Part shown: in pieces, positions 1 to 64,000 of the stretch | Numbering within the stretch: position 1 is the first letter of the stretch | Layout: the number at the start of each line of letters is the position of its first letter | Origin: an uncultured virus (IMG/VR IMGVR_UViG_3300024999_000092) | Lineage: Duplodnaviria > Heunggongvirae > Uroviricota > Caudoviricetes | Strand: one strand, 5' to 3' | Length of the DNA stretch: 64,000 nucleotides | IMG/VR virus record: IMGVR_UViG_3300024999_000092 | Position numbers and translations under genes: made by a program | Notes under the pieces: model-generated | Seen by the model: only the letters and a program-made list of their open reading frames with translations | The model's database searches: none | Told to the model about the DNA's origin: nothing

Positions 1-122
1 TCCGCAAATGCTTGTTTATCTTCTTGCTCATGTCGCTCTAAATCTACCGATAAATCCTTCTGAGCTGCAAATAATGTCTTTACCTGCTCCTGTAATCGCA
101 CAACGTCCTGTTCCTGTGTCAC
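1..122 (-). CDS. Probable XhlA-like holin/haemolysin, N-terminal part (runs off window)
   Basis: Hand translation from GTG at 122: MTQEQDVVRLQEQVKTLFAAQKDLSVDLERHEQ...; RBS CCAGGAGGT at 131-139; RLxEQVKTLF coiled coil resembles XhlA-type lysis proteins; lies after the structural module. Confidence 0.5.
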   Translation of the reverse strand, partial: MTQEQDVVRLQEQVKTLFAAQKDLSVDLERHEQEDKQAFA

Positions 123-139
123 ATTAGATTACCTCCTGG

Positions 140-168
140 TAGCCAGATTCTCATTGTCGTGCTATACT
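140..168 (+). promoter_or_regulatory. Sigma-A-like promoter for the small antisense RNA
   Basis: TAGCCA (140-145), 17 nt, TATACT (163-168), with extended -10 TG at 160-161. Confidence 0.6.
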
Positions 169-172
169 ATTT

Positions 173-245
173 ACGTGATGCAGGGTGTCGTAACCACCCA
201 CCGCTGATAAATCCTCCTGGGATTGGCGGGCATCACGTTTTTGTT
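173..245 (+). ncRNA. Candidate three-way-junction small RNA antisense to the lysis-gene leader
   Basis: P1 ACGTGATGC 173-181/GCATCACGT 230-238; P2 GGGTG 183-187/CACCC 195-199; P3 CCGCTGAT 201-208/ATTGGCGG 222-229 (G-U pairs work only on + strand); followed by a T-tract. Confidence 0.6.
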
Positions 246-302
246 TTATCGATGATATCTAATTAATTATACCATATTTGTTGTAATTTTTCTGTAATGG
301 GT

Positions 303-327
303 AAAATAAAACACCCCCGAAGGAGTG
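303..327 (-). terminator. Intrinsic terminator of the antirepressor operon
   Basis: Minus strand CACTCC-TTCG-GGGGTG followed by TTTTATTTT. Confidence 0.75.
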
Positions 328-338
328 CTTAAAATAAA

Positions 339-524
339 CTATTTTTTATTGTCAACCACTAGACGAATAGTTTTTTCTTCCTTGTGTTCATAACAACAAC
401 AAACTGCTTCTTCGCCTTTTGGAGAGATAATTGTATGCCCAACACTAGATATGCAACCACCTTCACTGTCATTATAAAGGCATGTTTCGACTAGACATAT
501 TATAGAGTTATGCTTCTTGCTCAC
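339..524 (-). CDS. Small Cys-rich hypothetical protein
   Basis: 61-aa ORF, RBS CCAGGAGG at 531-538. Confidence 0.55.
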   Translation of the reverse strand: MSKKHNSIICLVETCLYNDSEGGCISSVGHTIISPKGEEAVCCCYEHKEEKTIRLVVDNKK

Positions 525-545
525 ATCAAACCTCCTGGCCTTATT

Positions 546-1409
546 TTATAGTAACTGCATAACTGAATCATTCCACTTTATTTGATAACCGCTATGGCCG
601 TTTCTTTCATACGGAAATTCTTCTGCATACTTACGACCCTCATCGGATAGTCGCCATTGCTTTTCCGTTTTCTTGTCTCCTGTTTTCTTTGAAGTACGGG
701 TATACGTATCTTGGTACTGCAATCCAAGATTTAAAAGTTTCTTATTCATATCTACTGCCCTAATACCGCCCATTTTTTCACCTAATTCAGTAGCGGTATA
801 GGAACCTGTCTCATGTTCTGCTGCTGGGAGTGCCTTCTTATATTCATCCAACGACTCCCCTGTTTTGCGTTCAATTCTATTTATGGCTATAGAATTAGCT
901 ATACCGGGCTTAATTCCTGTCGCTTCGGATATTAATCTAGCTATGGTAAGTTCGTCCTCAATAATCGGTGCTATTTGCAAATAGTTATGTCTGCCGGTTG
1001 TTAATGGATATACGATTTCATCCCGCATATGAAAATATTCATCCAGGATTGCTTCGTACTTGTCCCATGCCAGATCATCGTCAAAAATTTTCAGAAGTTT
1101 GGCGTAACCTCTTTCTGATAAGAGATAGATGTTAACAGAATTAGCTATTGACTGTTTAGACATAATTCCACTATCTAAAAACAGGTCAACTAAATTGACC
1201 GAGTTTTTAATATCAATAACATCAACGCCATCAACGAATCTTTCCCTATTCATGTTAATTGCCTGATTGACTACCTTGAGTTCCTTGCCATGAATTTCAG
1301 CAATAGTCTTAGCTAACATTGCCTTCTTATCTTCACTAAAACCTCCTGAAATTTTAGGGACACTGACACCGCAAATAGTTGTCGTGCCGACCAATCTTAA
1401 AGCTTTCAT
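546..1409 (-). CDS. Phage antirepressor (ORF6N-like N-terminus, KilA-C/ANT-like C-terminus)
   Basis: [28 protein letters not shown] and [14 protein letters not shown] (ORF6N-like); [29 protein letters not shown] (KilA-C-like); start moved to ATG 1409 with RBS GGAGGTG. Confidence 0.8.
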
Positions 1410-1552
1410 CAGCGTTTTACACCTCCGCAATGTTGTTTAATAATTTCCTGCTGTTCTAGTTCAGAAAGTTTATAACTAACTAATATGCAACCATCCACAA
1501 TAATACAGTCTACCCACCCAGATAATATGCCACTAAGATACTCTACTTCCAT
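1409..1552 (-). CDS. 47-aa hypothetical protein translationally coupled to the antirepressor
   Basis: [19 protein letters not shown]...; RBS AAAGGAGG; TGATG stop/start overlap at 1407-1411. Confidence 0.55.
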
Positions 1553-1690
1553 ATAGTTTTCCTCCTTTAGTTAAATACGGTTTATTACCGTCTTTGAGGG
1601 TATTGTACCATACTATACTAAATTGTCAATACTGTCTTGAAAAGTTTATTACTGTATGGTACTATATTAACAAAAAAGGAGTGATACTGT

Positions 1691-1846
1691 ATGGCATTGC
1701 CAGCAGACAAAAAAAGTATCGCGGTAACGGTTACTAAAGACATGCACGAAAAACTAAAAGAAAAAGCAGATAAAGAACGTAGAAGTGTATCATTTATCGC
1801 TAATGAATATATTAAAAAAGGATTAGAAAAAGAATGTAATAACTAG
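1691..1846 (+). CDS. Ribbon-helix-helix (Arc/Mnt/CopG-like) repressor, 51 aa
   Basis: Not in ORF track: MALPADKKSIAVTVTKDMHEKLKEKADKERRSVSFIANEYIKKGLEKECNN; beta strand then L..A....RS.S helix pattern; RBS AAAGGAGTG. Confidence 0.8.
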   Translation: MALPADKKSIAVTVTKDMHEKLKEKADKERRSVSFIANEYIKKGLEKECNN

Positions 1847-1932
1847 CGACATTATTTCCTATGTTTCGACGTTATTTTTCAAAGGCTATTTTCCCCCTCC
1901 ATTGAATATGAATGACTAAAGGAGGGGTTGCT

Positions 1933-2286
1933 ATGAGAAAGACTTGGTTATTGCCTATTTCTATAACAATAATACTAATGGTGTTATGGTTTAATCGTTG
2001 GGAGTATGCGGCAACAAAAACGACTGATTTCAGAGTGATAAAATGGAAAACTGATCATTGGACTGGTCAAATGTGGATGGAAACATATTTAACATCGTCT
2101 ACAAAACCAGGGGTAAAAATAGAACCAATACAACCGCTGGTCAGTAAAGACCCAAAGAAAACAGAAGCAAATTATACAATGTGGTGGATTGTATCGCTCG
2201 GCATCAACGCTCTGTGGTTATTGGTTGTAACTCCACTCGATAGTAAAAAGAAAGAAAAAGAATCAAATATCGGAGGTGAATTATAA
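1933..2286 (+). CDS. Membrane protein (two hydrophobic segments); moron / superinfection-exclusion candidate
   Basis: N- and C-terminal hydrophobic helices; RBS GGAGGGG; opposite strand to late genes. Confidence 0.65.
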   Translation: MRKTWLLPISITIILMVLWFNRWEYAATKTTDFRVIKWKTDHWTGQMWMETYLTSSTKPGVKIEPIQPLVSKDPKKTEANYTMWWIVSLGINALWLLVVTPLDSKKKEKESNIGGEL

Positions 2287-2626
2287 GGTGAAAAAATTTC
2301 TTCTCGGTGCCGGCATTGTTTCTGGCGGTATTTTTTATTTCATTATTGGACTATTGGGACTGGCCATACATCTATGGACTATTGCAATTTCTTTCTATTA
2401 CGGAGGTATATTTTCTGCGATCATTGCCCTGTCGCTCCCGTTTATTGCGGAATTGTTCTGGTTTATTAATTCATGGATAATTACTGAAACTTTTTTCAAT
2501 ACATATACATCGTCTATTGCCGCTTACGCTGTAGTATCTATATCTACACTATTAATAATAGGGTTCCTTTCATCTAAGATGAATGACAACGCCGAATTGG
2601 AAAAAGAAGAACCGCCTTTAATTTAG
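2276..2626 (+). CDS. Polytopic membrane protein; moron / superinfection-exclusion candidate
   Basis: About three hydrophobic helices in 116 aa. Confidence 0.65.
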   Translation: MNYKVKKFLLGAGIVSGGIFYFIIGLLGLAIHLWTIAISFYYGGIFSAIIALSLPFIAELFWFINSWIITETFFNTYTSSIAAYAVVSISTLLIIGFLSSKMNDNAELEKEEPPLI

Positions 2627-5600
2627 GCGGTTTTCTATTTCCCCAAATATCTTTATGCCATTTCCTCGCTTGGCTACCCTTAGACCTCTATCTCTCAATA
2701 TCTGTATCTTTGCCTCCTGATTAGCTTTATCCATAATGCCTTGTATCCGCTTAGTCTGCGCTTCGGGAGTTAGTCTACTAGATACCCTAGCTATTCCGAC
2801 ATTGGTTTTTTCGCCAACAAGTTTCTGGTATTTTGCGTATTCTTCTCCGGACAACTCAAAATCCTGACCATCTACCTTGAATGACTTATCAACAACTCTA
2901 GGAATTTGTTTGGTTTCTCCTGTCTCGTTGCTAATATCTATTACCGTCTGCGCTTGCTTTGTTGGATTGTATTCATTCACAAATGCAGGATTTAAAAACA
3001 CATTGCCAAGGCTATTACTACCGTCCTGATATGCTTCAAGCGGTTGTCCAAGCGTTCCGTATTTTTGCGGCAATGTACTTGATAATCCAGGAACTCTATT
3101 TATTGTCTTGTTGGTAGTTTGCTTTGCCCAATTAGGATCATATGTTTCCCGTTTTTGGTTATCCATTAACTGCTTAACCTGATTTAGTAGTGTCGGAACA
3201 AAAGAAGAAGGAACCCCTTGCAGTACCCTTAGTATTCCTTGGTCAATTTCCCCGTAACCACTAAATAATGTCTCGATGCCCTGCACGACAGGTTGATCCG
3301 CAAAAGCGTTTATGCCAGTAGATAGTGACTTCATTATGGTTCCAACTATTCCAGTTGCTTTGCCAGCGTTTTTGTCAACGTCTGCACCAACAGCCAATGG
3401 CAGGGAGTTTGGTAACATCCAGTCGTAACTGATTATTTTATCGCCATTTTGCGGTTTAGTATTACCTCCAAACAATACTCTCTTTAGTGCCGAAACATTA
3501 ATGCGGTATTCACCAAAACCTGACTCTCGTTGTATTTCCGCTAATTCCCTATCCTTTTCGGGTCTGCCAGTTATAATGCCTAGTTTATGCAAAATAATAC
3601 CAGTTCCAAATAGAGCAGTAGAACCAACCAACGCCCTTGAAAAAGACTCAACAAAAGCCTTTTGATTAAATTCTTTACCAACTAGGGATCTTGTTGCTTC
3701 GGTAATAACCTTAATCACGCCTGCCGGTGAATATTCAATGCCGCGCATAAGTAAGTTTGCGGGCGTTTTGGGATATTTTACAATAAAATCACCTGCCCCG
3801 AATTCACGCGCCTGCCTTCCTTTTGCAAATCCAAGAACATGAGCAGGGTCATTCATTAGTCTTTTAAGACCAACAAAAAAAGCACTCAAGGCGTTATCAT
3901 CCTGGAAAGTTCTGTAAAGTCCGTCAAGGTGTGCCTGTTCTATCATTTCATCCGTGGGTTTCTCGACCTTCGCCGCCGACATCTGATTGCGCAAAGATTC
4001 TGTTCTTGCTGATTCATAGAACGCCCGGTCAGTTGCCTTTAGTTCGATATTTAAAGCTGTTTCAAGTCTACCCACGATGCCCTTTTTAAACGTCCTACTT
4101 TGCGGTAAATCGAATTTACCATCATAACCTAGCGTGTCAATGCCCAGCATGGCATCTTCAATACCTTCTTTTACTCCCTTAATTCCACCCTTAACCTGTG
4201 TCGCTATGCTCGGTAGCACCTTTGACCTTTTTCCTGTTACCATACTTACGCCCTTGTCGATGCCTGCACCAACAACGTCACTGACGTTCTCCAGGGCATT
4301 AAATCCGGCATTGCCCACCAAGTTTCTAATGGCGGTTTTGGGGTTTAGTAATTGAGCAAAGGTCTGCACCGAAGAAACTTTTCTCCAAAACGATACCGGT
4401 TGCTGCTCTGCTAATATCTTAGATATTTGCCCCCTTAGAATCTCACCTTGCCGACCTTCTGCCATCTGCGCCTGCTCGGACAGGGAAACTAACCTATTGG
4501 CAATATCCTCAGTCAGTACCGGCAACCCCATTTTCTCAGCCACAGAACGCCTATACTGCTCTTTAGACAACGCACCAAGATTTGACAATTCGATAATTTT
4601 CTGGTCAATAGTCCTCTGTTCCTTAGTCAACGACTTCTCACGGAACATATTTTTCAATATCTGCGCTTTCTTCGTTTCCGCTATCTCGGCAAATCTGGCC
4701 TGAATATCCTGCGCCAACAATGCCGCTTCATCCTTCCGTAACATACCCCTGGTAGTTAATTTCTCAGCCAATGTCTGACCTGTTTTCTCTGCTACAGTAA
4801 AGTGTTGCCGGACAATATTATTCACATCAATGCCGTATTGCTTGATGCCCTTAGTAACTTCCCTACTCAACTGTCCCTTAGTGTAGGGATGATAGAGAAG
4901 TTCTGCAAACATCTGGTCAAGATTGACACCTTCAACCGATAAACCTTTTGCCTCTAGCCGCTTAACGATATCCTTCTTAGCTTCTGACCATACCTGATTG
5001 AACATTTTCCTGTTATTTAAGGAGTTATATATCGGTAACATGCCATCCTTGGTAGGTTTAGCACCTTCCACCTTCGGCATAGACTCTTTGGCCTTCTGCA
5101 TCAAGGTATCGAACATTTCTTTAATTAAATTGGACTTAGAATCCTTTGGGGTATTAGTTGCCATCTTAATAATTTTTTCAGCTAATTCTGAAGTTTTTTC
5201 GCCACGTTTCTTGTTTGTAATATCTCTTTTTTTCATTATCGCTTCGTCAAGTTTTACACCTAATTCCATAGCTAGAACTTCTGCATTTCTACCTGTTAAT
5301 CCGCTATCATTAATAATGCTTTTAATAAAATTGCGACTTTCTTCTTGAACGCTCTTGAAAGTTAGCGAGGATATGCCAAAGGCACTTTGCTCCAAATTAA
5401 ATCCTTTACTTTTGATCGCCTCTGACAACAATCTACTAAGTGACCTTTCGGAATACGGTACGTTAAGATAATGCTCAATATACAATTCAACGTCTTTCAT
5501 TACTTGTGGCAATTCGCCATTTTCCTCAATAATTACATTTTTAGCATCTTCCCAGGTTTTGCGGTAGTTGTCGCTTTGTTGTAGTGCGGTAACGACTTCA

Positions 5601-8443
5601 TCTAATGCGTTTTTCTTAGGCAATTTTGTTTTCTCTGTTGGCAAAACTTCTTTGGCCTTAGAGAATAGGGTTTTTACCATCTGCATTTCCTGCGTCAATC
5701 TATTGGCAGGCATCATAGGTCTTGTATAGCTAACTATCTTTTGTGCCAGCATATTAGCCGGGTCAGTCTGTTTCTCGGTATTCGGTTTACCCTGCTTTGG
5801 TTTTGGTTTATTGCCGCCCAACTCAGGTGTTTCATTAACTACCTGGTCGATTGCTTCCTTATCAATGCCGTTAAATTCATCCTGCAATTTACCGCTTAAA
5901 TCATCGTGCTTATCTTTAGTCTGCTTCGGCAACTCGTTAAATGCTTTCTTTGTTTCTTTGTTTGCCTTAATCAGCACGCCTTCGGGAGATAGATTCATAA
6001 ATATTTTTACTGCCTGTGTCATTTGGCCGGCAGAAGTTAATTGCTTACCCATACTTTCAAGCAATTCTACAGACACATCATGCCTGCCCTGCTTCTGCAT
6101 AATATACGCTAACTGACCTGCCATTGCCGGCTTTAGTGCCGATACCTCATTTTCGTCAAAAACATACTTTAATGATTCTTCGATACCGTCAGTTTCAATA
6201 AACTTCCTCGCCGCTGCCTCGGTTTCGATATTCGTAATCGGTTTATACGCGCCCGGACCTTTACTGTAAATATCTACCAATAGACCTGCCTTGGTATCTA
6301 GATCGGTTACGGGCGCATCAATGGCGGTTCTTTGGAAACTTCTAACCCTCTCGTTAGTGCCTGGGAGAACGGATTGTTTTTCCGGCAAAGTTAGTTTGGC
6401 CGCCCCAATCGTTCCTTCATCATAGGTTTCAGCTTTATCCGGTTTTAGTCCAATGTCCTCGGACATAGTTTTAGTTTCCTGTTTACCGCCCTTAATTTCC
6501 TCCTGCAACCCCTCTAACTCCAACCAATCCTCGTCCGTCATATCCTTAGTCTCTTTAGCCTTAATATCCGTCCCGTATGCCCTGTTCTTAGCATCGACAT
6601 ACTCCTTAACCGGAGGATATTTATTACCGTAAATATCGGTATAACCTTCTGTTAAATGCTCGTCAATTAACAACTCAATCCGTTTAGCAAGGGCAACATT
6701 CTCTTGCCCTTGATCGTCAATAATGCGCTGCAATGCGTTTTCAATATCGTCATAACTGGCCTTCTGCTCGTCCAAAAGTTTAGCAATAGTGTCGGTAGTC
6801 ATGCGTTTATTGCCCCACGAGATATTCTCCGGTCCGGTATTCTCGCCATAAACTACTGTACCGCCACGCTCTGCTTTTAATGATGCAGAAAGATCGCCCA
6901 TGATATTTTTAGCCTGTTCTTGAATATGTGGTTTTAATTCAGGGTGATTGTATTGCATGGCCTTAACTTTTTTATCACCGACATTATTAGAATTACGCTT
7001 GTCTACCGGAATATCAAAGCGTTTTGCCTCGGCATCTAGTTTTGTCTTTACCTCGGCAAAGTTTTCTGCCGCATAAGTCCCGTCCTTTTCAACATTTTTA
7101 ACACCGTTCAAAACACTTCTACGGTAAGTATCGGCAGTACCAATCGGGTCAGGAAATTTCTCTTTGAGTTTGTTGTAGTTTGCTTCCGCTAAAAATTCTA
7201 ATTCCTGCGAATATGTTTTCTCGTTGTTGAGCATTTTCATTTGCTTATCTAATTCAAACAACATAGCATGGTCGGCATCGGGCAGGGTTATGTTTGCCGT
7301 TCCCTTACTACCACGATTAATCTTTATTTGAGTTTGCGGCAATGTTTCCTGTGCGACAATTGGTTCCTGTTTAACTGATACGGCAGGTATATCTTCGTCA
7401 GCAAAAGTCTCAGCACCGCTTCGGTTATCCAGTCGTGAAACATCGTTAATGACTGGTTGCTGTTTAATCTCAGGAGTAGTAATCTCCGGCACTTCCGGCA
7501 TTGCCTCGCCTACAACCTCCGGCATTTCTGCCTTAGTTTCCGGCACCTTAACAACCTTGCGGCCAATACTAGCAGTTTTACCGTCCACATCAACTTGAAT
7601 AATCATCTTATCGTTGGTTTTGACGGTTGCTTCTTTGCCGTTAGGTAGAATAACTTTATCACCCTGCTGTAGTCTGAGCTGTGGGTATTCTACACCCAGC
7701 TCAGGGTAGGCATCAATTATCCTGTTTATGCGGCCAAAATTTGAAGTATTCTGCACTATTGACCTTGCACCGTTAATGTCAGCAGGAATATCTTGTTTAA
7801 CTTCGGGGGAGGTGACTTCTTTTTCGGCTAAGGGTATTTCTGTAGACTTCTTCCTGCCTAAATAACTACCTGCGCCATGTATAGCCATGCCTAAAGCGGC
7901 ATTGACTACACCTGCCTCTGCCGCTTCTTGTGGCCTAAATTCACGGTCATTTAGCGTTGCTATCGTTGTTTCATATGGAATAGTTGCGCCGCCGACTTTT
8001 AATCCTGTTTTAACAACACCAGGTAAGTTCTCCAATCCTTTTACTTTTCCCGGCAAATTACCTAAGCCAAGTCCTCGCTCAATTGCCTTCTCGCCCAATT
8101 CAAACAGTCCCTTGCCTGCACTACCTACCTTCAAACTGCCACCAACAGGATCGCCAACAAAACCCATGACACCGCCCCATAGGTCAGCAGATAAGTCGCC
8201 TGCTTTACTGCCGGTACTAACCTTATTGGGATTGTCAACGGTAGTCATAATCTCGCCGCCTGTTTGGCCTGCGCGATCAATCCATTTGCCTGCGGTTTTG
8301 TACCAAGGTTCTTCCTTTGGCGCAGGTGTACCATTCTTAATAGTCATGTATTCCCTTAGTGCCTTTTTGCCATCATCATTCAAGTCGGTTAACTTAACCC
8401 TACCCGATCTTACCGCTTCATATAGTTTTTGCTGACTCACCAT
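2618..8443 (-). CDS. Large internal virion/ejection protein (1941 aa)
   Basis: Last and largest gene of a podovirus-type structural operon; helical, Gly-rich hydrophobic segments; internal ~190-aa duplication. Confidence 0.7.
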   Translation of the reverse strand: MVSQQKLYEAVRSGRVKLTDLNDDGKKALREYMTIKNGTPAPKEEPWYKTAGKWIDRAGQTGGEIMTTVDNPNKVSTGSKAGDLSADLWGGVMGFVGDPVGGSLKVGSAGKGLFELGEKAIERGLGLGNLPGKVKGLENLPGVVKTGLKVGGATIPYETTIATLNDREFRPQEAAEAGVVNAALGMAIHGAGSYLGRKKSTEIPLAEKEVTSPEVKQDIPADINGARSIVQNTSNFGRINRIIDAYPELGVEYPQLRLQQGDKVILPNGKEATVKTNDKMIIQVDVDGKTASIGRKVVKVPETKAEMPEVVGEAMPEVPEITTPEIKQQPVINDVSRLDNRSGAETFADEDIPAVSVKQEPIVAQETLPQTQIKINRGSKGTANITLPDADHAMLFELDKQMKMLNNEKTYSQELEFLAEANYNKLKEKFPDPIGTADTYRRSVLNGVKNVEKDGTYAAENFAEVKTKLDAEAKRFDIPVDKRNSNNVGDKKVKAMQYNHPELKPHIQEQAKNIMGDLSASLKAERGGTVVYGENTGPENISWGNKRMTTDTIAKLLDEQKASYDDIENALQRIIDDQGQENVALAKRIELLIDEHLTEGYTDIYGNKYPPVKEYVDAKNRAYGTDIKAKETKDMTDEDWLELEGLQEEIKGGKQETKTMSEDIGLKPDKAETYDEGTIGAAKLTLPEKQSVLPGTNERVRSFQRTAIDAPVTDLDTKAGLLVDIYSKGPGAYKPITNIETEAAARKFIETDGIEESLKYVFDENEVSALKPAMAGQLAYIMQKQGRHDVSVELLESMGKQLTSAGQMTQAVKIFMNLSPEGVLIKANKETKKAFNELPKQTKDKHDDLSGKLQDEFNGIDKEAIDQVVNETPELGGNKPKPKQGKPNTEKQTDPANMLAQKIVSYTRPMMPANRLTQEMQMVKTLFSKAKEVLPTEKTKLPKKNALDEVVTALQQSDNYRKTWEDAKNVIIEENGELPQVMKDVELYIEHYLNVPYSERSLSRLLSEAIKSKGFNLEQSAFGISSLTFKSVQEESRNFIKSIINDSGLTGRNAEVLAMELGVKLDEAIMKKRDITNKKRGEKTSELAEKIIKMATNTPKDSKSNLIKEMFDTLMQKAKESMPKVEGAKPTKDGMLPIYNSLNNRKMFNQVWSEAKKDIVKRLEAKGLSVEGVNLDQMFAELLYHPYTKGQLSREVTKGIKQYGIDVNNIVRQHFTVAEKTGQTLAEKLTTRGMLRKDEAALLAQDIQARFAEIAETKKAQILKNMFREKSLTKEQRTIDQKIIELSNLGALSKEQYRRSVAEKMGLPVLTEDIANRLVSLSEQAQMAEGRQGEILRGQISKILAEQQPVSFWRKVSSVQTFAQLLNPKTAIRNLVGNAGFNALENVSDVVGAGIDKGVSMVTGKRSKVLPSIATQVKGGIKGVKEGIEDAMLGIDTLGYDGKFDLPQSRTFKKGIVGRLETALNIELKATDRAFYESARTESLRNQMSAAKVEKPTDEMIEQAHLDGLYRTFQDDNALSAFFVGLKRLMNDPAHVLGFAKGRQAREFGAGDFIVKYPKTPANLLMRGIEYSPAGVIKVITEATRSLVGKEFNQKAFVESFSRALVGSTALFGTGIILHKLGIITGRPEKDRELAEIQRESGFGEYRINVSALKRVLFGGNTKPQNGDKIISYDWMLPNSLPLAVGADVDKNAGKATGIVGTIMKSLSTGINAFADQPVVQGIETLFSGYGEIDQGILRVLQGVPSSFVPTLLNQVKQLMDNQKRETYDPNWAKQTTNKTINRVPGLSSTLPQKYGTLGQPLEAYQDGSNSLGNVFLNPAFVNEYNPTKQAQTVIDISNETGETKQIPRVVDKSFKVDGQDFELSGEEYAKYQKLVGEKTNVGIARVSSRLTPEAQTKRIQGIMDKANQEAKIQILRDRGLRVAKRGNGIKIFGEIENRLN

Positions 8444-8452
8444 ATCACCTCT

Positions 8453-9829
8453 CTATCTGAGGTATTGCATTATATCTTCATCTGTTGCGCCGGTTGTAGG
8501 TGTACCTGTACTCGCCATAGAACCGCCACCACCACTAAGTATATCTCTGTAATAGTTAATTAGTTCTCTGTCAGAATCGGGGTCATTGCCGAAACTCGGA
8601 TCTTTCTGCGCTGCCGCTAACGCCTTACCCATAATCGCACTATCACCGCCGCCCAATTGATTGTACAACGGCAACAACTTAGCAGTTTCCCCGGTAAAGA
8701 ATTCAGCAGGAGTTGTCCCAAGAGAAGTCAACAACATATCAATAGCATCTTTACTGTTTGCGCCGGACTTCTTGGCCGCAACCATCCATTCAGGATCGCT
8801 TAATAAAGAACTAACCGTATAATAACCGGGATATTTCAAACCTTTTTGCATATTCTCTTTATACCGACCAACCGCTTTATTAAGTAGGTCAGCAGTAGCG
8901 GCATTTTGTCTTTCTTTTACGGTATCCTTGCCGCTTGTTTCAAGATTATATTTGTTAATCTGAGCATTGTTTAATGACCTTCTCAATTCATAATCCCTAT
9001 CGGCTTTTTGGGCATCATATGTCGCCTGTCCCGTCGCCGGGTCTACTCCGGTTAACCCAGCAAGCGTATTTCTGCCGTTCATCGTGTATTGACCATTATA
9101 GTTGCCTGTCAACCCGGCCTCGGTAATACCTCTTTGCCATTGTTGCTGCTCTGCATCCGACTCACTCTTAGCTAATTCCCGTAAATTATTAACAATGTCA
9201 TTCCTTGTCTTTTGCTCGGCATCTAAGTCTCTGTCCATTAGTCTCTGAGCATACATCATTGCATCGTGCCTTAAGCCAGCATCAAGTTCCCTCTGTCCGG
9301 CCATTTCTGAGTTAGCCAGCGATAACATTAGTTCGTCCCTATTTTTACCAATAAAGTCATACTTCTTGGCGTACTCGCCTTGCATCTGCTTTCTCTGATA
9401 ATTTGCTACACCACTACTACCCATACCACGATTTGCAATACTTGCAGAAACGCCCATAAGGGATTTTCCTTCATCTTCCTTGGTATTAGCCATTGCATCG
9501 TTGTAGTTTAAGCCTAACTGAGTGCGCTTATTGCCAGTTTCAGTTCGTAAGGAATTTAGTTTTGCATCGTGTAAATCTCCATACCATTGCTCTCCCATAC
9601 CATAGTATTTACCGAATCTTGCAGGGTCTACCTGTGCGTTAGGTGCGCTTAGGTAGGGACTAATAAGTGAATTGGGACCGTTAACCATAGCCTTATTATC
9701 TGCCCCGATAGTAAAACCCTGTCCCTCCCGGAGGGTTACACCGCCCGGAAGTCCAATTGTTCTGTCCTGAGAGTTCCATTGTGCGTTAGGGAATAAATTG
9801 CGAATCCATTGTTGAGCCAAAAATAACAC
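8453..9829 (-). CDS. Probable DNA ejection/pilot protein
   Basis: Gln/Ala/Asn-rich coiled coil with ANRGMGSSG and EAGLTG motifs; precedes the large ejection protein. Confidence 0.55.
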   Translation of the reverse strand: MLFLAQQWIRNLFPNAQWNSQDRTIGLPGGVTLREGQGFTIGADNKAMVNGPNSLISPYLSAPNAQVDPARFGKYYGMGEQWYGDLHDAKLNSLRTETGNKRTQLGLNYNDAMANTKEDEGKSLMGVSASIANRGMGSSGVANYQRKQMQGEYAKKYDFIGKNRDELMLSLANSEMAGQRELDAGLRHDAMMYAQRLMDRDLDAEQKTRNDIVNNLRELAKSESDAEQQQWQRGITEAGLTGNYNGQYTMNGRNTLAGLTGVDPATGQATYDAQKADRDYELRRSLNNAQINKYNLETSGKDTVKERQNAATADLLNKAVGRYKENMQKGLKYPGYYTVSSLLSDPEWMVAAKKSGANSKDAIDMLLTSLGTTPAEFFTGETAKLLPLYNQLGGGDSAIMGKALAAAQKDPSFGNDPDSDRELINYYRDILSGGGGSMASTGTPTTGATDEDIMQYLR

Positions 9830-9832
9830 CTC

Positions 9833-10141
9833 CTAGAGAGTGTCAATGATTTCTAAATCACCTTGTGTAACCGTAGTAAACTCACTGCCTGAGTATTCTA
9901 TATTAACTTCTAGCTTATATTTACCGGATACTGCCGTATCCTCTGCGGTAAGTATGTAATGACACGTTCCAGTGGCGGCGTTATCTATAGTACATGTTCG
10001 ATCTAATCTAGTGTAAGAATATCCACCGGACATTATAAGTTTAACTGTTGCAGCGGTTAAGTTAAGGGCAGATCCATCCTGGTCGGTTAGAGTAAACGAT
10101 AACTGATTACCAACATCATTTTTCTTTATTTGTTTAGCCAT
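9833..10141 (-). CDS. BppU-N-like (DUF2479-like) virion adaptor domain protein
   Basis: IKKNDVGNQLSFTLTDQDGSALNLTAATVKLIM...GTCHYILTAEDTAVSGKYKLEV pattern. Confidence 0.65.
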   Translation of the reverse strand: MAKQIKKNDVGNQLSFTLTDQDGSALNLTAATVKLIMSGGYSYTRLDRTCTIDNAATGTCHYILTAEDTAVSGKYKLEVNIEYSGSEFTTVTQGDLEIIDTL

Positions 10142-11557
10142 TTAGATTTCACCACCTAATTTTAAGGTGTAACTGATTTCCTTAGTTGCTTTCAAATTAA
10201 AGGAGACTTCCTTAACTACCTTTAAAGCATATTCTAACTTAATTACATTAGTTATTATTACAGGAACCGACATATCGGCTGTTGCCGTAGCGACCGGAGC
10301 AGTTATTGTAGTATCGACAATGATAGTAACAAAAGGCGTAGGCATTTCCGCTGTAGTAGTAGCGACCGGAACATCCACCGAACAGCCTGTCTGTATAGTC
10401 GGAGCGGATATGTCCGCTGTTGCTGTGGCCACATCTGTTGCGATTACATTATTTGGTATGGCAGGAGAAGGCATATCCGCGACCATCTCTGCCACTACTG
10501 CACTTATCGTTGCGTCAGGCGTTACTATCGCTGGAGCCGACATGTCCGCTGTGGACTCGGCGACAACAGCATCCACAGTATACCTAACATCGACTGTCGG
10601 AGTAGGTGCATCAACTGTAGTTTCGGCAACTGGAGCTACTATTGTTGCATCTCCGCTTGCGATTGAATAGCCAGTCAAATAAAAACTAACGTCAGTGTTT
10701 TCTTTGTATCCTTCTATAATTCGGTCATTATCGCACTTCACTATTGCCCAAGCGGTACCCCTAATGAATCTTACAATATTCTCGGTTGATCCGTTAGGTC
10801 TAAGTCCACACTTACTGTCTCCTGATACGGCCATCTGTATAAACCCACCGGAAGCCCCCGCAGGTAACGCAGTTAAATCTACCCAAGAGGCGGCAGTAGA
10901 TGGAGTGATATTCGTAGCATTTGTATTAAAAACTGCACCGCTTTTTATATACCCGATTAATCTAAGTTTTACGCTCGTATCTCCAATATAACCTTGACAT
11001 ATCTCGTTTTCGTCTACACCTATGATGGAGCAGGCATTAAAGTATTGATTTAAGTATCTTTTAAAATCATCCGTACTACCTTTCTTTCTGAGGGAGGCCT
11101 GCCTGGCAGATATAGATTCGTTAACTACGCTAAATATAGCGCCTATTGCCGTGTCCGTGCCAGTATCGGCAGAAATATCTATGTCTTGGTACGAGCCTGT
11201 GGTAATTGTCTTAGCGGTATAGTTATCAAAAAATACCACCTCAGAGCCAAAATAACCTGTTAGATAGACATTAACGTTGAGAATGTTAACTGTAAATATC
11301 TCAAATATCCTGTTTGCGTCAACGCCCACAAAGAAGAACTCATGGGTATTAAAATTAATCTTACCAGAATACCCATCTGTACTGCCATTTTTTCTGAAAG
11401 AGATATCATATATGTCTGCAGAATTGGTACTGACGTTTTCAACATGCAGAATAACTCCCGTTGCCCCTGCTGGTATATGTGCAGATACATCAATGTCTAT
11501 CCATGATCCTATAGAACTTATAGTAAGTTGGACGGGATCAATATATGTTATAGCCAA
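10142..11557 (-). CDS. Virion fibre-like protein with three ~95-aa N-terminal repeats and a Thr/Val/Ala/Pro-rich repeat stalk
   Basis: Repeats WIDIDVSAHIPAGA / YQDIDISADTG / WVDLTALPAGA; C-terminal (T/S)(I/V)xAxVAxxTADMxxPxI repeats. Confidence 0.6.
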   Translation of the reverse strand: MAITYIDPVQLTISSIGSWIDIDVSAHIPAGATGVILHVENVSTNSADIYDISFRKNGSTDGYSGKINFNTHEFFFVGVDANRIFEIFTVNILNVNVYLTGYFGSEVVFFDNYTAKTITTGSYQDIDISADTGTDTAIGAIFSVVNESISARQASLRKKGSTDDFKRYLNQYFNACSIIGVDENEICQGYIGDTSVKLRLIGYIKSGAVFNTNATNITPSTAASWVDLTALPAGASGGFIQMAVSGDSKCGLRPNGSTENIVRFIRGTAWAIVKCDNDRIIEGYKENTDVSFYLTGYSIASGDATIVAPVAETTVDAPTPTVDVRYTVDAVVAESTADMSAPAIVTPDATISAVVAEMVADMPSPAIPNNVIATDVATATADISAPTIQTGCSVDVPVATTTAEMPTPFVTIIVDTTITAPVATATADMSVPVIITNVIKLEYALKVVKEVSFNLKATKEISYTLKLGGEI

Positions 11558-11578
11558 TTAATACCCCACCTTTCGGGG

Positions 11579-12013
11579 TTAAGATACGGTTACTTTAAGC
11601 ATACCGTCTGCGCTCCACTGAATTAGTAATGTACCTGCCGAGGAAGATTTATCCTCACCAAAATCAATATAGCCCAATAATGGAGAAGTAGATGCTGTCC
11701 CTGTATCGTCATAAATAACTGCATATCTTGCCGTAATAGTAGATGCCGCCCAACTTGTATCGTCAGCATCAATTTTTATAACATTTGTATCGGCAGTATA
11801 ACCAATTGTTTTATTGGTTAGCGTAGCACCACCAGCAGTATAACCATCACCGACTACCTCGTTAGTTACATCGTCCTTGTAGTCGTGGGCATCCTGGTCT
11901 GGTGTGTAACTTGAAGTGCAGAGCATAACTTTTATGGTGTCTGTATCAAAGTCTATTTCCTTATTAAAAGCCTTAATAAAGGCATTTCCGTACCACTTCG
12001 CTGAAACTGTCAT
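11579..12013 (-). CDS. Conserved phage virion/tail-associated protein
   Basis: IDFDTDTIKVML...NEVxGxGYTAGG...ITARYAVIYDD...PLLGYIDFG pattern common in phage structural modules. Confidence 0.65.
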   Translation of the reverse strand: MTVSAKWYGNAFIKAFNKEIDFDTDTIKVMLCTSSYTPDQDAHDYKDDVTNEVVGDGYTAGGATLTNKTIGYTADTNVIKIDADDTSWAASTITARYAVIYDDTGTASTSPLLGYIDFGEDKSSSAGTLLIQWSADGMLKVTVS

Positions 12014-12026
12014 TTTAAATCGCTCC

Positions 12027-12857
12027 TTATAATGGATTTGCTTCTTTCATCGGGATTAGTTTAAACGGTAAACCTTGTGCATTTCTTAACTGACTTATCG
12101 GCATTGCTTTACATTGGATGGATGTTGGTAAACCAGTCGCAAATTTAAGTACATAGCCAGAGAATGTAGAATATGTTGCAGTAGTAATTGCATTACTAGG
12201 CAATGTGAGTGTATAATCGGCAACCACTAATAATGAAGGGGCAATATATAATACATTACCTATTATTGATTTTGCGATAGGAACCACTACGCCACCAGTC
12301 TGTAAAACTATATTATCATAAGAATTGCCAGCGACTATACTATCATCAAAAGTTATTGATATAACCTTATTAAGTGGTACTCCTGTAGAATTATTTACAG
12401 GATCAGTGTTAGTTATATTTACAGGTATAGGAATATCGTCAATATAAGTATCAAAGTAATAACTTGACGTAAAACCTCCACCACTTTGTATAAAACCCCA
12501 CTGATGATACTCTCTTAAATAGTATTTACCGTCTGCGGCAACAATGTAAAAAAACGACCTATGATCAAATAAAGTAGAACCAGAAACATTACAAGTGTAT
12601 GTTAGTGGTTGACATGGTTCGTTTGTGTCTATTGTCCTAGTACCATTGTAAGTATTAAATTTTCTCAATTTTACATTTTCAAAAGTTACAAGGTCGGTAC
12701 ATTCTCCCGTTTCGCTATTGTAGTATTTAGTAGACTCTGCTGTATATGATTCTATCTCGTTGTTTTCAATAACGTGCAAAGAGTTTACGCCTCGTATAAT
12801 ACCAGCACCAGTCCTGTAATCAGGAACCTCATAATTCGGGATTACTACCCAATTCAC
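12027..12857 (-). CDS. Virion protein with C-terminal Ig-like (Big_5-type) domain
   Basis: ITNTDPVNNSTGVPLNKVISITFDDSI...GNVLYIAP...YTLTLPSNAI. Confidence 0.65.
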   Translation of the reverse strand: MNWVVIPNYEVPDYRTGAGIIRGVNSLHVIENNEIESYTAESTKYYNSETGECTDLVTFENVKLRKFNTYNGTRTIDTNEPCQPLTYTCNVSGSTLFDHRSFFYIVAADGKYYLREYHQWGFIQSGGGFTSSYYFDTYIDDIPIPVNITNTDPVNNSTGVPLNKVISITFDDSIVAGNSYDNIVLQTGGVVVPIAKSIIGNVLYIAPSLLVVADYTLTLPSNAITTATYSTFSGYVLKFATGLPTSIQCKAMPISQLRNAQGLPFKLIPMKEANPL

Positions 12858-13522
12858 GGCTTAACCACCACCGTTCCACCACAAACAGCACTAAGAGTAA
12901 TATAGTCACCAGTAGAACCTGCCTCCGGTACTACAGTTATTTTCGAGTAACATAACATATCTGATATAGTTTCTTGCGTAAACGTAACGGCAGGATATTT
13001 GTTGTTACCACCAATAATAGTCGCGGAGGGGATAGGCATATCCACATAGCCATTCTCTAAAACAAACTCCACACCCGCCAAATTAAACGCCGCTAAACCA
13101 TACTCGATAATACCTTCACTAGCAACCGTTGTAGTTGTCTCAACCTTCACCATATCGGCAGGTATAACCTTGAATACAACAACCGCAGTACCAGAAGTTA
13201 ATCCTGACTTTGCCCCGGTTATCGTTATTTCTGCCTGTCCTTCTGCTACCGCCGTAACCAGTCCACCACTACTTACTGTTGCTATTGCCGTATCGCTCGA
13301 AGCGTAACTCAGCGTAGCATCAGTGGGAGTTGTAGTTATCTCTAGCTGCTTAGTTTCGTCAACTCTCAGTGTCTCGTAAACTCCAGTACTATCAGGAATA
13401 GGAATATCTAAGTGAAGTAGATAATTAACGATAGACCGAATATTACCATTTATCACGTTAATCAAATTCCTATTCCCCGGAGAATCGCCGTAAGTCAATT
13501 GAACCGTCTTAGGTATTTTCAC
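12854..13522 (-). CDS. Virion protein with Ig-like (Big_2) domain
   Basis: LSYASSDTAIATVSSGGLVTAVAEGQAEITIT. Confidence 0.75.
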   Translation of the reverse strand: MKIPKTVQLTYGDSPGNRNLINVINGNIRSIVNYLLHLDIPIPDSTGVYETLRVDETKQLEITTTPTDATLSYASSDTAIATVSSGGLVTAVAEGQAEITITGAKSGLTSGTAVVVFKVIPADMVKVETTTTVASEGIIEYGLAAFNLAGVEFVLENGYVDMPIPSATIIGGNNKYPAVTFTQETISDMLCYSKITVVPEAGSTGDYITLSAVCGGTVVVKP

Positions 13523-14994
13523 TACTTCACCGCCCCGACAACTGCAGTTATGGAGCCACTTTCAAGACCGCTTATCCTGTCCGTAGCGGATAACCTCAGT
13601 GAATTATTCCTACCCTTAGTGCCGGTTATTTTCACCTCAACCGTTTCCTGCACTCCTGCCGTAAACTCAGCAGTTATGGCCGATCCTTCTGCTTCCCTAT
13701 CACTTGTGGAGTAAACATCAATATCGAAATCATTATCCGGTTCGGCAGTTAACCATAATCGCTTAATTTTGGTTTTTCTACCTTCGGAACTTAACGGACC
13801 TATTACTAATTCGGAGGTAATACTTACCCCTAAATCAGTCAGACTTCCATCCAACTTAACAATCCGGTTATCGTTTAACCCTAAATGGACGTATTCCCTG
13901 CCTGTCACCGCCCCAAAAGCACCAGCGCAGTTAATCACGAATGGGTACTCGTATATAAACCAATCCTTTAGATCATAGACGAATACCGTTGTTTTGTTAG
14001 TAGGACTACCTGGCAACACAAGCCAAAACTCGCCGCCATTTTCAAAGGCAAACGCATTAGTAAACGAATATCCTGCGAATAATTCCTCGACATTCTGACT
14101 AACTGGAACAGCTTCACTCCCGGAATATGCGTAAACTCGATATTTTCCGTCTTCCTGAGTTAACCATAGGCAGTAGTTTCCAACCTTTGCCGCACAACGT
14201 ATTTTATACATGCCGACTTTCCCGATTTCATCTGTGCTATTATTAGTCTCATCGGAAAAATAAACCCGGTAATGCCTCCTTGGAGTTAAAACGAGCATAT
14301 GCCCACCTAAAGAAACAGCATCCAAAACAGGTTCGGCAGCAGAACCACTAACATCAAGCCAGAAATCTTCCGGCCAATATTCTGCGCTAACATTCTTTGC
14401 ATCGGTTTCGTCATAACCGCAAAAATACATTCGGTTAGGGTAAGCTGAGTTTAGTCCCCAACCAAACATTCTGCCTTCGTGTTTGCATAGGAATTCCATG
14501 GTCGGCATAACGCCACTCATCTCAGGGGAAAAATTACTCCAAACACTTATACCTCCAGTGTCAATGCTATATACATATAGCTTGTTCGTTCCACCGCCGG
14601 CCAAGTATAGGTTACTTGAAACACTACCGTTTTCATCAACAATAGCCCATAAAACACTGCTAAACCCATAATTTGTTGATGCTGATTGTATTGCCGACCA
14701 TGCCCCTGCCTCTGTTGTCCTGTGATATATATTATTGCCTGCCTCAACGATAAGTTTAGTATCCATGCCAACCTTGGGTGCTTGATGTATGCTTTTGATA
14801 GCGGCAGGGAAGGAAGATGTAACTAAACTGCAACCATCCCTGGTTCTCAACATACCGTTCTGCACAACAAAGTTTTTACCGGCGGAAGGTTCGCCTATCT
14901 TCCGGGTATGTTGGACATTAATTCCGCTAAATACCGGAATATTAAGAGACGCTTTTCTTGTCGTTCCCGTCCGTTTTGGTACTTCAGTTCTCAT
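13522..14994 (-). CDS. Tail nozzle / tubular protein B-like (P22 gp10 position)
   Basis: 490-aa beta-rich protein with FSGIN start and HEGRMF blade motif; follows the adaptor gene. Confidence 0.6.
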   Translation of the reverse strand: MRTEVPKRTGTTRKASLNIPVFSGINVQHTRKIGEPSAGKNFVVQNGMLRTRDGCSLVTSSFPAAIKSIHQAPKVGMDTKLIVEAGNNIYHRTTEAGAWSAIQSASTNYGFSSVLWAIVDENGSVSSNLYLAGGGTNKLYVYSIDTGGISVWSNFSPEMSGVMPTMEFLCKHEGRMFGWGLNSAYPNRMYFCGYDETDAKNVSAEYWPEDFWLDVSGSAAEPVLDAVSLGGHMLVLTPRRHYRVYFSDETNNSTDEIGKVGMYKIRCAAKVGNYCLWLTQEDGKYRVYAYSGSEAVPVSQNVEELFAGYSFTNAFAFENGGEFWLVLPGSPTNKTTVFVYDLKDWFIYEYPFVINCAGAFGAVTGREYVHLGLNDNRIVKLDGSLTDLGVSITSELVIGPLSSEGRKTKIKRLWLTAEPDNDFDIDVYSTSDREAEGSAITAEFTAGVQETVEVKITGTKGRNNSLRLSATDRISGLESGSITAVVGAVK

Positions 14995-15834
14995 TTACCA
15001 CACCGCCCTAACCTGGAACGCATCGTTTGTGCTTGTTTCGTTCTCGTCAATCAGATTACCGATAGAGGAATAAAACTCCTGCATCCATCTCGAAGCATCA
15101 ACGTCGTCCGAATCATCGGCACTTCGATAACGCGAAGCAATATATTTTGCAACCGCATACATGCAGGCATCAATCAGAGGCACATTGTCGTTTATAGCAG
15201 TAACAGTTGGCCGCGCAACATAGGTAAGCGCATAAGTATCGGCATCATAGAAGGATATTTTGCGGTTTCTTATGGTATAGTTGGTATAGTTAATACCAGT
15301 GTTATCCTCAGCAGGCACACTCTCGCTGTCACCTACAAGTCCTGTATCATCAAAGGTATTATCGGTAGCAGTCCCAATTAGCCCCTGCGTAGCACCGCCG
15401 GTAGTACGATATATGGCATACGATGATGCGTCCGCTACCTCCGTCCATGCCAATGCGTTGTAGTTAGTCTCAGACAGCGTTGCATTTCCATTAGTTACTT
15501 TAACTTCGGGGCAGGCGATAGTCTCATTATCAGATGATAGTGCCGTTACTCTATACCCATACGTTGTTGCTCCTGTCGTACCCGTAGGGGTTACGGTTAA
15601 ACCTGCAGGATAACCTATTGTATTTGTCAATACTACCGTTCTCACAAAATCAGTCGGCAGGTTATAGAATTTCTTTGCTGTGGCTATGTACTGCTTAGTT
15701 GATTCCTGCCATAACTGCGTTGGTATTTTGTCCTGCAAACACTCTTTGCCCCATAGTAGCAGATCGGTATTAGACACCGATTCATGCGTCCATGAGTCTA
15801 CAAGAGTTTTGCAGTCGTTAAGGGTGAATGCCAA
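14995..15834 (-). CDS. Head-tail adaptor / tubular protein A-like with inserted FN3-like domain
   Basis: YNLPTDF motif; insert TTYGYRVTAL...LAWTEVADASSYAIYRT...TFDDTG. Confidence 0.6.
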   Translation of the reverse strand: MAFTLNDCKTLVDSWTHESVSNTDLLLWGKECLQDKIPTQLWQESTKQYIATAKKFYNLPTDFVRTVVLTNTIGYPAGLTVTPTGTTGATTYGYRVTALSSDNETIACPEVKVTNGNATLSETNYNALAWTEVADASSYAIYRTTGGATQGLIGTATDNTFDDTGLVGDSESVPAEDNTGINYTNYTIRNRKISFYDADTYALTYVARPTVTAINDNVPLIDACMYAVAKYIASRYRSADDSDDVDASRWMQEFYSSIGNLIDENETSTNDAFQVRAVW

Positions 15835-15925
15835 AAGATCACCTACTTATGTAAAATGGGAGGTTATTGACCTCCCTGTGCTTATCTAACTATCTATATA
15901 ACTAACGGAAGCTAACGCATTTTCG

Positions 15926-16189
15926 TTAGTTGGGTAGCTCTTCGCTTTCCCATTCTTCCTTATTATCGCTGAGATACTGACGTATTTGTTCTAAATTTCC
16001 TATAAAAATTACATGTTCTTTAAACCATGCAATTTCATCATCACCAAAAAGTCCTTCTAAAAGAAGTTTTCTGCCATCCAGACTAAATCTTTGAGAAACA
16101 TTAAATTGCGGTTGCTCGTAATCAGTTCTACCTTTTATAATTGCTTCTTCAATATTCGGGGCAGTTACAACTACATATATATGGTTCAT
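15926..16189 (-). CDS. Small acidic hypothetical protein (fibre chaperone position)
   Basis: Start moved to MNHIY at 16189 (ATGA overlap with upstream gene). Confidence 0.55.
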   Translation of the reverse strand: MNHIYVVVTAPNIEEAIIKGRTDYEQPQFNVSQRFSLDGRKLLLEGLFGDDEIAWFKEHVIFIGNLEQIRQYLSDNKEEWESEELPN

Positions 16190-16944
16190 GCAAAACCACC
16201 TGCCTTTGCATGATTTAAAATTTCTGTAGGGGTTAAAATGCGTGAATACATCCCACAATAACCTGCCTTGCCTGAGTACCAACTTGGAGCAGAATCTAAT
16301 ACTCCCCTTCCGAAATGTGGTCCTAATGCCGGGGCAGTATCAGATATTATTATATCTGTACCAAAGTTTACACTTGTTGTTGACGCAACTACACTTCCGT
16401 TTCTGTATAATACTACGGTGTCACTTGGAATATCTACTGCGATATGTGCCATGCAAATTCCGACAGGGAGTGCTGTATTCGATACTAACGATGAAGCAGC
16501 TTGGGATTTTCCACCCGATCTAACCGACACATTAAGAGTTTCATTTGTACCTATTTTATAGACAGCAAACCTAGCCTGTCCTGCTGTGTCAGCGTCGGAT
16601 ACAGATTCAGCCCATATAATTTGATTACTACCCAAGTTTAATATTTCTAATATAGCAAACCAGGTAAAGACTCCAAGACCTCTAACACTACATCCTGCAG
16701 CAGGAGTTATTTTGTCATTAATCCCATCAAATATAGCCATTTTATTGATACGTCGATTAGGTGCATTTTGATTAAGTGTTACACCATCATATGCCCCATG
16801 ACGAGCATTGCCGGAATAATCTTTTACCTGACTGCCGGACGTTTCCTGCATTGCCCATAGAAAACGTAAATCAGGAGTATCAAGCAACTTTTGTAGCAAT
16901 TGGGATTCCCAAGAATCAAAGCGAGGATATGCTTGCAAATTCAC
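16186..16944 (-). CDS. LamG/concanavalin-A-like lectin domain virion protein
   Basis: WAMQETSGSQVKDYSGNARHG, FDGINDKI, YSRILTPTEI. Confidence 0.8.
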   Translation of the reverse strand: MNLQAYPRFDSWESQLLQKLLDTPDLRFLWAMQETSGSQVKDYSGNARHGAYDGVTLNQNAPNRRINKMAIFDGINDKITPAAGCSVRGLGVFTWFAILEILNLGSNQIIWAESVSDADTAGQARFAVYKIGTNETLNVSVRSGGKSQAASSLVSNTALPVGICMAHIAVDIPSDTVVLYRNGSVVASTTSVNFGTDIIISDTAPALGPHFGRGVLDSAPSWYSGKAGYCGMYSRILTPTEILNHAKAGGFA

Positions 16945-16945
16945 C

Positions 16946-18955
16946 TTAGTTCACCCCCAAGTAGGAAACTCCCTCATTATTTACCGACGAATCAACATAA
17001 ACAAGGTTAAGATTACTAACCGGAATGGAGACAGATTCTTCTGCTCGCAAGCGTTTGCCGTATGCGCTACTTGAAACGCTTGCGTTGCCGATATAAATAA
17101 ATCCAGTATTTGTATTTAATGCTATTATAAGTACCTGCTTACATGCTTGGTCTGCTGCAAGTTGGACTCTTGTCCCGGCAGTGGTTACATTTTTTATGCC
17201 TTGCAGTAGAGCGTTGCTACCAGTTACTTTGGTAAGTAAATTACCCTGTGCATCAGTCTGGAGGGTAACTGCATCCCCCTCATCACGAGTAGCAGGAGTA
17301 GCATTATACTTACCTGCAAACAACACGGGGTTACCATTAGCTGCGGCACTATCAGCAGCTTTACCGACTGTTATCACATCGGCAGTAAGAGGTCTAGCAA
17401 CACCCACGGCAAGAGATTTGACAGTCAAACTTGTACCTGCCCCTGCTGTAGAAATTACCGCCCTCACGGATTTATAACCTGATACGTTGGCAGAATAAAT
17501 TCCTGTGGCAATTGCCGTTGTCGCTGCCACACCCGTATCAGTTTTCGTGGCACTAAAAGCCGTATAGTTTGTACCGTCAACAGAACCTTCCCAAGTTACT
17601 GTTGCTGTGTCGGGTGTTCCGGTAATTTGAAAAGCTATCGGCCCATAGCCTGAAACCGTTGCGGCAGTACCATTGCCGTCTGTTGTTGTTGCGTTTTGGT
17701 GTGTAGTTTCCAGCGTTGTTGCCGGGATACCGCCTTGGGCTAATGTGGCTTGTACGGCCGCTAACGTTGTCTCAGTAGCCGGTGCCGCTATAATCTTAGC
17801 CAGAATCGCCGCCAAAGTTGTTTGTGTGGCAAAATCCTTTGCAATCAGAGTGTCTTGCTTTGCCTCCGTTGCTGGTGCGGCTATAATTTTCGCTAAGACT
17901 GCCGCTAATGTGGTCTGAGTTGCAAAATCTTTCGCATTTAAAGTGTCCTGTTTAGCCTCAGTCGCCGGTGCTGCAATGATCTTTGCTAGAACTGCTGTAA
18001 GGGTAGTTTGAGTGGCCGCATCTGCCGGCAAAGTCGTTAATATAGTAGGTATAGGATTTCCTACGGCCACGTCGGCATTACCTACTTGCAGGTTTGCATT
18101 AGCGTTTAAATTGTCATGCGCTGCCTGATCAACAGTCACCGATCCGCCGCCATCCGAGACAACATTCTTCCGCATAATCTGATATACGGAACCGGCGGCA
18201 ACATTTACAACTGCAATACCACCAGAAAATTCAACAGGCGTAACGGTAACAGGTACAACCCCATCAGAACCCGTCATGGTTGCGGTAAATTCTGCTAATT
18301 CATCAATCTTAACCGCAACAAGAGTCGCGGTATTCTTAGCATCGTCTAATACGCCGCCAGTTTTTCCGAGATAAACCGTTAAAACATTATCAGCAAAAGA
18401 TGCCGACAGGTTATCATTGTCCCCTGGTGCTGCCACTACTTCAGCGGTTATCGAGTTACCTGCAACTCCCTCATTTACATAGACTACCGTAACCTCTGCT
18501 GTGTCTGGAGTACCAACCATAGCACTTGCCGCCGCACCAGGAAGGGTAGCAATTGTCAAGGTAGTTGCCGTATTACTAGCTACTGTGCGGTAATAGTCAA
18601 CGCCACTAATAGTAACTTTTGTAATATGTCCGGCGAACATATTAGTTTCAAAGTTTTTAGATGTGTCGATAATGGTAGTTTTACTGCCACCAGTCGCTGT
18701 ACCACCGTCAAAATTACTGTCAACTATTGCTGGATTGGTAGCAGTAAACTTCTCGTCACCATCAGCATCAACAGGAATAAACTTACCTGCTATCGCCGTA
18801 CCTGCCGCTAGTTTTGCCGTTACTGAGCCATCTGAATTTAGAACTAAACCGACTATTTTATTATCACCGTCAACGCCGCCAATAGTGACGGGATTTTGCC
18901 TTGCTGCACTTTCACCTACTGGATTTTTACCTTCTGCAATGGAAATTTCAAACAC
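16946..18955 (-). CDS. Long mosaic fibre/spike protein with tandem 31-aa repeats
   Basis: Ala/Thr-rich; ATQTTLAAVLAKIIAAPATEAKQDTL.AKDF repeated about three times. Confidence 0.65.
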   Translation of the reverse strand: MFEISIAEGKNPVGESAARQNPVTIGGVDGDNKIVGLVLNSDGSVTAKLAAGTAIAGKFIPVDADGDEKFTATNPAIVDSNFDGGTATGGSKTTIIDTSKNFETNMFAGHITKVTISGVDYYRTVASNTATTLTIATLPGAAASAMVGTPDTAEVTVVYVNEGVAGNSITAEVVAAPGDNDNLSASFADNVLTVYLGKTGGVLDDAKNTATLVAVKIDELAEFTATMTGSDGVVPVTVTPVEFSGGIAVVNVAAGSVYQIMRKNVVSDGGGSVTVDQAAHDNLNANANLQVGNADVAVGNPIPTILTTLPADAATQTTLTAVLAKIIAAPATEAKQDTLNAKDFATQTTLAAVLAKIIAAPATEAKQDTLIAKDFATQTTLAAILAKIIAAPATETTLAAVQATLAQGGIPATTLETTHQNATTTDGNGTAATVSGYGPIAFQITGTPDTATVTWEGSVDGTNYTAFSATKTDTGVAATTAIATGIYSANVSGYKSVRAVISTAGAGTSLTVKSLAVGVARPLTADVITVGKAADSAAANGNPVLFAGKYNATPATRDEGDAVTLQTDAQGNLLTKVTGSNALLQGIKNVTTAGTRVQLAADQACKQVLIIALNTNTGFIYIGNASVSSSAYGKRLRAEESVSIPVSNLNLVYVDSSVNNEGVSYLGVN

Positions 18956-18966
18956 CTCCTATATGT

Positions 18967-18998
18967 AAAAATAGGCAGAGCGATTAAACTCTGCCTAT
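18967..18998 (-). terminator. Intrinsic terminator after the major capsid gene
   Basis: ATAGGCAGAG 18971-18980 / CTCTGCCTAT 18989-18998 with a T-tract on the minus strand. Confidence 0.75.
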
Positions 18999-19003
18999 AC
19001 TAA

Positions 19004-19906
19004 CTAACTAGGGTTGCAACCGAAAATAAAGCTGAAATCGTCCCAACCGTAGGAGAATCTTGCAATTGTAGCATACTTGGCAATCTCAGTATCGAAGTCC
19101 TCAGCTGCCTTAAAGCCAGGTTTTCTTCTCCAAAACCAATTTAAGAACATCCTTGCTCTTTCTGAGTCCAACATGAACCATGCGTTAGCGTCAGTCAACC
19201 ACGGCCATTCAATGACATTAAACTTACCCTTCCACACGTTGATGCCGTGGTCGGTTGTCCCTGGTTTCTCATCAGTACCGGCGATAACCAAGGCAGGTTC
19301 AAGTCCCTCAGTTGGAACCACAATAGTATCCGGCATAACCAAGAACTGATTGGCCTTATCATCTTCCCAACGACGCATAAGGTTACGAACGGTTGTTACA
19401 TTGGCGGCGGTCAATTCATATGCACCAAAATTGGAGGTCAAAGAAGTACTCCCTGGTGCTTTCGGGTGCGATGCAGAGCAAAGAGCAACGCCGTCTGGAC
19501 CGGCAAAAGAGGCATTAAAAGCATTATTAAACGGCAACGCTGCGTGGTATTGAATGGTTCTGTATTCAACCATGCGGAGATTTTTAACGCGCTTTTTAAT
19601 CTCTCCGTATTGTTCGTCGTCAACAAGTTCGCGCTCAATCTGTGTACCTTTGGAATATTTGCGGTGAATGTAGTTGGAGGTGTGACCCTTCTTAATGTCC
19701 TCGTAGGCAACCTTATTCCCGGTTGCGCTCCATTCTTCCATTAACCCTAAGTCACCGACACCCTGATTGGTTTCCTGCGCCTTAGTGGAATTCTCAACGT
19801 TATACATCAGACCAAGATAATCCTTTTCTTTCTTACCTGCTAAGTCAAAAATCTTTCTCAAACCCGGTTCAAGCTGCTCCGCCCAATTCTCAGAAATCAT
19901 TGGCAT
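19004..19906 (-). CDS. Major capsid protein (Mu gpT-like HK97 fold)
   Basis: LEPGLRKIF, GPDGVALCSASHP, WPWLTDANAWFML, ARFSYGWDD motifs; follows portal and scaffold. Confidence 0.85.
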   Translation of the reverse strand: MPMISENWAEQLEPGLRKIFDLAGKKEKDYLGLMYNVENSTKAQETNQGVGDLGLMEEWSATGNKVAYEDIKKGHTSNYIHRKYSKGTQIERELVDDEQYGEIKKRVKNLRMVEYRTIQYHAALPFNNAFNASFAGPDGVALCSASHPKAPGSTSLTSNFGAYELTAANVTTVRNLMRRWEDDKANQFLVMPDTIVVPTEGLEPALVIAGTDEKPGTTDHGINVWKGKFNVIEWPWLTDANAWFMLDSERARMFLNWFWRRKPGFKAAEDFDTEIAKYATIARFSYGWDDFSFIFGCNPS

Positions 19907-19920
19907 GTGTTTCCCTCCTT

Positions 19921-19957
19921 AAAATAAAAAGACCCAGGCAAACCGCCCAAGTCTTTT
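19921..19957 (-). terminator. Terminator-like hairpin directly upstream of the capsid RBS
   Basis: Minus strand GACTTGGGC-GGTTT-GCCTGGGTC-TTTTTATTTT. Confidence 0.55.
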
Positions 19958-19989
19958 GTTGTTTAATTTTTAATTTAATTGGTTAATAC

Positions 19990-20682
19990 TTACTTATGGA
20001 TGTGCTTACGAATCATAACGTCCATAGTCAATTTAGCAGGATCGATATTCAAAACAACTAACGGACCCGCCTCACTAGCAATTGTAGCGTTGGCATCAAT
20101 GGTATTTTCATCCTTCAAGTCAACGCCAATACTGCCTTTATTGATCACATCACCAGAACCACCAGCACCAAGCAAGATATACTTACTGGCAGTTGTCGGG
20201 GCAACTGGGAACGGTTCTTCAACAGTCAAAGTGTCGGACGAACCAGTATAGTCCTTAACTGTGCGGATACTTCCTGCTGCCGGACCTTCGTAAATATAAA
20301 GCAATGCACCATTCCAATCATCGTCTGATGATGTACTAAGTGCGGTGTCTACTAGAGTAGTGGTTGTACCACCAGTTGCCGAAGCATCCCTATGATCAGC
20401 GAAAGAGCAACGGAATACCGCATAGGGGTTATCGTATACCTTGCCGTATGTAGTTGCGCCTGCCGGGTTAGTTGCTGTAGTAAAAGTTTGTTGCATAACA
20501 CCAAGTACATTAGTTGCATTTGCAGCGGCCTTCGCAACCTTACCTGCGGTCAATACCACCATGTCGCCCTCAGAAAAAGCGGTATTGGGGGTTAATTCGT
20601 ACTTAACGGCGTTATCAACAATGCCATTAAGTTTACTGTTTACATACTCAAACCCATTTGTGGTTCTTGCAGTTAATGCCAT
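19990..20682 (-). CDS. Capsid decoration/cement-like protein
   Basis: FSEGDMVVLTAGKVAKAA...VLGV motif; lies between scaffold and capsid genes. Confidence 0.6.
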   Translation of the reverse strand: MALTARTTNGFEYVNSKLNGIVDNAVKYELTPNTAFSEGDMVVLTAGKVAKAAANATNVLGVMQQTFTTATNPAGATTYGKVYDNPYAVFRCSFADHRDASATGGTTTTLVDTALSTSSDDDWNGALLYIYEGPAAGSIRTVKDYTGSSDTLTVEEPFPVAPTTASKYILLGAGGSGDVINKGSIGVDLKDENTIDANATIASEAGPLVVLNIDPAKLTMDVMIRKHIHK

Positions 20683-20691
20683 TTTTTCAAC

Positions 20692-21666
20692 CTACCTTCT
20701 TTTAGATTTTTTAGGTACTACACCGGAGGCATAATCTTTTTCGGACAAACCAAGACCGGCGGCAAGTTTCTTTTGAAACGGAGTTAAAACAACCTGCTCA
20801 GCTTTACTTCCCGGCAGGTTAGCATCTTCAATATTTATTTTTTTGCGACCATTGACGTTGGCAAGAGTCTTTTGTTCGGCAGTAGTCTTGACCTTTTTGA
20901 GTAATTCGCCGGAAGCAAACTTCTGACCGATAATAAAATTCATGGCAGTTTCAAAGTCAATTGCAGCACCGTTTTGACTAAAAGCATCAATCTCGGCGGC
21001 GTACATATTGGCATATGGAACAAGTTGAGGGTTGCCGCTTAATACTGCCTGTTTTTGCCTTTCATAGCCAGTTGATTTTCCGGTTACCTCAACCTGCTGC
21101 GCTAAATGTGCGTTTTGCTGTTCGAGTCTAGCAATTCGCTGTTCGCGCTTAACTTCCTTAACGGCAAGTTTTTTTGCTTCTGTTTCATCAAAACCAAGAT
21201 TGACGAAATACTTTTCCTGATCTGCCTGCATTTCTGACCAATAGGTTTTTGCCTCTGCCTCTGCCTCTGCTTGACGTTTTTCTGTCTGCTTGTCGGCATC
21301 AATCTTTGCTCTCTCGCGGGCAAGTCTATCAGCTAAAACTCGGTCAATTTCTGCCTGCAACTCTGCTTTGGTATACATTTTCTCGGCAGGTTTCTCAGGT
21401 TCAGTTTTAACTTCCGGTTTCTTCTTTGCATCAGACTTAACATTTTCTTCGCCTGATTCGCCATCCTCGGCATCGACTAAATCATCGTCAGTCAACAATT
21501 CAACAAAATCAACATCGTCCTTATCCGCAATATTAGGATCGTCTACCTCGGTATCATCAACAAAACCACCACCGGTTACGCCCTCATCACCAACCAAAAG
21601 CGAATGATTAAACTTTGCTAAAAATTTATCTTCTGCCGCCTTAATTCCTAATAAGTCTTTAAACAT
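20692..21666 (-). CDS. Capsid scaffolding protein
   Basis: Acidic N-terminus, coiled coil (YTKAELQAEIDRVLADRLARER), C-terminal LTPFQKKLAAGLGLSEKDY; start moved to 21666. Confidence 0.75.
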   Translation of the reverse strand: MFKDLLGIKAAEDKFLAKFNHSLLVGDEGVTGGGFVDDTEVDDPNIADKDDVDFVELLTDDDLVDAEDGESGEENVKSDAKKKPEVKTEPEKPAEKMYTKAELQAEIDRVLADRLARERAKIDADKQTEKRQAEAEAEAKTYWSEMQADQEKYFVNLGFDETEAKKLAVKEVKREQRIARLEQQNAHLAQQVEVTGKSTGYERQKQAVLSGNPQLVPYANMYAAEIDAFSQNGAAIDFETAMNFIIGQKFASGELLKKVKTTAEQKTLANVNGRKKINIEDANLPGSKAEQVVLTPFQKKLAAGLGLSEKDYASGVVPKKSKRR

Positions 21667-21786
21667 GATATACCTCCCGTTTATTGCCCGTCGGCTAAAT
21701 ATCCTTGCACAGTTTAAAGTCTTGTGCATGTTATGGACTTTGCCATGCGGTTTTTATATCGTCTACAGCACGATTCAGACAGTTTA

Positions 21787-23796
21787 TTACTGCGGTGCTT
21801 GCTGCTCTTGCATCATTCTTACCACTTCTTCCTCTTGTAACTCTGGAGGCAATTGCTCCAAGTAATCTCTTATCTCAGGAGGAAGTGAATTTATAAACTC
21901 CATTACCGGATCGACTTCCGGCGGCATTTCTTCTTGCGGTTGACTAGGAGTAGTATTATTTTTCATTGCTTCCTGTTCCATTGCCATTTGCTGTTGCTCT
22001 GCCTTTAACTTATTCATTCTCTCCATAACCTCAGATATTGGAGGAAATTTTCCGTATTCCATAACATAGAAAAAAGTTTCCGGATCAATAACACTAGCAA
22101 CTAACAATTCCTTTGCAATCTCCATATGATACATGCGGTCACTAGGTATTACCGATGAAACTTTGCAGTAGCAGTCGAAGTCGGGGAAGTATTCTTCAAT
22201 GTTATTCTCGATGTATTCCGGCGGCAATGTCCTTCCGTCCGGCATCATAATTTCCCCTGTATCGAATTTACCTACCTGATTATACGGAACAGTAGTACCA
22301 CTTTCCCTGTCGTATACCTTTTTCATATCTCCGGCATCAAAGGTATCGTATTTGTATCCGTCCTTACCTTCATCGCTCTTACCCATAATACGGTAGGTTC
22401 TTTGTTCGGTATAAAACTGACCGATTAAGCGGTTAGTAAACTGACCGGCATCCTCATATGAGGAATTAATTGCCTGTTCTGCTGTTCTCAATCTTATCTT
22501 TGCCTGAGAAACCAACTCAGCAATTGCCTTAAATGCGGTTACACTGCCGGGGGTACGTCCTTGACTTACATCGAAGCGACCAATCATACCCTCCATGGAC
22601 TGCTGTAACCGTCCCATTTCAGCTATTAAACTGCCGGGGATAGGTTGCCCGTGTTCCCTTTTGACTCCGCTAACATCAGCAACAGGGAACCACATACCGG
22701 GGGCAGTACCTCTTTCCTCAATCAACCGTCTTTGCTTAGGAGTTAGCGCCCTCTCGTCATACCAAGTCTGACCAATCGCACCATGAATATGACCTTCGAG
22801 TATAATCTCAGCAGTCTTATTACGGACAATCTGCGGATTTTTAAGATAAAAGGCATCACCAAATCCCCAAATACTGTTCTCCCTGGGATATCTTTGCCTT
22901 ACGAAAAACGGAAATATCGGAGTTTCGCCGGGTTCAAAATACATATAGTTATTGTGTTTAAGGTAAACCCCTTGATGTTCACCTGCCCACAGGATAACGT
23001 GCAATCCTATACCTTCGTCTTTCTCTCCATCAGCCAAAATCATTGGCCTACCGATATACCATGTTTCAACTACCGGAACCTGTTCCTGATTGTATGAGCG
23101 ACTAAATCCCTCAGTATCTAATTGCTCAGTATCCAGCAAATCATCATCATGTAAACCCTGTTCTTGCACTAAATTAGCACGATCCGGAAAGGTTTCTTTG
23201 ATATACTCCATCGTTTTCCAGACAGGTTTATGACAACGATTTCCCTCATTAATATCCTCCCTACATCTTGCGTCAGGGACTAAGCATAACGGGTGCAATG
23301 CTTTCCAGCGCACATCACCCTCCCAGCGGTTCGGACCTTTACCGCCTCGCCAATTGGAATCCCAGTACACATGCCAAATGCCTGTGCCGTATAAGAAAAA
23401 CCACCGAAGAAACTTAATTCTCTCAGAGGTTAACTTATTCTTGTAGAAGATATACTTTTTAAGGTTAGTCATGGCATTAGACTTTTCTTCGTCGCCCGGT
23501 TCAACGCCGTAGTCGATAAGTTCAATCTCATTAGCAAACTCGGCTACAGTTCCTTCTATTAAAGAGAAGGTAATATTTTCAACGCTGTTTGGCCTGTTTT
23601 GTTGTTGCGCCTCAGTTCTCAATGGACTACCATTCGGGCCAAGTAAATCCCAGTGACGAGAGGTATATAGTTTATACATTTCTCTCATTTCATCAACATA
23701 GAATTGCCTTGCTGCCTTATCATCGTCATACCAGTCCATACATATTCTTACCGCTTGTTCTTCTTCGGGAGAGTTACCTCTTATTGATGTTTCCAT
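21787..23796 (-). CDS. Portal protein (P22-like)
   Basis: 669 aa; RPNSVENIT, FFLYGTGIWHVYWD, LKNPQIVRNK, GRFDVSQGR motifs; Gln/Glu-rich C-terminus. Confidence 0.85.
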   Translation of the reverse strand: METSIRGNSPEEEQAVRICMDWYDDDKAARQFYVDEMREMYKLYTSRHWDLLGPNGSPLRTEAQQQNRPNSVENITFSLIEGTVAEFANEIELIDYGVEPGDEEKSNAMTNLKKYIFYKNKLTSERIKFLRWFFLYGTGIWHVYWDSNWRGGKGPNRWEGDVRWKALHPLCLVPDARCREDINEGNRCHKPVWKTMEYIKETFPDRANLVQEQGLHDDDLLDTEQLDTEGFSRSYNQEQVPVVETWYIGRPMILADGEKDEGIGLHVILWAGEHQGVYLKHNNYMYFEPGETPIFPFFVRQRYPRENSIWGFGDAFYLKNPQIVRNKTAEIILEGHIHGAIGQTWYDERALTPKQRRLIEERGTAPGMWFPVADVSGVKREHGQPIPGSLIAEMGRLQQSMEGMIGRFDVSQGRTPGSVTAFKAIAELVSQAKIRLRTAEQAINSSYEDAGQFTNRLIGQFYTEQRTYRIMGKSDEGKDGYKYDTFDAGDMKKVYDRESGTTVPYNQVGKFDTGEIMMPDGRTLPPEYIENNIEEYFPDFDCYCKVSSVIPSDRMYHMEIAKELLVASVIDPETFFYVMEYGKFPPISEVMERMNKLKAEQQQMAMEQEAMKNNTTPSQPQEEMPPEVDPVMEFINSLPPEIRDYLEQLPPELQEEEVVRMMQEQQAPQ

Positions 23797-23903
23797 ATTT
23801 CACCACCTTTTAGACATAAAAAATAGGGATGAAGCATAAGACAATGCCAATAATGACACTCTCCTACGCCCCATCCCTATCGTTCTCGATTCGAGATAAT
23901 TAT

Positions 23904-24467
23904 TTAGTTGTCGTCGGTATGTTTAACAGCATGACAGACTATCGAAATCCAGTCTTTCGGATCGTACGACAAGACATTATCCTTCTCGCTGTCAGGAAGA
24001 TGCCATTTATCTGCATCGTCAGTTTTTAGATAATCTTCTAAATCATCTTCCAATGTTTCGTAGAACTTTTGAACTGACTTCGCTGTGCGTTCTTGACGTT
24101 CTGCATGTTCTTCGGGAGTATATTTTTTTACTGGAAAGCGCGCATCCTCATACCATGATTGACTACTATACCAATTATAAAATTCTTCGTAGTTCCATTT
24201 ATAGCGAGTATCTTTGTATTTATCAAGCAATCCGTTTTCATCCCAAACCATTTCCTCGACATAATCAGTTTTAGTGTCCTCGCAAGGATATGAATATTTG
24301 CCCTTGCACTTAACATTTAAACCGTCCTCGTGTTCGGAAAAGACTAATATATTATGCCCCTCATGCTCTCTTAGGAGTATAGGCATTAGATATAAGGCAT
24401 TTGTATCCTTACCAATATCATAATACTTCTTACAGTCCTCACAAACAAAAGTATAATCAGTACCCAT
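23904..24467 (-). CDS. Hypothetical acidic protein with CxxC
   Basis: 187-aa ORF, MGTDYTFVCEDCKKY. Confidence 0.6.
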   Translation of the reverse strand: MGTDYTFVCEDCKKYYDIGKDTNALYLMPILLREHEGHNILVFSEHEDGLNVKCKGKYSYPCEDTKTDYVEEMVWDENGLLDKYKDTRYKWNYEEFYNWYSSQSWYEDARFPVKKYTPEEHAERQERTAKSVQKFYETLEDDLEDYLKTDDADKWHLPDSEKDNVLSYDPKDWISIVCHAVKHTDDN

Positions 24468-24486
24468 AATACACCGTCCTCGGTTA

Positions 24487-24588
24487 TTATTTCATCTTCT
24501 TACCGTAACCCTTACTCATGCCCATTTCTTTCTTATCTGACTTAGGCATACCCTTCATGCCTTTACCCTTGCCTTTGCAACCTGCCAT
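24487..24588 (-). CDS. 33-aa Lys/Gly/Met-rich basic peptide
   Basis: Not in ORF track: MAGCKGKGKGMKGMPKSDKKEMGMSKGYGKKMK; RBS GGAGG. Confidence 0.6.
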   Translation of the reverse strand: MAGCKGKGKGMKGMPKSDKKEMGMSKGYGKKMK

Positions 24589-24600
24589 AATAAACGCCTC

Positions 24601-24729
24601 CTAGTCTAATTTATCATCCTGGGTCGTACTTAACATAACAGGCTTACCGCCCTTCATTTTAATAACAATAGTACCCCAAGGAGTAGACTTCATTTTGTCG
24701 ATTACTTTCTTTTCTTTGTCAGTTAGCAT
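24601..24729 (-). CDS. 42-aa DUF2292/YezD-like protein
   Basis: Not in ORF track: MLTDKEKKVIDKMKSTPWGTIVIKMKGGKPVMLSTTQDDKLD; RBS GGAGGT. Confidence 0.5.
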   Translation of the reverse strand: MLTDKEKKVIDKMKSTPWGTIVIKMKGGKPVMLSTTQDDKLD

Positions 24730-25094
24730 TGCTTACCTCCGTAAACTTCTTCTGCTTCACTTTCAGTTATGACGCGACTTTCTCCCACGACCATACTTTT
24801 GTAACTAACATTGCTTTTGAATTTTTCAACTTCTTCTTTTAATGCCAATGGTATTTCTATCATATTGCTTACCCCCGGTTTCATTGCCTTATGCGTTCTT
24901 ATGGCAGACATCAAGAGAGACTTAAAAGGTTTTATTATCTCATTTTCATTTCCGAATGCAGCAACAACCATGTTTTCAGTTATATTGCTAATATCAATAA
25001 CAACACCTTTTTTATATTTAGTTCCGTTTATCTCTGTTTCTGCAATAACTTTTAATAACATTTGCGGTCCTCCGTTAATAATTTGCTTGGTCAC
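24723..25094 (-). CDS. Hypothetical protein
   Basis: ORF in a tightly packed minus-strand operon. Confidence 0.55.
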   Translation of the reverse strand: MTKQIINGGPQMLLKVIAETEINGTKYKKGVVIDISNITENMVVAAFGNENEIIKPFKSLLMSAIRTHKAMKPGVSNMIEIPLALKEEVEKFKSNVSYKSMVVGESRVITESEAEEVYGGKQC

Positions 25095-25356
25095 TCATTT
25101 CATGGATAAGCACTACATTTCTAACAGGAACTATGACACTATCGCTATATACTAATTTATCAGAAGTTTTTACTACAGCACCACTAACAAGGCAAAATTC
25201 TCCTTCAGGTTTAAAATCTTCAGAATAATATATCTCAGATCCATCAACCAATACCATGACATTTATCTTTAAACATGCCGCCACACACTGCATATTATTT
25301 AGACTTAAACATAAGTCAAATCTTTTAAATACATGCCTGATAGTGTCTTTATTCAT
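25075..25356 (-). CDS. Hypothetical protein
   Basis: ORF with RBS GGAGG. Confidence 0.55.
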   Translation of the reverse strand: MNKDTIRHVFKRFDLCLSLNNMQCVAACLKINVMVLVDGSEIYYSEDFKPEGEFCLVSGAVVKTSDKLVYSDSVIVPVRNVVLIHEMSDQANY

Positions 25357-25367
25357 ACGGTCCTCCG

Positions 25368-25697
25368 TTATCTATATTTAGTCCCCTCAACCACAAACCT
25401 GTCGCCATGTTTCCTGCCGATAACAACGATCTTAATCAACTGATTATCCGCTAAGTATCCGATTTCATTAGGGCAGATAGCTAGTGGTAATGAAATTTCC
25501 TGTATTTCTTCTTGTTCCTCGGCATCGTCAATAGTATCAGGATCCTCTGAAATACCATCCAATGCCGCCTTAATAATTTCACTTATGTTATCGGTATCAG
25601 ACTCCGTTGCCTGCTTCTTGCATTGCCTACAGTGATTTAGAAACTCACCCTTACCGGCAAACTCACTATCCTCCATGCCGCATGTATTGCATTTCAC
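25368..25697 (-). CDS. Hypothetical protein with N-terminal Zn-finger-like motif
   Basis: CNTC...HCRQC. Confidence 0.6.
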   Translation of the reverse strand: MKCNTCGMEDSEFAGKGEFLNHCRQCKKQATESDTDNISEIIKAALDGISEDPDTIDDAEEQEEIQEISLPLAICPNEIGYLADNQLIKIVVIGRKHGDRFVVEGTKYR

Positions 25698-26011
25698 GCA
25701 TAAAACCCCTTTTCTTCCTCACGTTCTTTGCGTTCCTCGGCAGTTTCTACCTGTCTAACATCGTCCTCGTACATGCCTTCCGGGTATTCAAGGGGAATGT
25801 CAACGCCATCTAGGGACAGGACTGCTCGCATAAGTTTAAGTTGTGTATCTACTAGAGTTTTGATTGTTTCGGCATCAATGTCTGCACAGTCAACGCAGGT
25901 GTTCTCTTTCTCGCTGTAGACAGTTGATGCAAGTATAATAGTCTTATGCAATTCCCCTATCTGATCGTTAAGTATCACTTGATATTCCAGAACAATTGGT
26001 TTTTTATCCAT
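25694..26011 (-). CDS. Hypothetical protein
   Basis: ORF immediately after terL, RBS GGGAG. Confidence 0.6.
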   Translation of the reverse strand: MDKKPIVLEYQVILNDQIGELHKTIILASTVYSEKENTCVDCADIDAETIKTLVDTQLKLMRAVLSLDGVDIPLEYPEGMYEDDVRQVETAEERKEREEEKGFYA

Positions 26012-26029
26012 TATTTAGGTTCTCCCTTC

Positions 26030-28762
26030 TCACATTCCGTAAAATCCAGGCAATCCTTCTTCTTCCTCGTCGTCATCATCGTCTGCCCATTGCTCCATAG
26101 ACATGGGATTAATCCTTATGCCCTTGTCCTGCCCCGGTAGAAATGGTATACTGCCAGTGTCTTTAAGTGGCATCGTCATATGTAAAAATGCAAGTATAGC
26201 AGACATTAAGATAACATCGTCGTGCTGACCACCTCTTGCCGCCTCTTTGGTATTTGGGTGCCTTATAAAGTTATTTGCTTCATGGACAAATCTCTTAAAG
26301 TAGCACTCGAAAACACCTTCGCGTACAGTCTTTTTAATAGCATCAATAATAAGTGGTCTAGTTTTTGTATTTGTATGCCAACCCAATTTTTGAGTAGTCG
26401 TATCTGACCTTTTATCATAAACCTTTGACCTATAAATATCATAGTAAACCTTTTTGAAATGACTAATAGTTGTACCGCCATGATTATTTAACTCTATCGC
26501 CACAAGCGGTTTACCGTAATAAACTGCAATTTTATGTATATAGTCAGACAGTATATCCGGTTCTACCTTGCCATGATACACAGCATCAAGTCTTAATCTA
26601 TGCCTATTAAGAACTCCTACAGCGTCATAGTCACCATGCTCCAACCCTTCCGCAACGTCAGCAGATATAAGGTATTCAATCCCTGCTTCGGGATGAAACC
26701 ATATTTCATAATCACCCTTTACATCAGGTTCCCAATAGACTTGATTTTTGAATTGGTTAGTCCAAACAAGATTACCACGTTCACCGTCGTAACATTTAGT
26801 TTGCATCTCATGTATTCTTTTTACATTAAAAACACATTTACCGGGCATAATAAAACGCCCATATTTCCGCGCTTCTAACTCCGCTTCATCCATAGACGCT
26901 TCAAGACGTTTCTTTTCCTTTGTAGATAGATAGGGGTTGTCATTCCATTCTACCATTATTAGAAATATTTCATCGTCACGTTTCTCAATCGGTTTTGAGT
27001 CGTTCTCATAAATATCAGAATAAACCCATGTCATACCTTGAAGTGGGGTCATTGTACCGAACAAGTCACCCTCAGTATCCATTAAGCGCATTTGTACTTC
27101 TGTATATATATCTTTGGGAGATTCTTCGTCCAACCAACAATTTGAAACCATACATGCTCCAACAAAAAACCTATGATCTTTTTCGATTGATAAGTCATAT
27201 GTTTTTTTGTTGCCTAATGGTATTAGTCCTTTTATCCTACCATATTTTTCTTTTACTCTGTTGTTTTGCTTTTTCCAGTACATACTTTTTTCTGAATCTA
27301 AGCATTTTGCAATTCTACTTCCGCAACCGTCTTTAGATGACTTACTTTCTATGCGTCTATTTGCTTCATCGACAACAATATCAATTGCCTTTTGCTTACC
27401 TTCTATACCTACACGTTCTGCAAATTTAATAACATGGTCAGCAGAACTAATATAAACCCACCATTGGTTGCGCCATGCTCCAGGTTTTTGACTTTTCTTT
27501 TTAGTAAAACTTGAACGTATACCTATTCTGCGCAACAACAAGCAAACATCTTCTGCTAATCTACGCGAAGTCGAGGCGTACCCTATTGTATGTCCTGATG
27601 CCCAACCGTCTCCAGCAAATAAAAAGCGTAAAAAAAGAGCAATATGCTCGTTGTCTGAACGGAAAACCCAATCAGGTACAAACTTTTCATGCGCAAGTCC
27701 AGGAGGTACCGCATCCCAAAACTCAGGCCAATTATTAATATGCCAGTCTGGAACATGATTACAACTCTTAAACTCCTGCTTTCTTATATATGCACCGGCA
27801 GGCAAATATTCTTTGGCAGCGGCAACAATTTCTTCACTGCCAATAGTTATTTTCTTTTCTGACGTAGTTCCTTCACTAAGAACAAGTCCTAACCACGGAT
27901 AAAAACTATCAGGCATATTTTCAACTACATCAGGTTGATAGTCTAAGTCAGACAAATATACTTTATCCGCTTCATTGACTTTCTTCTTTAATTTTTGTGA
28001 AACATAAACTTCGTGATCTTCTGTTAGTTGTATCCACGGAGATTTGCCAGTAACAACATCAAAAACTGGTTTTTCTCCCATATCGTGTTTGGCAATAACT
28101 TTTCTGGTAACTGTCTTTCCGCAACCATTTTTAGTTATAACGCTATCCCCAGGCATGACATTCTGTATTGGTTTATAGGTACCGTCAGACATTAATACTC
28201 GCTGATCTTCAGCAATGCACCAGTGTTGCGATGAACCTTGAAACTTTTCCCGTCCTTGGTCATAGGACTTGAAACCTATAATCCCACCACCAACAAGGCG
28301 TATAGTGTCGATGATACCTGTACTACGGTAAGTTATTTTTTTAATTTCTCTTAGCGGCAGAAGTCCCGGTATTCCAGTCTCAGGATCACCCAATATTTTC
28401 TTTTGAGTAACGTCACGCTGCACCTCAAAAGATACTGAACATATCCAACCCCTTGTAGGTTTACCACCGAAACGAGTTATCAGAGGTTCGTATTTCTCCC
28501 TTAAATCCTCTGGCCAATCTTTAAGGTATGGGCGTATTCTCTCGCCTAATGCAAGGAATACCGCCCTAATTGCACCACTTTCAGTTTTTCCTGTGCGATT
28601 CCCTCCAAGTATCCAGCTATTCCTTTTATTGGATAGAAGAAACTTTTCCTGCTTATCATACGGACGAATAAAGCGAATATGTTCTTCCTTCTTCATCCGT
28701 TCAATTTCACTAAGGATCTTTTGCAGTTCTTTCTTTTCTGCTTTTGTTAACTCTTTTGCCAT
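26030..28762 (-). CDS. terL: Terminase large subunit with intein
   Basis: Walker A GGNRTGKT, FKSYDQGREKFQG, Walker B WLDEE, TMTP coupling motif, nuclease ADVAEG...HDDVI. Confidence 0.92.
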   Translation of the reverse strand: MAKELTKAEKKELQKILSEIERMKKEEHIRFIRPYDKQEKFLLSNKRNSWILGGNRTGKTESGAIRAVFLALGERIRPYLKDWPEDLREKYEPLITRFGGKPTRGWICSVSFEVQRDVTQKKILGDPETGIPGLLPLREIKKITYRSTGIIDTIRLVGGGIIGFKSYDQGREKFQGSSQHWCIAEDQRVLMSDGTYKPIQNVMPGDSVITKNGCGKTVTRKVIAKHDMGEKPVFDVVTGKSPWIQLTEDHEVYVSQKLKKKVNEADKVYLSDLDYQPDVVENMPDSFYPWLGLVLSEGTTSEKKITIGSEEIVAAAKEYLPAGAYIRKQEFKSCNHVPDWHINNWPEFWDAVPPGLAHEKFVPDWVFRSDNEHIALFLRFLFAGDGWASGHTIGYASTSRRLAEDVCLLLRRIGIRSSFTKKKSQKPGAWRNQWWVYISSADHVIKFAERVGIEGKQKAIDIVVDEANRRIESKSSKDGCGSRIAKCLDSEKSMYWKKQNNRVKEKYGRIKGLIPLGNKKTYDLSIEKDHRFFVGACMVSNCWLDEESPKDIYTEVQMRLMDTEGDLFGTMTPLQGMTWVYSDIYENDSKPIEKRDDEIFLIMVEWNDNPYLSTKEKKRLEASMDEAELEARKYGRFIMPGKCVFNVKRIHEMQTKCYDGERGNLVWTNQFKNQVYWEPDVKGDYEIWFHPEAGIEYLISADVAEGLEHGDYDAVGVLNRHRLRLDAVYHGKVEPDILSDYIHKIAVYYGKPLVAIELNNHGGTTISHFKKVYYDIYRSKVYDKRSDTTTQKLGWHTNTKTRPLIIDAIKKTVREGVFECYFKRFVHEANNFIRHPNTKEAARGGQHDDVILMSAILAFLHMTMPLKDTGSIPFLPGQDKGIRINPMSMEQWADDDDDEEEEGLPGFYGM
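27140..28219 (-). mobile_element. 360-aa intein with LAGLIDADG homing endonuclease
   Basis: Block A CIAEDQRVLMSDG, block B LTEDHEV, motifs WLGLVLSEG and FLRFLFAGDG, block F/G TYDLSIEKDHRFFVGACMVSN followed by Cys+1. Confidence 0.9.
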
Positions 28763-28785
28763 GTCCTCACCTGACTAATAACCGA

Positions 28786-29364
28786 TTAAATAACAATATA
28801 TCTAATATAAGCAAACCCAACAATCCCGGCAGAAGCACCAGAGGCAACCGAACCCGTTACCCACTTAGCGGATGCCAACTTCTGACGAGATACGCCGTTT
28901 GTACCCTTGTCGGTAATATTATCAAATACCCCGGCAGCAGAGTTAACATCTAATCCGTCAATTAAGTTATCAATCTTTGTGGTTGCAGAAGCAGCAGTAG
29001 TGCCGCAATCTAGGGTACATGCCTCGGTAGTTTTGGTAGTTACATCAAGAAATAACCCAGTAACGATAATAGAAGCACCTTCATCATTCTGCCAGGAAAA
29101 TACACCACCTGCCGTATCGACTGCGGCGAGTGCTATTTTAGCAACCTTCTCGATGCGGTCAGCATTGTCTATCTGATTTAACTCTTCTGTAGATAGCGTT
29201 GCTCCATTTAGAATATCTAACTCCGCTGCCGATGCCGCTACTGCTACACCAGATTGATATAGACCACCTGTAGACGATGCTACCTGCACCTCAGAACCGG
29301 GCGCACCTACAAATAAACCTTCTTCACCGGATGGTTTTCCGATGTGTGAGTATTCTTTTGCCAT
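28786..29364 (-). CDS. Probable virion structural protein located upstream of terL
   Basis: Ala/Gly/Ser/Thr-rich, ASAAELDILNGAT fibre-like repeat, beta-rich C-terminus. Confidence 0.5.
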   Translation of the reverse strand: MAKEYSHIGKPSGEEGLFVGAPGSEVQVASSTGGLYQSGVAVAASAAELDILNGATLSTEELNQIDNADRIEKVAKIALAAVDTAGGVFSWQNDEGASIIVTGLFLDVTTKTTEACTLDCGTTAASATTKIDNLIDGLDVNSAAGVFDNITDKGTNGVSRQKLASAKWVTGSVASGASAGIVGFAYIRYIVI

Positions 29365-29376
29365 TATTATTCCTCC

Positions 29377-29919
29377 CTAGAATGATAGTTTATTATCCTT
29401 TAGCACCTGATATAAACCTGCTTCAAGTGCCGTTATTTGCCGATGCTCCAACTTTAATTCAAGATTATGGTCAAGTGCCTCAATAATCTCATGCAGTAAA
29501 GTTGACTCAATCTGACTTTGAGTTTTGTTTTTATTTAAGCGGATAGTATTGGTGTTTGAGTTCATACTGCCGAAATTAGATGATTCGTTATCGTCAATTA
29601 AGATAATATTAAATGAATGACCGAGGATTTTCAGTTTGCTTGGGATTTTGCCGCCAATAAAATCTCCTTGTAGTTCTGTGCTGAAAGACTTATCTGCGCC
29701 GACATCAAGAACACGATGCTTATTAATAGAATAAGGTATCTTCTTTTTATCTGCCCATGCAATCATGTCTGACAAACCAACGCTACCCGCAAATGATGAA
29801 TGTGTGTTTTTGCTTGCAATTATCTCTGCCGCAATAGTTGTTTCCTTTTCATGCTTTCTGTCAACAATAAACCATCCATTAATACATTTAACATAAAAGT
29901 TTGACTCATTAAATGTCAT
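29377..29919 (-). CDS. Protein with C-terminal metallopeptidase-like (ImmA/IrrE-like, HExxE) domain
   Basis: IPSKLKILGHSFNI...STLLHEIIEAL. Confidence 0.55.
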   Translation of the reverse strand: MTFNESNFYVKCINGWFIVDRKHEKETTIAAEIIASKNTHSSFAGSVGLSDMIAWADKKKIPYSINKHRVLDVGADKSFSTELQGDFIGGKIPSKLKILGHSFNIILIDDNESSNFGSMNSNTNTIRLNKNKTQSQIESTLLHEIIEALDHNLELKLEHRQITALEAGLYQVLKDNKLSF

Positions 29920-30046
29920 TATCTACACCGTCCTCGGTTTAATTTATCCCACTTAATTCCATAAACTCTCGGCATTATAGAGAGAATTTTTTAAAATTTT
30001 GGGTGCCGATATTTTAGGTTTTCTGTTTGTGTATGGGGATGGGGGG

Positions 30047-30286
30047 TTATAATTCCGCTATCTTTAGCTCAATGCTGTTTTTAATAATGCCTAAAATATT
30101 AGACAGATTATCATTAACCATATCTTCCCTGCCGATAGATACCGTGATACTAATGTTATATTTATTAGTAGAACAATCTTTATTAATGGATACATCAATT
30201 GAATCTGATAGTGCTAGTTGCTTTCTCCAATAGTTGTCGAATGATGGAGATACTGTTACTTGGTCATTAATGTTATCGTTGCACAT
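30047..30286 (-). CDS. Hypothetical protein
   Basis: ORF with RBS GGAGGTG. Confidence 0.5.
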   Translation of the reverse strand: MCNDNINDQVTVSPSFDNYWRKQLALSDSIDVSINKDCSTNKYNISITVSIGREDMVNDNLSNILGIIKNSIELKIAEL

Positions 30287-30306
30287 GATAGCACCTCCGT
30301 TCTCGG

Positions 30307-30612
30307 TTAGTTAATCTTCCTAAAACTGTAACCTTTATATTCTTCAAGTTGTAGTTTAAGCATCTTAGCAACGGTTTCCTTGTTGCCTTCACTAACAATA
30401 TCATTGACTACATCTTGACCATATGCCATGACAGCACCGTAAGTAAATAACGATATGACATAATCAGGACCAATAGTTTCATATATAACCTTAGCACCTT
30501 CACTTAGTTCATCGAATGACTTTTCTTTAATGATGAATAGCAGCACTTCCCTACTATCATCTACCTGCTTTTGAAGTTCTGGAAATAGTGTGCTTAATAT
30601 TTTCTCTGACAT
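30307..30612 (-). CDS. Hypothetical protein
   Basis: ORF with RBS AGGAG. Confidence 0.55.
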   Translation of the reverse strand: MSEKILSTLFPELQKQVDDSREVLLFIIKEKSFDELSEGAKVIYETIGPDYVISLFTYGAVMAYGQDVVNDIVSEGNKETVAKMLKLQLEEYKGYSFRKIN

Positions 30613-30935
30613 TTCAGTTCTCCTGTTCTCAGTTAATGATTGATGATATTTGAGTGATTTTTAAAAGTTGATGATGTATGTGATGGGAGTATATACCACC
30701 CACAAGGCACCCCTGGGGTCGATTGTCCTTACCGGGGGGTCTAGCATCCATACAGGTCACGCGCACCCACAATAACTAGGCACACATACAACATAGTGTC
30801 ACAACCCTGCGCCTGCGAATGTGGGTAGGTACGATGAAATGTCCACCAGTGCAGGACAATTGGCGTTTTTAGTACCCGTAATAGTACCGGCAAATAGAGA
30901 AACCCAGTAAATACGCGGTCTACAGGGTTTTAGCT

Positions 30936-30963
30936 AGTTGACATAATATTTATTATCGGTACT
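30936..30963 (-). other. dif-like XerC/XerD recombination site
   Basis: Minus strand AGTACCGATAA-TAAATA-TTATGTCAACT in 11-6-11 layout; compare B. subtilis dif ACTTCCTAGAA-TATATA-TTATGTAAACT (XerD arm 10/11 identical). Confidence 0.8.
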
Positions 30964-30970
30964 TGACTAG

Positions 30971-31420
30971 CTAATCTCCAATAAGTTCGCGCGCTCTCCG
31001 GGCCAACTCTGCGCTGCTGACTTCTACTTCTACAGGTCCACCGTCAGCGCCCGTGAGCTCCAGCTTTTGAGTGTCGGACCATCCAAAGTTATTCGTGAGG
31101 CTGAATTTTGCTCCCCTGTCGTTGCCCTCAAAAAGCTGTTCCTCGGTAAATACTTCGCATCTTGAACGGGCGCGCGAAACTGTGGGGAAATATTCGTCGT
31201 CTTGAGAGTAGTTATAGAGCGTTTTCCGGTCGCATCCTAAATAGAAAGCTAATCCGCTCAATGTATATGGTCTTTTCGCGTTCACCGATACAACATTGCC
31301 TTGTTTTGTCACCTGCTCTATCGTTCGACTATCGCAATACGCGAAATACTCGTCAATCCTGCCTTGCAATTCCTCAACACTCGTAAATTTCAACGGTCTT
31401 CCTGCTGGCATCCCCTTCAC
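30971..31420 (-). CDS. terS: Terminase small subunit (P22 gp3-like DNA-packaging protein)
   Basis: GRPLKFTSVEELQGRIDEYF, PYTLSGLAFYLG, GAKFSLTNNFGW, ELTGADGGPV. Confidence 0.85.
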   Translation of the reverse strand: MKGMPAGRPLKFTSVEELQGRIDEYFAYCDSRTIEQVTKQGNVVSVNAKRPYTLSGLAFYLGCDRKTLYNYSQDDEYFPTVSRARSRCEVFTEEQLFEGNDRGAKFSLTNNFGWSDTQKLELTGADGGPVEVEVSSAELARRARELIGD

Positions 31421-31472
31421 CTCGATATTTTAAGTTAATCAAAGCTATTCTTCGATAAACGGTAATAATTCG

Positions 31473-32063
31473 TTATCCTTTAGCCATGTACGAACGATTC
31501 ACATAATAACAATCGTCCTTCCTGTACGCTACACCAGCACCGGCCAAAGCTGACATTCTTCTATAGAAGTTTCGTTCCGGCATCTTCAATATACGAATCA
31601 AATCGTCTGCGCTCAGTTTTTCCTTTTTCCGCTTGTCTGTCAATGCTCCATTGTCCCAGTCAATCAACGGCGACAACTTCACCAAAAATCCCATATCTGC
31701 ATCACTCAGTTTTGCGCTCAGTTCCACCAATTTCTCATTGTATAGCTTCACGTAGCCTTTTTTGTTCCCTGTACTACGCTTTTTTGGCGGTTTCAGTCCC
31801 TTTTTCGTATTCCAGAACTCGTAATAAGAATGCTCTATGTCCTTATCACGAATACTAATGTGTTCAGACTGCTTGTCCGGAGACTCTTCCCTGGTGAAAA
31901 TAGTTTGCGCGACAGTAGCGCTGACTCCCAGCGGAAATATTCCTTGCTCAGGTCTATTGTGCCAAACTTCGGCCAGCATTTCGCCGGTTTCCGGGTCTAT
32001 GACTTGTCGCCTTGTCCTGCCATATCCGAAGTCATCGTCGAGAATCAAGCATCTTTTTATCAA
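31473..32063 (-). CDS. RepL-like winged-helix protein (Firmicute plasmid replication family)
   Basis: VIDPETGE, YVKLY, HTH (ADDLIRILKMPERNFYRRMSAL), C-terminal YYVNRSYMAKG. Confidence 0.55.
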   Translation of the reverse strand: MIKRCLILDDDFGYGRTRRQVIDPETGEMLAEVWHNRPEQGIFPLGVSATVAQTIFTREESPDKQSEHISIRDKDIEHSYYEFWNTKKGLKPPKKRSTGNKKGYVKLYNEKLVELSAKLSDADMGFLVKLSPLIDWDNGALTDKRKKEKLSADDLIRILKMPERNFYRRMSALAGAGVAYRKDDCYYVNRSYMAKG

Positions 32064-32306
32064 GCTAAAAACAACTCACTTTCGTATATATATACTGCTT
32101 TTCACGCAACAAACCAGCAAAGCCTTGTCGCTCTAGGGCTAGATGCCATTTTAGCACCTGCCAAATATGGCAGGTAGAAATCATTTCTACATACATAAAA
32201 ACAAAACAAAAAACACCCTCTCAGGTGCTCCGTAAACGATATATCCCTACTCAAAACAGTAGGTCCATAGCTAAAAAATAAGCAGGTATAAAACTCCCAC
32301 ACTACC

Positions 32307-32315
32307 ATTTTATCA
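32307..32315 (-). promoter_or_regulatory. Extended -10 of the probable activator-dependent late promoter
   Basis: TGATAAAAT with no clear -35, upstream of the repL-terS-terL operon. Confidence 0.45.
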
Positions 32316-32452
32316 CGACTAAACCCCGAAAACAAGCAAAACTTTCCGTTTTCGCCGGTTTTCTTGTGTTTTATGCGGAATAAAATAACTGTTGACTATG
32401 GGTATCCATATATGATAGTATAGTAAAAATAAATTAAGCGGGAGGAATACTA

Positions 32453-32671
32453 ATGAAAATTCAATATATCGGAGAAGTACCTGATAGCGCAAGAACAATA
32501 GTGAAAGGATATATCAGCGATATTCTGAAAGGCACAGAAAATGATAAATTTCTAGTCTGTCCTGAATATACTAAGTCGGATGAATTAACAAACTTCCTAA
32601 AAAACTTCAACGGCGAAGATAATTTAGTTTACGACAATGAAACATGGTATTATATCTACCCTAAAAACTAA
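32453..32671 (+). CDS. Small early hypothetical protein with its own promoter and terminator
   Basis: RBS GGGAGG; hairpin AACCGCC/GGCGGTT plus T-tract follows. Confidence 0.7.
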   Translation: MKIQYIGEVPDSARTIVKGYISDILKGTENDKFLVCPEYTKSDELTNFLKNFNGEDNLVYDNETWYYIYPKN

Positions 32672-32762
32672 CCGCCTAAACATGGCGGTTTTTCTTTTCT
32701 TTAGAGCTGGGTTGCCATATGGGTATCCGTTATAGTATACTATCCCTGGAGGTGATTTTAAA

Positions 32763-32963
32763 ATGTCAGCAAAAAGAAAAGAAAAATATAGAGACGGTTG
32801 GGAAAGTTTCAACCTGCGCCTGTCAACCGAGGATAAAGCAAAACTAGCCGAAATGTCAGCAAATACGCGGGTTCCGGCATCCGAAATAGCTAGAAACGCT
32901 ATCAAAAAAGAACTTGCGGAACTTCAAAAAACGCTGAAAAAGGCAGATACAGCTAGTATCTAG
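32763..32963 (+). CDS. Ribbon-helix-helix repressor of the early island
   Basis: SFNLRLSTEDKAKLAEMSANTRVPASEIARNAIKKEL; flanked by operator copies. Confidence 0.8.
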   Translation: MSAKRKEKYRDGWESFNLRLSTEDKAKLAEMSANTRVPASEIARNAIKKELAELQKTLKKADTASI

Positions 32964-33108
32964 TAGGCATGTTAAGCTGGATACCCATAGATAGCTGAAT
33001 ATAAGGTTATTTGAGGCTTTACGGCATGGGTATCCATAAGCTATACTAAGCACATGGAACACAACAACAAAATAACAAACGCCCACAGAGGCGAAGGAGG
33101 ATAATAAA

Positions 33109-33507
33109 ATGACAATGACAATTCAAAACTTCATCGAGCAGAATAAAATTAAAATGTCCTGCGAGTATGCAGACAGCAACCCAAACATGGCAGACTCCGC
33201 AAACATGAACCATTATAAGTGTCAACTTCGCAGAAGCGGAAAGCAACTAACAATTAACTTTTCACAGGGTTATGGAATATCAGGAGATCCGGAAGTTGAA
33301 TCAGTATTAAGTTGCTTGGCATCAGATTCAATAGGGGTAGAAAATGCAGGAAATTTTGAGGACTGGGCGCAGGAATACGGATACGACACAGACAACAGGA
33401 AGGCAGAAAAAATATATAAAGTGTGCGAAAGACAGTCGCAAAAATTAAAGAATTTCCTTGGAGAAGAATTATACGGTAAATTATTATGGGAAACCGAGCA
33501 ATACTAA
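33109..33507 (+). CDS. Early hypothetical protein
   Basis: RBS AAGGAGG; FEDWAQEYGYDTDNRKAEKIY motif. Confidence 0.75.
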   Translation: MTMTIQNFIEQNKIKMSCEYADSNPNMADSANMNHYKCQLRRSGKQLTINFSQGYGISGDPEVESVLSCLASDSIGVENAGNFEDWAQEYGYDTDNRKAEKIYKVCERQSQKLKNFLGEELYGKLLWETEQY

Positions 33508-33562
33508 CCCACCTGACGAGTGCCGGACGGTAACCGGTCGAATCCCCGAAAGGGGAAGTGGG
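33508..33562 (+). ncRNA. Type I hammerhead ribozyme fold (variant core)
   Basis: Stem I CCCAC 33508-12/GTGGG 33558-62; core CTGACGA 33513-19; stem II 33520-39; GAA 33540-42; stem III TCCCC-GAAA-GGGGA 33543-56; single unpaired A33557. Confidence 0.75.
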
Positions 33563-33593
33563 AAACCAAACTAAATACGAGGAGGATGCACAC

Positions 33594-33749
33594 ATGAAAT
33601 ATCAAGGATTAGTAGTTGACAGTTTAAAGTCACTGGATACCAAAAAAACCAAATCTTACGACACCTACAAAGAGGCACACGATGCAGCCGAAAAACTCTG
33701 TAAGCGCACGATGGGAGATAGAGGTAAGGTCGAAGTCGAAACCCGCTAA
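33594..33749 (+). CDS. Small early hypothetical protein (51 aa)
   Basis: Start moved to MKYQ at 33594 with RBS GAGGAGG. Confidence 0.65.
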   Translation: MKYQGLVVDSLKSLDTKKTKSYDTYKEAHDAAEKLCKRTMGDRGKVEVETR

Positions 33750-33940
33750 GTCTACTCCGTGAAGGCCGGAGCAGGAGGCCAAAAACCTCCTGACAGTTCA
33801 AGGGTTATCATTAGACCCAGCGCACCGACAGCAACAAACTACCAACAGAATACGAAAAACCCCACAGCGCAACCCGGTGAAGTCTGCATGATGCGGATCA
33901 AAGGGAGCGAACACTGGATACGAGGCTAACGGTGCTAGAT
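33750..33940 (+). ncRNA. Candidate ~190-nt multi-stem structured RNA
   Basis: Intergenic; nested helices GTCTA/TAGAT, CTCCG/CGGAG, CAGGAGG/CCTCCTG, GGGTT/GACCC, GCACCG/CGGTGC, CCGGTG/CACTGG, TCTGCA/TGCGGA. Confidence 0.55.
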
Positions 33941-34026
33941 ATGCAGAAAAGGGGAAGTTTAGGTTTTATCCAAACGCCTTCGATAGAGGGAATTTCGATA
34001 AAACTTAAACAAAGGAGATTGATAAC

Positions 34027-34311
34027 ATGAAAAACATGACAGTTAGAGAATTATTACCGACCATTGGGATCATAGAAAGCGTTATCGATGAAGTTATCGG
34101 AAACCTTGAAATGTCAGTATCGAGAGGTTACGACATCAAATCCAGAGGAATCAGAACAGATAATAAAGTCCAAGTAGTAACGGTTTCACCGAATGTAAAA
34201 TGGACAGATGGAACCTGCAGACCAGCTTATGGCGGTAGGGAATACGAGGTAACGATTTACCTAAACAAATTAACAGATGTAAATTTAAGGAGGGTTTTTG
34301 ATTTACAGTAG
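34027..34311 (+). CDS. Early hypothetical protein
   Basis: RBS AAAGGAG directly after a long hairpin. Confidence 0.7.
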   Translation: MKNMTVRELLPTIGIIESVIDEVIGNLEMSVSRGYDIKSRGIRTDNKVQVVTVSPNVKWTDGTCRPAYGGREYEVTIYLNKLTDVNLRRVFDLQ

Positions 34312-34378
34312 AACCTTTTTAGGTTTTACCTCTGCATCCTGCCGGGTGTGGAGTTAAAATCTAAGGAGGATGATAATT

Positions 34379-34639
34379 ATGAATTATGAAAAATTAACAA
34401 AGTTAATGAACGGCGAAACTGTTAAAGTTGGTAAGAAAAATAATCAAATATACCTCGATAAAGCAACAGACTTGTTTGTAGTTGAAATGTATGAGTTTAC
34501 AAGTGATTTGGAAGGTGAGATGTTTAGTATTGGTGATAGTTTTGAAAACATTGAAGTTGCCGTAGCAGTAGCCACTAGATATACATGCGAGACTTATAAC
34601 TATGAGGTACAGCAAAGATTATTAAAACAGTTTGCATAA
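34379..34639 (+). CDS. Early acidic hypothetical protein
   Basis: RBS AAGGAGG directly after a long hairpin. Confidence 0.7.
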   Translation: MNYEKLTKLMNGETVKVGKKNNQIYLDKATDLFVVEMYEFTSDLEGEMFSIGDSFENIEVAVAVATRYTCETYNYEVQQRLLKQFA

Positions 34640-34721
34640 AATAACCATTAGGGACTCCGGTCCCTGCTTCGCCAAAACTCCTTTAGAGAGGGGTTTTGTT
34701 GAGGTAAAGGAGGGGTTAGCC

Positions 34722-34913
34722 ATGATGTTCACATTCGCCGCATCGATCTGGCACAACAGCACCAAGAACGAAATCATGGGCCACATTATGAACAATATCA
34801 AGGGTAGTGAGTTTAAAATCACCGAGGAACCAGACAATAAGATTAAGAATGTCGGCAAATTTGAGTATGAGAGTAGCGAGGGACTTGACTATCACATCTA
34901 CAAAATTAAGTAG
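34722..34913 (+). CDS. Early hypothetical protein
   Basis: Start moved to MMFTF at 34722 with RBS AAGGAGG. Confidence 0.6.
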   Translation: MMFTFAASIWHNSTKNEIMGHIMNNIKGSEFKITEEPDNKIKNVGKFEYESSEGLDYHIYKIK

Positions 34914-34925
34914 GAGGATAAAACT

Positions 34926-35195
34926 ATGAAAAAAGGCGACATTGTAGAAATTAAAGGCGGTTATTTCAAGGCAGACAATGGACTTTTCCGTGTAGAGCAA
35001 GCACCGGGAGATCCGGGTTGGTTAGGCAATGACTGGTGCCTATACCGAGTCAATAAAGATTATACCTACTCCAAGAGTAAACACAGAACAGCATTTTGGC
35101 CGCTTATGGTTACGGTATCAAGTCGCGAAAAACGCATAGAAGCAAAAAAGCACAACGCCGAACATGCAACGATTGAAGTTATAAGACCAGCTTAA
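34926..35195 (+). CDS. Early hypothetical protein (KOW/SH3-like start)
   Basis: MKKGDIVEIKGG; RBS AGGAGG. Confidence 0.7.
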   Translation: MKKGDIVEIKGGYFKADNGLFRVEQAPGDPGWLGNDWCLYRVNKDYTYSKSKHRTAFWPLMVTVSSREKRIEAKKHNAEHATIEVIRPA

Positions 35196-35263
35196 TTTCT
35201 GGTTTATCCTAACCTTAAACGAGTTAGGATATGCGAGGGATTAAATAAAGGGAGGAATAAATA

Positions 35264-35890
35264 ATGAAAACTTTATATTTTGAAGGTGCCGGAAGTGTAC
35301 CGCGCGGAATGGTTGAAAACTGCCGCATTAGAACAGCTTTTCATAATGACAAGGGAGAGGCCATCTACTTAGAAATGTCTGGTTTTGAAGTAACTAAAAA
35401 CAGTCCCAGAAGTATCAAGCAGTTTACTTGTGCCGGATTCGTTGACCATTGTCATTATATTATGGGTGACGATGATTGTAACAAGCACAGCATTGTAGAT
35501 ATGAGGCACAAAACATTTGAATACAACAAATCCGAAATACTTAGTATTGTAAATTCTCTGGGATGCAGTTTTGACGAGGTTGTTATTCTTCCCGACTTAG
35601 CCGGTTATCGCGTTTTTAAGGATCGCGAAGGTCACAACTTCGGTGATGAATTTCAATTTAACGCAGAACTCGCCGCACGCGCAGAAGAAATCAGGGTCCA
35701 TTTTTACGCACTAGAAAAAAGCGAGGGTAAGAAATACCCTAACTTTTCACTATGGGTTGACCAGGATAACAAGGAAATGCTTCACTTGTTGCGACATTTT
35801 AACGGCTATAACAAGCACTGGTCAATAGTAAATAGCGAAAACTGGCAGGAAAGCATAGTCGAAACCGTATTTGGAAAGTACGCCTGTTAA
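35264..35890 (+). CDS. Early hypothetical protein
   Basis: 208 aa, LYFEGAG...NCRIRTAF; RBS GGGAGG. Confidence 0.75.
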   Translation: MKTLYFEGAGSVPRGMVENCRIRTAFHNDKGEAIYLEMSGFEVTKNSPRSIKQFTCAGFVDHCHYIMGDDDCNKHSIVDMRHKTFEYNKSEILSIVNSLGCSFDEVVILPDLAGYRVFKDREGHNFGDEFQFNAELAARAEEIRVHFYALEKSEGKKYPNFSLWVDQDNKEMLHLLRHFNGYNKHWSIVNSENWQESIVETVFGKYAC

Positions 35891-35990
35891 TATACAAATT
35901 AAAACTCCCCGGTAGCTGTTGCGAGCAGTAAAACCGGGGAGCAGGGAAAATATTTAAGTCACACATATTATAACATAGGAGGGCGACTAA

Positions 35991-36390
35991 ATGAGTGCTT
36001 ATGTAGTAGACAAGGAAACCATTGACCGTATTGTAACTTATATCCACAGACAACACATTGATATTGACATTATTTGCAGTTATTATCCAGAAATGGCGGA
36101 AGCATACAAAAGGCGACTGCAACAAACTAGGCCAAAAGATGCTGACAATGAACAATAAGGCGGTTGACTATCGTTATAATGAGAATAACCCCATTGAGAT
36201 TTACAAGTATAGTTATGTCGTTGCTAGTTTAGTACAGGTTTATAAATCCTTGCAATGCTTTTTATACCAATGCAGTGAGGGAGATATTCCGAAGTCGAAA
36301 CTTTTCCAAGGTTTACGCAGACTAGAGCATAATATAGCTAATCAAATTATCTCCAATATGCCGGAATACAACAAGGCACAATGGGGTTAA
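35991..36390 (+). pseudogene. Early gene split by a +1 frameshift
   Basis: ATG 35991 (RBS GGAGGG) reads MSAYVVDKETIDRIV...AEAYK; the other frame continues GDCNKLGQKML...QCFLYQCSE...AQWG; span is 400 nt; extra A in AAAA 36108-36111. Confidence 0.65.
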
Positions 36391-36476
36391 TAGGGACACA
36401 CGTCCCTTGCCTAAACTCTCTAGTAGGAGGGTTTAGGGAGGGGATCTCCAATATTATGAGGGAGGTTTTACTTATT

Positions 36477-36746
36477 ATGAATTTCATAGGTGGAAGAAAT
36501 GTCGATTTAAACAACGTGAAAATTACTTTTGACGATGCACCCGGCGAGTTAGAATTAGGCACAGTCTGGAAAATTGACAGCGACATGAATTTACTACAGA
36601 TTATCACCGACACCGACCACGAGGACGGAATTGCCCAATTTGCCGATTGTGAAAGCATTGCTAGATATATCAGCGACTTTTACTTCTATGACTACAAAAA
36701 ACCGGAAGGATTAACCGAATTTCTTGAAAAAGTCAGAAAATTATAG
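36477..36746 (+). CDS. Early acidic hypothetical protein
   Basis: Start MNFIGG with RBS GGGAGG; Asp/Glu-rich. Confidence 0.65.
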   Translation: MNFIGGRNVDLNNVKITFDDAPGELELGTVWKIDSDMNLLQIITDTDHEDGIAQFADCESIARYISDFYFYDYKKPEGLTEFLEKVRKL

Positions 36747-36810
36747 TCTTTCGTTATCTCCTGCCGTGTCAGGGGATGCCGAAGGATTATATTAAGAGGG
36801 AGGAATACCG

Positions 36811-37068
36811 ATGGCAAAACAATGGCAAAGATTAACTAGGCATCGCTGGGTTGCCGGTGCTACCATCACTGAAAGTTGCTCCGTAAATCAAGACAACATC
36901 AGGAGGTTTACGGCAACCATAAGAGGGTGGAGAAATTGGCTTATCTTTGAGGGCGACATAACTAAAATAGACGCACAACAGATAATGGATAAAGTCATAG
37001 AAATAATGGACCGTATTGACAATGGTGATAAGGAAATTTTTAACGAGGACACCAGAATTATTGCATAG
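36811..37068 (+). CDS. Early hypothetical protein
   Basis: RBS GGGAGG after a hairpin. Confidence 0.65.
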   Translation: MAKQWQRLTRHRWVAGATITESCSVNQDNIRRFTATIRGWRNWLIFEGDITKIDAQQIMDKVIEIMDRIDNGDKEIFNEDTRIIA

Positions 37069-37083
37069 AGGGAGGGCAACACA

Positions 37084-37320
37084 ATGACCGTAAACACGCA
37101 CCACAACCCCATACACGAGAGCAAATCCGAAGCAGGTACAAATACACCCGAGTTAAGCAAATATAGTCTAGCAGTATATTTTCCCGACTTGCAGGTAGGC
37201 AAATGCCTTGTCCCTGCCGGGGTGGATCGGAATGAAGTATGGGGAGTGTCGCCGTTGGATGCCTGTCAATGGATGGCAGAGCATTTCCGGTCGGCGGAGT
37301 GGGTGGAGGTGGAAAGATAA
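37084..37320 (+). CDS. Early hypothetical protein
   Basis: RBS GGGAGGG. Confidence 0.5.
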   Translation: MTVNTHHNPIHESKSEAGTNTPELSKYSLAVYFPDLQVGKCLVPAGVDRNEVWGVSPLDACQWMAEHFRSAEWVEVER

Positions 37321-37505
37321 TGTATTTTGGTTCAGAAAGTTGGGGAAAGTTTGGGTGCTCAGGAAGAACCATGTTGCATGCTTGCCGCGAATGTTCTCGT
37401 TTCCGTCCGATGGCAGTGAGGAAATGTGATAAGCGAAATAACGTAAAGGGTGACACGTTTTCTTGTAAGCACTTTTTGTTCCGAGCGGATAAAGGTTTTC
37501 GCTAA
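37320..37505 (+). CDS. Small Cys-rich hypothetical protein
   Basis: Start MYFGS at 37320 with RBS GGAGGTGG. Confidence 0.5.
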   Translation: MYFGSESWGKFGCSGRTMLHACRECSRFRPMAVRKCDKRNNVKGDTFSCKHFLFRADKGFR

Positions 37506-37540
37506 AGTTTCCTTCCTCTGCCTCTTATTTTTAGAAAGCT

Positions 37541-37566
37541 AAAAAGCAGGGGTTTTATCCCCTGCT
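37541..37566. terminator. Terminator between the convergent early island and the arpU/rinA gene
   Basis: AAAAAGCAGGGG-TTTTAT-CCCCTGCT. Confidence 0.65.
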
Positions 37567-38003
37567 CACCTCAACAATCCTCTTCTAACCGCCAATGTCC
37601 GTCCCTCCTCTAATATCCCCTGCCACCGATTATAAACCGTTCTCACATTTACCCCTAGTTCTTTCGCGATTATCTGTTTAGTAGATTTCCCGCTAACATG
37701 TTTTTCATGTGTCCGTTTCAATCTTAGTAGCAATTTATCATCATCACACAAACCTGCTACCAATTCCTCAACCACTTTCAACCACGTTTCAGTTACCGCC
37801 AGCGATGCCAACGCGATCCCCGCACTAGCTGTTTTATTACCGACACTGCTACCGCGAGGCATACCGTCAGCAGGCGGGGGAGAGTTTTCCAATATCCTCT
37901 CCCTGTCCTGTTCGTACTGTAACTTTATCTCAAAATAGTTGATTGAATAGTTAGCAACAATTTGTTTTTCCTGCCTAAATGGATCTGCGAGAGGTTTTCT
38001 CAT
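37566..38003 (-). CDS. ArpU/RinA-family late transcription activator
   Basis: GMPRGSSVGNKTASAGI, C-terminal HTH IAKELGVNVRTVYNRW; last gene of the middle operon. Confidence 0.75.
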   Translation of the reverse strand: MRKPLADPFRQEKQIVANYSINYFEIKLQYEQDRERILENSPPPADGMPRGSSVGNKTASAGIALASLAVTETWLKVVEELVAGLCDDDKLLLRLKRTHEKHVSGKSTKQIIAKELGVNVRTVYNRWQGILEEGRTLAVRRGLLR

Positions 38004-38487
38004 TTATTGCCTCCCCTTTTCTTAACTTCCGTAAACTTCGGAGGATCGGGTATACCTACCCACCAATTAGGCACATATACCATTTCCCCGTCTACATTTT
38101 TATAATTAATCGGAACCTGCTCGCTAATCAGGCGAGGATCGGGGCCGACTACTTTCTTTAGTTTACTATTCAGCATCGTTCATAAACTCCGCATCATCGC
38201 TTCTAGCGATAAACATTAGAGACATGATAAACATCCCGACCATGCATCCAACAAATAGACCGATAGCTAAACCTAAACCAAACATCAAACTTCAACTCCC
38301 TGCCTTTTTCGTTGTCCGGACCATAAATTAGCCCTTGCCCTGCGTAAATGATTGCGGCAAAAACTACTGCCAATATTGCGGAAATTTGTTCTGTCGGCAA
38401 AGTTGTGTTGTCGCCAAAGCGGTAAATGTATTTCTATCGGGCAACCGTAAACCACAAGTACAGTTTCAATAACGATACTGTCCAACC

Positions 38488-38679
38488 TCAAACCCCCTTA
38501 ATTAAGTAAGGTCTAACCGCCCTCAAAACTAGATACTGCGGTATGTGCGGCAATTTCTCCCACAGATAATTCATCCTTGAAGAATTATCCTTCATTCCGG
38601 CCAACTTGTCCCGGTTAAGTTCGCAAAAGTTTATAAACTCGTCGGTTAATTGGTGTTCTTTGTCTGCCGTTAATCTCAT
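38488..38679 (-). CDS. Hypothetical protein
   Basis: ORF in a packed operon. Confidence 0.5.
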   Translation of the reverse strand: MRLTADKEHQLTDEFINFCELNRDKLAGMKDNSSRMNYLWEKLPHIPQYLVLRAVRPYLIKGV

Positions 38680-38844
38680 TTCCCTATGCCGGATACTGAC
38701 ATAAACAGGTAGTAAATAATAGGAGCAATAACGATGAAACCAGCTACTCTATGCTTTTTATCATCATCAATTAAACATTCCTGCACAATACTAGCAATCA
38801 TAACTAACAGAGAATACCATCCCAATATCTTAAATAGCAAAACA

Positions 38845-39378
38845 TCAATCTCCCTTCTTCTTCCGCTTCTTCTTGACCTCCGACTTGCCATGCAGAGCGT
38901 CAATAACTTCCTGTTGATATGCCGTCAGACCGTCCGTATTGCCCATATAAGCTAGTCCAATATGCACAAGTACCGCCGCATCCGTTTCGTCGTTTGTACG
39001 GCACTCTATGCCCCATTTTTTGTACGCCGCAACTGCTATTTCTTCCTTGCTTGCGTTAGCCTTTCCGGTTGCGAATTTCTTTAACTGCATAGTCCCAACA
39101 ATTAGCAATTTCTTATTCATTTCTTTAATTAGGACTCTTAATACGCCGCCCAGTTCTCCTATTTGGTGCGCTTGATTAGTTCTTGAAAAGGCATAATCTT
39201 CTAAAACAACTAAGTCGGCAAAGATGATGTTTTCTCTTATTTCTTCCCTTATTTCAATAAGTCTATCTACGCCTTTTAACTTACTTTCTATGCGCTCTGT
39301 AGCAGTTTTTAGGTTAAATCCGTTACTTACCGCTAACCCTGTACCTGTCAGGGACGCATCAATGCCCACGACTTTCAT
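38845..39378 (-). CDS. RuvC-like Holliday junction resolvase
   Basis: VVGIDASLTGTG, VVLED, LKKFATGKANASK, NDETDA. Confidence 0.85.
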   Translation of the reverse strand: MKVVGIDASLTGTGLAVSNGFNLKTATERIESKLKGVDRLIEIREEIRENIIFADLVVLEDYAFSRTNQAHQIGELGGVLRVLIKEMNKKLLIVGTMQLKKFATGKANASKEEIAVAAYKKWGIECRTNDETDAAVLVHIGLAYMGNTDGLTAYQQEVIDALHGKSEVKKKRKKKGD

Positions 39379-40575
39379 TTCTTTTCCTCCAAATGTCCAT
39401 ACGTTTTTCTATCCAACCACCATTGTTCTTTATATAGAAAGCAGTTTTTCTTAACATAGTCCATAACGTCAGTAATGGTTAGTTTGTCCAGCACTTGGCC
39501 GTTTTCTTGACTAGACATTATTTGCCTCATTAAGCAGTCTTTCAAAATGCTCAACACAATCATTAATACAATTAGCATTTTTATCTATATCTAATACGCA
39601 AAAATCCCAATCAGCTAACTTCTCGGCAATTCTCCTGCGTTCTTCTTTCGCCCCGTCCTGCCGAATCTTCTCGACAAGTGCGGATAATTCTTCTTTGTAG
39701 ACGCTCATTTAACACCCTCCAAAATCCTTAAATCCTTCATATTTCCACTTAGGATGATCTATGTTTGGCCTAAAATGTCTACATGGTTTCAGTCTGCCGT
39801 TCTTATGTAGACAGTTTTTGCTTAGTACCCGCATCCACCCCATCTTGCCGGGGTGGAGTTTTGAGAGACACCACCCGCAATGAGGATTTTTCTTTCTCTT
39901 TCTGCGTTTTTTCATTACTGCTTAATATTGCAAATAATGTCCATAATTGCGTAATACTCAGGATTAACAATATGTTTAACCGAATCAACCAACTCGCAAC
40001 ACCCACGAAGACCAGAGAGTATGGCAACGACAGCGACAGCACCAAAACCAATCCAGTCATTATCGCAATCAACGTGTTTATTATTTTCCTTTTTGTTCTT
40101 TATATTGTTTTTTACTTTATTTGCATAAAAACTGCATACAGCAGAAAAGGTTATGGCTGCCAATCCAATAAATACACCACCAACACCATCAGTTATAGCC
40201 TGAGTAGTCAGGATATTGTAAGCATGTTCGGCAGGACTACTTAACCTCTTGCCAACTTCATCTAATATATTTGATACGGTACTAGCGTCTATCATCTTAT
40301 TTCCTCCTAAATAATTTATCTGCGCTTTTTCATCCAAACATCACCCAGTCGCGTAGTCCAACCGGAAAGCGTTTACGCTCCTTCGGTTTTACTTCTATCT
40401 CCGGAGCATTTAAGTCAGGCTTTTTCAAGCTACTCATGCCGTGAATATTTCTCCATCTGCGGATACTGTTTTTACTTCTGACAAATCCGGCGGCACGGTA
40501 AATTTTATATATATCCTTAATTGGCAAATGGAGACTAGCTATTCGCTTTTCCTCGTCGCTCCATGCCCTGCTCAT
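39375..40575 (-). other. Cluster of small hypothetical ORFs (39511-39708, 39709-39915, 39915-40337 membrane, 40330-40575 HTH-like)
   Basis: Overlapping start/stop packing with GGAGG RBSs. Confidence 0.55.
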
Positions 40576-40740
40576 GAAATCAACTCCCTTTCTCGGTTCT
40601 CCCTCCCAACAATTGCACCATAACGATCTTAGTAGTCAACGCATAGTCGGCATAACATTTTACGCATTTTACGGTTGTCGTGCCTGCGCTATATATGTTT
40701 GACCAATTATCCTGACCGCACCCACATTTCCATTTTGCGA

Positions 40741-41076
40741 TCATTTATCATCATCCCGATTAATACTTTGTTCTGCATTAAACTTCACCGGATACCGTTT
40801 CATCAACTTTTCAATATTTTTCACGGCAATAAACTCTAAGTCAACACCTAGACCAACTGCTGACTGAGCCAAATACCATAATATGTCACCCAACTCATAA
40901 ATTAACTTTTCCCTATCAAGTTCGTGATTCTGAAATCTATATTTCTTTAGAATGTCAATTGCTTCTCCTGCTTCACCACAGCAACCCATTAAACCGTTTT
41001 CAATTTTCTCAAATTGTGTTAGTTCCGGGTTTGCGGTACGTTGCGCTAATTCCTGATATTCGTTTAATTTCATCAA
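40741..41076 (-). CDS. MazG-like nucleotide pyrophosphohydrolase
   Basis: LNEYQELAQRT, GEAGEAIDILKK, ELGDILWY, NIEKLMKRYP. Confidence 0.88.
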   Translation of the reverse strand: MMKLNEYQELAQRTANPELTQFEKIENGLMGCCGEAGEAIDILKKYRFQNHELDREKLIYELGDILWYLAQSAVGLGVDLEFIAVKNIEKLMKRYPVKFNAEQSINRDDDK

Positions 41077-41681
41077 TCAGTTACCTCCGGGCCAGAAATT
41101 CCTAAAACAGCATCTTCCGATACATAGTGCTTTAGGTTTTCTCCCCTACATTCAACCGCCTCGCCGTAGGAAAGAGAGCATCCGTCCCTAAATACGTTAT
41201 TCCTATTGCCACAGGTAAAACATCCTCTTAATAACCCCTTATTATTCGTTTCGTTAGTTTTCTTAGGACTATCCTGCTCCCAGAAGCAATAATCACTGGC
41301 CTTGCAAACACGGGTTTTCTCATCAGCGAAATGGCAAATTTTTTCACCATCAACAGTTACAGTGTTTGCGCAACTCACACATGCCTTTCCCGACTTAATA
41401 TTTGCTATTTCAACAACTTCAGCACCCTGCTTCTCCAACTCCACACCGGCCAAGATATGAGAGTAGTCGGAAACCTTTTTCAAATCGTTGAGGTTGCGGG
41501 TATGCTTAAATCTCAAAGCATACTTGACCATGTTGGTAATAGCAAAGTCCTCGAATATACCGTTTGCCATTGCTATTTCTATAGCATCAATGCCGTTATT
41601 CTCTCTAATCTTCACATAGTGCGCGGAACCGTCAGTTTGGCAGTATTCACGGCCTAATTTGCGTACATCTTGTATTGACAT
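41073..41681 (-). CDS. DUF3310-like N-terminal domain with Cys-rich C-terminus
   Basis: GSAHY...IDAIE...NMVKYALR...DLKKV. Confidence 0.6.
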   Translation of the reverse strand: MSIQDVRKLGREYCQTDGSAHYVKIRENNGIDAIEIAMANGIFEDFAITNMVKYALRFKHTRNLNDLKKVSDYSHILAGVELEKQGAEVVEIANIKSGKACVSCANTVTVDGEKICHFADEKTRVCKASDYCFWEQDSPKKTNETNNKGLLRGCFTCGNRNNVFRDGCSLSYGEAVECRGENLKHYVSEDAVLGISGPEVTD

Positions 41682-42289
41682 TACTCAATTACCCCCTCGT
41701 CTGGATTTTCTTTGATAACGGCATCCTGCACCTCATTTATTCCCCTGCGATATAATTCAAGTTCCTGCTGAAATGCTTCCGTTCTAAAATATCCACAACT
41801 GTCCATTTCATAGCAGTAACCGCGATAAACACAGTCCTTGACGCAAACGCTCATTAATTCTTTTTCTTTAAATCCCGATTCGCACAAAAACTCTAACCAT
41901 GCCAATCTAGTTTCCTGAGATGCATTCATACACAACCTTTTGCGACTAATATTAATAATCGCCTGAGCGTTGGCTTCTGCCTCATGTTCAACCTCTGCCC
42001 CCTGCGGCAATTCGTCCCGGTTAACTCCGGTTCTATCTGTGCGCTGAGTCCTCACCCAATGCTCAATGCCGAATTTATGACGGACAAAATGAACACTGAC
42101 CCAACTTTTCAAATTAAACCATTTCCAGTTAATAACTAACTTTCTAATTGGCGAATGTTCCGAAAGTAATAGTCTGCGTTTATAACTACTCGAAGGTTCA
42201 CCTTCTCCGGCACCCATATTTACGGTAGTGCGGGCAGCATCGGCAACGTCACGCCAACTACCTTTTACCGCTAGTATTTTTAAATGCAA
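41681..42289 (-). CDS. Thy1/ThyX-like flavin-dependent thymidylate synthase homologue
   Basis: EHSPIR, HFVRHK-x7-TQR, RLCMNASQETR, CVYRGYCYE. Confidence 0.75.
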   Translation of the reverse strand: MHLKILAVKGSWRDVADAARTTVNMGAGEGEPSSSYKRRLLLSEHSPIRKLVINWKWFNLKSWVSVHFVRHKFGIEHWVRTQRTDRTGVNRDELPQGAEVEHEAEANAQAIINISRKRLCMNASQETRLAWLEFLCESGFKEKELMSVCVKDCVYRGYCYEMDSCGYFRTEAFQQELELYRRGINEVQDAVIKENPDEGVIE

Positions 42290-43527
42290 CTACTTTTCCT
42301 CCTCTATTTTTTTTGTAACTTTAATGCTTGCGCTAATTCTTCCGCCAATAAAACCACTTATCGCGAAACCTGCAAACATAATGGCAAGTCCGAATATCTG
42401 ATCTACCCTACAACCAATTAACGTACCAGCCATAACGCTAAAAATCTCTATCGTGCTAAATTTAGCCTTAGATATGGAATTCAGAAACTTTTTCACTTAC
42501 TTACCCCCTTCTTCCTAGGCAAATTAACTTTAGCGGCAGCCTTAAATTCCTCATAAAGTTTCTGCCGGTCCTGCTTTGGCCTACTTATTTTACGTCCCAT
42601 AGTCCCTCCCATATTAAGTTTAATTATACCGCAAACGGTAGATCATTTCCTGCCAATCCACCGACAAAATCTTCTCCATGCGGTGTTTTCGAGTTCGTCA
42701 AGTCTAGCGGCAAGTGCCATAATAATTTCCTGCGCATCGTCCAAATTATTACTCAGCAACTTAATCTGATAGTCGAAGTTACTTTGTTTTAGCGTTTCCA
42801 CATCGTCAGATAGAACGTCCTGCAATTCCTCGGCAATAGTTAACCTCGCAAGAATATTGGTTAAAACTTCCTCTACGCCCCTATTAATTTCTATCTGCTT
42901 TTTAAATTTTATGTCGGTTAATTTGCCAAGAAAAATAACTCTTTGCTTCAAACTACCGATCTTTCCTGCCGTTCTACCCATCCTTCACCACCTCCAAATT
43001 TCTGGGAAAGTGAAAACTGTAGTTATTTACACCAAAGTAAACATAGCACAAACCGTTTTTGTATATCGACCTTACCTCGCCCTCTTTGTCCTTATTGCGA
43101 CCACGGAGAGGTTTTACCGTGTCGTTAACTTCAATCATAGACATTCGCCCTTACCGCTATTTCGCCAAATCATCACGCCTGCTGTTGCGCTCACACATAC
43201 TATTGGATTGGCGAAACTCTCTTCCATACTCCAAGGTTTATCCGGGGGCCTAATATTTCCTTCTAATTTCTGCCTTGAAAAGAGATTCACAAATCTATTA
43301 TCCTTTCCTCTCTGCACATAAGATGTTGGGCCTGTGTATTTATCGGGAGCAACAAGGTTTCTAGCACCTTTATTAGCCCTCGGCATACCGTGTTTTTTCA
43401 TGTATGCGCCCATTTGTTGCTCTGACATTAGTAAATTTACTCCAATATTGGAGAGTGATGTTTTACTGCCCCATTGCTTCATGTATTCCAATTCTTCTTT
43501 TAATAAAACCCTTGCTAGTGGTGGCAT
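42290..43527 (-). other. Small hypothetical ORFs (42290-42496 membrane, 42643-42981 coiled coil, 43135-43527)
   Basis: ORF track plus RBSs. Confidence 0.55.
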
Positions 43528-43636
43528 TTTAAACCTCCTTCTACGCCCATTTTACGACAGCAGGTACAAAACTATTCCTGCAATATTAAGTCGCCTGTAC
43601 GGGGCTAATTTTGCCGTTATTTTTGATTCTAACTGA

Positions 43637-43963
43637 CTAACTATCCTGCATTTTTAAATGCTCGGCAACTGTCGCTAAGAAGTTACTGACGGTAGGCGGT
43701 TTAGTTGCGTTCATGCGAAACATTTCGACATATTCAACAGTACCATTTTCCTGAGTTTCCTTAATCGCGTGCCTAATACTTCTCTCAACTCTCTTGCCGG
43801 TTGTGCTGAATTTATCCGCTACCTTGTCGTAAGTATCACACCAACGATAAGCGGAGTTTGGAGTATCTAGGGTTATCTGAATTGCTTCTTTTGCGTATAG
43901 ATAGCCGGACATTTCCGGCGGTACTCCTAAGTCTAGGAGTGTTTTTGTGGTTTTGTTTTTCAT
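43637..43963 (-). CDS. Spo0A C-terminal DNA-binding domain homologue (no receiver domain)
   Basis: LLDLGVPPEMSGYLYAKEAI, YDKVADKFSTTGKRVERSIRHAI, KPPTVSNFLATVAEHL match the Spo0A_C pattern. Confidence 0.88.
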   Translation of the reverse strand: MKNKTTKTLLDLGVPPEMSGYLYAKEAIQITLDTPNSAYRWCDTYDKVADKFSTTGKRVERSIRHAIKETQENGTVEYVEMFRMNATKPPTVSNFLATVAEHLKMQDS

Positions 43964-44910
43964 TGGAGATCTCCTTTCATAGTCTTAACTATTTGTTTGG
44001 CTAATTTTTCAGCTAATAAACAAGGTACTCCATTTCCGACTATGCGGTACTGCGCTGATAAACTAATACTATCGTCAAAATTATACCAATCGGGAATGGA
44101 TTGTATCCGCATACACTCTCGTACGGTAAAACGTCTATATTGACCTTCGCATAACTCAGGATGCACAAACGCCTTACCCTCGTTAAATATCCTACCTTGA
44201 ATGGTCGGTGAAGGTTTATCCCATTCGTTCACCCTGAAGCTAAATGCGCCCATTTTATTACTACCGTAACGTCTCTCGTAACCCTCTATTGCCTTTTCGT
44301 TTATTGCTTTAACCTCATTGTTCGGCAAGGCAGGCAAGTCACCTACAACATCCCTCAATACCTTGCGCTCACTCTCCGGTATCGGTTCCGGCCATTCAAA
44401 AGCAACATTCAAATCCTTCCTTATACCAACGATAAACACTCTTTCGCGGTTCTGCGCTACCCCATAATGCCAGGCGTTAAGAACTTTCCAATCAACTGCA
44501 TAACCTAAATTGTCAAACTCTTGCAAGAGTTTATTAAAAGTGTCGATATGTTTCTTACTCACAAGTCCCTTGACATTTTCAAATAAAAACCATTTTGGCT
44601 TTAACTCGTCGATTTTATTTAGGTAGTCATAAACGAGTTTACCGCGATCTCCGGTTTCCCCTGCGCCCCTGCCCGCCCGTGAATAATCTTGACATGGTGG
44701 ACCACCTATTAACCCATCAACCTCACCGGATATACTCTTAAAACTTGTCTTAGTTACATCAATACACCAAACATGATGACCGATATTATCGGTGTATGCC
44801 TTAACTGCTTTCGGGTCCGTATCATAGGCAAGAACAATATCGAAGTCCTGCATAAATCCTATATCTAAAAACCCACCACCGGAGAATATACTTACTACTT
44901 TAGGTTTCAA
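43960..44910 (-). CDS. C5-cytosine DNA methyltransferase
   Basis: FSGGG, GGPPCQ, FENVKG, QNRERVF, RRFTVRECMRIQ, YRIVGNGV. Confidence 0.93.
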   Translation of the reverse strand: MKPKVVSIFSGGGFLDIGFMQDFDIVLAYDTDPKAVKAYTDNIGHHVWCIDVTKTSFKSISGEVDGLIGGPPCQDYSRAGRGAGETGDRGKLVYDYLNKIDELKPKWFLFENVKGLVSKKHIDTFNKLLQEFDNLGYAVDWKVLNAWHYGVAQNRERVFIVGIRKDLNVAFEWPEPIPESERKVLRDVVGDLPALPNNEVKAINEKAIEGYERRYGSNKMGAFSFRVNEWDKPSPTIQGRIFNEGKAFVHPELCEGQYRRFTVRECMRIQSIPDWYNFDDSISLSAQYRIVGNGVPCLLAEKLAKQIVKTMKGDLQ

Positions 44911-45111
44911 TTAACTACCTCCACCGCCGCCACGCAATACCCCGGAGACATTCCATCCCTAAAATCGTGCAGCGTAACTCCCCTGCGATCCCGGAACATA
45001 TTCCGGTACTTCTCGTCGTACCATTTGCGGTTGCCATCGTTAGGCAAGTCAACGACGATTTTTAGCTTAGGTTGTCTGTGACGTTTCTGTTTTGGCATTT
45101 GCGGTTGCCTC

Positions 45112-45504
45112 CTATATCTCAGTTAACTCTGTTTTATCAATTTTTTCGGCGCAGTATCCGCAAATTTCTTCGCCACCCTTATTCCTGTACCAACTACAAT
45201 CCTGAGCTGTCATATTATCTCCACAAACACTGCACTCATAAGAGATATAGTCTAATGGGTTATAGCCGCCAATATTTACTCCTACATTTTTTTCTAAATC
45301 AACTACTGTCGATTGAAGGACGGAAACCTCAACAATATCTCCATCTTCTAAAGTTCCGCCAACATCGCTATGCTTACCTAATACCTCTCCAAATTGAACA
45401 TCCTTACCTATAGCGGATTTAACTTCCTGCTCAGTGGCTATAAATAAACCTTCAAGACTACCCATTCTTCCGAAGTCACACTCAAATTTATATAGCTTTC
45501 TCAT
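45112..45504 (-). CDS. Hypothetical protein with C-terminal Zn-finger
   Basis: GRMGSLEGLFIA...FGEVLGKHS; CSVC...CGYC. Confidence 0.65.
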   Translation of the reverse strand: MRKLYKFECDFGRMGSLEGLFIATEQEVKSAIGKDVQFGEVLGKHSDVGGTLEDGDIVEVSVLQSTVVDLEKNVGVNIGGYNPLDYISYECSVCGDNMTAQDCSWYRNKGGEEICGYCAEKIDKTELTEI

Positions 45505-45832
45505 TTGTTTTCCTCCTATAAATAATAGTTTTCAATGATATACTGCACAGCATTTTCCAAATCCTCACAATGCCGTGTAATCCTGCCCTTAATATGCGGA
45601 TGATTGATGATGTTGTAGGCAGTACCTCATGCAATCACTGGTTTTCCCTCGGCATATTTAGTTATTGGTTTCATTTGGTTCCTCCTAATTTAAAACAGTC
45701 CAAGTTATTACTACAAATGCAGCAACTACTGATACAAATTTTATCAATTCAAGCAAATTAGTCCCTATTTCTAACATAATAATCCTCCTATATTCAGAAT
45801 ATTCCTACCGCTTACGGTTGGCCGGGGTGTGG

Positions 45833-46531
45833 TTAAGCCTTAGATAATCTTTTCTGCATCCTAATATCCATATCAGCTTCAACCTTAATCGGCTGACATA
45901 GTTGAATAATTCTACTTGCAGCACGTTCCCCAATAAACTTGTCCATTTCCTCTAAACTAAGGTTAGTCGTTATGACCGTTGGTAGGTTAAAGTTAATTCT
46001 GTGATTTAAGATAGTGAATAATTTACCTTGGGCCCACTCCGTATATTGATGCGCCCCCAGGTCGTCAAGTATCAGCACATGCACTTCTCTAGCGGTATCA
46101 AGCAAATCTTTTTCGTTGTAGTCCGGTTGACCCTCGCCTTTATTGTAAGTACTCTTAATTTGGTCTAACAGGTCCGGTACTACGGTAAATAGTGTTGCTA
46201 TGTTTTTGCGAATAAGTATATTTGCTATACAACAAGCCAAGTAAGTTTTGCCATGCCCTGCACGTCCGGTAAGCATTAAACCATCTGCCTGCTGATTATC
46301 AACTACTGCTCGACAAAAATCTTGCGCCAGTTGGACTGCTATTTTTATGTCGTCAAGGTTATTTTTGTAGTAGTCATAGTTGAAGTTAGAAAAAGAACTT
46401 GTTAACATTTGTTTACTTAGTTTAGAGTCTTTGAATTTGTTAAGTATTTTCTTTTTTATCATACATTCGCAGATTTTAAAGGTTGTATCTTCTACCTGCA
46501 CTATTCCGCGATCTCCGCATATATCACACAT
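45833..46531 (-). CDS. DnaC/IstB-like helicase-loader ATPase
   Basis: N-terminal CxxC/CxC, GRAGHGKT, LILDDLG, TTNL. Confidence 0.9.
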   Translation of the reverse strand: MCDICGDRGIVQVEDTTFKICECMIKKKILNKFKDSKLSKQMLTSSFSNFNYDYYKNNLDDIKIAVQLAQDFCRAVVDNQQADGLMLTGRAGHGKTYLACCIANILIRKNIATLFTVVPDLLDQIKSTYNKGEGQPDYNEKDLLDTAREVHVLILDDLGAHQYTEWAQGKLFTILNHRINFNLPTVITTNLSLEEMDKFIGERAASRIIQLCQPIKVEADMDIRMQKRLSKA

Positions 46532-46542
46532 ATATTAATCAC

Positions 46543-47325
<783 letters not shown>

Positions 47326-47396
47326 CTATTACCTCCCTCTCTCACAAGTCCCCGGAGCAGTCCCGGCAATAACGGCGGTTGCTCCTTTGCCGTTAA

Positions 47397-48128
47397 CTAA
47401 CTAACAACCAATCCGGTAACAACACGGTTAAGGCCAAAAGTAGAATTTATAATGTGAAGCATTTCCTTCTCTGTGCGATAACCCTTAACTCTTCCCTTTT
47501 CATCATAAACTTTGAGCATTTCCTTGGAAACTTTGTATTTATACATTGAAGTACCTCCTAAATTTATTTTACAAGACGGCAATATCATCAAATCCTCTTA
47601 TTTCTCTCCCGGTTCTTATTTCTATACTTCTTAATCATAAATTCCAGGAAATCTTTATATAAACCGAACTGTCTTAGAGTTATGGTAAATAATTTTTCTA
47701 TCCAGTACAGGACAAAATAAGTTATTATTCCGGCACCTAAAAGTGCATCAACATAGAATGATATATCTTTTAAAATATCTGGTATTGTCATAAATTCCTC
47801 CAAGTCCATCCACGCCATTCAACTTCACTCGCCAAACTTGACCAATTCATGCCGCAATACTCCGATAACTTCTGAAGGTTATCCACATAAACGACACGTT
47901 CTTCCCAGTCAATGACGAAAAGAACAATACCAGATATTTCCAGAGTCTTATTTGGGTCCGCTATTTTCATACCTGCTCCCTCATATACTGCACAATCAAC
48001 TTATCCAACTCCTGACTGGCCTTAACTACGTCAGTAGCGGTCAAGTTAAAATCAGTCACGGCATCGTACATTTTTTGTTGCGCTACCTTAATTTGTTGTG
48101 ATAGTGCTTGTCTTTCCGTATTGGACAT
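47397..48128 (-). other. Small hypothetical ORFs (47397-47591, 47588-47818, 47788-47970 and one upstream)
   Basis: Packed minus-strand ORFs. Confidence 0.5.
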
Positions 48129-48140
48129 TTGATCTACCTC

Positions 48141-49097
48141 CTATTCCACATAATCTAATAATGTAGGTTGTTTCTCTAATTCCTTCTTAACTGCCGCTTC
48201 CATATTTCCAACACCCTGAGCAAAGTAACTATCCTTCAACTCGATACCGACAAACTTTCTGCCCATTTCAATTGCCTTGTACCCTACCGACATTATGCCA
48301 CCAAACGGGTCACATACAACGTCACCGGGATTAGACCATAACTGCAAGCACCTTTCAATAACGTCTAACTGTAGAGGGCAAATGTGTCTCTCGTCTGCTT
48401 CATCTCTAGCACTTTTGCGCTGCAATGTGTTGCTTTGGTTAATATCCATCCATACCGGCGAAGCGTATCTCTGCCATATCTGGATTGACTTTTTAACATC
48501 GTTGCCCTGTTGTTTATAGTTAAGTACATTCTCGGCATCGTCACCGGCATAATAGGTCAACTCTCCCATAATCGCTTCTGGATTTACCCCTGGTTTTCGC
48601 ATAACCACCAAATAATCCGGCACTCCCTGGCGACTCATTGCGCTGTCTTTACATAGTTGCTTATGGAGCAATCCCAATGATTTAGTCCTCTGCATTTCGG
48701 TAACAGGATTTTTCCAAATGGTAACTTTTGAGTGATAGACAAATCCCGCATTTTCAAACATTTTACGAATAACAGCAGGAAAGTCTCTTAATCCGATAAT
48801 TCCGTCCCTGGATTTTAATAGCGGCAGATCCATACAGTGAATAATACATAACCTGCCCGGCATCATTTTTTGATATAACGAGTTGACCAAGAATCTAAAA
48901 TGCTTCATAAACTGCTTAGAATTAGAACTATTACCCATATCCCTTTCGCTGTTTGAATAGCAATATAAGTTTTCAAATGGCGGCGAAAAGATTGAGCAAT
49001 GAATAGAATTGTCCGGCAGACCGTTTATAATTTCTACATTGTCGCCATGATAGATTGAATAATCACGTGTTATTGCCTGTCCTATTACTTTAATCAA
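48141..49097 (-). CDS. N4-C/N6-A DNA methyltransferase (beta class)
   Basis: SIFSPPF, HICPLQLDVIER, DPFGGIMSVG, GIELKDSY. Confidence 0.85.
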   Translation of the reverse strand: MIKVIGQAITRDYSIYHGDNVEIINGLPDNSIHCSIFSPPFENLYCYSNSERDMGNSSNSKQFMKHFRFLVNSLYQKMMPGRLCIIHCMDLPLLKSRDGIIGLRDFPAVIRKMFENAGFVYHSKVTIWKNPVTEMQRTKSLGLLHKQLCKDSAMSRQGVPDYLVVMRKPGVNPEAIMGELTYYAGDDAENVLNYKQQGNDVKKSIQIWQRYASPVWMDINQSNTLQRKSARDEADERHICPLQLDVIERCLQLWSNPGDVVCDPFGGIMSVGYKAIEMGRKFVGIELKDSYFAQGVGNMEAAVKKELEKQPTLLDYVE

Positions 49098-49110
49098 TTA
49101 GGTATCCCCT

Positions 49111-50472
49111 TTACGCTGATTTTAGCCATTCTGGTATTTGCATTATTTCTTGTGGGTCATAGATTGTCGCATCCCTAAGTGTCGCTCTTATATTTTCAGC
49201 ACAGATACTTTGTGTAGCGGCAATCATCCCAGACAACATTTCCTGGAATTCCTGCTCTTTACGATTAATGTTTTCAACTACTGCTCCCTCTGCCTCTGAA
49301 GTAATAACATACACATTAACGGGTTTTGTTTGTCCGAATCTCCAGCAACGGCGCACAGCTTGAAAATACTGCTCGAAAGAATCTGATAATCCGACAAACG
49401 CCATATTGCTGCATACTTGCATATTAATTCCGAATCCGCATATTGACGCTTTAGAAACAAGTATTGGTATCTCTCCAGCTGAAAACTCGGCTATTGTCTT
49501 TTCCTTATACTCCGGTTTATGACTACCTCTGATTTCTATAGCATCTTGAATAGACTTAGTAAGTTTGTCCGATTCATCATTTAATCCACACCACACCAAC
49601 CAGTTTTCTTTTGATTGATTAATCAATTCAGCGGCGGCGGCAACCCTAAAATCAACACTTTCCTTCCGCGCTTTCCTGCGCTCTGTCATAGTTTTCGCTT
49701 CCGGTCCATCCGTCGGTACTACTACTGAATGAATATTTAGCGGTGGCAATTGATACTCTGTATCCTCATATCCCAGGTCAGAAGGGTTCTGTAACATAAC
49801 AGCCCATGATGCAACCCAAGTCCAAAACGATTCCCTAACGTGTCCCTTTAGTCGCCATTTAGACGTATCACCACCATCATGCACAAACCACATAGCAAGC
49901 ATTTCTGACCGCTTCATCACTCCCAAAAACTCAGCATGGTTACACAACTCCATAATATCGTTTGGTGCAGGAGTGGCGGTACATGCTAGTCGGTAAGGTG
50001 TTTTGCTGAATGATTCTATAATCTGATTCCTTACCTTTCCAGTAAATGACTTCAAAATACTGGATTCATCAAGTACAACCCCAATAAAATGTTCAAGGTT
50101 AAACTTATGCAACATTTCATAGTTAGTTATGGTGATACCTGGCATAATTTCTTCTTGACTTCGGCAATAATTAACCTCGATACCAAACTTTTCACCTTCG
50201 CGAACTGTCTGCTGTGCAACCGCTAAAGGTGCTACAATAAGTACGTCGCCTCCGGTATATATACAAACTTTATTTGCATATTCAAGTTGCATAAAGGTTT
50301 TGCCAAGTCCGGTCCCGGCAAATATCGCTGCCCGACCTTTCTGTAGTGACCATCTCACAATATCGCTCTGAAATAATTTTGCGTGAATATTTATATCGTC
50401 TGCCGATACCCTGAAACCTACGCTATCGACAAATAATTTCTTGCTCTCTAAAAACTCTTTATAATCAACCAA
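49111..50472 (-). CDS. SNF2-like superfamily 2 helicase
   Basis: GTGLGKT, LDESS, TATPAPND, GFGINMQ, QAVRRCWRFGQ. Confidence 0.88.
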   Translation of the reverse strand: MVDYKEFLESKKLFVDSVGFRVSADDINIHAKLFQSDIVRWSLQKGRAAIFAGTGLGKTFMQLEYANKVCIYTGGDVLIVAPLAVAQQTVREGEKFGIEVNYCRSQEEIMPGITITNYEMLHKFNLEHFIGVVLDESSILKSFTGKVRNQIIESFSKTPYRLACTATPAPNDIMELCNHAEFLGVMKRSEMLAMWFVHDGGDTSKWRLKGHVRESFWTWVASWAVMLQNPSDLGYEDTEYQLPPLNIHSVVVPTDGPEAKTMTERRKARKESVDFRVAAAAELINQSKENWLVWCGLNDESDKLTKSIQDAIEIRGSHKPEYKEKTIAEFSAGEIPILVSKASICGFGINMQVCSNMAFVGLSDSFEQYFQAVRRCWRFGQTKPVNVYVITSEAEGAVVENINRKEQEFQEMLSGMIAATQSICAENIRATLRDATIYDPQEIMQIPEWLKSA

Positions 50473-50517
50473 CTAACTACCTCCCGTTCAAAGTTTCTGT
50501 CTACCGGATACAGTAGG

Positions 50518-50934
50518 TCAACGTAACCCTAAAGAACTTTCGATAACCTGTCTGCTCTGCTCGGTATGCTGTTCGCCGCCCAAAATCATCGAATGTGCAA
50601 GTGCTAGTGCTTTGCGAAGTTTAGTAATAGTCGCTATGGACAACTTATGCACCTCTAAAGTTTCCTCCATAAGTTTAATATCTTCTGTGCGATGCAATGA
50701 TAATTTGACTACTTCTAAGTTCAACCTCTTAACCTCTGCCTCTGCCGCAATTGCTCGGTTAATTGCCTCTGGCCAACCTTCGCGGGATTCTGATATAAAT
50801 ATTGCATCTAAGGTGCTATCACATTCCACTACCACTAAATTGTTGGCATCGCTAACAACTAAATCTTCGTTTAGATTCCATGGTCCACGCGCGGCATCTT
50901 TACAAACCCCTAAATCCTTCTTTAAGTCTCTCAC
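50518..50934 (-). CDS. Ead/Ea22-like hypothetical protein
   Basis: AARGPW...DAIFISESREGWP. Confidence 0.55.
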   Translation of the reverse strand: MRDLKKDLGVCKDAARGPWNLNEDLVVSDANNLVVVECDSTLDAIFISESREGWPEAINRAIAAEAEVKRLNLEVVKLSLHRTEDIKLMEETLEVHKLSIATITKLRKALALAHSMILGGEQHTEQSRQVIESSLGLR

Positions 50935-51298
50935 TACACAACCCCCTCAAAGTGTTTTTGAAGGCTTTTCAGGATTTCAGCACCTAAAGTATCTAAATGA
51001 TTTTTAATCTCCTGTACGTCCTTCAAATCATTGTTTTCAATGCCATAAAACAGGCAACCGTTTATTACCCCGCCAAGAGAACTATAGAAACCAACTGCGT
51101 CCCACATCACATAACCCTGCCTGGTTCTGCTGATTTTTTACCAGCAATGCGTTTAGTTTCAAGAATATAATTATGCGGATCAGTTGATACTCTGTAGTCG
51201 TCGTTAATCTCTACTTGCATATTGTACCTCCATTCATACCTAAAATAAATTTACTCGTCTATATGACCTTTTGAGTGCTGTTTCCGGTCATTCTGTGA

Positions 51299-51529
51299 CT
51301 AACTAGCTACCTCCACATCAGACCAAAGTATATGCTCGTTCAATCCCCTACCGCGAACGCTGCCGTACACGTTTAAATGCGTTCCATCGGGATAGCGGTA
51401 TAAGTCCTCGAATACTAACCTAAACGCTCTCTCAATGGGACTGTACTGCTCGATAACACCCCTCATTGCATCGTCGCCGCCAAGCATGGTTAACCTGCCG
51501 CTTTCTACCTCTACTGTTACGAATGGCAT
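51299..51529 (-). CDS. Hypothetical protein
   Basis: RBS GGGAGG. Confidence 0.55.
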   Translation of the reverse strand: MPFVTVEVESGRLTMLGGDDAMRGVIEQYSPIERAFRLVFEDLYRYPDGTHLNVYGSVRGRGLNEHILWSDVEVAS

Positions 51530-51786
51530 TGCATTTTCCTCCCTCTAACCGCACCCCGTACCCACCGGGCAACCACAGCATTTTTACTTGCCGATATACG
51601 CCCATCCCGGTATCCGGTGCAGTATATTGTGTTTTTGGTTGGAGGCAGACAACTGCCTCCCCATTAACCTTCCTTATACCATTTTTCTAATTCCGCACAT
51701 ATCCTGGCAACGTCGGAGATTATTTTGTCTATTCTGGCAATGTCCTCCGGCGTTGCAGGTGCTTCAAACTTTGATAATATAGCCAA

Positions 51787-52806
51787 TTAATTAGCATCCT
51801 GAGCGATTAACCACTCATTATAACCTGCTTGACGTTCTTCTACGATGCCTCTCAGTCCTTCAAGGTTGTTATCATTAATAGACTTGATTATCATTTCAAC
51901 CGCCTTGTCGTTTGCTTTTTCTAAGGAGTTTGTCTTACCCTTAGATGCTGTCCAAACCAAGACTGTAACCTCGTCATTAGTCAATCCCTTATTTAATCCG
52001 GCAGCATATACAGGATGAATATTCTCTAATTGTTCCTCTGGGTAATTATTACCCTGTGTTGCTAATGCCATTTCCTCGGCAATTTGCTGTTCTTTTGCCC
52101 TGTTTAGCATATCAATAAAGTCCTGCCCTGCCGCTTGAATCTGTAAAACATGCTCAGAGGGAGGTAATGCTTTGCGTTGATGCCGATTAATAAAGTCTGC
52201 CATAGTCCCTTCAATATCTACCTGCAAGACAAAGACGGTTTTCTTAAACTGCTTACCATCGGTTATAATTGTTCCCTCATGCGGTTCGATTTTTAACTTA
52301 AGCGGAATAAAGGCTATTTTGCCGCCGGTCATGCCACGAATCATATCAAGACTACTGTTAATGTTAACTATCGAATTCCAACCGCCCGTAGTGGTCTGAT
52401 AAACCCTCATACTGCTTACCTTCGGGACAATGTAACTAAGTGTACCTTTCGGCTGGCAACCCTTACACCAAGGATCGTCAAGGTCACATGCTCGCTCAAC
52501 CATTTCCCCATCAATCATTGCGGTTCCGGTTTCTCCGTCGCCTTTACAATGAAGTCCAACCTTACCGTACTTCTTCATGTATTGAGGGAAAATTTGCTCT
52601 AAATCGTTTACAGGAAAAATAATGTCTAATTCCTTTGGGTCTTGTCCATATATTGCGGCAACTTCCTCCGGTACTTTGAAATGGTCAAGTGCAACCGGAT
52701 ATTCAACTACTTTGCCGTTACGATTTTCTTTTTGCACCTTCTCACCTATCTTAATCTTGCCTTGTCTCGGTAGACGGCGGCGTTCTGATATTCCCTTAAT
52801 TGCCAT
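51787..52806 (-). CDS. Gp3-like recombination/annealing protein (phiC31 gp3 RDF-like family)
   Basis: LPRQGKIKIGEK...YPVALDHF...CKGDGE...GWNSIVNI. Confidence 0.65.
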   Translation of the reverse strand: MAIKGISERRRLPRQGKIKIGEKVQKENRNGKVVEYPVALDHFKVPEEVAAIYGQDPKELDIIFPVNDLEQIFPQYMKKYGKVGLHCKGDGETGTAMIDGEMVERACDLDDPWCKGCQPKGTLSYIVPKVSSMRVYQTTTGGWNSIVNINSSLDMIRGMTGGKIAFIPLKLKIEPHEGTIITDGKQFKKTVFVLQVDIEGTMADFINRHQRKALPPSEHVLQIQAAGQDFIDMLNRAKEQQIAEEMALATQGNNYPEEQLENIHPVYAAGLNKGLTNDEVTVLVWTASKGKTNSLEKANDKAVEMIIKSINDNNLEGLRGIVEERQAGYNEWLIAQDAN

Positions 52807-53095
52807 TAATGCAATTCTCCCTTCTTAGTCCAATATACTCCTTTAGTTTGTTATCATTAAATATAATAAAACTGCATGATTCTCTATGTGTTCTAGGTTT
52901 TTCTTTGTTTATATGTCCAACAGGAACATATTTCTGATAGGCAAGGATAGAGTTTTTAAGTAAACGCTTAAACGTGGCATCTTTAGTAATAGCGCATAGC
53001 TTTGTTAGTTTGTCGGCCTTCATGTATGGTTTTGCGCTATTAGACAAAATAACCAATGCCTGCTGATACTCGTTTAGTTTGACGTATTTGCCCAT
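52796..53095 (-). CDS. Hypothetical basic protein
   Basis: RBS GAGGTG. Confidence 0.55.
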   Translation of the reverse strand: MGKYVKLNEYQQALVILSNSAKPYMKADKLTKLCAITKDATFKRLLKNSILAYQKYVPVGHINKEKPRTHRESCSFIIFNDNKLKEYIGLRRENCINGN

Positions 53096-53111
53096 TTAAA
53101 ACATCACCTCA

Positions 53112-53657
53112 CTATCTATTTTCTAAAAATCTACTAGCAAACATATCTGCCCAATGGATAATCATCAACAACTTAGTTTCTCTGCCCGATATTACCCTTC
53201 CATCCGGCGTATACAGCGCATTGTGATAAAGCACCGAATAATACTCGTCCTCTGTTAAATCTATAAACTTACTTAAAATTAACGCTGAAACTGTCTGGTG
53301 TGGTATCGGCAACCTGTCTGGATTGGTTGTATAAGGTTTGCTTCCCGATACTTTGCCGCCTTTTAGTAGATTAGGTATATAGTTAGGTTTATCTAAAAAC
53401 TGCGCCTTGCCTAAGTCATGGAATAGTCCGGCAATAATAACTGACTCTCTCGGTAGTTCCGGTGCTAATGTGTCCCTGAGTTTTAATGCTGTCTCGGTAA
53501 CAAGAATACTGTGTTTAAAGTTTCCTGATTCCTCTGCACCGTGATATTGACTTGAACTTGGACAGGTAAAGTAGTGGTTGTTTTTTAAGTAGTTTAATAG
53601 GTTGCCTTTGCCTTCCCGGTTAATCTCAGCAAATAGCGTGTTAAATTTCTCCCTCAA
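53112..53657 (-). CDS. HD-domain phosphohydrolase
   Basis: CPSSSQYHG, KHS, LFHDLGK, YHN, HWADM. Confidence 0.85.
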   Translation of the reverse strand: MREKFNTLFAEINREGKGNLLNYLKNNHYFTCPSSSQYHGAEESGNFKHSILVTETALKLRDTLAPELPRESVIIAGLFHDLGKAQFLDKPNYIPNLLKGGKVSGSKPYTTNPDRLPIPHQTVSALILSKFIDLTEDEYYSVLYHNALYTPDGRVISGRETKLLMIIHWADMFASRFLENR

Positions 53658-53659
53658 AG

Positions 53660-53995
53660 TTAACCCTCCTTAATTTCGTGAACATTTCCAATTACCTCAA
53701 CCTCTTGACCAAAAGGATAATATTCTCCGCTTGATTTTAACCATCTTAGATGCCATCCATAGTTATAAAATGATACAACGGCAGTTAACCCAGCTTTACT
53801 TTTAACAATATCGCCCTCATAGATTTCCTTGCCGTGTTTATCCGTCAATCCGGTAAACTGCATATGCAAACCAGCATCAGCATTGGGCGCAAAAATATTT
53901 CCAAAATAACCTCTTTTATATGCCTTGCCGTCAACAACAACGACATTTTGGTGCATTTCTTTGCCGTCCCATGCTCTAAACTTAATATCTCTCAA
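53660..53995 (-). CDS. YopX family protein
   Basis: MRDIKFRAWD, MQFTGLTDKHGKEIYEGDIV, EVIGNVHE. Confidence 0.88.
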   Translation of the reverse strand: MRDIKFRAWDGKEMHQNVVVVDGKAYKRGYFGNIFAPNADAGLHMQFTGLTDKHGKEIYEGDIVKSKAGLTAVVSFYNYGWHLRWLKSSGEYYPFGQEVEVIGNVHEIKEG

Positions 53996-54007
53996 AGTTA
54001 ATCCTCC

Positions 54008-55306
54008 TTAACTTGTTTGTGGTTCTGGTTTAAACCAATCACACGTTGTTCCTGTGCACTCAACCTTTCCTGGACACTTACTGTTTTTTAAGAGAAGACA
54101 AGTGCAAATTTCATCACGATCCAAGCAGTGCAGGCAACATCTTGGTTCGATAATCAAGTTGCAACCAATAACATCAAACCATATGCCTTTTTTAAATTTT
54201 AAGCATAGTTTATTTATGGCACTTAATGGATTTTTAGCTATTACAGATTCCCTATTCATCCTGTCTGGAAATAAATACACATTTACTATATATAATTTTT
54301 TCAATATTAATCTCACCTCAAAATGGTATTACGTCCGGCTCACTCTCCACCGCCTCAAAACAATCCAAATTAGGACACATCAGGCGGTAGTCTTGCGTTT
54401 CCCTCTCGACCAAAATCCCCGCAACCACTTCCATGTCGGTGCCGGGGACAGCAACTTCCACCATTTCACTTCCGCAGCGTTCACACATGGACATTTGAAC
54501 GACTCCCTTGCATATTCATCCGGCACACTCGCTTGCTCCAAGCAGTACGCCGACACTCTTTCAAGTGTTTCTGCGACTAATACTGCTTGTCCGTTGCGGA
54601 TACTCTGCGCCCATGATGCGGAGTGTTTTGCTAATTGTGCGTAGTCGTTTGTGTTCATGCTTTTTTATTGGTGATTAGGGTTAATTCTTCTTGCAGAAAA
54701 CACCTTTCAAGTCCATCCCAAGTCGCTACCATATTGTCTAATTTAACGTCACATAACTGCTGAAAATGTCCGTCATAAGTACATATAACAGTACCTTTGA
54801 TGTTTACTATATCCATATCAGGTTCATTAACAATAACCCGATCCCACTCTTTAAACTTCATCCTACTTGTCCTCCTTCGCCTCCTCAAAAGCATAGCAAG
54901 TTGTAGATTGTGCTGCTTTTATAGCATTAAAATTTACTCCGCTATCAGTACATTTCCAATAACCTTTTAATTGCAGACAAAACTTGCAATCATTACACGT
55001 TTTTTCAATTGGTATAGATACGCCCACTTTAATTCCCACCACCAAATTTTAACTTAAATTTACGGCACGACTACGTGCAGGTGACAGTAAAAACATTAAA
55101 CAGTTATAGTTAATCCAGTTATCGTCGGCAAAGTTATCTCCAAGTAATCTTTCCCCGCCTTGCGGCCAATCAGGATTAAAATACTTAATATGACTATCGC
55201 AAGCACCTATAATTAAAATAGGCTTATCAGTAAAACTTCTATCTCCTGTTTGTGCCGCACACTTAGTTCTTACGGCTAATTTGCCTATAAGTTGTTCTGC
55301 TCTCAC
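54008..55306 (-). other. Small hypothetical ORFs (54008-54316, 54380-54658, 54655-54894, 54863-55045, 55049-55306)
   Basis: Packed ORFs downstream of the cro-like gene. Confidence 0.55.
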
Positions 55307-55369
55307 GGTATCTACCTCCCTAAAAACTTTTTAAAAAATTTTCATAATCATTGCCGCATATACATATCA

Positions 55370-55603
55370 TTAATTAAGTAAATCGGAACTGGATTCAGTT
55401 TCTATCATCAGATCAATAACATCACAATTCAAAGCGGCAGCAATACGCTGTAACGTATTGAGGCCAGGGTTAAGATTTTCTCCAACTTCTAAAAGACTAA
55501 TTTTTTGTTGGGTAATGCCGGTTGCTTCGCTGAGTTCTCTTTGTAATAATCCCTGTTGTTTACGTCTCTTAGCAATATTTAACCCAACACGTTTCAAATC
55601 CAA
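55370..55603 (-). CDS. Cro-like XRE-family HTH regulator
   Basis: RRKQQGLLQRELSEATGITQQKISLLEVG...NPGLNTLQRIAAAL. Confidence 0.85.
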   Translation of the reverse strand: MDLKRVGLNIAKRRKQQGLLQRELSEATGITQQKISLLEVGENLNPGLNTLQRIAAALNCDVIDLMIETESSSDLLN

Positions 55604-55629
55604 ACTGTTTGTCCTCCTTTCAGGGTAAT

Positions 55630-55767
55630 AATACTGGAAACAGTATTTCTATGCAAAAAATTAAAACCGTTTTTCTATTACTATTATACACCTTTTACGG
55701 TGTATGTCAACTGTATTAAGTAAATTTTTCTGTTAAATTGTCGTTGCCAAAAAATAATCTATATACT
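55630..55767. promoter_or_regulatory. Divergent genetic-switch promoters and operator palindromes
   Basis: AATACTG-GAAA-CAGTATT 55630-47; ATACACC-N6-GGTGTAT 55686-705 inside leftward TTGACA-16-TATAAT (55710-55683); rightward TATACT 55762-67. Confidence 0.7.
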
Positions 55768-55813
55768 GAATTAAGTAAGGGCAATATAATCAATACATAA
55801 GGGAGGGTGTCTG

Positions 55814-56218
55814 ATGGAGATTAAAGACAAACTGTATAATTTGAGGAATAACCGAGGTTTAAGCATGGATGATCTATCTCTAAAAACTATCACAAGCGAG
55901 TGTCCGAAGGCCGTATCAACCAACACCATTGCGGAAATTGAAAGCGGAAAAAGACAAAGTCCCGGAATAAAAGTGATCGAAAGACTTACTACCGCACTTA
56001 ATGTATCACCTATGTACTTCTTTAGTGAAAACGCTCGTACTGTTTTTGACATTTCCGAGGTTAACGAGGTATTGACCGATGAAATTAAGCAAATGCTACT
56101 TGATAAGGAAACCTTGCCATACCTGTTACTGGCTAAAAAGGCGTACACTGACCAAATACCGCCTGATATTGTCGAAGAATTACTGAAAACCATAACAAAG
56201 GTAAGAAATATGCAATAA
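55814..56218 (+). CDS. CI-like XRE repressor (no S24 peptidase domain)
   Basis: LRNNRGLSMDDLS...TIAEIESGKRQSPGIKVIERLTTALNVS; divergent from the cro-like gene. Confidence 0.8.
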   Translation: MEIKDKLYNLRNNRGLSMDDLSLKTITSECPKAVSTNTIAEIESGKRQSPGIKVIERLTTALNVSPMYFFSENARTVFDISEVNEVLTDEIKQMLLDKETLPYLLLAKKAYTDQIPPDIVEELLKTITKVRNMQ

Positions 56219-56247
56219 CTTTGTCGAAATTACGGGAAAATATTACC

Positions 56248-56302
56248 TTGAAAATTACGGACACTCAGCGTATTATTATGTGTAGCATAAAACAAGTGTT
56301 CG
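56248..56302 (+). promoter_or_regulatory. Promoter with downstream LexA (Cheo)-like box
   Basis: TTGAAA-17-TATTAT (56248-56276); AAAAC-AAGT-GTTCG 56289-56302 versus CGAAC-N4-GTTCG. Confidence 0.55.
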
Positions 56303-56312
56303 CAGAAGGGGG

Positions 56313-56510
56313 ATGGGCATTATAGATATAGCAGACTTTGGCGGTTTTTTCCATTGTGTAGTTGACGGTAAAAACATAACTATCGACCAAAACATTACCC
56401 AAAAAGGAATTAAACAGGTTAATAAGATATTAACGTATAGTCAGGCGAAGCAGGATGTGTCCCTGGTTGATGCCAGGGAAGAATATGCCTGCGCCGGGTC
56501 AGCGAGATAA
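56313..56510 (+). CDS. Small protein, possible SOS-induced antirepressor
   Basis: 65 aa; own promoter; terminator AAACCCCT...AGGGGTTT after the stop. Confidence 0.55.
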   Translation: MGIIDIADFGGFFHCVVDGKNITIDQNITQKGIKQVNKILTYSQAKQDVSLVDAREEYACAGSAR

Positions 56511-56589
56511 ACAAAAACCCCTTCCATGTGGAGGGGTTTAATAAATTACATTGCATTATTTACCGGGTAATGCTAAAATTATTGTCAAT

Positions 56590-56669
56590 TAAACACGAAA
56601 GACACCCATCCGGCCAAGGTTGAAGGTGTCTTTATCCTAAAGCGGAGGCGTTCTCTGCTCGCTTTGCTA
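56590..56669 (-). ncRNA. Candidate counter-transcribed antisense RNA (~80 nt)
   Basis: Minus-strand TTGACA(56704-699)-17-TAAAAT(56681-676); ends at hairpin AAAGACACC/GGTGTCTTT; lies inside a leader driven by TTGCAT-17-TAAAAT (56551-56579). Confidence 0.6.
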
Positions 56670-56744
56670 TTACTTATTTTAAGCAAGGTTAGCCAAAATG
56701 TCAATACTCTCCGCTATGGAAATTTTGGAGTGGAGGGAAAATTG

Positions 56745-57566
56745 ATGGGACAGGCACTTGCGAAGTTAGACGTTAGGGAAAATTCCACTAGAAAATATCT
56801 AGAATTAATCGTTAGAAATAAGGAAAATACTATTAGAAAAAGCAATCATAATAATAATGATGATTATTATATAGATATTATTAAGAGAAAGAGTAATGCA
56901 CTAAGAGAATATTTAGGTAAAACAAAAGAAAAGGTGAATGAACCAATGGAAAATTCTAATGGAAAAACGAAAAGTAAATATATTGGCGTTGATGAAGCTG
57001 CTGAGTACACCAACAAAACAACTAAGACTATTAGGAATTGGATTAAAGCAGGTATGCCGCACACTACAGTAAACGGAAAACACTTTATCAGCATAGAGAC
57101 ACTAGAAGTTTGGAAGGTAAGAAAGTACGAGAAAATAAAATTTGTACCGGAAAGTGCTAATGGAAAAGATAGCGAACCTGTGGATAACTCAGTTAGTGCG
57201 GAAATTACATATACTGAAATTTATCAACCTAAAAATAATTCTCCGCAAAATCATCAACCCGTACAAATTATTGACGTTGGCCGCAACTATATGGCAGAGG
57301 TTGAAGAAAAAATAAGTTCGGCCTTATCTGAGCAGAGAGAATTTTTTACTGCTGCCTTGGCCAGCATTGAAAAGAAACAGGAACTAGAACGGCAGGAGAA
57401 TAAGATCGTCATTGACACCATGACAAACGAAAATGCCCAACTCGTCAAAAAAGTTGAGCATCTTGTTAGTCGTGTTCAGCGTACCGAAGAATTTATCGAG
57501 TGTCAGGAGAAGAAGTTGCCTTGGTGGAATTTTGGCGGTAGAATGTTATCTCTTAAAAGACTTTGA
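56745..57566 (+). CDS. HTH (excisionase/MerR-like) plus coiled-coil protein with C-terminal amphipathic tail; RacA/TubY/pSK1-Par-like architecture
   Basis: YIGVDEAAEYTNKTTKTIRNWIKAG; coiled coil; KKLPWWNFGG tail; start ATG 56745 with RBS GGAGGG. Confidence 0.6.
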   Translation: MGQALAKLDVRENSTRKYLELIVRNKENTIRKSNHNNNDDYYIDIIKRKSNALREYLGKTKEKVNEPMENSNGKTKSKYIGVDEAAEYTNKTTKTIRNWIKAGMPHTTVNGKHFISIETLEVWKVRKYEKIKFVPESANGKDSEPVDNSVSAEITYTEIYQPKNNSPQNHQPVQIIDVGRNYMAEVEEKISSALSEQREFFTAALASIEKKQELERQENKIVIDTMTNENAQLVKKVEHLVSRVQRTEEFIECQEKKLPWWNFGGRMLSLKRL

Positions 57567-57809
57567 CAGCATTTCTACTGGATACAGAAGTATAATTAAT
57601 ATGCCGCATATCATCCCCGAAAATAATATAAAAATAGATATCGCAAGGCCGACTAATGGGAAATTTATAAATATTTTAATCGCTTTTTGGTATTTTTGTG
57701 GACGTTTTTCTATAAATTCATCAATAAGATCATGTTTCATAAACGCAACCCCTAATGACCATAACGCCATAAATATAAATATAATTACAACTATCTCAAA
57801 TGATATCAA
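57546..57809 (-). CDS. Small membrane protein
   Basis: Two hydrophobic segments. Confidence 0.55.
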   Translation of the reverse strand: MISFEIVVIIFIFMALWSLGVAFMKHDLIDEFIEKRPQKYQKAIKIFINFPLVGLAISIFILFSGMICGILIILLYPVEMLSKSFKR

Positions 57810-58028
57810 TATTTTACCCCCTACAATTTACTTATCAACCGGTTAAGAAGTTTCCGTGGTGAAAGTTATTTAAACATAGACGATAACCTTAAAAATAACC
57901 TGCCTTTAAAACTCCTTCTATCAACCCAGTAACTTTTATATCCATCACCGTTCAGTGCGCTACACCTATGGCAAGGTTCACTATGTATTGCATTGCTAAA
58001 CCTAGTGCAATGATGGCATAAATCTTTA

Positions 58029-59706
58029 TTACTCAACGATTAATCTCCCCTCCTCACAACAAACAAGTCTTACGATATTAGGATGATTACCTTTGTGAAA
58101 AACCTGCTTGCCGTATTTATTACAAACGTGAATAGGATATTTTTCGCCTTTTCTTTTCGCAATGCTTTGCTGCTGCTCAGTAAGGGAAAGATACTCGCAG
58201 TTGCCGCAAAATTTATTGTTCAACATTGATTTAAGGTTACTCATAGTTTGCCGCCCATCCATTTCTCGAGTAGATAATTAAAAAGTTCGTATGCGCCAAT
58301 TGCAAGAAATCCCGTTATGATGTGGCTTATTATTATATTACTCAACGGATAACCTCCTTCAGCGTGGTAGGAAATGCGGGATAAACTTGCTCACATTCAC
58401 CATTACTTCGCCAGCCTGTGTTATTGTCACATAGATATGGTTTGTTCTCAAACGCCCACCATCCGGTATTGTCATAAGCAATATACTTCGCCCACTCCGG
58501 TATCGAGTAGAATTTAATTTGATTATTCACTATTACCACCCGCCTTCCCAAGTGACTTTTTAATCTTAGCACACAACTTCGCCCTATCGTCAGGATCTAG
58601 ACTATCAATAACATCCTGCGGACATTCAAGGAGAAACTTAACCGCCTGCAAGAGTTTGATTTGTTTATCAAGAGACTTAGTAGTACTTTCACCCTCAAAA
58701 ACTCTTTTCTCCCTGCTATCGTGCTTGTATGCACACTCAGGGCATACGATATTATTGTCCAACGGTACAAAATACACTATGTCGCAGTCGCTAAACGGTT
58801 TGCCGCATACCTGACAGTTACGGATTGATGTTGTTTTCATTTTATACCTCCTTAGTAATTGGCTTAATTTTACTCATAACCTTCTTATGCAATTTCTTTA
58901 ATATGGAATCTTGTTGCGAATCAGTGAGTAAATGAAATATGAGCATCAAATAGGCATTGTGTAATTTTTCTATCAATTCCCGTTCTTTGCCTAAGGTAAA
59001 TCCTTGCTTATTCAACTGATCTTCTATCGGTTCACATAAAGCACCGTAACCTATTCCTACTTCTTTTTTAGTCAACTTACTTCCTCCCCACATTTATCAC
59101 ATTTCCCCTCTGCCCTCTCCGCAGCGGTCAACTTTCTACCGCACCCAAGGCAGTATTCCGGTTCTGTTTTGGTGTAGTCGAAAAGCGTTAGTTAATATTC
59201 TTCTTTTTCCCACAGTCTCCACATAACCATTTATCCTTATTTAACATCCATCCCCTTTTTATACATTCTTTTATGCCTTCTTTGGAAGTTTTACTATCTA
59301 TATACTCCCATTTAGGACATGCCGAACAGAAAACTGTTAATTGAACATGAAAATACTTTAGATTAGTAGGCATATTTATTCCTCCCCTCCGTCAATAGAT
59401 ACGCACCTGTTTTTGTGTAGTCGAAGGGCATTATTCTACTACCTTAAATTTGCCACGAATCCATTGCTTATCTGCCCTTGGTTCGCCGTTCTTCTTTAAC
59501 TTATGCCAATGCCAATCCATAAAATCTCCAATGGACGGAAGGGCAAGTATACCACGCTCACCCTTTGCATTTTCAACTAACTGTCCTACCTTGAAACCTG
59601 TTTTTAACTCTAAAAGTTGGCATCTTAGGTTAAGTATATCTTGCTTAGTGTTTTTCATAACTTCTTCGAGTTCAGTTATTTTTAGCTTTATGTCTTGTAT
59701 ATTCAT
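58029..59706 (-). other. Run of small accessory ORFs, several Cys-rich (58029-58262, 58342-58572, 58523-58840, 58842-59093, 59188-59373, 59431-59706)
   Basis: Packed ORFs with GGAGG RBSs. Confidence 0.55.
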
Positions 59707-60149
59707 TGGCTATCCTCCCCACCCAGTAGGTTACTTTGCTCGTGGACGTTTCCAATAACCTTGCAATTTTTAAGTCCATCATAAATAGGACTGTGTGACG
59801 AGTAATATATTTTCCCTCCTAAGAATCTACCATTTGGTTTAGCTAGGCAAAATGCACCCCAATGTATATTCCAGCGCACCACAAACATTTGACTATGTTT
59901 GTCCTTAACAATATCTCCATCAAATATCTTCTGTCCTTCGGGAAACTCGGCGGTTCTCTTGTTGTCCCTTAAGCCGGTAAACTGACCGACAGTTTCCGGA
60001 TCAACCTCATATGCAACCATTTCAAATTCATCGGCAACCTGTATTCCGTAACCGTTTTCCAAATTACCGGCAATAAATGTTCTGCATAGTAAACCATAAA
60101 CAAACTCACCGTTATCAATGCGCTTACCGCGAAACTCAATCTCTCTCAT
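59703..60149 (-). CDS. YopX family protein (second copy)
   Basis: MREIEFRGKRIDNGE, VDPETVGQFTGLRD, IFDGDIV, VIGNVHE. Confidence 0.88.
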   Translation of the reverse strand: MREIEFRGKRIDNGEFVYGLLCRTFIAGNLENGYGIQVADEFEMVAYEVDPETVGQFTGLRDNKRTAEFPEGQKIFDGDIVKDKHSQMFVVRWNIHWGAFCLAKPNGRFLGGKIYYSSHSPIYDGLKNCKVIGNVHEQSNLLGGEDSQ

Positions 60150-60520
60150 TAACTCTCCTCCTTCGCTATCACCGCGCATAACGCCGCCTTACAAATTGCC
60201 TCCGGTATATTATCAGCTAATGCCCAATGCTTGCCGTATACCTCTTTGTATTTATGTTCGCGTGAATGTCTATGAATAATATCATCAGTCACGACAGCAT
60301 ACCAACCATCTTCGGAACAGATAACGCTTATCTGCATCCTAGCCATTACCGACAGTATTGATCTAATTTCAGTGCTATAATGTGGCAGATAACTTAAATC
60401 CTGCCTAACCATCTTAAGTTCGTGATAGACTTTATCTTTACCCCAACCAAAAACATTTTCAGCGACTAGAGCATCTAACTCGCGCCCAGGTTTCATTGCT
60501 AGAATTTGATCTTTGGTCAA
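60149..60520 (-). CDS. Phage ABA-sandwich-like domain protein
   Basis: GRELDALVAENVFGW...PHYST...PEAICKAAL. Confidence 0.65.
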   Translation of the reverse strand: MTKDQILAMKPGRELDALVAENVFGWGKDKVYHELKMVRQDLSYLPHYSTEIRSILSVMARMQISVICSEDGWYAVVTDDIIHRHSREHKYKEVYGKHWALADNIPEAICKAALCAVIAKEES

Positions 60521-60786
60521 TTTATTTCCTCCTTCTTAACCTTATCCCAAGTAAAATCCTCGCACCACTGCTTTGCTTCCTCTATGTCCTTAAACCAAAT
60601 ATCTTGCCATAAAGAATTAAACCGTTTATCCGTCTTAATATCGGCAACACTAACCCACCAGCCTAAATGTCTACAACTAAAACCTTCTGTATAATCGTTA
60701 ATTTCAAACTGGTTGTTATTTTTTCTTCCCTTAACTCCAGCTTTGCCATGAGTGTAACGTTCCCTCTTTTTAGGTGTCCACTTCAA
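60517..60786 (-). CDS. Hypothetical protein
   Basis: RFNSLWQDIWFKDIEEAKQWCE; RBS AGGAGG. Confidence 0.55.
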   Translation of the reverse strand: MKWTPKKRERYTHGKAGVKGRKNNNQFEINDYTEGFSCRHLGWWVSVADIKTDKRFNSLWQDIWFKDIEEAKQWCEDFTWDKVKKEEIN

Positions 60787-61013
60787 TTGTTTTCCTCCTT
60801 GTGTTTATTCATTGACACAACTATTATATTTTTACATTTATCAATGTTGGATAAATAATCTTTGGTATTATTGTGCAGTTCTTTCAAAATAAAAAGATAG
60901 TCAAGAGAATCGCAAGAAGTTTTACCCTTAATATAGTTAAGATAAGACTTCCTAATATGATATTTAGATTTATAGTAAAAACTTAAAATATCATATCTGA
61001 TAATACTAAACAT
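60783..61013 (-). CDS. AT-rich hypothetical protein
   Basis: RBS GGAGGG. Confidence 0.45.
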   Translation of the reverse strand: MFSIIRYDILSFYYKSKYHIRKSYLNYIKGKTSCDSLDYLFILKELHNNTKDYLSNIDKCKNIIVVSMNKHKEENN

Positions 61014-61069
61014 GGAATTTATTCTTCCCTCCTATATCGTCTGTTTTGCAATTTAGCAAAACGACTATG

Positions 61070-61240
61070 TTATTTATCTTTCCTTTTCTCCCAACCTTCG
61101 AGATAACTACTAACCGCATTATCTAAAACCCTAGTCATTGGTACGCCTGTTTCATTGGAATAGTCCCTAAGTTTCTTAAATATCTCATTCTTAAGCGTAC
61201 TACTAAACTGTGTGCGGTTCTTTAAGTCCTTAACTGCCAT
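61070..61240 (-). CDS. Ribbon-helix-helix protein (RHH_3-like), 56 aa
   Basis: Not in ORF track: MAVKDLKNRTQFSSTLKNEIFKKLRDYSNETGVPMTRVLDNAVSSYL; RBS GAGGTG. Confidence 0.8.
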   Translation of the reverse strand: MAVKDLKNRTQFSSTLKNEIFKKLRDYSNETGVPMTRVLDNAVSSYLEGWEKRKDK

Positions 61241-61351
61241 CTATTTCACCTCGTAAATATTATATCATTTAGTCAATAAACAGTCAACAACGTTATTGAT
61301 ATTATGTTTAAAATATGGTATTATTATTACATAAATATTGGAGGTGTTGGA

Positions 61352-62011
61352 GTGAAAGATCGCGCTTTAATAGATAGAATATCTAGCACAATGCTAGAGT
61401 TAGAATTGTCTAAAATACGCTTTGACAGTGAGCAAAATAGAATAAAGGAAGAGTTAACTAATTATCTAACCGACAACAAGGAACTCATCACTAGAGATGT
61501 AATGTCATATTATTATTGGGAAACTAATCTTGCCGTATCCATACTTAAGGCATCATTGAATGACGAAAAAATGATGATAAATAAGTTTGTTCAAGGTTAT
61601 TGTGTTGTAACCTCATGTCCTAACTGCGGTTCCGATGTTTTCTCATATCCAAGGTCAAGAGAAAAGAGAAGATATATGAAAGACGATGTATTATGTCCTG
61701 TCTGTAGCGATAGAAAGAAATGGATTAAGGAGAGAAAATCTAAAGAGGAATGGGAAGATTATAAAATATACCTAAAGAAATTAAAGGATATGCCCTATAA
61801 AGAATATCTGCGCACGAATCATTGGTTAGATGTAAGGAGAAGGGCATTAAACAGGGCTAATAATAAGTGTCAACTATGTTACAATGAGAACAAACTACAG
61901 GTTCACCATAAGACATATGAGAGAAGAGGTCACGAGCATAATAGTGATGTTATAGTTTTATGTGAGAAATGCCATAAGAAATTCCATGATATTTTAGATA
62001 GTAAGGAGTAG
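61352..62011 (+). CDS. HNH endonuclease with N-terminal Zn-ribbon
   Basis: CPNC...CPVC; YKEYLRTNHW, CQLC, LQVHH, LCEKCHKKFH; GTG start after GGAGGT. Confidence 0.85.
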   Translation: MKDRALIDRISSTMLELELSKIRFDSEQNRIKEELTNYLTDNKELITRDVMSYYYWETNLAVSILKASLNDEKMMINKFVQGYCVVTSCPNCGSDVFSYPRSREKRRYMKDDVLCPVCSDRKKWIKERKSKEEWEDYKIYLKKLKDMPYKEYLRTNHWLDVRRRALNRANNKCQLCYNENKLQVHHKTYERRGHEHNSDVIVLCEKCHKKFHDILDSKE

Positions 62012-62090
62012 AGTTTAAGGGTGCCGCATAGCACCCTTTTCTGCCGTATCCAGCACAAAGTTACCTAAAAAAAATAACCCCAATTGGGGT

Positions 62091-62375
62091 TTAATGAAAA
62101 CTCAAAGCACTCTCGACATACTCACTATTCTCCTTATCCATCTTGGCAAGCTGATACCTAGACACTACATCCCTTATCTCTTTGCTAAATTTTTTAGCAC
62201 CAACGCCAATGGTAACCGCATTATCTGGTCTATGAATGGCATTTATCAGACCACCAAGTTTAATCCAATATTCGGTGAATACTCCCTTTTCATATTCAAT
62301 GACAATTATATCTGTCTCTGCATCGTTAAGTATTGCTCTTATGGTTCCGAAAGTGATATTAGAATCGTCCTTCAA
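62091..62375 (-). CDS. Hypothetical protein
   Basis: RBS GGGAGG. Confidence 0.55.
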   Translation of the reverse strand: MKDDSNITFGTIRAILNDAETDIIVIEYEKGVFTEYWIKLGGLINAIHRPDNAVTIGVGAKKFSKEIRDVVSRYQLAKMDKENSEYVESALSFH

Positions 62376-62380
62376 GCAAC

Positions 62381-62602
62381 CTACCTCCCAATCATCCTAT
62401 TATGATTCGCAACAACTCTCTTATCCCGTATCTTCTCCCAGGCATCGCCGTACAGCGACTCCATCCGCTTATTGAATATCTTTTCCTTGCGCACCTGCTT
62501 CTTATAATACTTCTCATGGTCAGGCGTATTGTCCGGCGGGCCCAAATGATAGAGAGTACCCAAAATCATTCCAATGCCCCGACCTGCTCCCGATAAACTC
62601 AT
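62381..62602 (-). CDS. Hypothetical protein
   Basis: ATGA-coupled to the upstream gene. Confidence 0.5.
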   Translation of the reverse strand: MSLSGAGRGIGMILGTLYHLGPPDNTPDHEKYYKKQVRKEKIFNKRMESLYGDAWEKIRDKRVVANHNRMIGR

Positions 62603-63240
62603 TTAATCACGTCCTTTACTTCGCTCATTAGACAAACATAAAACACAACTTTACTGCCTTTAATCAACTTCTCGATCCTTGCCTTATCCTTAAGATTATC
62701 AACAACTACGACAACTCTAGCAAACTTACCCGGCATCGGCCAATCCTCGGCATCCCATTTACGACTAAGCGCATATTGCTCGTATTGCTGAATCTTAACC
62801 GACATATCGGAATGATTAATCGCCCTCTGATACTCAACGAAATACGGCCTGTTTTCGACCACTACAAACGCATCAGCTATGCCAATACCATAATCAAAAT
62901 CACTCTTAAATACGGGGTTAATATGCCGCAAATTAATGAATATCTGATTAATACCTAACCTATGTTCAACGTGCTTTGGCTGCTTACCCATCCAATAAAT
63001 ATAATCGTTACAGGACATACACCTGCCTCGATAAATTAACTTTGCATCAAAGAGTTTCTTTAACTCCGTTCTGCATTTGTGCTGACCATAATTGGAATCA
63101 TCAAACAATAACTGATTAACTTGCCGACGAGAAAGAACACCAAAATCTTTAAGAAAATTAATAATATCAAAACGTCTTTGAGTAGAACGAATCGGAAAAC
63201 TAACAAAAGCCAAATTTTCAGCAGACATAAAGGCTAACAC
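62599..63240 (-). CDS. Replication-relaxation (Replic_Relax)-like protein
   Basis: Winged HTH (FGVLSRRQVNQLLF), HRLGIN, IADAF...FVEYQR...KIQQY PD-(D/E)xK-like motif; next to FtsK. Confidence 0.75.
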   Translation of the reverse strand: MLAFMSAENLAFVSFPIRSTQRRFDIINFLKDFGVLSRRQVNQLLFDDSNYGQHKCRTELKKLFDAKLIYRGRCMSCNDYIYWMGKQPKHVEHRLGINQIFINLRHINPVFKSDFDYGIGIADAFVVVENRPYFVEYQRAINHSDMSVKIQQYEQYALSRKWDAEDWPMPGKFARVVVVVDNLKDKARIEKLIKGSKVVFYVCLMSEVKDVIK

Positions 63241-63296
63241 CTCACATTTAAAACAAGTGGTTTATAATACGCGGATTGATAAAAGTATCGGTATGT

Positions 63297-63506
63297 CTAC
63301 CAACTTAAATTATTCTGTCGCTCCTTCAAAGATTTGATATTTTCAGCACACCATTCACTCGTAAAATTTAATGTATAGTTCATTAACTCAACCCTTCTAT
63401 TAAGAGTATTTACTATTTCCTTAATGTGATCTCTTTCGATAATCATAGCGACAGTAACTTCTCTAAGTACTTCAACAGACTCAAGCATAAAATCTAAATT
63501 ATCCAT
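63297..63506 (-). CDS. Small coiled-coil hypothetical protein
   Basis: ORF between the FtsK-like and Replic_Relax genes. Confidence 0.5.
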   Translation of the reverse strand: MDNLDFMLESVEVLREVTVAMIIERDHIKEIVNTLNRRVELMNYTLNFTSEWCAENIKSLKERQNNLSW

Positions 63507-63509
63507 ACG

Positions 63510-64000
63510 TCACCAACTTAAAACCTCCTCGTCTTCCTCAGTGGCTAAAACGGTAACAACATTGTCGGACGGATATACCTTTTTAATCATCTTCTTAATC
63601 ATGCCAGGGTGCAAATCCATAACCTGCACCTTCCGCATCCTCTCTTTGGCCTGAAATATACACCTGCCGGGACATTCGAGATATGCCGCTTGGTTGCGTT
63701 CTTCGCCCAATACCATTCTACTATACCGGCGAGAACTCACCTTAAAGGCTATCGTTGCCGGTATTAACGATCTAACCTCGCCGGATACAACCTTACATGA
63801 AGGGTGCTGCGTGCAAATAATCGTGTGGATCCCAGCAAACCGACCTTGTTGCACCAGCGTTAACGCTAACTTTTTTGCATCTTCGTCAAGACTCATCCAT
63901 TCATCAATAACGATAACGGCATGAGACATTTTATCCTTGCCTACCTTGTTGTAATCGGCAATAGAGGACACGTTGGCTTTGCTAATCAACTTAGCTCGGT
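63510..64000 (-). CDS. FtsK/SpoIIIE-family ATPase, C-terminal part (truncated by window)
   Basis: IVIDEW, QQGRFAGIHTIICTQHP, IAFKV, AAYLECPGRCIF; frame stays open to the window edge. Confidence 0.85.
   Translation of the reverse strand, partial: RAKLISKANVSSIADYNKVGKDKMSHAVIVIDEWMSLDEDAKKLALTLVQQGRFAGIHTIICTQHPSCKVVSGEVRSLIPATIAFKVSSRRYSRMVLGEERNQAAYLECPGRCIFQAKERMRKVQVMDLHPGMIKKMIKKVYPSDNVVTVLATEEDEEVLSW

Follow-up and report, generated by a model that had tools for sequence, protein, structure and literature searches.

A putative host-type dif site beside the terminase small subunit gene of a recombinase-free tailed phage

We analysed a 64,000-nucleotide stretch of DNA from an uncultured virus of the Caudoviricetes (IMG/VR IMGVR_UViG_3300024999_000092; hereafter the window), which comprises most of the genome of a tailed phage. 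The runs that contain this phage are groundwater and sediment metagenomes from two studies. The window, which lacks a recombinase gene, carries a putative host-type dif site, real and conserved, directly after the terminase small subunit gene (terS). On balance, we consider it somewhat probable that XerC and XerD (XerCD), recombinases of the host, recombine copies of the phage genome with each other at the packaging end, and not the phage with the chromosome. It is the position next to terS that points to recombination between duplicated genome ends or genome copies as a third reading beside integration and plasmid dimer resolution; the three readings are not mutually exclusive. The features are summarized in Table 1.

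Table 1. Positions of the dif-type site and of other features of the window
Feature	Position	Strand	Basis
dif-type XerC/XerD core site, 11-6-11	30936..30963	-	single in window; chance 0.005 or less
XerC-side arm AGTACCGATAA	30953..30963	-	identical arm in chromosomal sites of G447, G454; family mean pairwise identity 0.82
6-bp central region TAAATA	30947..30952	-	5/8 distinct family sites; chromosomal sites of 8 genomes
XerD-side arm TTATGTCAACT	30936..30946	-	1 mismatch to B. subtilis dif; family identity 0.95; identical in G513, G515
Terminase small subunit, P22 gp3-like; candidate pac region	30971..31420	-	PF16677, phrog_606
Conserved non-coding module, XerD side; C-run/G-run element near 30710-30740	30630..30935	-	alignment of 8 family sequences
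Terminase large subunit with intein (Hint + LAGLIDADG)	26030..28762	-	Pfam/PHROG; intein-free orthologues L130, L140
P22-like portal	21787..23796	-	PF16510
RuvC-like Holliday junction resolvase; could complete an XerC-only exchange	38845..39378	-	phrog_159
Divergent HTH pair: Cro-like 55370-55603 (-), CI-like 55814-56218 (+)	55370..56218		HTH_3 matches
Replic_Relax gene; FtsK/SpoIIIE-like ATPase, C-terminal portion (no gamma domain)	62599..63998	-	Pfam/PHROG

The site reads AGTACCGATAA TAAATA TTATGTCAACT on the minus strand, a canonical 11-6-11 core of the dif type that begins 7 bp after the terS stop codon. The initial annotation had described an 11-6-11 site whose XerD arm is one base off the B. 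subtilis dif, and counting confirmed this: with the B. subtilis dif printed in PMC3025954 (partial text) as the reference, there was one mismatch in the XerD arm, one in the spacer and four in the XerC arm, 22 of 28 bases being equal. The layout and the canonical XerD arm also support its assignment of the core to the XerCD (host) type. The XerC arm has the ATAA/AGAA end of dif-type sites, and the core is non-coding, single-copy in the 64 kb and conserved in its arms. From base composition, the core ATAA-N6-TTATGTHAAMT is expected by chance 0.005 times per 64 kb, and a tighter pattern, picked post hoc after the data had been viewed, 6e-5 times. The site is like the chromosomal dif/XerCD system (CodV-RipX in B. 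subtilis) in its 28-bp 11-6-11 core. Unlike chromosomal dif, it lies on a phage and is tied to terS instead of the replication terminus, its spacer drifts among close relatives, and the three KOPS and two SRS octamers in the 64 kb form no oriented set.

The terS product matched Pfam GP3_package (PF16677) with an E value of 2e-21 as well as phrog_606, and a PDB search gave a weak match to the P22 gp3 chain 3p9a (E 0.29); the matches of the PDB searches did not class the packaging mode. In P22, pac lies within terS, and packaging proceeds toward the terS 3' end with ~105% of the genome per head (PMC8575938, partial text). About 300 bp of conserved non-coding DNA adjoins the XerD side of the site. 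This module matched no Rfam family, its promoter-like matches were near chance, and it held no excess of promoters or terminators. Contig depth was higher downstream of terS in runs X1 and X3, although the depth of contigs cannot reveal genome ends. No nucleotide relative of the window was found among cultured phages, and the portal match reached only 24%. The large subunit gene (terL) carries a LAGLIDADG intein; its relatives either have no intein or carry another insertion near residue 57. In a cluster of small plus-strand genes at 33000-37000, short segments shared by the contigs of four runs are joined in many different ways, which suggests cassette shuffling among strains.

A terL search returned 76 loci, 14 of which, with at least 78% identity, form the close family, several loci being the same phage. 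The site follows terS in 10 of these 14 loci, 2.0-4.2 kb upstream of the terL match. The other four begin 1-2373 bp before terL and are too short to reach it, and the conservation in relatives that had been set as a check was thus found in 10 of 10 loci with enough upstream DNA. In the 62 distant terL loci, many of them without upstream DNA, the pattern matched in two and lay upstream of terL in one, and the distant terS relatives L003, L007 and L008 had no site after terS. The site follows two unrelated terS families (phrog_606 and phrog_4044). The mean pairwise identity among the eight distinct family sites was 0.82 for the XerC arm and 0.95 for the XerD arm, compared with 0.68 for the spacer and 0.54 for the next 20 bp. 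Five spacers were TAAATA, and GAAATC, TAAGTG and TGTGCA occurred once each; the 6-bp spacing was constant in all eight family sites and in six of six sites from cultured phages. Arms conserved above spacer and flanks are as would be expected for a site that recombines with its own copy; such a reaction does not require the spacer to stay fixed, which would account for its drift. Elsewhere in the genomes of the relatives G002 and G004, the pattern gave two further weak matches. Locus L009, which starts 9 bp before the site, was rejected as a junction or independent locus; it is 100% identical to the window and contains no host DNA.

The initial annotation saw no integrase in the 64 kb, and this was borne out. 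Neither an integrase nor a resolvase family was found among 88 + 12 window ORFs (Pfam, PHROG). A tyrosine-recombinase HMM was built from fetched loci, and its first round recovered 13 sequences at E<1e-8 in bacterial control loci; when applied to six frames, it found nothing in the window (best E 0.47), G002 or G003. The window is cut within an FtsK-like ORF and, judged from relatives of 70-72 kb, lacks about 6-8 kb. The completeness rating of both G002 (72.3 kb) and G003 (69.9 kb) is 100%, and their sequences are circular permutations with respect to the window. A search for an integrase elsewhere in the genome, carried out in these near-complete relatives, yielded none. In five family records, PF00589, PF00239 and FtsK_gamma were each matched in none, while the positive controls matched in 14, 12 and 8 of 14 genomes, respectively. 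A Pfam scan of 95 further ORFs (95 of the 120 listed) detected no integrase or Par family.

Other genes recognized by Pfam or PHROG encode a loader of the DnaC type, a protein with the C-terminal domain of Spo0A, an anti-repressor and an excisionase-like HTH protein. The Spo0A C-terminal domain stands alone (43637-43963, minus strand), is 33-38% identical to host Spo0A and is conserved in G002 and G003. The product of 51787-52806 (minus strand) matches PF18897 ('recombination directionality factor-like'), and its conservation in G002 is 89%; the phage itself has no serine integrase. As G003 has an AAA_24 protein at about the same place, the product may act in strand annealing or recombination. 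With respect to the structural genes, the early/replication block (38490-63989) of the window and G005 has the opposite orientation to that of G002, G003 and G004; the window showed neither an invertase nor a long inverted repeat. Near one border of the inversion, a TnpB-like gene of G002 (28072-29202; L207:8072-9202) adjoins the FtsK-like gene.

A repressor pair without an integrase would suit a circular plasmid-prophage, in which the site only resolves replication dimers and its place beside terS is incidental. Putative plasmid prophages of Bacillus count Replic_Relax among their replication genes, and a dimer resolvase, which this phage lacks, is encoded by most circular plasmid prophages (PMC8026635, partial text). 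Genomes that assemble circularly permuted or doubled, together with the spacer drift, fit as well. However, no ParA, ParM or TubZ partition system gave a Pfam match in the window, G002 or G003 (minus two border-spanning G003 ORFs and unmatched ORFs below 100 aa), and the portal had no close plasmid relative. A plasmid-prophage also leaves unexplained both the fixed place after terS and the site in terminal repeats of probably virulent phages. We regard this reading as rather improbable; for the resolution of circular prophage dimers that had been suggested at the outset, these searches turned up no sign of a plasmid prophage.

If the site were instead the attP of a tailed IMEX, lysogeny would proceed by XerCD-mediated integration at chromosomal dif, which would split terS from terL. 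Like the IMEX elements CTXphi, VGJphi, TLCphi and GGI (PMC5357621 and PMC9226527, partial texts), the phage is a mobile element that carries a dif-like site and no integrase, even though it has the CI/Cro-like pair, the anti-repressor and the excisionase-like HTH. Integration at chromosomal dif had also been proposed in the initial annotation, with attL/attR junctions as its check. A metagenome scan for the XerD arm with phage flank gave nine matches, namely two unrelated ones and seven family loci, all with terS upstream. None of the seven family metagenome contigs, a small sample of a kind that drops rare variants, contained a phage-host junction. Phage flanks were found beside chromosomal dif in none of 38 loci, again a small sample. 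A single unbranched contig spans the site in runs X1 and X3 and shows no difference there, although contigs drop rare variants. Two of the seven family loci are identical 6-kb stretches that lie 72,185 bp apart in a 153-kb contig, and this indicates a redundant or doubled circular genome. Run X5 had loose ends at 30900 and 30964. A related phage is their probable source, since a stop codon that overlaps the site, as it does in Bacillus phage Blastoid, terminates the loose letters.

We surveyed 162 genomes in the class of a Peptococcaceae genome (Bacillota) for chromosomal sites. The dif core pattern matched in 79 genomes, and a reversed control gave six matches. The window site shares 25-26 of 28 bases with chromosomal sites in one Bacillota class, and eight of the 79 matching genomes, all of that one class, have the TAAATA spacer. 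This overturned our first argument that TAAATA is not a host spacer, which rested on 120 bacterial loci, 9 of them with an A at position 3. In G513 and G515, the chromosomal site, GGTTCCTATAA TAAATA TTATGTCAACT, lies among housekeeping genes and equals the window site at 25 of 28 bases, with spacer and XerD arm identical, and the site of the relative L132 at 27 of 28. In the comparison with host dif set as a check, the spacer and XerD arm of these genomes, which are candidate hosts only, equal those of the window, and three of the eight family spacers differ. The phage helicase has homologues of 62-71% identity in seven genomes of the same class, the only class compared. These similarities suggest a host within that class. 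The Spo0A-like protein is 33-38% identical to proteins of four genomes. A host search with longer homologues was empty, no CRISPR-like match was found between window positions 18000-37999 and the 162 genomes, and the capsid gene was present in none of 401 sampled genomes. In several low-GC uncultured bacteria (L226-L228, L256, L258, L259, L270, L273, L282, L290 and L295), a tyrosine recombinase gene lies at most 4 kb from a dif-type site, and these loci resemble single-recombinase Xer modules.

The shared spacer and XerD arm in candidate hosts, the TAAATA spacers of the eight genomes and the helicase homologues count for IMEX-type integration. Against it stand the missing junctions, the unbranched contigs, the absence of the capsid gene from the sampled genomes and the spacers of three of eight family sites, one of which differs at both edges. 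In the known double-stranded IMEX, the spacer remains homologous on the XerC side, and the XerD arm of TLC and GGI is degenerate (PMC5357621, partial text), whereas the arm in the window is canonical. Deviating sites escape FtsK-driven excision (PMC9226527, partial text), with which a canonical arm and a drifting spacer fit poorly. Once integrated, a canonical XerD arm would be open to such excision, and we count this for self-recombination. The phage further differs from IMEX as a tailed 70-kb dsDNA phage in which no hairpin attP was seen, and the same layout occurs in probably virulent phages. As far as the comparisons were run, the phage fitted neither the IMEX nor the phage-plasmids, and we consider an IMEX attP unlikely.

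Short BLAST queries detected dif-like sites in cultured phages. In Bacillus phage Blastoid, the site ACTTCCGAGAA TATATA TTATGTAAACT is present at 739-766 and 50263-50290, both copies lying within identical 830-bp terminal repeats, which were defined from raw reads (PMC3853047). That paper, which describes the Blastoid genome, does not mention dif; an FtsK/SpoIIIE gene is present. The site overlaps the stop codon of gp1, which is annotated as terS in relatives and whose phiT1 homologue matches terS families, so that a terS-like gene and dif are duplicated together in Blastoid. A gp1 homologue occurs in 40 records, 11 of which were examined, chosen for spread. The site was found at most 7 bp from the gp1 stop in six (Blastoid, Andromeda, Novomoskovsk, PK-1, Anath and MVC_VPHSA1), with six different spacers, and was absent from the other five. 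Three of the six infect B. pumilus and differ in their spacers, and only Blastoid keeps a B. subtilis-type spacer. A probably virulent lifestyle is ascribed to Novomoskovsk in PMC9658697, the accessible text of which mentions neither Xer nor an integrase. The Andromedavirus unit resembles the window in the dif right after a terS-like stop, the conserved arms, the variable spacer and the FtsK/SpoIIIE-like and resolvase genes. It differs in that these phages are siphoviruses with fixed 830-bp repeats, another terS family and a probably virulent lifestyle, whereas the window has a repressor pair and P22-like packaging genes. The unit is visible in GenBank records and absent from PMC3853047 and from the accessible text of PMC9658697.

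Dif-like sites were also seen at other places in cultured phages. Mycobacterium phage Mulciber (L470, 40187-40218) has one with a 7-bp centre between two GGTGGCTGTCA repeats, and 25 Mycobacterium phage records match; we take the repeats to be stoperator-like and the phage group to be Par-bearing. In Listeria phage P70 (L469, 55361-55387), a canonical Bacillota-type dif lies in an 830-bp gap between gene blocks and not beside terS, and 17 Listeria phage records matched the dif query. In Brevibacillus phage Sundance (L471, near 66811), a dif-type site lies between genes, and BLAST gave another match some 50 bp from it. APSE-1 (L483, 36427-36447) has a partial match to E. coli-type dif that recurs in 10 APSE records; none of the 23 records matched with the E. 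coli-type query was rV5-like.

We further compared the motif ATAA-N6-TTATGTCAACT in viral contigs with a control in which two bases were swapped. Each had at least 119 matches, and 80 loci each were examined with their flanks; removal of the window's twin left 79 motif loci against 80 control loci. Among the matches listed, a terS or terL within 600 bp, counted by hand from PHROG labels, was found in 10 of 79 motif loci and 2 of 80 control loci (p 0.017); when only places beside terS or 5' of terL are counted, the motif loci remain 10 and the control loci fall to 0 (p 7e-4). The neighbours of matches inside ORFs were mostly outside the scan, and one of the 10 (L075) belongs to that group. For non-coding matches alone, the link was weak among the matches listed: 9 of 64 against 2 of 28 (p 0.49), or 0 of 28 when only the 5' side is counted (p 0.053). 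The orientation of the motif relative to terL varies. The putative site of the window is, from these comparisons, part of a recurring terS-dif arrangement. In three viral contigs (L084, L049 and L114), a stretch of 1 kb contains two or three dif-like sites.

The patchy occurrence in cultured relatives (6 of 11) would agree with a relic or a chance match that has no function today. This reading is nevertheless hardly credible: the chance expectation is 0.005 or less, and the arms are kept while the terS gene and flanks change. Among the matches listed, those to the motif also avoided ORFs of at least 200 aa (15 of 79 against 52 of 80 for the control) and carried dif-like XerC arms (35 of 79 against 9 of 80).

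Recombination between copies of the phage genome remains our preferred reading. A host-derived dif core would be kept at the packaging end and bound by host XerC and XerD. Were packaging to begin in terS and proceed downstream, as it does in P22, the terminal redundancy would include the site, and the first headful would contain it twice. By recombining with each other, the two direct copies would circularise the injected DNA, and the same reaction between genomes would make or resolve multimers during replication. Strand exchange might be activated in the manner of cer, perhaps with XerC acting first and the phage resolvase finishing. Phages that lack a recombinase and carry dif at their ends probably borrow the host enzymes in this way to join or separate their own DNA copies.

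Phage P1 carries loxP near pac, in the terminal redundancy, and Cre/loxP cyclises its genome and resolves dimers. The site of the window would similarly be a tyrosine-recombinase site placed so as to fall in the terminal redundancy, a duplication shown only for Blastoid. Cre is phage-encoded in P1, whereas the window phage has no recombinase and would borrow XerCD. The site may thus work in a loxP-like way and yet not belong to the P1-like class, because no recombinase is encoded by the phage. In cer, the accessory DNA is on the XerC side; in the window, unlike cer, that side is terS coding sequence, conserved non-coding DNA lies on the XerD side, and the centre is 6 bp and not 8 bp. Plasmid cer and psi sites (PMC5357621, partial text) are otherwise comparable, in that host XerCD acts on the element's own copies and an XerC-first exchange completed by another resolvase offers a possible route.

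The initial annotation had supposed that the FtsK-like ATPase of the phage could activate XerD. This was not supported because the ATPase has no gamma domain: full-length orthologues are 376 aa long and consist of the ATPase domain only, as judged in five family records. Relatives of this ATPase occur in 407 phage records, mostly of Bacillus. Five pieces covering the giant virion protein of the window gave no FtsK_gamma match at E 1 either. No XerD activator of the phage's own was therefore found in the form of an FtsK gamma domain (XafT is outside the dedicated profiles used). In the accessible text of PMC5357621, neither SftA nor SpoIIIE of B. subtilis is known to activate CodV/RipX directly.

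The lack of an activator, together with conserved arms and a free spacer, would also be consistent with XerCD that binds without recombining, the complex marking, shielding or anchoring the genome end, for example as a translocase stop in a sporulating host. The Spo0A-like and SpoIIIE-like genes of the phage and the FtsK/SpoIIIE gene of Blastoid point the same way. However, the 6-bp spacing kept in all family and cultured sites fits a recombination synapse, and we know of no precedent. Binding alone is thus very unlikely.

Self-recombination is favoured by the place after terS in the close family, the arms kept better than spacer and flank, the Blastoid repeat and the upstream terS in all seven metagenome contigs. 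Several points count against it. A pac in the module that lies downstream of the site would leave dif unduplicated. The site is dispensable, since it is absent in 5 of 11 Blastoid relatives and, among the 62 distant terL loci, just one has it upstream. An AAA_24 protein is present in the early region of a relative, so that closure of the genome may already be achieved by homologous recombination. In addition, no XerD activator was found, the spacer and XerD arm equal the dif of candidate hosts, and a CI/Cro-like pair is present without an integrase.

The closure and multimerisation of terminal-repeat and headful phage DNA are usually ascribed to homologous recombination. Our literature search, which took in PMC8026635, 10.1101/633727 and PMC3603311 and which most subscription papers lay outside, returned no account of a dif site next to terminase genes or within the terminal repeats of a tailed phage. 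It is conceivable, although we lean slightly against it, that many unrelated tailed phages (headful and terminal-repeat, virulent and temperate) independently captured host dif at the packaging end, where XerCD would serve as a borrowed Cre/lox to circularise or concatemerise the genome. If true, this would be a general third use of Xer, undescribed, beside chromosome and plasmid dimer resolution and IMEX integration. A host site-specific recombinase acting at phage ends would mean an added host dependency and a possible point of host defence. The 28-bp marker would help to find genome ends and to guess hosts of uncultured phages, and because cultured B. pumilus phages carry the same terS-dif unit in their terminal repeat, the idea is open to testing in standard laboratory strains.

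Follow-up and report, generated by a model that had tools for sequence, protein, structure and literature searches.

RNA elements in the spacers of a plus-strand phage gene island with an RHH-like protein, compared with related loci

Intercistronic hairpins processed by RNase III are known from the early RNA of T7 and from the Bacillus phages SP82 and SPO1, and in Bacillus subtilis polycistronic mRNAs are matured by RNase Y. Self-cleaving ribozymes are also said to lie around genes in phage operons, reportedly in the work of Weinberg et al. from 2015. According to passages of Perreault et al. 2011 (PMC3088659), prophages can carry several hammerheads around single genes or short blocks, for which processing into single-gene mRNAs is proposed, and clustered prophage hammerheads cut 2-kb polycistronic RNAs in vitro. 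The context of pistol ribozymes was described by Harris et al. 2015 (PMC4604425), and an SP82 stabiliser is mentioned in a passage of PMC7509114. Because Perreault et al. made their proposal for clustered phage hammerheads, the kind of arrangement considered here is already known, and the novelty claimed for it in the original prediction was too strong.

The window, i.e. the whole stretch of 64,000 nucleotides analyzed here, comes from an uncultured phage. A rough gene call across it gave 68 genes on the minus and 22 on the plus strand, and positive GC skew is limited to 33-37 kb and two small patches. As predicted, small plus-strand genes form a block in this mostly minus-strand phage, and we counted 14 of them (Table 1); that the phage is a temperate podovirus could not be established. 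Gene 1 comes with a promoter, an operator and a terminator of its own and is missing in the relatives L016 and L004. Its terminator-like hairpin is the sole plus-strand site of that type in the island, and the spacers contain just one additional plus-strand promoter-like site (36766, 9/12), which speaks for a single transcript. No island protein reached the curated Pfam or NCBIfam cut-offs, and PADLOC gave zero matches; the host-takeover or anti-defence role proposed for the island is not supported. The 208-aa protein has a confident model, yet no match to a known fold. An intact homologue (131 aa) of the frameshifted gene lies at 7403-7798 in L004. A claimed small antisense unit could not be identified in the island, where the minus-strand promoter-like and terminator-like sites are not conserved features. 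Both kinds of pattern are over-called in the island region, with 28 promoter-like patterns against 15.1 expected and 12 terminator-like patterns against 5.6.

Table 1. Features of the island and its borders, in window coordinates
Feature	Position	Strand	Description
Block of 14 small genes	32453-37505	+	
P1 promoter-like site	32392..32424	+	TTGACT, 16-18 nt, -10
Operator O1	32398-32407		In P1 spacer; exact copy of ATGGGTATCC
Gene 1	32453..32671	+	72 aa, no family; separate unit
Intrinsic-terminator-like hairpin and T run	32670..32690	+	3' of gene 1
P2 promoter-like site	32712..32741	+	TTGCCA, 18 nt, TATACT; 10/12
Operator O2	32719-32728		In P2 spacer; exact copy of ATGGGTATCC
RHH-like repressor gene (putative)	32763..32963	+	66 aa; sub-threshold matches over residues 14-60
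Operator O3	32979..32988	-	Inverted copy of ATGGGTATCC, 37 nt from O4
P3 promoter-like site	33018..33047	+	TTTACG, 18 nt, TATACT
Operator O4	33026-33035		In P3 spacer; exact copy of ATGGGTATCC
Gene	33109..33507	+	132 aa, phrog_4273 (unknown function)
Type I hammerhead variant	33508..33567	+	33508-33562: core CUGACGA ... GAA, three stems
Gene	33594..33749	+	51 aa, no family
Element X	33750..33816	+	Three-way-junction RNA
C/A-rich linker	33817..33855	+	No predicted structure; partly conserved
Core RNA	33856..33956	+	101 nt, structured, conserved; single copy per island
22-pair hairpin	33956..34010	+	Conserved base GUUUAGGUUU...AAACUUAAAC, then SD
Gene	34027..34311	+	94 aa, no family
25-pair hairpin	34314..34369	+	6 G.U; base includes SD of next gene
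Gene	34370..34639	+	89 aa (or 86 aa from 34379), no family
Double hairpin	34650..34705	+	34650-34665 (6 pairs), 34666-34705 (17 pairs, 5 G.U)
Coupled gene pair	34722..35195	+	63 aa and 89 aa, 12-nt gap
17-pair hairpin	35196..35240	+	Immediately 3' of stop codon
Gene	35264..35890	+	208 aa, large uncharacterised phage family
15-pair hairpin	35905..35941	+	Common to L004
Frameshifted gene	35991..36390	+	+1 frame change near 36100-36110
Double hairpin	36392..36437	+	36392-36407 (6 pairs), 36410-36437 (12 pairs)
Gene	36477..36746	+	89 aa, no family
16-pair hairpin	36747..36786	+	Immediately 3' of stop codon
Coupled three-gene block	36811..37505	+	85, 78 and 61 aa (last Cys-rich)
Hairpin common to converging operons	37544..37567	-	T run on minus strand only

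The four exact operator copies lie within 640 bp (32398, 32719 and 33026, and 32979 on the minus strand) with no other in the 64 kb, where simple arithmetic gives about 0.12 expected per window. With one mismatch the sequence occurs 5 times against 3.2 expected, which is not significant, as 23 of 100 shuffles reach 5. Operator positions counted from the RHH-like gene start are kept in five relatives (-41/-45, +212/215 and +261/264); operator orientation flips among them, and in L015, L016 and L018 the site at -41 is a perfect palindrome. The island had been described as headed by an RHH gene with four operators. The four copies are present, and the RHH-like gene is the second of the block instead of the first.

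The protein itself matches phrog_876 (repressor) with E 3e-4, Pfam RHH_3 with E 0.0012 (19.2 bits, below the cut-off of 21.6), an NCBIfam RelB-like family with E 0.0066 and Pfam RHH_1 with E 0.022, so that its RHH assignment lies under every curated cut-off. Its homodimer model passes with a score of 0.48 (best of three controls, 0.00), and among proteins of solved structure 20 of 30 pairs and 1 of 23 single chains attain this mark; at least 95% of contacts agree between runs, and partner pLDDT is at least 69. The predicted contacts, of residues 15-20 with themselves plus 42-51, would be consistent with an RHH ribbon. Against the assignment, the monomer model has helices throughout and zero strands. 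Likeness to solved RHH dimers may be a source of the pass. Operator placement and the homodimer model fit the suggested autoregulation by a small RHH-like protein. Predicted host-type promoters would drive the island, and the small dimeric repressor would bind a 10-12 bp dyad (consensus TGGATATCCA) inside the promoter spacers, a putative contact. The polycistronic transcript presumably starts at P3.

The spacers between these genes fold unusually well. Eight of the ten that were folded gave z from -2.0 to -6.8 against dinucleotide-preserving shuffles, and the median of the island spacers was -2.75 (n=9) versus -0.33 for 22 other co-directional spacers of the window (Mann-Whitney p 1.2e-4). Five to six long hairpins near ribosome-binding sites had been noticed before; we found hairpins of 12-25 pairs in seven spacers. 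G.U pairs make up 23 of their 124 pairs, and 58 of 255 in 15 hairpins of the window and its relatives. The antisense folds contain 1 G.U pair in either set, and for the window hairpins they are much weaker. The unusual structure is restricted to the sense strand, and a U run is absent from every island hairpin.

Taken as a whole, the spacer with the hammerhead shows no unusual stability (z -0.9 to -1.5). The hammerhead has stem I CCCAC/GUGGG, loop II ACGGUAA and an AAACC tail, with a predicted cut site after A33557. Its 15.1-16.1 pair is U-A, not A-U, the sole flipped copy among nine. It scores 12.7 bits against the Rfam gathering score of 34, and the window itself contains no Rfam match at gathering score. 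Nevertheless the fold noted earlier is real and homologous to canonical copies elsewhere. Over nine distinct copies both sides change in 7 of 12 stem I/II pairs and 98.1% of cells pair, which 0 of 500 shuffles reach, and stem III, present in all nine, is built from unrelated sequences. The element, the sole ribozyme candidate of the window, belongs to a covarying type I family, with a core that is probably weakened. The U15.1-A16.1 variant cleaves less efficiently, according to the passage on it in Perreault et al. 2011 (PMC3088659). This variant core, the missing Rfam match and the ordinary stability of the spacer weigh against punctuation at the RNA level.

What occupies the same slots in the relatives? 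Matches at the Rfam gathering score in 12 related loci comprise seven pistols, one twister-P5 and one type II hammerhead. In the slot behind the first P3 gene, the window has the hammerhead variant, L014 a type I hammerhead with canonical core, and L004 and L015-L018 pistol. After the 208-aa gene there is a hairpin in the window and L004, and pistol follows the homologous gene in L006. The slot before the core RNA, compared over 14 distinct core-bearing sequences, has a known ribozyme class in 12 and element X in 2. Seven of these are type II hammerheads (all E <= 0.0082; three at or above gathering score, four just below), that of L030 is a type II hammerhead by eye, three are pistols, and L037 has a type I hammerhead. 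In the relatives, bona fide ribozyme families fill slots that hold the spacer elements of the window.

Since RNA elements stand in nearly every gap and relatives have ribozymes there, the long message is probably cut. We think it likely that the island, apparently a polycistronic operon of accessory genes in an uncultured phage from groundwater, is autoregulated by the RHH-like protein and that its RNA ends up, cut and stabilised, as units of a single gene or a short block. The P3 transcript would be split post-transcriptionally, giving nine units with one to three genes each. Every long spacer would supply a cis-acting RNA element, either self-cutting (the weakened-core hammerhead here; pistol, type II hammerhead or twister in relatives) or a stable sense-strand hairpin. 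Hairpins adjoining the upstream stop may mark the RNA ends that a host endonuclease newly creates and shield them, and may make the next ribosome-binding site independent of upstream sequence. Either RNase III could act on the stem, or RNase Y on the A/U-rich nucleotides that separate hairpin and SD; RNase III may be proposed as the hairpin nuclease, and RNase Y fits equally. Cleavage in vivo, the nuclease, the timing and the repressor-operator contact are what we infer here. Punctuation at the RNA level is the reading that we hold with good confidence. Given this, there is a serious prospect, somewhat short of an even one, that the hairpins stay uncut and give protection or insulation only, while RNase III on the one side and RNase Y or another nuclease on the other are each a tentative proposal, rather unlikely taken singly. 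The comparison with related loci supports the proposed division of the operon by spacer RNA elements. Some units are single genes as predicted, and 34722-35195 and 36811-37505 are coupled blocks. The original prediction is, overall, partly confirmed in its observations and partly supported in its interpretation.

The hairpins might instead be translational insulators or switches that are never cut and that keep or hide the next ribosome-binding site, leaving the cassettes order-free, much as in 'RiboJ', a ribozyme-plus-hairpin design from synthetic biology. The distance from hairpin base to SD is 0-40 nt, the SD itself is inside the stem base in IG4, in several L004 spacers it pairs with a C-run 3' of the stop codon, and the 3' hairpins behind the core RNA end 1-6 nt before it in 11 of 11 parsed copies. 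However, most hairpins are nearer to the upstream stop (0-14 nt) than to the SD, as would befit elements that act at 3' ends, and self-cleaving ribozymes take the same slots in relatives; end formation is therefore the shared property. We consider insulation without cutting an unlikely account of the island.

The island resembles its relatives only in the RHH/promoter region and in short spacer segments of 91-100% identity, which sit between unrelated genes. The 25-pair hairpin has 46 nt at 100% identity in L004 (34319-34364 against 5930-5975) with different flanking genes; the double hairpin at 34650 is 95% identical in L014-L018 (34649-34713 in the comparison with L014), and the 16-pair hairpin at 36747 is 91% identical to L016 and differs by one base in L004. 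Such segments could serve mainly as DNA-level homology patches for cassette exchange, with RNA folding incidental, a parallel to the promoter-stem-loop cassettes known from T4-type phages. But the folds need G.U pairs that exist on the sense strand only, compensatory changes maintain stem pairing, and recombination requires neither. This explanation is improbable, and exchange more plausibly follows from the conservation of functional RNA. Under RNA-level punctuation the spacer elements would double as homology patches where phages swap gene cassettes, because the elements are conserved and the genes are not.

The spacer 33750-34026 folds well (z -4.2), and a single multi-stem RNA of about 190 nt had been proposed for it. 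A well-folded spacer with a conserved RNA is there, and the "190-nt RNA" breaks down into the three-way element, the linker, the covarying 101-nt RNA and a hairpin. Covariation of the hairpins is modest because the relatives are close; in A8, 2 of 22 pairs change on both sides, a count matched by 290 of 500 shuffles. The core RNA, which has no Rfam entry, consists of two covarying hairpins between invariant single strands. It might be a cis-acting antiterminator, as are the put RNAs of phage HK022, with the hairpins as pause or termination points and transcription graded along the island. This would suit its design, its single copy near the island start and the diverged copy of L006 (44.9 bits), directly 3' of a TTGACA-17-TATAAT site. 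Yet the island hairpins all lack a U run, L015-L018 keep hairpins while the core is absent, and in the window the core lies two genes 3' of P3, so that we regard antitermination as very improbable. Finally, biased composition (an A+G-rich coding strand) might have given rise to the structures by chance. This would agree with the over-called promoter-like and terminator-like patterns and the non-significant fold of the hammerhead spacer, but is already contradicted by the dinucleotide-preserving controls, by conservation and covariation across phages and by Rfam-level ribozymes in the same slots of relatives.

How does RNA-level punctuation of this island compare with the known systems? Aca-type anti-defence operons likewise have a small DNA-binding dimer (here predicted) heading small orphan genes, and dyad operators overlapping promoters, the regulator's own included; the island regulator is RHH-like, not the usual HTH, and its downstream genes have no defence or anti-defence matches in the libraries searched (e.g. 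PADLOC). With T7, SP82 and SPO1 the island shares long imperfect intercistronic hairpins with small internal loops in a phage operon, and the purine-rich SD-like sequence behind them could stabilise a new 5' end; the island stems range in length from 12 to 25 pairs. RNase Y maturation would suit the likely Firmicute-type hosts and the A/U-rich single strands adjoining stable stem-loops between cistrons, and differential stability of segments would be expected; no island feature favours RNase Y over RNase III, and it is an equally good candidate.

The prophage ribozyme clusters show changing small phage genes on one strand with cis-acting RNA elements between them, as here. Gaps of the island relatives contain pistol, type II hammerhead and twister, and the same proposal applies, of a long transcript converted into single-gene or operon-length mRNAs. 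Unlike those clusters, most gaps in the window hold plain long hairpins, not ribozymes, and its one hammerhead has the rare U15.1-A16.1 core. The island operon also differs in being under a conserved RHH-operator circuit and in carrying an extra conserved 101-nt RNA behind the ribozyme slot.

The phage comes from groundwater or sediment metagenomes, and the 5 listed public runs that contain it are all DNA runs, with no RNA run among them. Most genes of the window read on the minus strand, and the island, the sole large plus-strand block, lies between the replication module and the terminase and head module with a positive GC skew across its length. Among the other genes are those of a CI-like repressor and an anti-repressor. 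No tRNA was detected in the window by ARAGORN, and blastn gave no match in the phage collection. The structural region includes a reading frame of 1941 aa, which had no PHROG match at E <= 1e-6.

Positions of the island, its signals and the neighbouring genes in the window
Feature	Position	Strand or remark
1941-aa reading frame	2618-8443	minus; structural region
Small terminase	30971-31420	PF16677, E 2e-21
Terminase-like, portal and major head genes		past the island in leftward reading, with the small terminase
Promoter-like site P1	32392	
Promoter-like site P2	32712	10/12
Promoter-like site P3	33018	
Operator copies O1-O4	32398, 32719, 32979, 33026	32979 inverted
Island	32453-37505	plus; 14 genes
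Terminator-like site	32670-32690	plus
RHH-like gene	32763-32963	plus; 66 aa
Terminator-like spacer hairpins	33080-33093, 34650-34665	minus; T-rich run after
Hammerhead	33508-33562	CCCAC-CUGACGA-(stem II, loop ACGGUAA)-GAA-(stem III)-A-GUGGG
Hammerhead core strands	33513-33519, 33540-33542	CUGACGA, GAA
Hammerhead loop II	33527-33533	ACGGUAA
Hammerhead tail	33563-33567	AACC, after stem I
Long spacer	33750-34026	four modules
Element X	33750-33816	module 1 in the window
Linker		module 2; C/A-rich
Core RNA	33856-33956	module 3; 101 nt, conserved, covarying
Split gene	35991-36390	frame change near A-run at about 36100-36110
Hairpin with SD-like 3' arm	36747-36786	
Island-end hairpin	37506-37570	T run on minus strand only
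HTH or sigma-region-4-like gene (weak)	37566-38003	converging on island end
RuvC-like resolvase	38845-39378	replication module
Helicase	49111-50472	replication genes, leftward reading
DnaD-like loader, methyltransferase, MazG		replication module

The original prediction placed four operator copies near an RHH gene at the head of the island, and ATGGGTATCC indeed occurs there exactly four times, with no other exact copy in the window. The case for this candidate operator is made by the clustering of the exact copies and by their placement, not by the count with one mismatch allowed (5 against 3.2 expected, not significant). Three of the copies lie inside the spacers of the promoter-like sites P1, P2 and P3. 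The first of these sites is upstream of a 72-aa gene, which finishes at the sole plus-strand terminator-like site of the island, the second is upstream of the RHH-like gene, and P3 heads the remaining island. Measured from the RHH start, the operators of five relatives keep the same distances (-41/-45, +212/215 and +261/264). Their orientation flips among these relatives, and three loci (L015, L016 and L018) carry the perfect palindrome TGGATATCCA at -41, which is what a dimer binding a dyad would predict. Dyad-symmetric operators overlapping the predicted promoters that they would regulate, as expected for a member of the RHH class, are thus present at the level of sequence.

The RHH matches of the 66-aa protein itself agree across Pfam, PHROGs and NCBIfam but stay below threshold: Pfam RHH_3 (PF12651, 19.2 bits with a cut-off of 21.6), Pfam RHH_1 (PF01402, 15.2 bits with a cut-off of 20.5), a PHROGs repressor family (phrog_876, E 3e-4) and the NCBIfam RelB-like family (16.6 bits with a cut-off of 50). 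A sequence search of the PDB found no match. The monomer model was all-helical with pLDDT 75. The homodimer model had a score of 0.48, while the highest among three controls was 0.00; the mark of 0.48 was attained by 20 of the 30 proteins solved as pairs and by 1 of the 23 single-chain ones. The partner's pLDDT was at least 69, and separate runs agreed in at least 95% of contacts, with self-contacts at residues 15-20 and 42-51; these would fit an RHH ribbon, secondary structure being outside the model output, and the good score may stem from resemblance to RHH dimers of solved structure. In the related island L016 the stretch 5366-5765 has a second promoter-like site, TTGACA...TATATAAT, with its own small RHH-like gene, whose protein starts with MTIPKDKIRISITFPK.

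Ten island spacers of at least 58 nt were folded and compared with dinucleotide shuffles, and eight of them gave z from -2.0 to -6.8. The median for island spacers (-2.75, n=9) lies below that of 22 other co-directional spacers of the window (-0.33; p 1.2e-4). The long hairpins that had been anticipated here were found in seven spacers with stems of 25, 22, 17, 17, 16, 15 and 12 pairs, mostly with a 1x1 internal loop and mostly beginning 0-14 nt past the upstream stop codon. Two stems reach 20 pairs, the yardstick being the RNase III sites of phage early RNA, duplexes of about two turns that often include an internal loop. G.U pairs make up 23 of 124 pairs in the window hairpins and 58 of 255 over 15 hairpins from the window and relatives, and the antisense folds are far weaker and hold one G.U pair; these G.U-rich sense folds with weak antisense counterparts indicate that the hairpins belong to the plus-sense RNA and not to duplex DNA. 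Three junctions (a 12-nt gap, a 15-nt gap and an overlap) have no element, which leaves nine units of one to three genes each. The division into units proposed originally is retained, with the amendment that some units hold two or three genes rather than a single one.

Other readings of the spacers were considered. A promoter of its own for each spacer would have required more than the single further 9/12 promoter-like site seen in any of them. Integron attC sites have the core GTTRRRY, which the hairpin arms do not appear to fit, and CRISPR-like repeats are dismissed because the intervening "spacers" are genes. One hairpin class has members in the window (table), in L016 (4442-4481 and 6573-6614) and in L004 (9894-9937). 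Its 5' arm is U/C-rich (UCUUUC, UUUCUU, UUUCCUU) and its 3' arm purine-rich and SD-like (GAAGGA, GGGAGA, AGGGGAA), so that the base of the hairpin appears to imitate an anti-SD:SD duplex.

The hammerhead fold had been named correctly in kind. A pattern scan returned 14 viral loci, 10 with the hammerhead layout and 4 chance matches, and nine distinct copies, the one from L037 included, could be aligned. Both core strands are invariant in all nine, 7 of 12 pairs in stems I and II change on both sides, and 98.1% of cells pair, a value reached by none of 500 shuffles; stem III folds in every copy from unrelated sequences. This identification has to be qualified on two points. The window copy has U15.1-A16.1 with A17, as against A15.1-U16.1 in the other eight of nine, and it scores below the Rfam gathering score (RF00163, 12.7 bits against a threshold of 34, misaligned). 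The canonical-core copy of L014 also fails (15.2 against 34, and 26.2 against 56.3 for RAGATH-1, RF03152), so this hammerhead subfamily is poorly covered by the Rfam models. According to Perreault et al. 2011 (PMC3088659), a natural U15.1-A16.1 hammerhead "self-cleaves, albeit less efficiently", and the window copy is probably slow or a relic. Loop II and the tail after stem I are likewise invariant in the nine copies, which suggests, on our analysis, a tertiary contact between loop and tail of a type that the same paper describes; the GGU of the loop and the ACC of the tail could pair as a tertiary pseudoknot.

The long spacer has four modules, found in the same order in most of 14 distinct sequences from related contigs, and the genes flanking it on both sides differ between phages. 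The first module is a slot that holds a type II hammerhead in seven sequences (three at or above the Rfam gathering score, four at 30.3-36.2 bits) and, by eye, in L030; others have a pistol (three), a type I hammerhead (L037) or element X, a three-way-junction RNA present in the window and L025. In the core RNA, 9 of 25 predicted pairs change on both sides, and 97.1% of cells pair compared with 26.5-41.7% when the partners are slid, which none of 500 shuffles reached; the outer helices never vary, and covariation is silent on them. A coding reading of 33759-33929 is contradicted by indels of 7 and 8 nt that relatives carry in one core loop. The fourth module, a hairpin whose base is conserved and whose stem has 18-22 pairs, ends 1-6 nt upstream of the SD in 11 of 11 parsed copies, the parse omitting three further copies that fall outside the regex pattern or at a locus end.

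By covariance model there is one core RNA per island, and it is absent in L015-L018. A three-block pattern with too long a first gap matched 0 genome contigs and 6 metagenome contigs; it missed the short variant, so its blanks say nothing about the distribution of the core. An independent, diverged copy in L006 (4760-4914, 44.9 bits) stands directly after TTGACA-17-TATAAT and not after a ribozyme, a placement which suggests a role for the core RNA at a 5' end or close to one. Element X folds with z -2.3; an 18-mer scan for it returned 13 loci, 3 with X and 10 unrelated coding ones, a sample without power for covariation. Neither RNA matched any Rfam family, and the rows obtained for the island at E <= 10 (mir-737, SNORD125, IS128, ceN101 and Clostridiales-2, over 6 kb) were attributed to chance. 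It is unlikely that the island encodes two undescribed RNA classes together. If it did, the core would be a regulatory RNA taking its 5' end from the preceding ribozyme and bounded by the hairpin on its 3' side, functioning as a small RNA once freed, or in cis as an antiterminator, and element X would be either a novel class of self-cleaving RNA or a site whose cleavage depends on a protein. Both are concrete candidates for new RNA families.

It is useful to compare the spacers across related islands. About a dozen viral contigs were recovered with the island proteins; at the nucleotide level they resemble the island only in the RHH and promoter region and in short stretches of spacer (91-100% identity), the intervening genes being different. 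Rfam identified 7 pistols, 1 twister-P5 and 1 type II hammerhead at gathering score in 12 related loci, all in spacers on the island strand; the window has none of pistol (RF02679), twister (RF02684) or type II hammerhead (RF02276) at that score. Nearly all long spacers of L004 and L016 contain a ribozyme or a sense-specific hairpin. After the gene of the 208-aa protein, one and the same hairpin is present in the window and in L004, and a pistol in L006. Such shared slots mean that ribozyme classes and hairpins are interchangeable by position, and the swapping of four ribozyme classes and hairpins in the same gaps argues that the making or protecting of ends matters rather than ribozyme chemistry.

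The genes are orphans, as had been supposed: no island protein passed a curated cut-off in Pfam or NCBIfam, PHROGs names only the repressor (weakly) and a family of unknown function for the 132-aa protein, and PADLOC matched 0 of 14. An Atlas search with the 132-aa protein found only viral hypothetical clusters (best score 0.86). The family of the 208-aa protein has at least 751 members, none with a Pfam domain or a name beyond "hypothetical". Clostridia genomes (Oscillospiraceae, Lachnospiraceae, Anaerocolumna and Aminipila) carry members in prophage-like regions; 18 of 22 loci were scanned, and two of them have ribozymes within 4 kb. Foldseek had been put forward as a route to the functions of these genes; the confident model of the 208-aa protein (pLDDT 91.2) had no PDB match at E <= 0.001, and in a wide VIA-align search the best Z was 5.4 over 64 residues, from which no function follows. 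One gene, intact with 131 aa in L004 (7403-7798), is split in the window by a +1 frame change into pieces of 55 and 83 aa; a pseudogene, a mistake in the assembly or a recoding site would each account for this. The host is plausibly of Firmicute type, given the Clostridia relatives, the strong GGAGG sites and the prevalence of pistols in Firmicutes (Harris et al. 2015, PMC4604425).

The small antisense unit also predicted for the island could not be identified. On paper, two minus-strand pairs of a promoter-like and a terminator-like site can be drawn, 32812(-) with 32690(-) and 34969(-) with 34665(-). The first pair falls within coding sequence that is conserved, and relatives without gene 1 lack its terminator. 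Two spacer hairpins that read terminator-like on the minus strand could stop antisense transcription through the island. Since the end hairpin has its T run only on that strand, island transcripts may run on antisense into the converging HTH or sigma-like gene, which could tie expression of the island to the late switch.

Taken together, we consider it probable that the island is an RNA-punctuated phage operon; its sequence-level parts are shown, and we infer cleavage, the nuclease, the timing and repressor binding. Host RNA polymerase would start at P3, and the RHH-like dimer, presumed to occupy the dyads in P1, P2 and P3, its own promoter included, would set the level of expression. The long RNA would then be divided in two ways, by self-cutting ribozymes, most of whose fold would stay on the upstream piece, and by end-of-cistron hairpins that would stop 3' exonucleases and may also be substrates of RNase III. 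Alternatively, the hairpins might mark the A/U-rich linker next to them as a target of RNase Y. Under the punctuated-operon reading, each new 5' end would be shielded by an SD-proximal hairpin or a purine run. Each cassette would bring its own end-forming signal and work wherever recombination places it, and the conserved signals would in turn supply homology for cassette recombination. Should the genes turn out to have anti-defence or takeover roles, punctuation would explain how cassettes work wherever recombination drops them. The island is a compact 5-kb test bed under one repressor, and it offers natural variants for comparison: canonical and U15.1-A16.1 hammerheads, and ribozyme or hairpin after the same gene.

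How much of this arrangement is already known? It had not been recognised as described, but ribozymes amid phage genes and the cutting of polycistronic RNA are known in kind. Perreault et al. 2011 (PMC3088659) described prophage hammerheads beside single genes or short blocks and proposed that they yield single-gene mRNAs; polycistronic RNAs of about 2 kb were cleaved in vitro, including around the anti-restriction gene ardA, and the biological purpose of bacterial and phage self-cleaving ribozymes is called unclear; Harris et al. 2015 (PMC4604425) reported pistols near phage genes and other ribozymes. In comparison with these known ribozyme operons, four features of the island and its family appear new: hairpins outnumber ribozymes, four ribozyme classes and hairpins swap positions, an RHH-operator circuit is conserved, and an unnamed 101-nt RNA and element X, judged new against Rfam, are present.

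Follow-up and report, generated by a model that had tools for sequence, protein, structure and literature searches.

A putative type I hammerhead ribozyme with a swapped U15.1-A16.1 core pair lies between two phage genes and belongs to a large intercistronic family

The window, i.e. the whole stretch of 64,000 nucleotides (64 kb) of an uncultured groundwater Caudoviricetes virus (IMG/VR record IMGVR_UViG_3300024999_000092) analysed here, carries a block of small rightward genes which run opposite in direction to the structural genes. This block includes the ribbon-helix-helix repressor-like gene and the two genes that border the element described below (Table 1), together with further small genes, and the element lies on the same strand as all of them. 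A bidirectional terminator-like hairpin was called after the first rightward gene (32670-32690) and a promoter-like site was found ahead of the ribbon-helix-helix gene (32712-32741, plus strand); the transcript containing the element may begin at these two signals. The upstream gene has 108 protein homologues. In the 130 nt downstream of these homologues, inspected in 147 further loci, the motif is absent except in the window's own phage (L001 and L002; the contigs and loci gathered in this work are numbered with L), and the upstream gene is therefore not linked to the ribozyme. No blastn match to 32400-34700 was found in the phage GenBank collection, and G001, which is 100% identical to the window, is the same phage contig and contributes nothing independent.

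Table 1. Genes and sequence elements at and around the hammerhead motif of the window
Feature	Position	Strand	Remarks
Ribbon-helix-helix repressor-like gene	32763-32963		rightward block
Upstream gene, 132 aa, phrog_4273, weak DUF7438 match	33109..33507	+	ends with TAA 33505-07, abutting stem I
Stem I, 5' strand, CCCAC	33508..33512	+	pairs with 33558-62; R1 alignment; family stem I covariation
Core C3-A9, CUGACGA	33513..33519	+	N7 is C in the window, U in L150
Stem II and loop II	33520..33539	+	sequence reading, R1 alignment
Stem II, 5' strand: G, bulged U, GCCGG	33520-26	+	
Loop II, ACGGUAA	33527-33	+	
Stem II, 3' strand, CCGGUC	33534-39	+	
Core G12 A13 A14 (GAA)	33540..33542	+	sequence reading
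Stem III hairpin, UCCCC-GAAA-GGGGA	33543..33556	+	U15.1 is 33543 and A16.1 is 33556 (swapped pair)
A17	33557..33557	+	predicted cleavage 3' of A17 (33557/33558), deduced from hammerhead numbering
Stem I, 3' strand, GUGGG	33558..33562	+	sequence reading, R1 alignment
3' tail, AAACC	33563..33567	+	ACC 33565-67 pairs with loop II GGU 33529-31 (pseudoknot)
Shine-Dalgarno, GAGGAGGA	33577-84	+	precedes ATG 33594
Downstream gene, 51 aa, no family match	33594 (ATG) to stop 33749	+	

The hammerhead is the best studied of the small ribozymes, and the A15.1-U16.1 pair of its core is treated as nearly invariant. By direct reading of the sequence, every segment of the type I layout was located between 33508 and 33562 on the plus strand, and the segments and topology are present exactly as the initial annotation had written them. 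The core strand C3 U4 G5 A6 N7 G8 A9 and the G12 A13 A14 between stems II and III are both there, and the R1 alignment and the family covariation presented below place three helices around this core in the type I arrangement, in which stem I is open and loops cap stems II and III. A tertiary contact aligning stems I and II is provided by the pseudoknot that loop II forms with the 3' tail. Stem II is composed of G10.1-C11.1, the bulged U33521 and then G.U, C-G, C-G, G-C and G-C pairs. The residue 5' of the scissile bond is an A, i.e. an H17 (not G); the 'NHH rule' is reportedly due to Kore et al. in 1998, as cited in PMC3884650. Positions 15.1 and 16.1, which close stem III, form a Watson-Crick pair whose identity is U-A and not the consensus A-U, and the remaining core is standard, as had been described. 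The placement also agrees with the earlier description, since stem I begins at the base that follows the TAA stop codon and the predicted cut lies 36 nt upstream of the next ATG. The minimum-energy fold of the window motif pairs part of the core (UGAC with GUCG).

A pattern that included the stem III of the window recovered one further IMG/VR contig, L150. A second pattern, in which stem III and position 15.1 were left free (CTGANGAG, 0-2 nt, GCCGG, 5-9 nt, CCGGNCGAA), matched 119 IMG/VR stretches, several contigs having from 3 to 12 copies. Enough flanking sequence was available for 146 of the 148 matches, 141 could be parsed into stems and 124 of these were unique. As this pattern was taken from the core and stem II of the window, the intactness of CUGANGA and GAA and the likeness of stem II are imposed by the search; it placed no constraint on stems I and III, on position 17, on the 15.1-16.1 pair or on the tail. 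Briefly, a family copy comprises, in order, stem I (about 5 bp), CUGAYGA, a G that is often followed by one bulged base, GCCGG, 5-9 nt of loop, CCGGCC, GAA, a stem III hairpin that varies, N17, the 3' side of stem I and a tail such as AAGCC or AAACC. A stop codon lies 0-4 nt before stem I in 68 of the 124 copies (0 nt in the window), and 105 of them have a Shine-Dalgarno and a start codon in the 80 nt downstream, at a median of 34 nt (31 nt in the window). The position between two cistrons to which the initial annotation had drawn attention is thus the family pattern, and the motif belongs to a large phage family of predicted intercistronic type I hammerheads. Many copies per contig are found at successive gene junctions, as in L249 (12), L181 (4), L166, L203, L240 and L246; the 12 pattern matches of L249 are spread over about 6.3 kb; their stems I and II are almost the same, and it is stem III that varies.

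We described the family by a covariance model, named R1, with the hammerhead secondary structure. It was derived from 84 copies with A15.1-U16.1 and a stem III of 12-20 nt, chosen among 111 canonical ones with at least 3 stem III pairs; the window and the U-A copies were excluded from it. Applied to the 64 kb with filters off and on both strands, R1 matched 33505-33572 (+) with 63.6 bits (E-value 2.7e-17), the next-best match in the window being at 11.2 bits (E-value 0.43). R1 was also run over 100 of the 121 pattern loci, after 13 presumed duplicates and L263-L270 had been left out, and yielded 136 family copies at 32.5-80.6 bits. The score of the window lies within this range, and the U-A copies other than the window's reach 57.3-72.3 bits. 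By contrast with R1, Rfam gave no match in the whole window at gathering thresholds and no ribozyme at E <= 5. In a 301-nt search, Hammerhead_1 (RF00163, clan CL00010) scored 12.7 bits with an E-value of 5.5, in a different alignment and below the gathering threshold of 34; the check with the Rfam hammerhead models that had been proposed along with the initial annotation therefore came out negative. RF00163 represents the same ribozyme class and the same permutation (type I) as the window motif, but the model does not capture the phage intercistronic type I family. Indeed, in 20 loci holding canonical copies, Rfam reported no type I family copy at E <= 1, and its only matches were in L150 (a type II hammerhead) and in L155 (a twister-sister). 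Since the canonical siblings also fail RF00163, the Rfam miss reflects the scope of the model and not a defect of the motif, and intercistronic ribozymes are for the same reason under-annotated in phage genomes.

In the comparison among relatives that had been suggested as a check, stems I and III covary strongly. In the family alignment (131 distinct rows), 97.3% of the cells are paired, against 75.5% in shuffled alignments and 26-42% with slid partners, and 13 of the 17 pairs change on both sides, with such changes at all five pairs of stem I and all six pairs of stem III. The contact between the GGU of loop II and the ACC of the tail, anticipated from the window alone, covaries as well: the four proposed pairs of this pseudoknot are paired in 73.8% of the cases, compared with 57.2% after shuffling and 20-42% for slid partners. 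One of them occurs across the family as CG (55), GC (27), UA (26) and AU (3), and the window has the U-A type (U33531-A33565).

The distribution of the 15.1/16.1 combinations among the 124 unique copies is dominated by A-U (112), followed by U-A (7), U/U (2) and one copy each of A/A, A/C and G/A. These last three rows (L201, L232 and L263) look like parse failures or doubtful copies. Concerning the two U/U rows, L191:293-372 (+) has an extra U between GAA and a normal A15.1-U16.1 pair, and L247:728-798 (+), parsed at L247:735, is a real U15.1/U16.1 mismatch in a contig that also contains a canonical copy. On this reading of the two rows, 16.1 is A in seven of the eight true cases in which 15.1 is U, as is characteristic of a compensated pair rather than of decay; the earlier reading of the swap as compensatory is thereby supported. 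The family alignment has AU in 121, UA in 6 and another combination in 1 row at this column, with no G-C or C-G. The seven U-A copies are the window's own (L151) and those of L150, L158, L175, L223 and L218, the latter with two; they have six different sets of stems I and III and come from at least five contigs, and they are not fully independent, the window and L150 being close relatives and L218 holding two. When stem III is disregarded, each U-A copy has canonical copies as its nearest relatives (e.g. L246:1418, 98% identical to L150), with the exception that the window and L150, as well as the two L218 copies, list each other among their top four relatives. This suggests that the swap is scattered through the family, although the 46 compared positions cannot prove independent origins. 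At position 17, the 124 unique copies have C (98), A (21), U (3) or G (2), and A17 is present in five of the seven U-A copies versus 16 of the 112 A-U copies (Fisher p 0.0018, for copies that are not all independent).

The closest U-A relative, L150, differs from the window at only three places inside 33508-33562 (C to U at N7, one base of loop II, and U33538C, by which the stem II G.U becomes G-C), all three being positions at which a hammerhead tolerates change. These differences break the alternative UGAC/GUCG helix of the window, and L150 itself has the hammerhead three-way junction as its minimum-energy fold. The flanking genes of L150 do not align with those of the window; the motif and the following RBS region are kept. 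The canonical siblings L246:1418-1491 (+), L154:264-338 (-) and L214:293-366 (+) are 96-98% identical to the window and L150 outside stem III, and share with them stem I (CCCAC/GUGGG), the core, stem II (GUGCCGG...CCGGCC), loop II (A(C/U)GGUAA), the tail AAACC and the intercistronic placement; they differ in having A15.1-U16.1 and longer stem III hairpins, and at N17 L154 has C, L246 and L214 have A.

The motif also occurs in other contexts, on contigs from groundwater and sediment metagenomes; no RNA run containing the locus was found. The similarity of these contigs to the window starts at 33505-33509 and ends at about 33568 or 33599, with a contig depth of up to about 100 over the motif against 0-5 in the flanks (run X5). 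U33538C recurs in these contigs, and one diverged contig has 8 other letters and 3 gaps relative to the window. No change was listed at 33543, 33556 or 33557 in the metagenome contigs at depths of up to about 100, which is weak evidence for the conservation of these residues. The segment that begins with the tail of the ribozyme, includes the Shine-Dalgarno and reaches the ATG (33563-33596; L150:351-386) is conserved despite differing coding flanks, and ribozyme and RBS seem to move as one cassette.

The novelty of the swap that the initial annotation implied does not hold. In Perreault et al. (2011, PLoS Comput Biol 7:e1002031; PMC3088659), a natural U15.1-A16.1 hammerhead is reported to self-cleave 'albeit less efficiently', with 'low, but detectable' activity, and the weaker cleavage is attributed to the lost contact between A15.1 and G5. 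The same paper describes 15.1/16.1 as the best conserved pair of the hammerhead consensus, at which mutants are at least 10-fold slower. The tested variant, filed under 'marine metagenome' (Figure S6), has the same swap in an otherwise standard core; it differs from the present motif in sequence and source and is one tested example, whereas seven of 124 copies carry the swap here, within one family. Because this natural example was accepted as a hammerhead after it had cleaved, the A15.1-U16.1 consensus is not absolute for the class (PMC3088659). No other paper on a natural U-A hammerhead was found, in a search that most subscription journals lay outside of. The window motif is a genuine hammerhead and a firm member of its phage family, and it adds one more case to a rare core variant that had been reported before; knowledge of the hammerhead class as such is unchanged by it. 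What is new here is the recurrence of the swap in one family, its association with A17 and the fact that Rfam misses the family.

The same article proposes the processing of long transcripts by prophage hammerheads that flank single genes or short gene blocks, and reports that pseudoknots connect stems I and II in hammerheads of each of the three types (PMC3088659). The flanking arrangement that it describes is seen in L150, and the window has one hammerhead only, no second one being found in the 64 kb with R1 or Rfam. In the contig represented by L150, L176 and L271, a canonical type II hammerhead (L150:533-593 (+); RF02276, 44.8 bits for a gathering threshold of 37) follows the U-A type I motif at a distance of about 185 nt, so that a small gene is flanked by two permutations. 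A decayed type II hammerhead after the downstream gene of the window was considered as a counterpart and rejected: there is no Rfam match in 33690-34030, and the shared AGUCGAAACC sits inside coding sequence.

Taken together, we estimate at about three chances in four that 33508-33562 (+) is a functional self-cleaving ribozyme, probably a slower one than its canonical siblings. The RNA would fold into three stems around a standard core, and a 3-bp pseudoknot of the loop II GGU with the tail ACC would hold stems I and II side by side. Self-cutting after A33557 would then occur between the cistrons of a polycistronic transcript; the upstream message would keep the folded ribozyme and end with a 2',3'-cyclic phosphate, and the downstream message would start with a 5'-OH, 36 nt before its ATG, with possible effects on mRNA stability or translation. 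The swapped bases still pair but lose one contact to G5, and slower cutting than in the canonical siblings is expected because of this lost contact. Most likely, the function is to cleave the transcript between cistrons, in the way suggested for prophage hammerheads by Perreault et al. The loss of activity of at least 10-fold at 15.1/16.1 and the low activity of the tested U-A example, both taken from PMC3088659, imply that the rate in vivo could be negligible.

An alternative that we consider unlikely is an inactivated relic. The U-A swap, together with A17, would have abolished useful catalysis, and the element would survive only by virtue of its stable three-way junction, which might for instance protect a 3' end, or as a neutral passenger of a mobile intergenic module. 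The cost of mutating this best conserved pair is in its favour, and so is the travelling of the motif with the downstream RBS region as a module across contexts, as recombination could carry the motif along. Decay would however not be expected to leave an A at 16.1 opposite U15.1 as consistently as is observed, and the six other U-A copies keep stems I and III and the pseudoknot despite sequence divergence. The tolerated nature of the three L150 differences argues in the same direction, and the natural U-A hammerhead of Perreault et al. does cleave.

A role at the DNA level, or a regulatory but non-catalytic one, would make the element a recombination hot-spot at the boundary of mosaic modules, a protein-binding RNA or a transcription terminator. 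The abrupt limits of similarity in the metagenome contigs and the unrelated flanks of L150 indeed place the element at mosaic junctions, but such junctions at shared intergenic elements are compatible with ribozyme function and would even follow from one. Moreover, the motif coincides with no called terminator-like site and is not followed by a U-run, and its pairs covary as in an RNA of the plus strand, the minus-strand fold being unremarkable (z -0.82); a role of this kind is in our opinion very improbable. Many windows were screened, short descriptors do match by chance and the Rfam E-value is poor, which could evoke a fortuitous resemblance to the hammerhead descriptor. Against this stand the R1 E-value, far from that of any other site in the window, a near-identical motif in the different gene context of L150 and more than 100 relatives with covarying stems; the R1 score and the family covariation already rule out a chance match for practical purposes. 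A functional intercistronic hammerhead thus remains our preferred reading.

The window and the six further copies indicate that the swapped pair recurs in nature with its pairing kept and with A17 enriched. A tentative extension of this, which we hold to be possible and nevertheless doubtful, is that U15.1-A16.1 hammerheads, mostly with A17 (a GAA cleavage triplet), could form a recurrent, selected subclass of 'tuned' and not crippled phage ribozymes. By cleaving more slowly, or in a condition-dependent manner, they would control when polycistronic mRNA is processed or in what proportion, and A17 would be preferred as a second-site adjustment that accommodates the swap. The U-A copies constitute a ready natural panel for the cost of the swap and for the question of whether phages purposely use slower ribozymes.

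Two other elements were noticed during this work. In L155, a twister-sister ribozyme (181-252 (-); RF02681, 46 bits for a gathering threshold of 34) lies about 20-90 nt from a canonical type I copy, so that here too self-cleaving ribozymes of different classes are clustered in phage DNA. Finally, an intergenic module of about 85 nt, predicted to form a three-way junction (z -2.4) and without Rfam match, occupies 33740-33825 (+) of the window and begins within the last codons of the 51-aa gene; it shows a raised contig depth in groundwater runs and is 100% identical in three IMG/VR contigs whose flanks have diverged.

Follow-up and report, generated by a model that had tools for sequence, protein, structure and literature searches.

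Does the gene cassette at 56.55-57.57 kb of this phage DNA help the phage genome to be inherited, and is its dosage set by an antisense RNA? The window, i.e. the whole stretch of 64,000 nt that was analyzed, derives from an uncultured tailed phage, and the cassette, a leader of ~160 nt followed by the coding sequence of a 273-residue protein (P0001), forms the end of its lysogeny-side genes. A sequence-only reading had placed the gene next to a cI switch and had proposed a copy-number-sensing, single-protein module for segregation or maintenance. The neighborhood is as proposed, with a cI/cro-type switch located directly upstream by Pfam and PHROG searches and a promoter scan. A G+C-rich hairpin, which is kept in all relatives, is terminator-like in both directions and would close the cI-like operon (Table 1). 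Our best explanation, which as a whole we hold tentatively and at somewhat less than an even chance, is that the phage is temperate and tailed, and that the cassette is self-contained and encodes an antisense-controlled DNA-tethering system for phage genome inheritance.

Relatives of the leader were gathered with a 17-mer DNA pattern, and one further variant (L006) was found independently of that search. All 32 matches of the 17-mer in genome_contigs, and 40 of the 59 in metagenome_contigs, lacked further similarity to the leader, as expected by chance; the genome_contigs matches therefore do not identify the host, and no integrated copy of the phage was seen among them. A gene with a Spo0A_C domain, carried by the phage, makes a spore former among the Bacillota the probable host. 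In the nearest virus record (G001) nothing matches the cassette region, and searches of INPHARED yielded no DNA match to known phages, and of INPHARED and PLSDB no protein match. A Gp3-like recombination directionality factor is present in the phage. The 64-kb window yielded no integrase, and the five related viral records contain a tyrosine recombinase in one case and a serine recombinase in none; these records are incomplete (CheckV 83-84% for the three longest), and an integrase may sit outside the sequence covered.

Table 1. Features of the cassette and its upstream flank, with positions in the window.
Feature	Position	Strand	Basis
Terminator-like G+C-rich hairpin, A-run before and T-run after	56515..56540	.	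Sequence; kept in all relatives
Sense promoter: TTGCAT 56551-56, 17-nt spacer, TAAAAT 56574-79, TG 56571-72 (extended -10)	56551..56579	+	Sequence
Perfect palindrome TTACCGGGTAA in sense promoter spacer	56560..56570	.	Sole perfect match in window
Predicted antisense RNA, ~75-80 nt, two stem-loops	56590..56669	-	Promoter and H1 geometry; ends inferred
Hairpin H1, A-run and T-run flanks	56598..56633	.	Folding; compensatory changes in stem
Hairpin H2; 5' arm AGCGGAG 56641-47 is the anti-anti-SD	56641..56659	+	Folding
Antisense promoter: TTGACA 56704-56699, 17 nt, TAAAAT 56681-56676	56704..56676	-	11/12 consensus match
Hairpin locking Shine-Dalgarno (SD) 56729-37 and first start-codon bases with anti-SD 56707-15	56700..56746	+	z -3.52
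Coding sequence (CDS) of the 273-aa protein	56745..57566	+	ORF; family alignment
Direct repeats RGAAA(A/T) at CDS +33, +46, +70, +78, +91 (codon phases 2, 0, 0, 2, 0)	56777..56841	+	Putative binding sites
Near-pure A+T stretch encoding NNNDDY loop	56850..56880	.	83-90% A+T at +105..+135 in 12/12 variants
MerR/Xis-type winged helix-turn-helix (HTH), residues 79-125	56979..57119	+	Pfam, AF2, fold and profile searches
Long helix, residues 178-257	57276..57515	+	AF2 pLDDT 74-91
Cationic, aromatic C-terminal tail (PWW...)	57516..57563	+	Alignment; AF2 helix 259-271

The leader contains two opposing promoter-like elements, both at the positions that had been given for them. The -35 hexamer of the sense promoter matches the consensus at 3 of 6 positions only, which is why this promoter is missing from the consensus scan. 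L006 has TTGAAA, 17 nt and TGtTAGAAT in the same place and, judged by these motifs, the promoter is functionally conserved there despite its different sequence. The palindrome in the spacer is a possible operator for some regulator; a link to cI was considered and dropped, as the palindrome has no counterpart among the repeats in the cI/cro intergenic region.

The antisense promoter had been described as near-consensus and as overlapping the leader, and both points are borne out: it lies inside the leader and agrees with the consensus at all but one of its hexamer positions. This element bears on an improbable alternative, according to which no antisense RNA functions here, both the leftward consensus match and the pairings described below are by-products of a leader that does no more than lower translation, and hairpin H1 is only a terminator. 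Sites with at least 11 of 12 matches are found four times in the window (simulated mean 2.41), just 0.006 would be expected per 160 nt, and the other three all head operons, starting with a cro-like gene (55710), an anti-repressor gene (1629) and an Arc-like gene (61287). The hexamers and the length of the 17-nt spacer are invariant in all 13 aligned leader variants plus L006 (14 in total), an invariance that partly reflects recent common descent, since the variants come from closely related metagenomic phages with leaders 73-90% identical; the 10 spacer positions next to the -10 hexamer nevertheless vary in at least four forms. Common descent thus speaks for the alternative, and the rarity of the site, the company it keeps and the variation within the spacer speak against it. 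On this evidence we regard the antisense promoter as likely to be real.

Transcription starting ~7 nt past the antisense -10 hexamer (near 56669) would give an RNA that covers 56641-47, in agreement with the coverage claimed previously, and that reaches H1. Promoter geometry thus predicts a short countertranscript. A fold with two hairpins is its minimum-energy structure in four of the five variants folded; the exception is the variant of the window itself, in which the two clean hairpins are not formed (z -0.80). A search of positions 55000-58500 with Rfam cmscan at E up to 5 gave no match to a plasmid countertranscript family (ctRNA_pT181, ctRNA_pND324, ctRNA_pGA1, RNAI and the like), the sole match being an unrelated weak one to rnk_pseudo (21.2 bits vs a gathering score of 55). 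H1 is the likely terminator of the predicted antisense RNA and possibly also an attenuator of the sense RNA. Compensatory changes occur at 2 of its 10 stem pairs (pair 17:46 is GC in 6, AU in 6 and GU in 1 variant), and L006 carries a further variant of the stem. In the sense direction, too, 3-5 U follow H1, and most sense transcripts may therefore end there.

The leader folds better than its shuffled versions (z -3.20, 0 of 200 shuffles as good). Two pairings had been proposed, an off pairing of 56707-15 with the ribosome-binding site and an on pairing with 56641-47, and both are found there, beyond chance, as mutually exclusive folds. In the off pairing, CTCTCCGCT (56707-15) forms 9 pairs, 2 of them G-U, with AGTGGAGGG (56729-37). 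The resulting SD hairpin is part of the minimum-energy fold (1 of 200 shuffles as good), with a probability of 0.001 that GGAGG of the SD is unpaired, and it recurs in each of the 13 variants, in one of two sequence forms. The on pairing relies on the 5' arm of H2, the complement of CTCCGCT (56709-15). When the SD is forced to stay open, this arm makes 7 or more pairs with the anti-SD in 11 of the 13 variants; L001 and L040 lack the proposed on helix.

If the antisense-covered part of the leader is held single-stranded in these calculations, the median cost of opening the SD rises from 5.5 to 13.0 kcal/mol over the 13 variants. In silico, the claim that the antisense RNA forces the off state is thus upheld for the set as a whole and weakly for the window's own variant, in which the cost increases only from 11.2 to 12.8 kcal/mol, and the switch may therefore be nearly always off here. 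In 7 of the 13 variants the on fold lies just 1.3-5.5 kcal/mol above the off fold, and the computed switch is much better balanced in the relatives than in the window's variant, with the two folds of the L066 and L060 types almost level in energy. That the window's fold is locked with or without antisense RNA favors the alternative in which no such RNA functions. Taking the variants together, we lean slightly towards a leader switch that works as described.

The protein encoded downstream starts with MGQA or VGQA in 33 of the 34 unique family proteins aligned. In the AF2 model, an N-terminal helical hairpin is followed by the winged HTH, a disordered linker, a long helix and a cationic aromatic tail. 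An HTH, a coiled coil and an amphipathic Trp-Trp tail had been claimed from the sequence. Of these, the HTH, the long helix and the Trp-Trp tail stand, and the other two attributes hold in part. The helix is presumed to be an oligomerization coiled coil, with a heptad pattern that is local, being significant for residues 223-257 only (P 0.027; whole helix P 0.94). In the tail, W260 and W261 are invariant (alignment of 18 sequences), and all nine variants are rich in Trp and Phe and carry a charge of +1 to +5; the hydrophobic (amphipathic) moment beats that of shuffled tails in only 4 of the 9.

Similarity to proteins of known family is confined to the HTH. The Pfam match to HTH_17 is weak (E 3.7e-4, 21.1 bits vs a cut-off of 27), and at E up to 1 Pfam adds no other family, neither DUF536 (PF04394) nor RepA_N or another Rep; PHROGs likewise give no match to a Rep family. 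All PDB fold matches lie on the HTH, with RacA (5i44) at rank 1 (rmsd 1.3 over 50 columns, E 9.8e-3), followed by matches that include TerS, TraN, Xis, RdfS and BldC, and with the DNA-binding domain of pSK1 Par (8csh) at rank 31. The viral fold library returns small HTH proteins only, mostly named regulators or excisionases. Feature scores in the ESM Atlas, all below 0.9 and hence leads only, point to HTH_17 and MerR clusters and to a RacA cluster (0.84).

The names of the best sequence matches would make the protein an excisionase or recombination directionality factor: PHROG_66, 'excisionase and transcriptional regulator', is the best PHROG name (E 1.7e-7), and the Xis of Pukovnik is the best PDB sequence match (E 4.7e-5). 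We consider this very improbable. The resemblance is limited to the ~45-residue HTH, for which even HTH_17 stays below its cut-off, the protein is not a small single-domain one, having 273 residues with a long helix and a tail, and an integrase is found neither nearby nor elsewhere in the window.

Where might the HTH bind? The GGAAAA(T) repeats reported across 56718-57166 are real and form the densest such cluster in the window: 7 of the 21 plus-strand copies of GGAAAA in the 64 kb lie within it, a density reached by 0.02% of 449-nt windows, as do 4 of the 9 plus-strand copies of GGAAAAT. From comparison of the variants, the informative signal is narrower and consists of direct repeats that are specific to the HTH class, within the first ~100 nt of the coding sequence. 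Repeats were counted over CDS +16..+115, with motifs picked after viewing the same sequences. RGAAA(A/T) occurs in 5, 4, 1, 5, 5, 5, 5 and 3 copies in the eight variants with HTH classes A and B, and in 0-1 copies in six others. Class C has instead four copies of TACGA at +34, +56, +78 and +100 (22-nt period; codon phases 0, 1, 2, 0), a motif with 0 copies elsewhere; GGAAGT is present in three copies in each of two class D variants (with a 23-nt period in L066), and TTCA(G/T)A in 4, 2 and 2 copies in class E, each with 0-1 copies elsewhere. Outside the gene, the background of the repeat motifs is 0.01-0.16 per 100 nt. Periodicity of the repeats is significant in only 3 of 12 variants (L002, L066 and L007; window P 0.27).

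The comparison also reveals a feature that the sequence-only reading had not described, in that the gene is, in these alignments, a mosaic in which the repeats change together with the HTH class, in different codon phases. Among the 34 unique proteins, all five non-singleton N-terminal types pair with a single HTH type, and all five pair with more than one coiled-coil type; the coiled-coil half comes in 11 types. The N-terminal and HTH segments lie ~50 codons apart, and linkage alone could hold the two together. We consider it probable, from the covariation of repeats and HTH, that the direct repeats are the protein's own binding sites.

Specific direct repeats next to an A+T stretch are also the pattern of an iteron-type initiator. 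The protein could then be a replication initiator with the origin inside its own gene, as the lambda origin lies inside gene O and varies with the DNA-binding domain of O; the repeats would be iterons, the A+T stretch an unwinding element and the antisense RNA the copy-number control of a plasmid-type replicon that keeps a non-integrated prophage. The 22-23-nt repeat periods in classes C and D, the recurrence of the A+T stretch in every variant compared, and the placement of the gene among the lysogeny-side genes, away from the module of DnaD-like, DnaC-like and helicase genes (45.8-50.5 kb), are in agreement with an initiator. Plasmid precedents add to this: initiator genes, among them pSK41 rep, are described as being under antisense control with induced sequestration of the ribosome-binding site, the Rep boxes bound by RepA_N initiators lie inside rep, and the natural chimera pPR9 has a swapped DNA-binding domain and origin with a retained control region and C-terminal domain, which is the same mosaic pattern as here (parts of PMC5703833). 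However, Pfam, PHROG, and PDB sequence and fold searches reveal no recognizable initiator domain, and there is no similarity to any initiator family in Pfam or PHROGs. The C-terminal half consists of a highly mosaic helix and a short tail, with no conserved globular domain for the recruitment of helicase or primase, and since the A+T stretch codes for a conserved N/D/Y loop as well, the constraint may act on the protein. We therefore regard an initiator as distinctly unlikely.

Alternatively, the protein could be an ordinary autoregulated transcription factor of the lysis-lysogeny circuit, with the repeats as a roadblock operator and with an antisense RNA that acts in the immunity circuit, comparable to P22 sar, P1 c4 and lambda OOP, and has no role in DNA inheritance. 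The proximity of the cI/cro-type switch, the regulator or excisionase names of most small MerR/Xis-type HTH matches in the viral fold library, the presence of a second immunity-like region in the window (the anti-repressor and the Arc-like gene) and a leader that is predicted to be almost always closed are what such a factor would lead one to expect. A repressor, however, needs neither a long helix nor a cationic tail with two invariant Trp residues, and the layout of HTH, coiled coil and C-terminal module is described, in parts of the literature on these systems, for DNA-segregation proteins (PMC11500499, PMC7762940). Moreover, judged by eye, the relatives have highly similar cI-like proteins and the specificity module of the cassette gene has diversified, which is unexpected within one immunity circuit. 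We regard an ordinary transcription factor as unlikely, although less so than an initiator.

In the antisense-controlled tethering cassette that we favor, the following chain of events would take place. The cassette's own promoter would produce an mRNA with the ~160-nt leader, in which the anti-SD by default locks the ribosome-binding site and the start codon; translation would be released when the upstream segment 56641-47 captures the anti-SD. The strong counter-promoter within the leader would yield the short antisense RNA ending at H1, and pairing of this RNA with the leader would cover the releasing segment. A higher copy number of the gene would then raise the level of antisense RNA and lower the translation of each mRNA, the scheme of pSK41 RNAI and rep. 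Oligomers of the protein on the repeat array may act as a tether or positioning device for the phage genome, possibly at the membrane, and thereby secure its inheritance, and protein bound within the 5' end of its own gene could also autoregulate. The antisense transcript, the repression, the binding to DNA and membrane, the sensing of copy number and the role in segregation or maintenance are what we infer from the elements and their conservation. By analogy with RocS, pSK1 Par, TubY and RacA, which do so for other DNAs, a role in tethering or segregation seems possible, and we hold it with more reserve than belief.

We further speculate that the cassette represents a new, phage-borne class of single-protein inheritance systems. 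In this class, either a RacA- or RocS-like tether between DNA and membrane would act on a centromere of intragenic repeats, with swappable repeats and HTH and with dosage set by a countertranscript, or the array and the A+T stretch would form an intragenic origin served by a new kind of initiator. The repeats and the HTH module would be swapped among related phages like incompatibility determinants. We consider such a class rather unlikely on present evidence. Dosage control by antisense RNA is a hallmark of plasmid replication genes, and the single-protein DNA tethers (RocS, pSK1 Par, RacA and TubY) are a small and poorly understood class; if the tethering cassette is real, it would join both principles in a phage lysogeny module, in an unrelated protein family. 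It would offer a compact, readily cloned system for studying how one protein segregates DNA, with natural specificity variants in which four repeat types are paired with four HTH types. It would also provide a lead on the persistence of temperate phages without a nearby integrase in spore formers. A system of the new class would allow a non-integrating prophage to be passed on when the cell divides, and perhaps to be trapped in the forespore of its spore-forming host. If the protein is only an autoregulated regulator, the locus would still present a well-conserved, testable two-state leader with a countertranscript in a phage.

The logic of the leader had been equated with the control of pSK41 rep by RNAI, and the scheme matches in silico and is conserved in relatives. 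As described in parts of PMC5703833, RNAI of pSK41 is ~83 nt long, has two stem-loops and pairs at a distance of ~100 nt before the translation start, and its binding is proposed to induce a stem-loop that sequesters the ribosome-binding site. Similarly, the predicted countertranscript of the phage (~80 nt) would have two stem-loops and would be complementary to a part of the leader far ahead of the start codon, the segment that it covers frees the SD in 11 of 13 variants in silico, and putative sites for the encoded protein are found inside its own gene, like the Rep boxes. In contrast to pSK41, the controlled gene has no Pfam match to a RepA_N initiator and lies in a phage lysogeny module instead of a plasmid replicon, similarity is lacking in sequence and in Rfam, and the antisense RNA is a predicted one.

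The protein had been assigned the layout of RacA, TubY and pSK1 Par. The general architecture agrees, and RacA is the top PDB fold match; DUF536, tubRZ and an N-terminal position of the HTH are not found. In the parts of the two accounts that we draw on, RocS and Par have a MerR-type winged HTH, a coiled coil and a MinD-like amphipathic helix, and RacA has a winged HTH, a coiled coil and a disordered C-terminus (PMC11500499). Tails that bind membranes are reported for RocS and TubY, and one is suggested for Par (PMC11500499, PMC7762940). TubY combines an N-terminal MerR-like HTH with a C-terminal coiled coil and a lysine-rich tail, and this basic tail folds into a membrane-binding amphipathic helix only in the oligomeric state (PMC7762940). 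Par reportedly binds repeated sequences of its own plasmid, and RacA binds repeated centromere-like sites and tethers DNA (PMC11500499). Antisense RNA control of the Par, RocS, TubY or RacA genes is not described in the parts of the accounts of these systems that we consulted.

The phage protein resembles RocS and pSK1 Par, as far as these descriptions go, in its MerR-type winged HTH, helical region and short cationic C-terminal helix (modeled), and differs from them in having no match at E up to 1 to DUF536, with its three conserved glutamines, in the placement of the HTH behind a 60-residue helical hairpin, in a disordered linker of ~50 residues, in a tail that is Trp-rich, and in the location of the repeats inside the gene. 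By description, TubY also combines a MerR-like HTH with a helical region and a basic tail; however, no tubulin-like (TubZ) or TubR match exists among the ORFs of the window, and sequence similarity to TubY was not detected. RacA provides the best structural match to the HTH, the same winged HTH and coiled-coil layout, and a parallel in the probable spore-forming host, but the profile comparison with the RacA chain has an E of only 0.34, the fold alignment is limited to the HTH, and the RacA C-terminus, which binds DivIVA, differs from a Trp-rich tail. The sites of RacA are G+C-rich inverted repeats, unlike the phage repeats, which are direct and A+T-rich. Proteins of the Xis/BldC type have an HTH of the same fold class; a Xis-DNA entry among the fold matches is titled a cooperative micronucleoprotein filament, and BldC binds direct repeats head to tail; both fit an array of direct repeats. 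Those proteins, however, have 50-80 residues without the helix or tail, and their roles are in recombination or transcription. The phage protein thus shares the layout of RocS, pSK1 Par, TubY and RacA, yet belongs to none of these families.

The window is a tailed-phage genome with terminase, portal, capsid and tail genes at 2.6-31 kb and a module of DnaD-like, DnaC-like and helicase genes at 45.8-50.5 kb; its other genes include two YopX genes, two for DNA methyltransferases and one with a Spo0A_C domain. Nearly all genes lie on the - strand. The cassette gene, coding for a 273-aa protein with a helix-turn-helix (HTH) domain and a long helix, belongs to a short + strand island of three genes at 55.8-57.6 kb. 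The same terminator, small ORF and cI-like gene precede it in three related metagenomic phage loci (L001, L002 and L006). A convergent gene that shares 21 nt with its 3' end has no counterpart at the same position in L001.

Features of the window and segments of the cassette protein
Feature	Position	Strand	Remarks
cI-like HTH gene	55814-56218	+	first in the island
65-codon (65-aa) ORF	56313-56510	+	between cI-like gene and terminator; kept in L001, L002; no family matched
cro-like gene	55603-55370	-	faces the island; driven by perfect consensus promoter
Palindrome TTACCGGGTAA	56560-56570		perfect; inside sense promoter spacer
Hairpin H1	56598-56633
Hairpin H2	56641-59		5' arm AGCGGAG, 56641-47
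Anti-SD	56707-15
Shine-Dalgarno sequence (SD)	56729-37
Cassette gene	56745..57566	+	273 aa
Hydrophobic 87-aa protein, probably membrane	57546-57809	-	own promoter-like sites
Helical hairpin	residues 2-61		AF2 model
Winged HTH	residues 79-125		AF2 model
Disordered stretch	residues 127-178		AF2 model
One long helix	residues 178-257		AF2 model
Tail helix	residues 259-271		AF2 model
Anti-repressor	1430..546	-	ORF6N, PHROG_1726; behind 11/12 consensus promoter at 1629
Arc-like ribbon-helix-helix gene	1691-1846	+	faces the anti-repressor
1941-aa ORF	2618-8443	-	tail region; no PHROG or Pfam match
Large terminase, 910 aa	26030-28762	-	family match from residue 374 onward only, two stretches
Spo0A C-terminal DNA-binding domain alone, 108 aa	43637-43963	-	PF08769, E 3e-21
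Gp3-like recombination directionality factor family protein	51787-52806	-	PF18897, E 2e-40
Replic_Relax-type and FtsK/SpoIIIE-like proteins	62599-63989	-	right end; the latter runs off the window
Xer-like 281-aa tyrosine recombinase	1186-2031 of locus L113 (virus record G002)		sole recombinase found in five related records

The protein has 17 relatives in a collection of 5.8 billion proteins, all metagenomic. Searched with a profile, 1.84 billion representatives gave 11 at E 1e-30; about 13 among the 150 matches listed cover most of the profile, and the others match the HTH only. No match to the cassette was found in INPHARED or PLSDB. A 17-mer from the sense promoter served to fish for leaders, followed by a BLAST filter. 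The leader is carried by 32 of the 112 fished loci (0 of the 32 from the genome collection), which reduce to 14 distinct leader-plus-5'-CDS sequences, 13 of them usable; L006 is an extra variant without the 17-mer.

The coordinates of the sequence-only reading, which had placed a sense promoter at 56551-79 and an antisense promoter at 56704-56676, both overlapping the leader, all proved correct. The -35 of the sense promoter is weak (3/6) and the -10 extended; the promoter's invariance in the fished leaders is by construction, and in L006 a different sequence at the same place still has the order -35, 17 nt, TGn -10. The palindrome in the sense spacer occurs once in the window, does not resemble the repeats of the cI/cro region and is missing from L006; it may be an operator for a regulator. 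The antisense promoter matches 11/12 consensus positions. Only four sites of this quality were found in a whole-window scan, all on the - strand, the remaining three preceding the cro-like gene, the anti-repressor and the Arc-like gene; simulation gave an expectation of 2.41 per 64 kb, or 0.006 per 160 nt. The antisense hexamers and their 17-nt spacing are the same in 14/14 leader variants, and the spacer half adjoining the -10 varies.

The sense promoter is followed by H1, H2 and a third hairpin across the antisense -10; then come the antisense -35, the anti-SD and, beyond a loop, the SD together with the start codon. Fold quality is z -3.20 for the whole leader and z -3.52 for the SD hairpin. 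Two stem positions of H1 show compensatory changes among the variants, and L006 has a further version of the stem; with an A-run on one side and a T-run on the other, H1 resembles a terminator in both directions and may stop many sense transcripts. The minimum-energy fold pairs the SD in 12/13 variants, with a probability of GGAGG being unpaired of 0.001 to 0.25; the exception, locus L042, already holds the 'on' pairing between the H2 5' arm and the anti-SD. The computed folds of most variants agree with the 'on' state that had been proposed: if the SD is forced open, this pairing (7-10 pairs) is part of the best fold in 11/13, the variants without it being L001 and L040. Opening the SD costs 1.3 to 14.8 kcal/mol (median 5.5, 13 variants), and the median rises to 13.0 kcal/mol if the segment that the predicted antisense RNA would cover is kept unpaired. 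By covering it, this RNA would deprive the leader of the sole good alternative to its locked state. In the window's own variant the lock is strong whether the leader is free or covered (11.2 vs 12.8 kcal/mol), and the predicted antisense RNA has no clean fold.

The AF2 model of the protein has a mean pLDDT of 66. Its HTH is of the MerR/Xis type, with Pukovnik Xis and lambda Nu1 as the best solved relatives by sequence. Fold matches (RacA at rank 1, TerS, TraN, Xis, RdfS and BldC, with the pSK1 Par DNA-binding domain at rank 31) are all weak because the domain is small. The long helix has a clear heptad pattern in 223-257 only. In the tail, Trp-Trp is invariant in an 18-sequence alignment (Leu-Trp in locus L031, a further variant), the net positive charge is kept, and the amphipathic moment exceeds that of shuffles in 4/9 variants.

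In the excerpts of the sources considered here, RocS, pSK1 Par (PMC11500499) and TubY (PMC7762940) have the order HTH, helix, cationic tail, and these three and RacA all act in DNA segregation (PMC11500499, PMC7762940). The phage protein has the same order; the layout of RacA also fits, but its C-terminus differs. The likeness in layout that had been claimed is therefore upheld as to order and not as to family: the HTH of the phage protein is not N-terminal, DUF536 is absent (against RocS/Par), and the window lacks tubRZ (against TubY). On its architecture, we favour a role of the protein as segregation adaptor or DNA tether that also has autoregulation built in.

The gene is a mosaic, which is a new observation. 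From 5' to 3', the conserved leader and first seven codons are followed by variable codons 8-32, a conserved N/D/Y-rich loop with a KSNAL..YL motif, and a variable HTH; linker, helix and tail occur in many combinations among the relatives. The 34 unique proteins have 14 N-terminal and 6 HTH types, yet only 14 combinations. All five non-singleton N-terminal types pair with a single HTH type, the two segments being only ~50 codons apart, and all five with more than one helix type. In L031, the start region of the gene is duplicated (MGQALRKGLCVGHALAK...), resembling a recombination scar placed precisely where the conserved leader meets the variable N-terminal segment.

Codons 8-32 contain short direct DNA repeats that differ by HTH class, with motifs chosen after inspecting the sequences. 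The related classes A and B have RGAAA(A/T) (5, 4, 1, 5, 5, 5, 5 and 3 copies in their own eight variants, 0-1 elsewhere), class D has GGAAGT (3 and 3 in two variants, 0-1 elsewhere; 23-nt period in locus L066) and class E has TTCA(G/T)A (4, 2 and 2, 0-1 elsewhere). Class C has four copies of TACGA (0 elsewhere) at coding positions +34, +56, +78 and +100, an exact 22-nt period in codon phases 0, 1, 2 and 0. One motif in differing phases means that conservation acts on the nucleic acid rather than on a repeated peptide. Significant autocorrelation is seen in 3/12 variants, the window's own not among them; 8/12 have their best lag at 11 or 21-24 nt, and the stretch directly behind the repeats is 83-90% A+T in 12/12. 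The GGAAAA repeats noticed earlier are present, with 7 of the window's 21 same-strand copies at 56718-57166, its densest cluster.

The simplest account of the repeats is that they are putative binding sites of the protein itself. Small winged-HTH proteins of the MerR/Xis class align along repeated sites, and a Xis filament entry is among the HTH fold matches; BldC, another small winged-HTH protein, reportedly lines up on repeated sites. As a second reading, the protein may be an initiator with an intragenic origin: in the excerpted account of PMC5703833, RepA_N Rep boxes sit within rep, and pPR9 exchanged its DNA-binding domain together with the origin. A plain autoregulated regulator is our third reading, behind the tether or segregation adaptor. 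The sequence-only interpretation, a copy-sensing segregation or maintenance module, is partly supported, and the observation beneath it is confirmed. Judged so far by sequence and comparison, the cassette appears to combine known principles in a new way and to encode a protein of a new family.

With regard to a possible episomal state of the prophage, the 64-kb window yielded no integrase, and no serine recombinase was found in the window or in five related viral records (estimated 21-84% complete), one of which has a tyrosine recombinase placed among structural genes. The Replic_Relax/FtsK pair is plasmid- or ICE-like and lies upstream of many small leftward genes converging on the cassette. 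The Spo0A-domain protein suggests a spore-forming host and a phage that interferes with sporulation control. Positions 546-1846 form a second immunity-like region, its layout reminiscent of P22 immI. The large terminase has an insertion or else a long N-terminal region that the family match does not account for.

As described in the excerpt of PMC5703833, RNAI of plasmid pSK41 is ~83 nt long, has two stem-loops and base-pairs with the leader ~100 nt ahead of the start, which induces a stem-loop hiding the ribosome-binding site. The scheme predicted for the phage leader, from sequence and computed folds, is the same.
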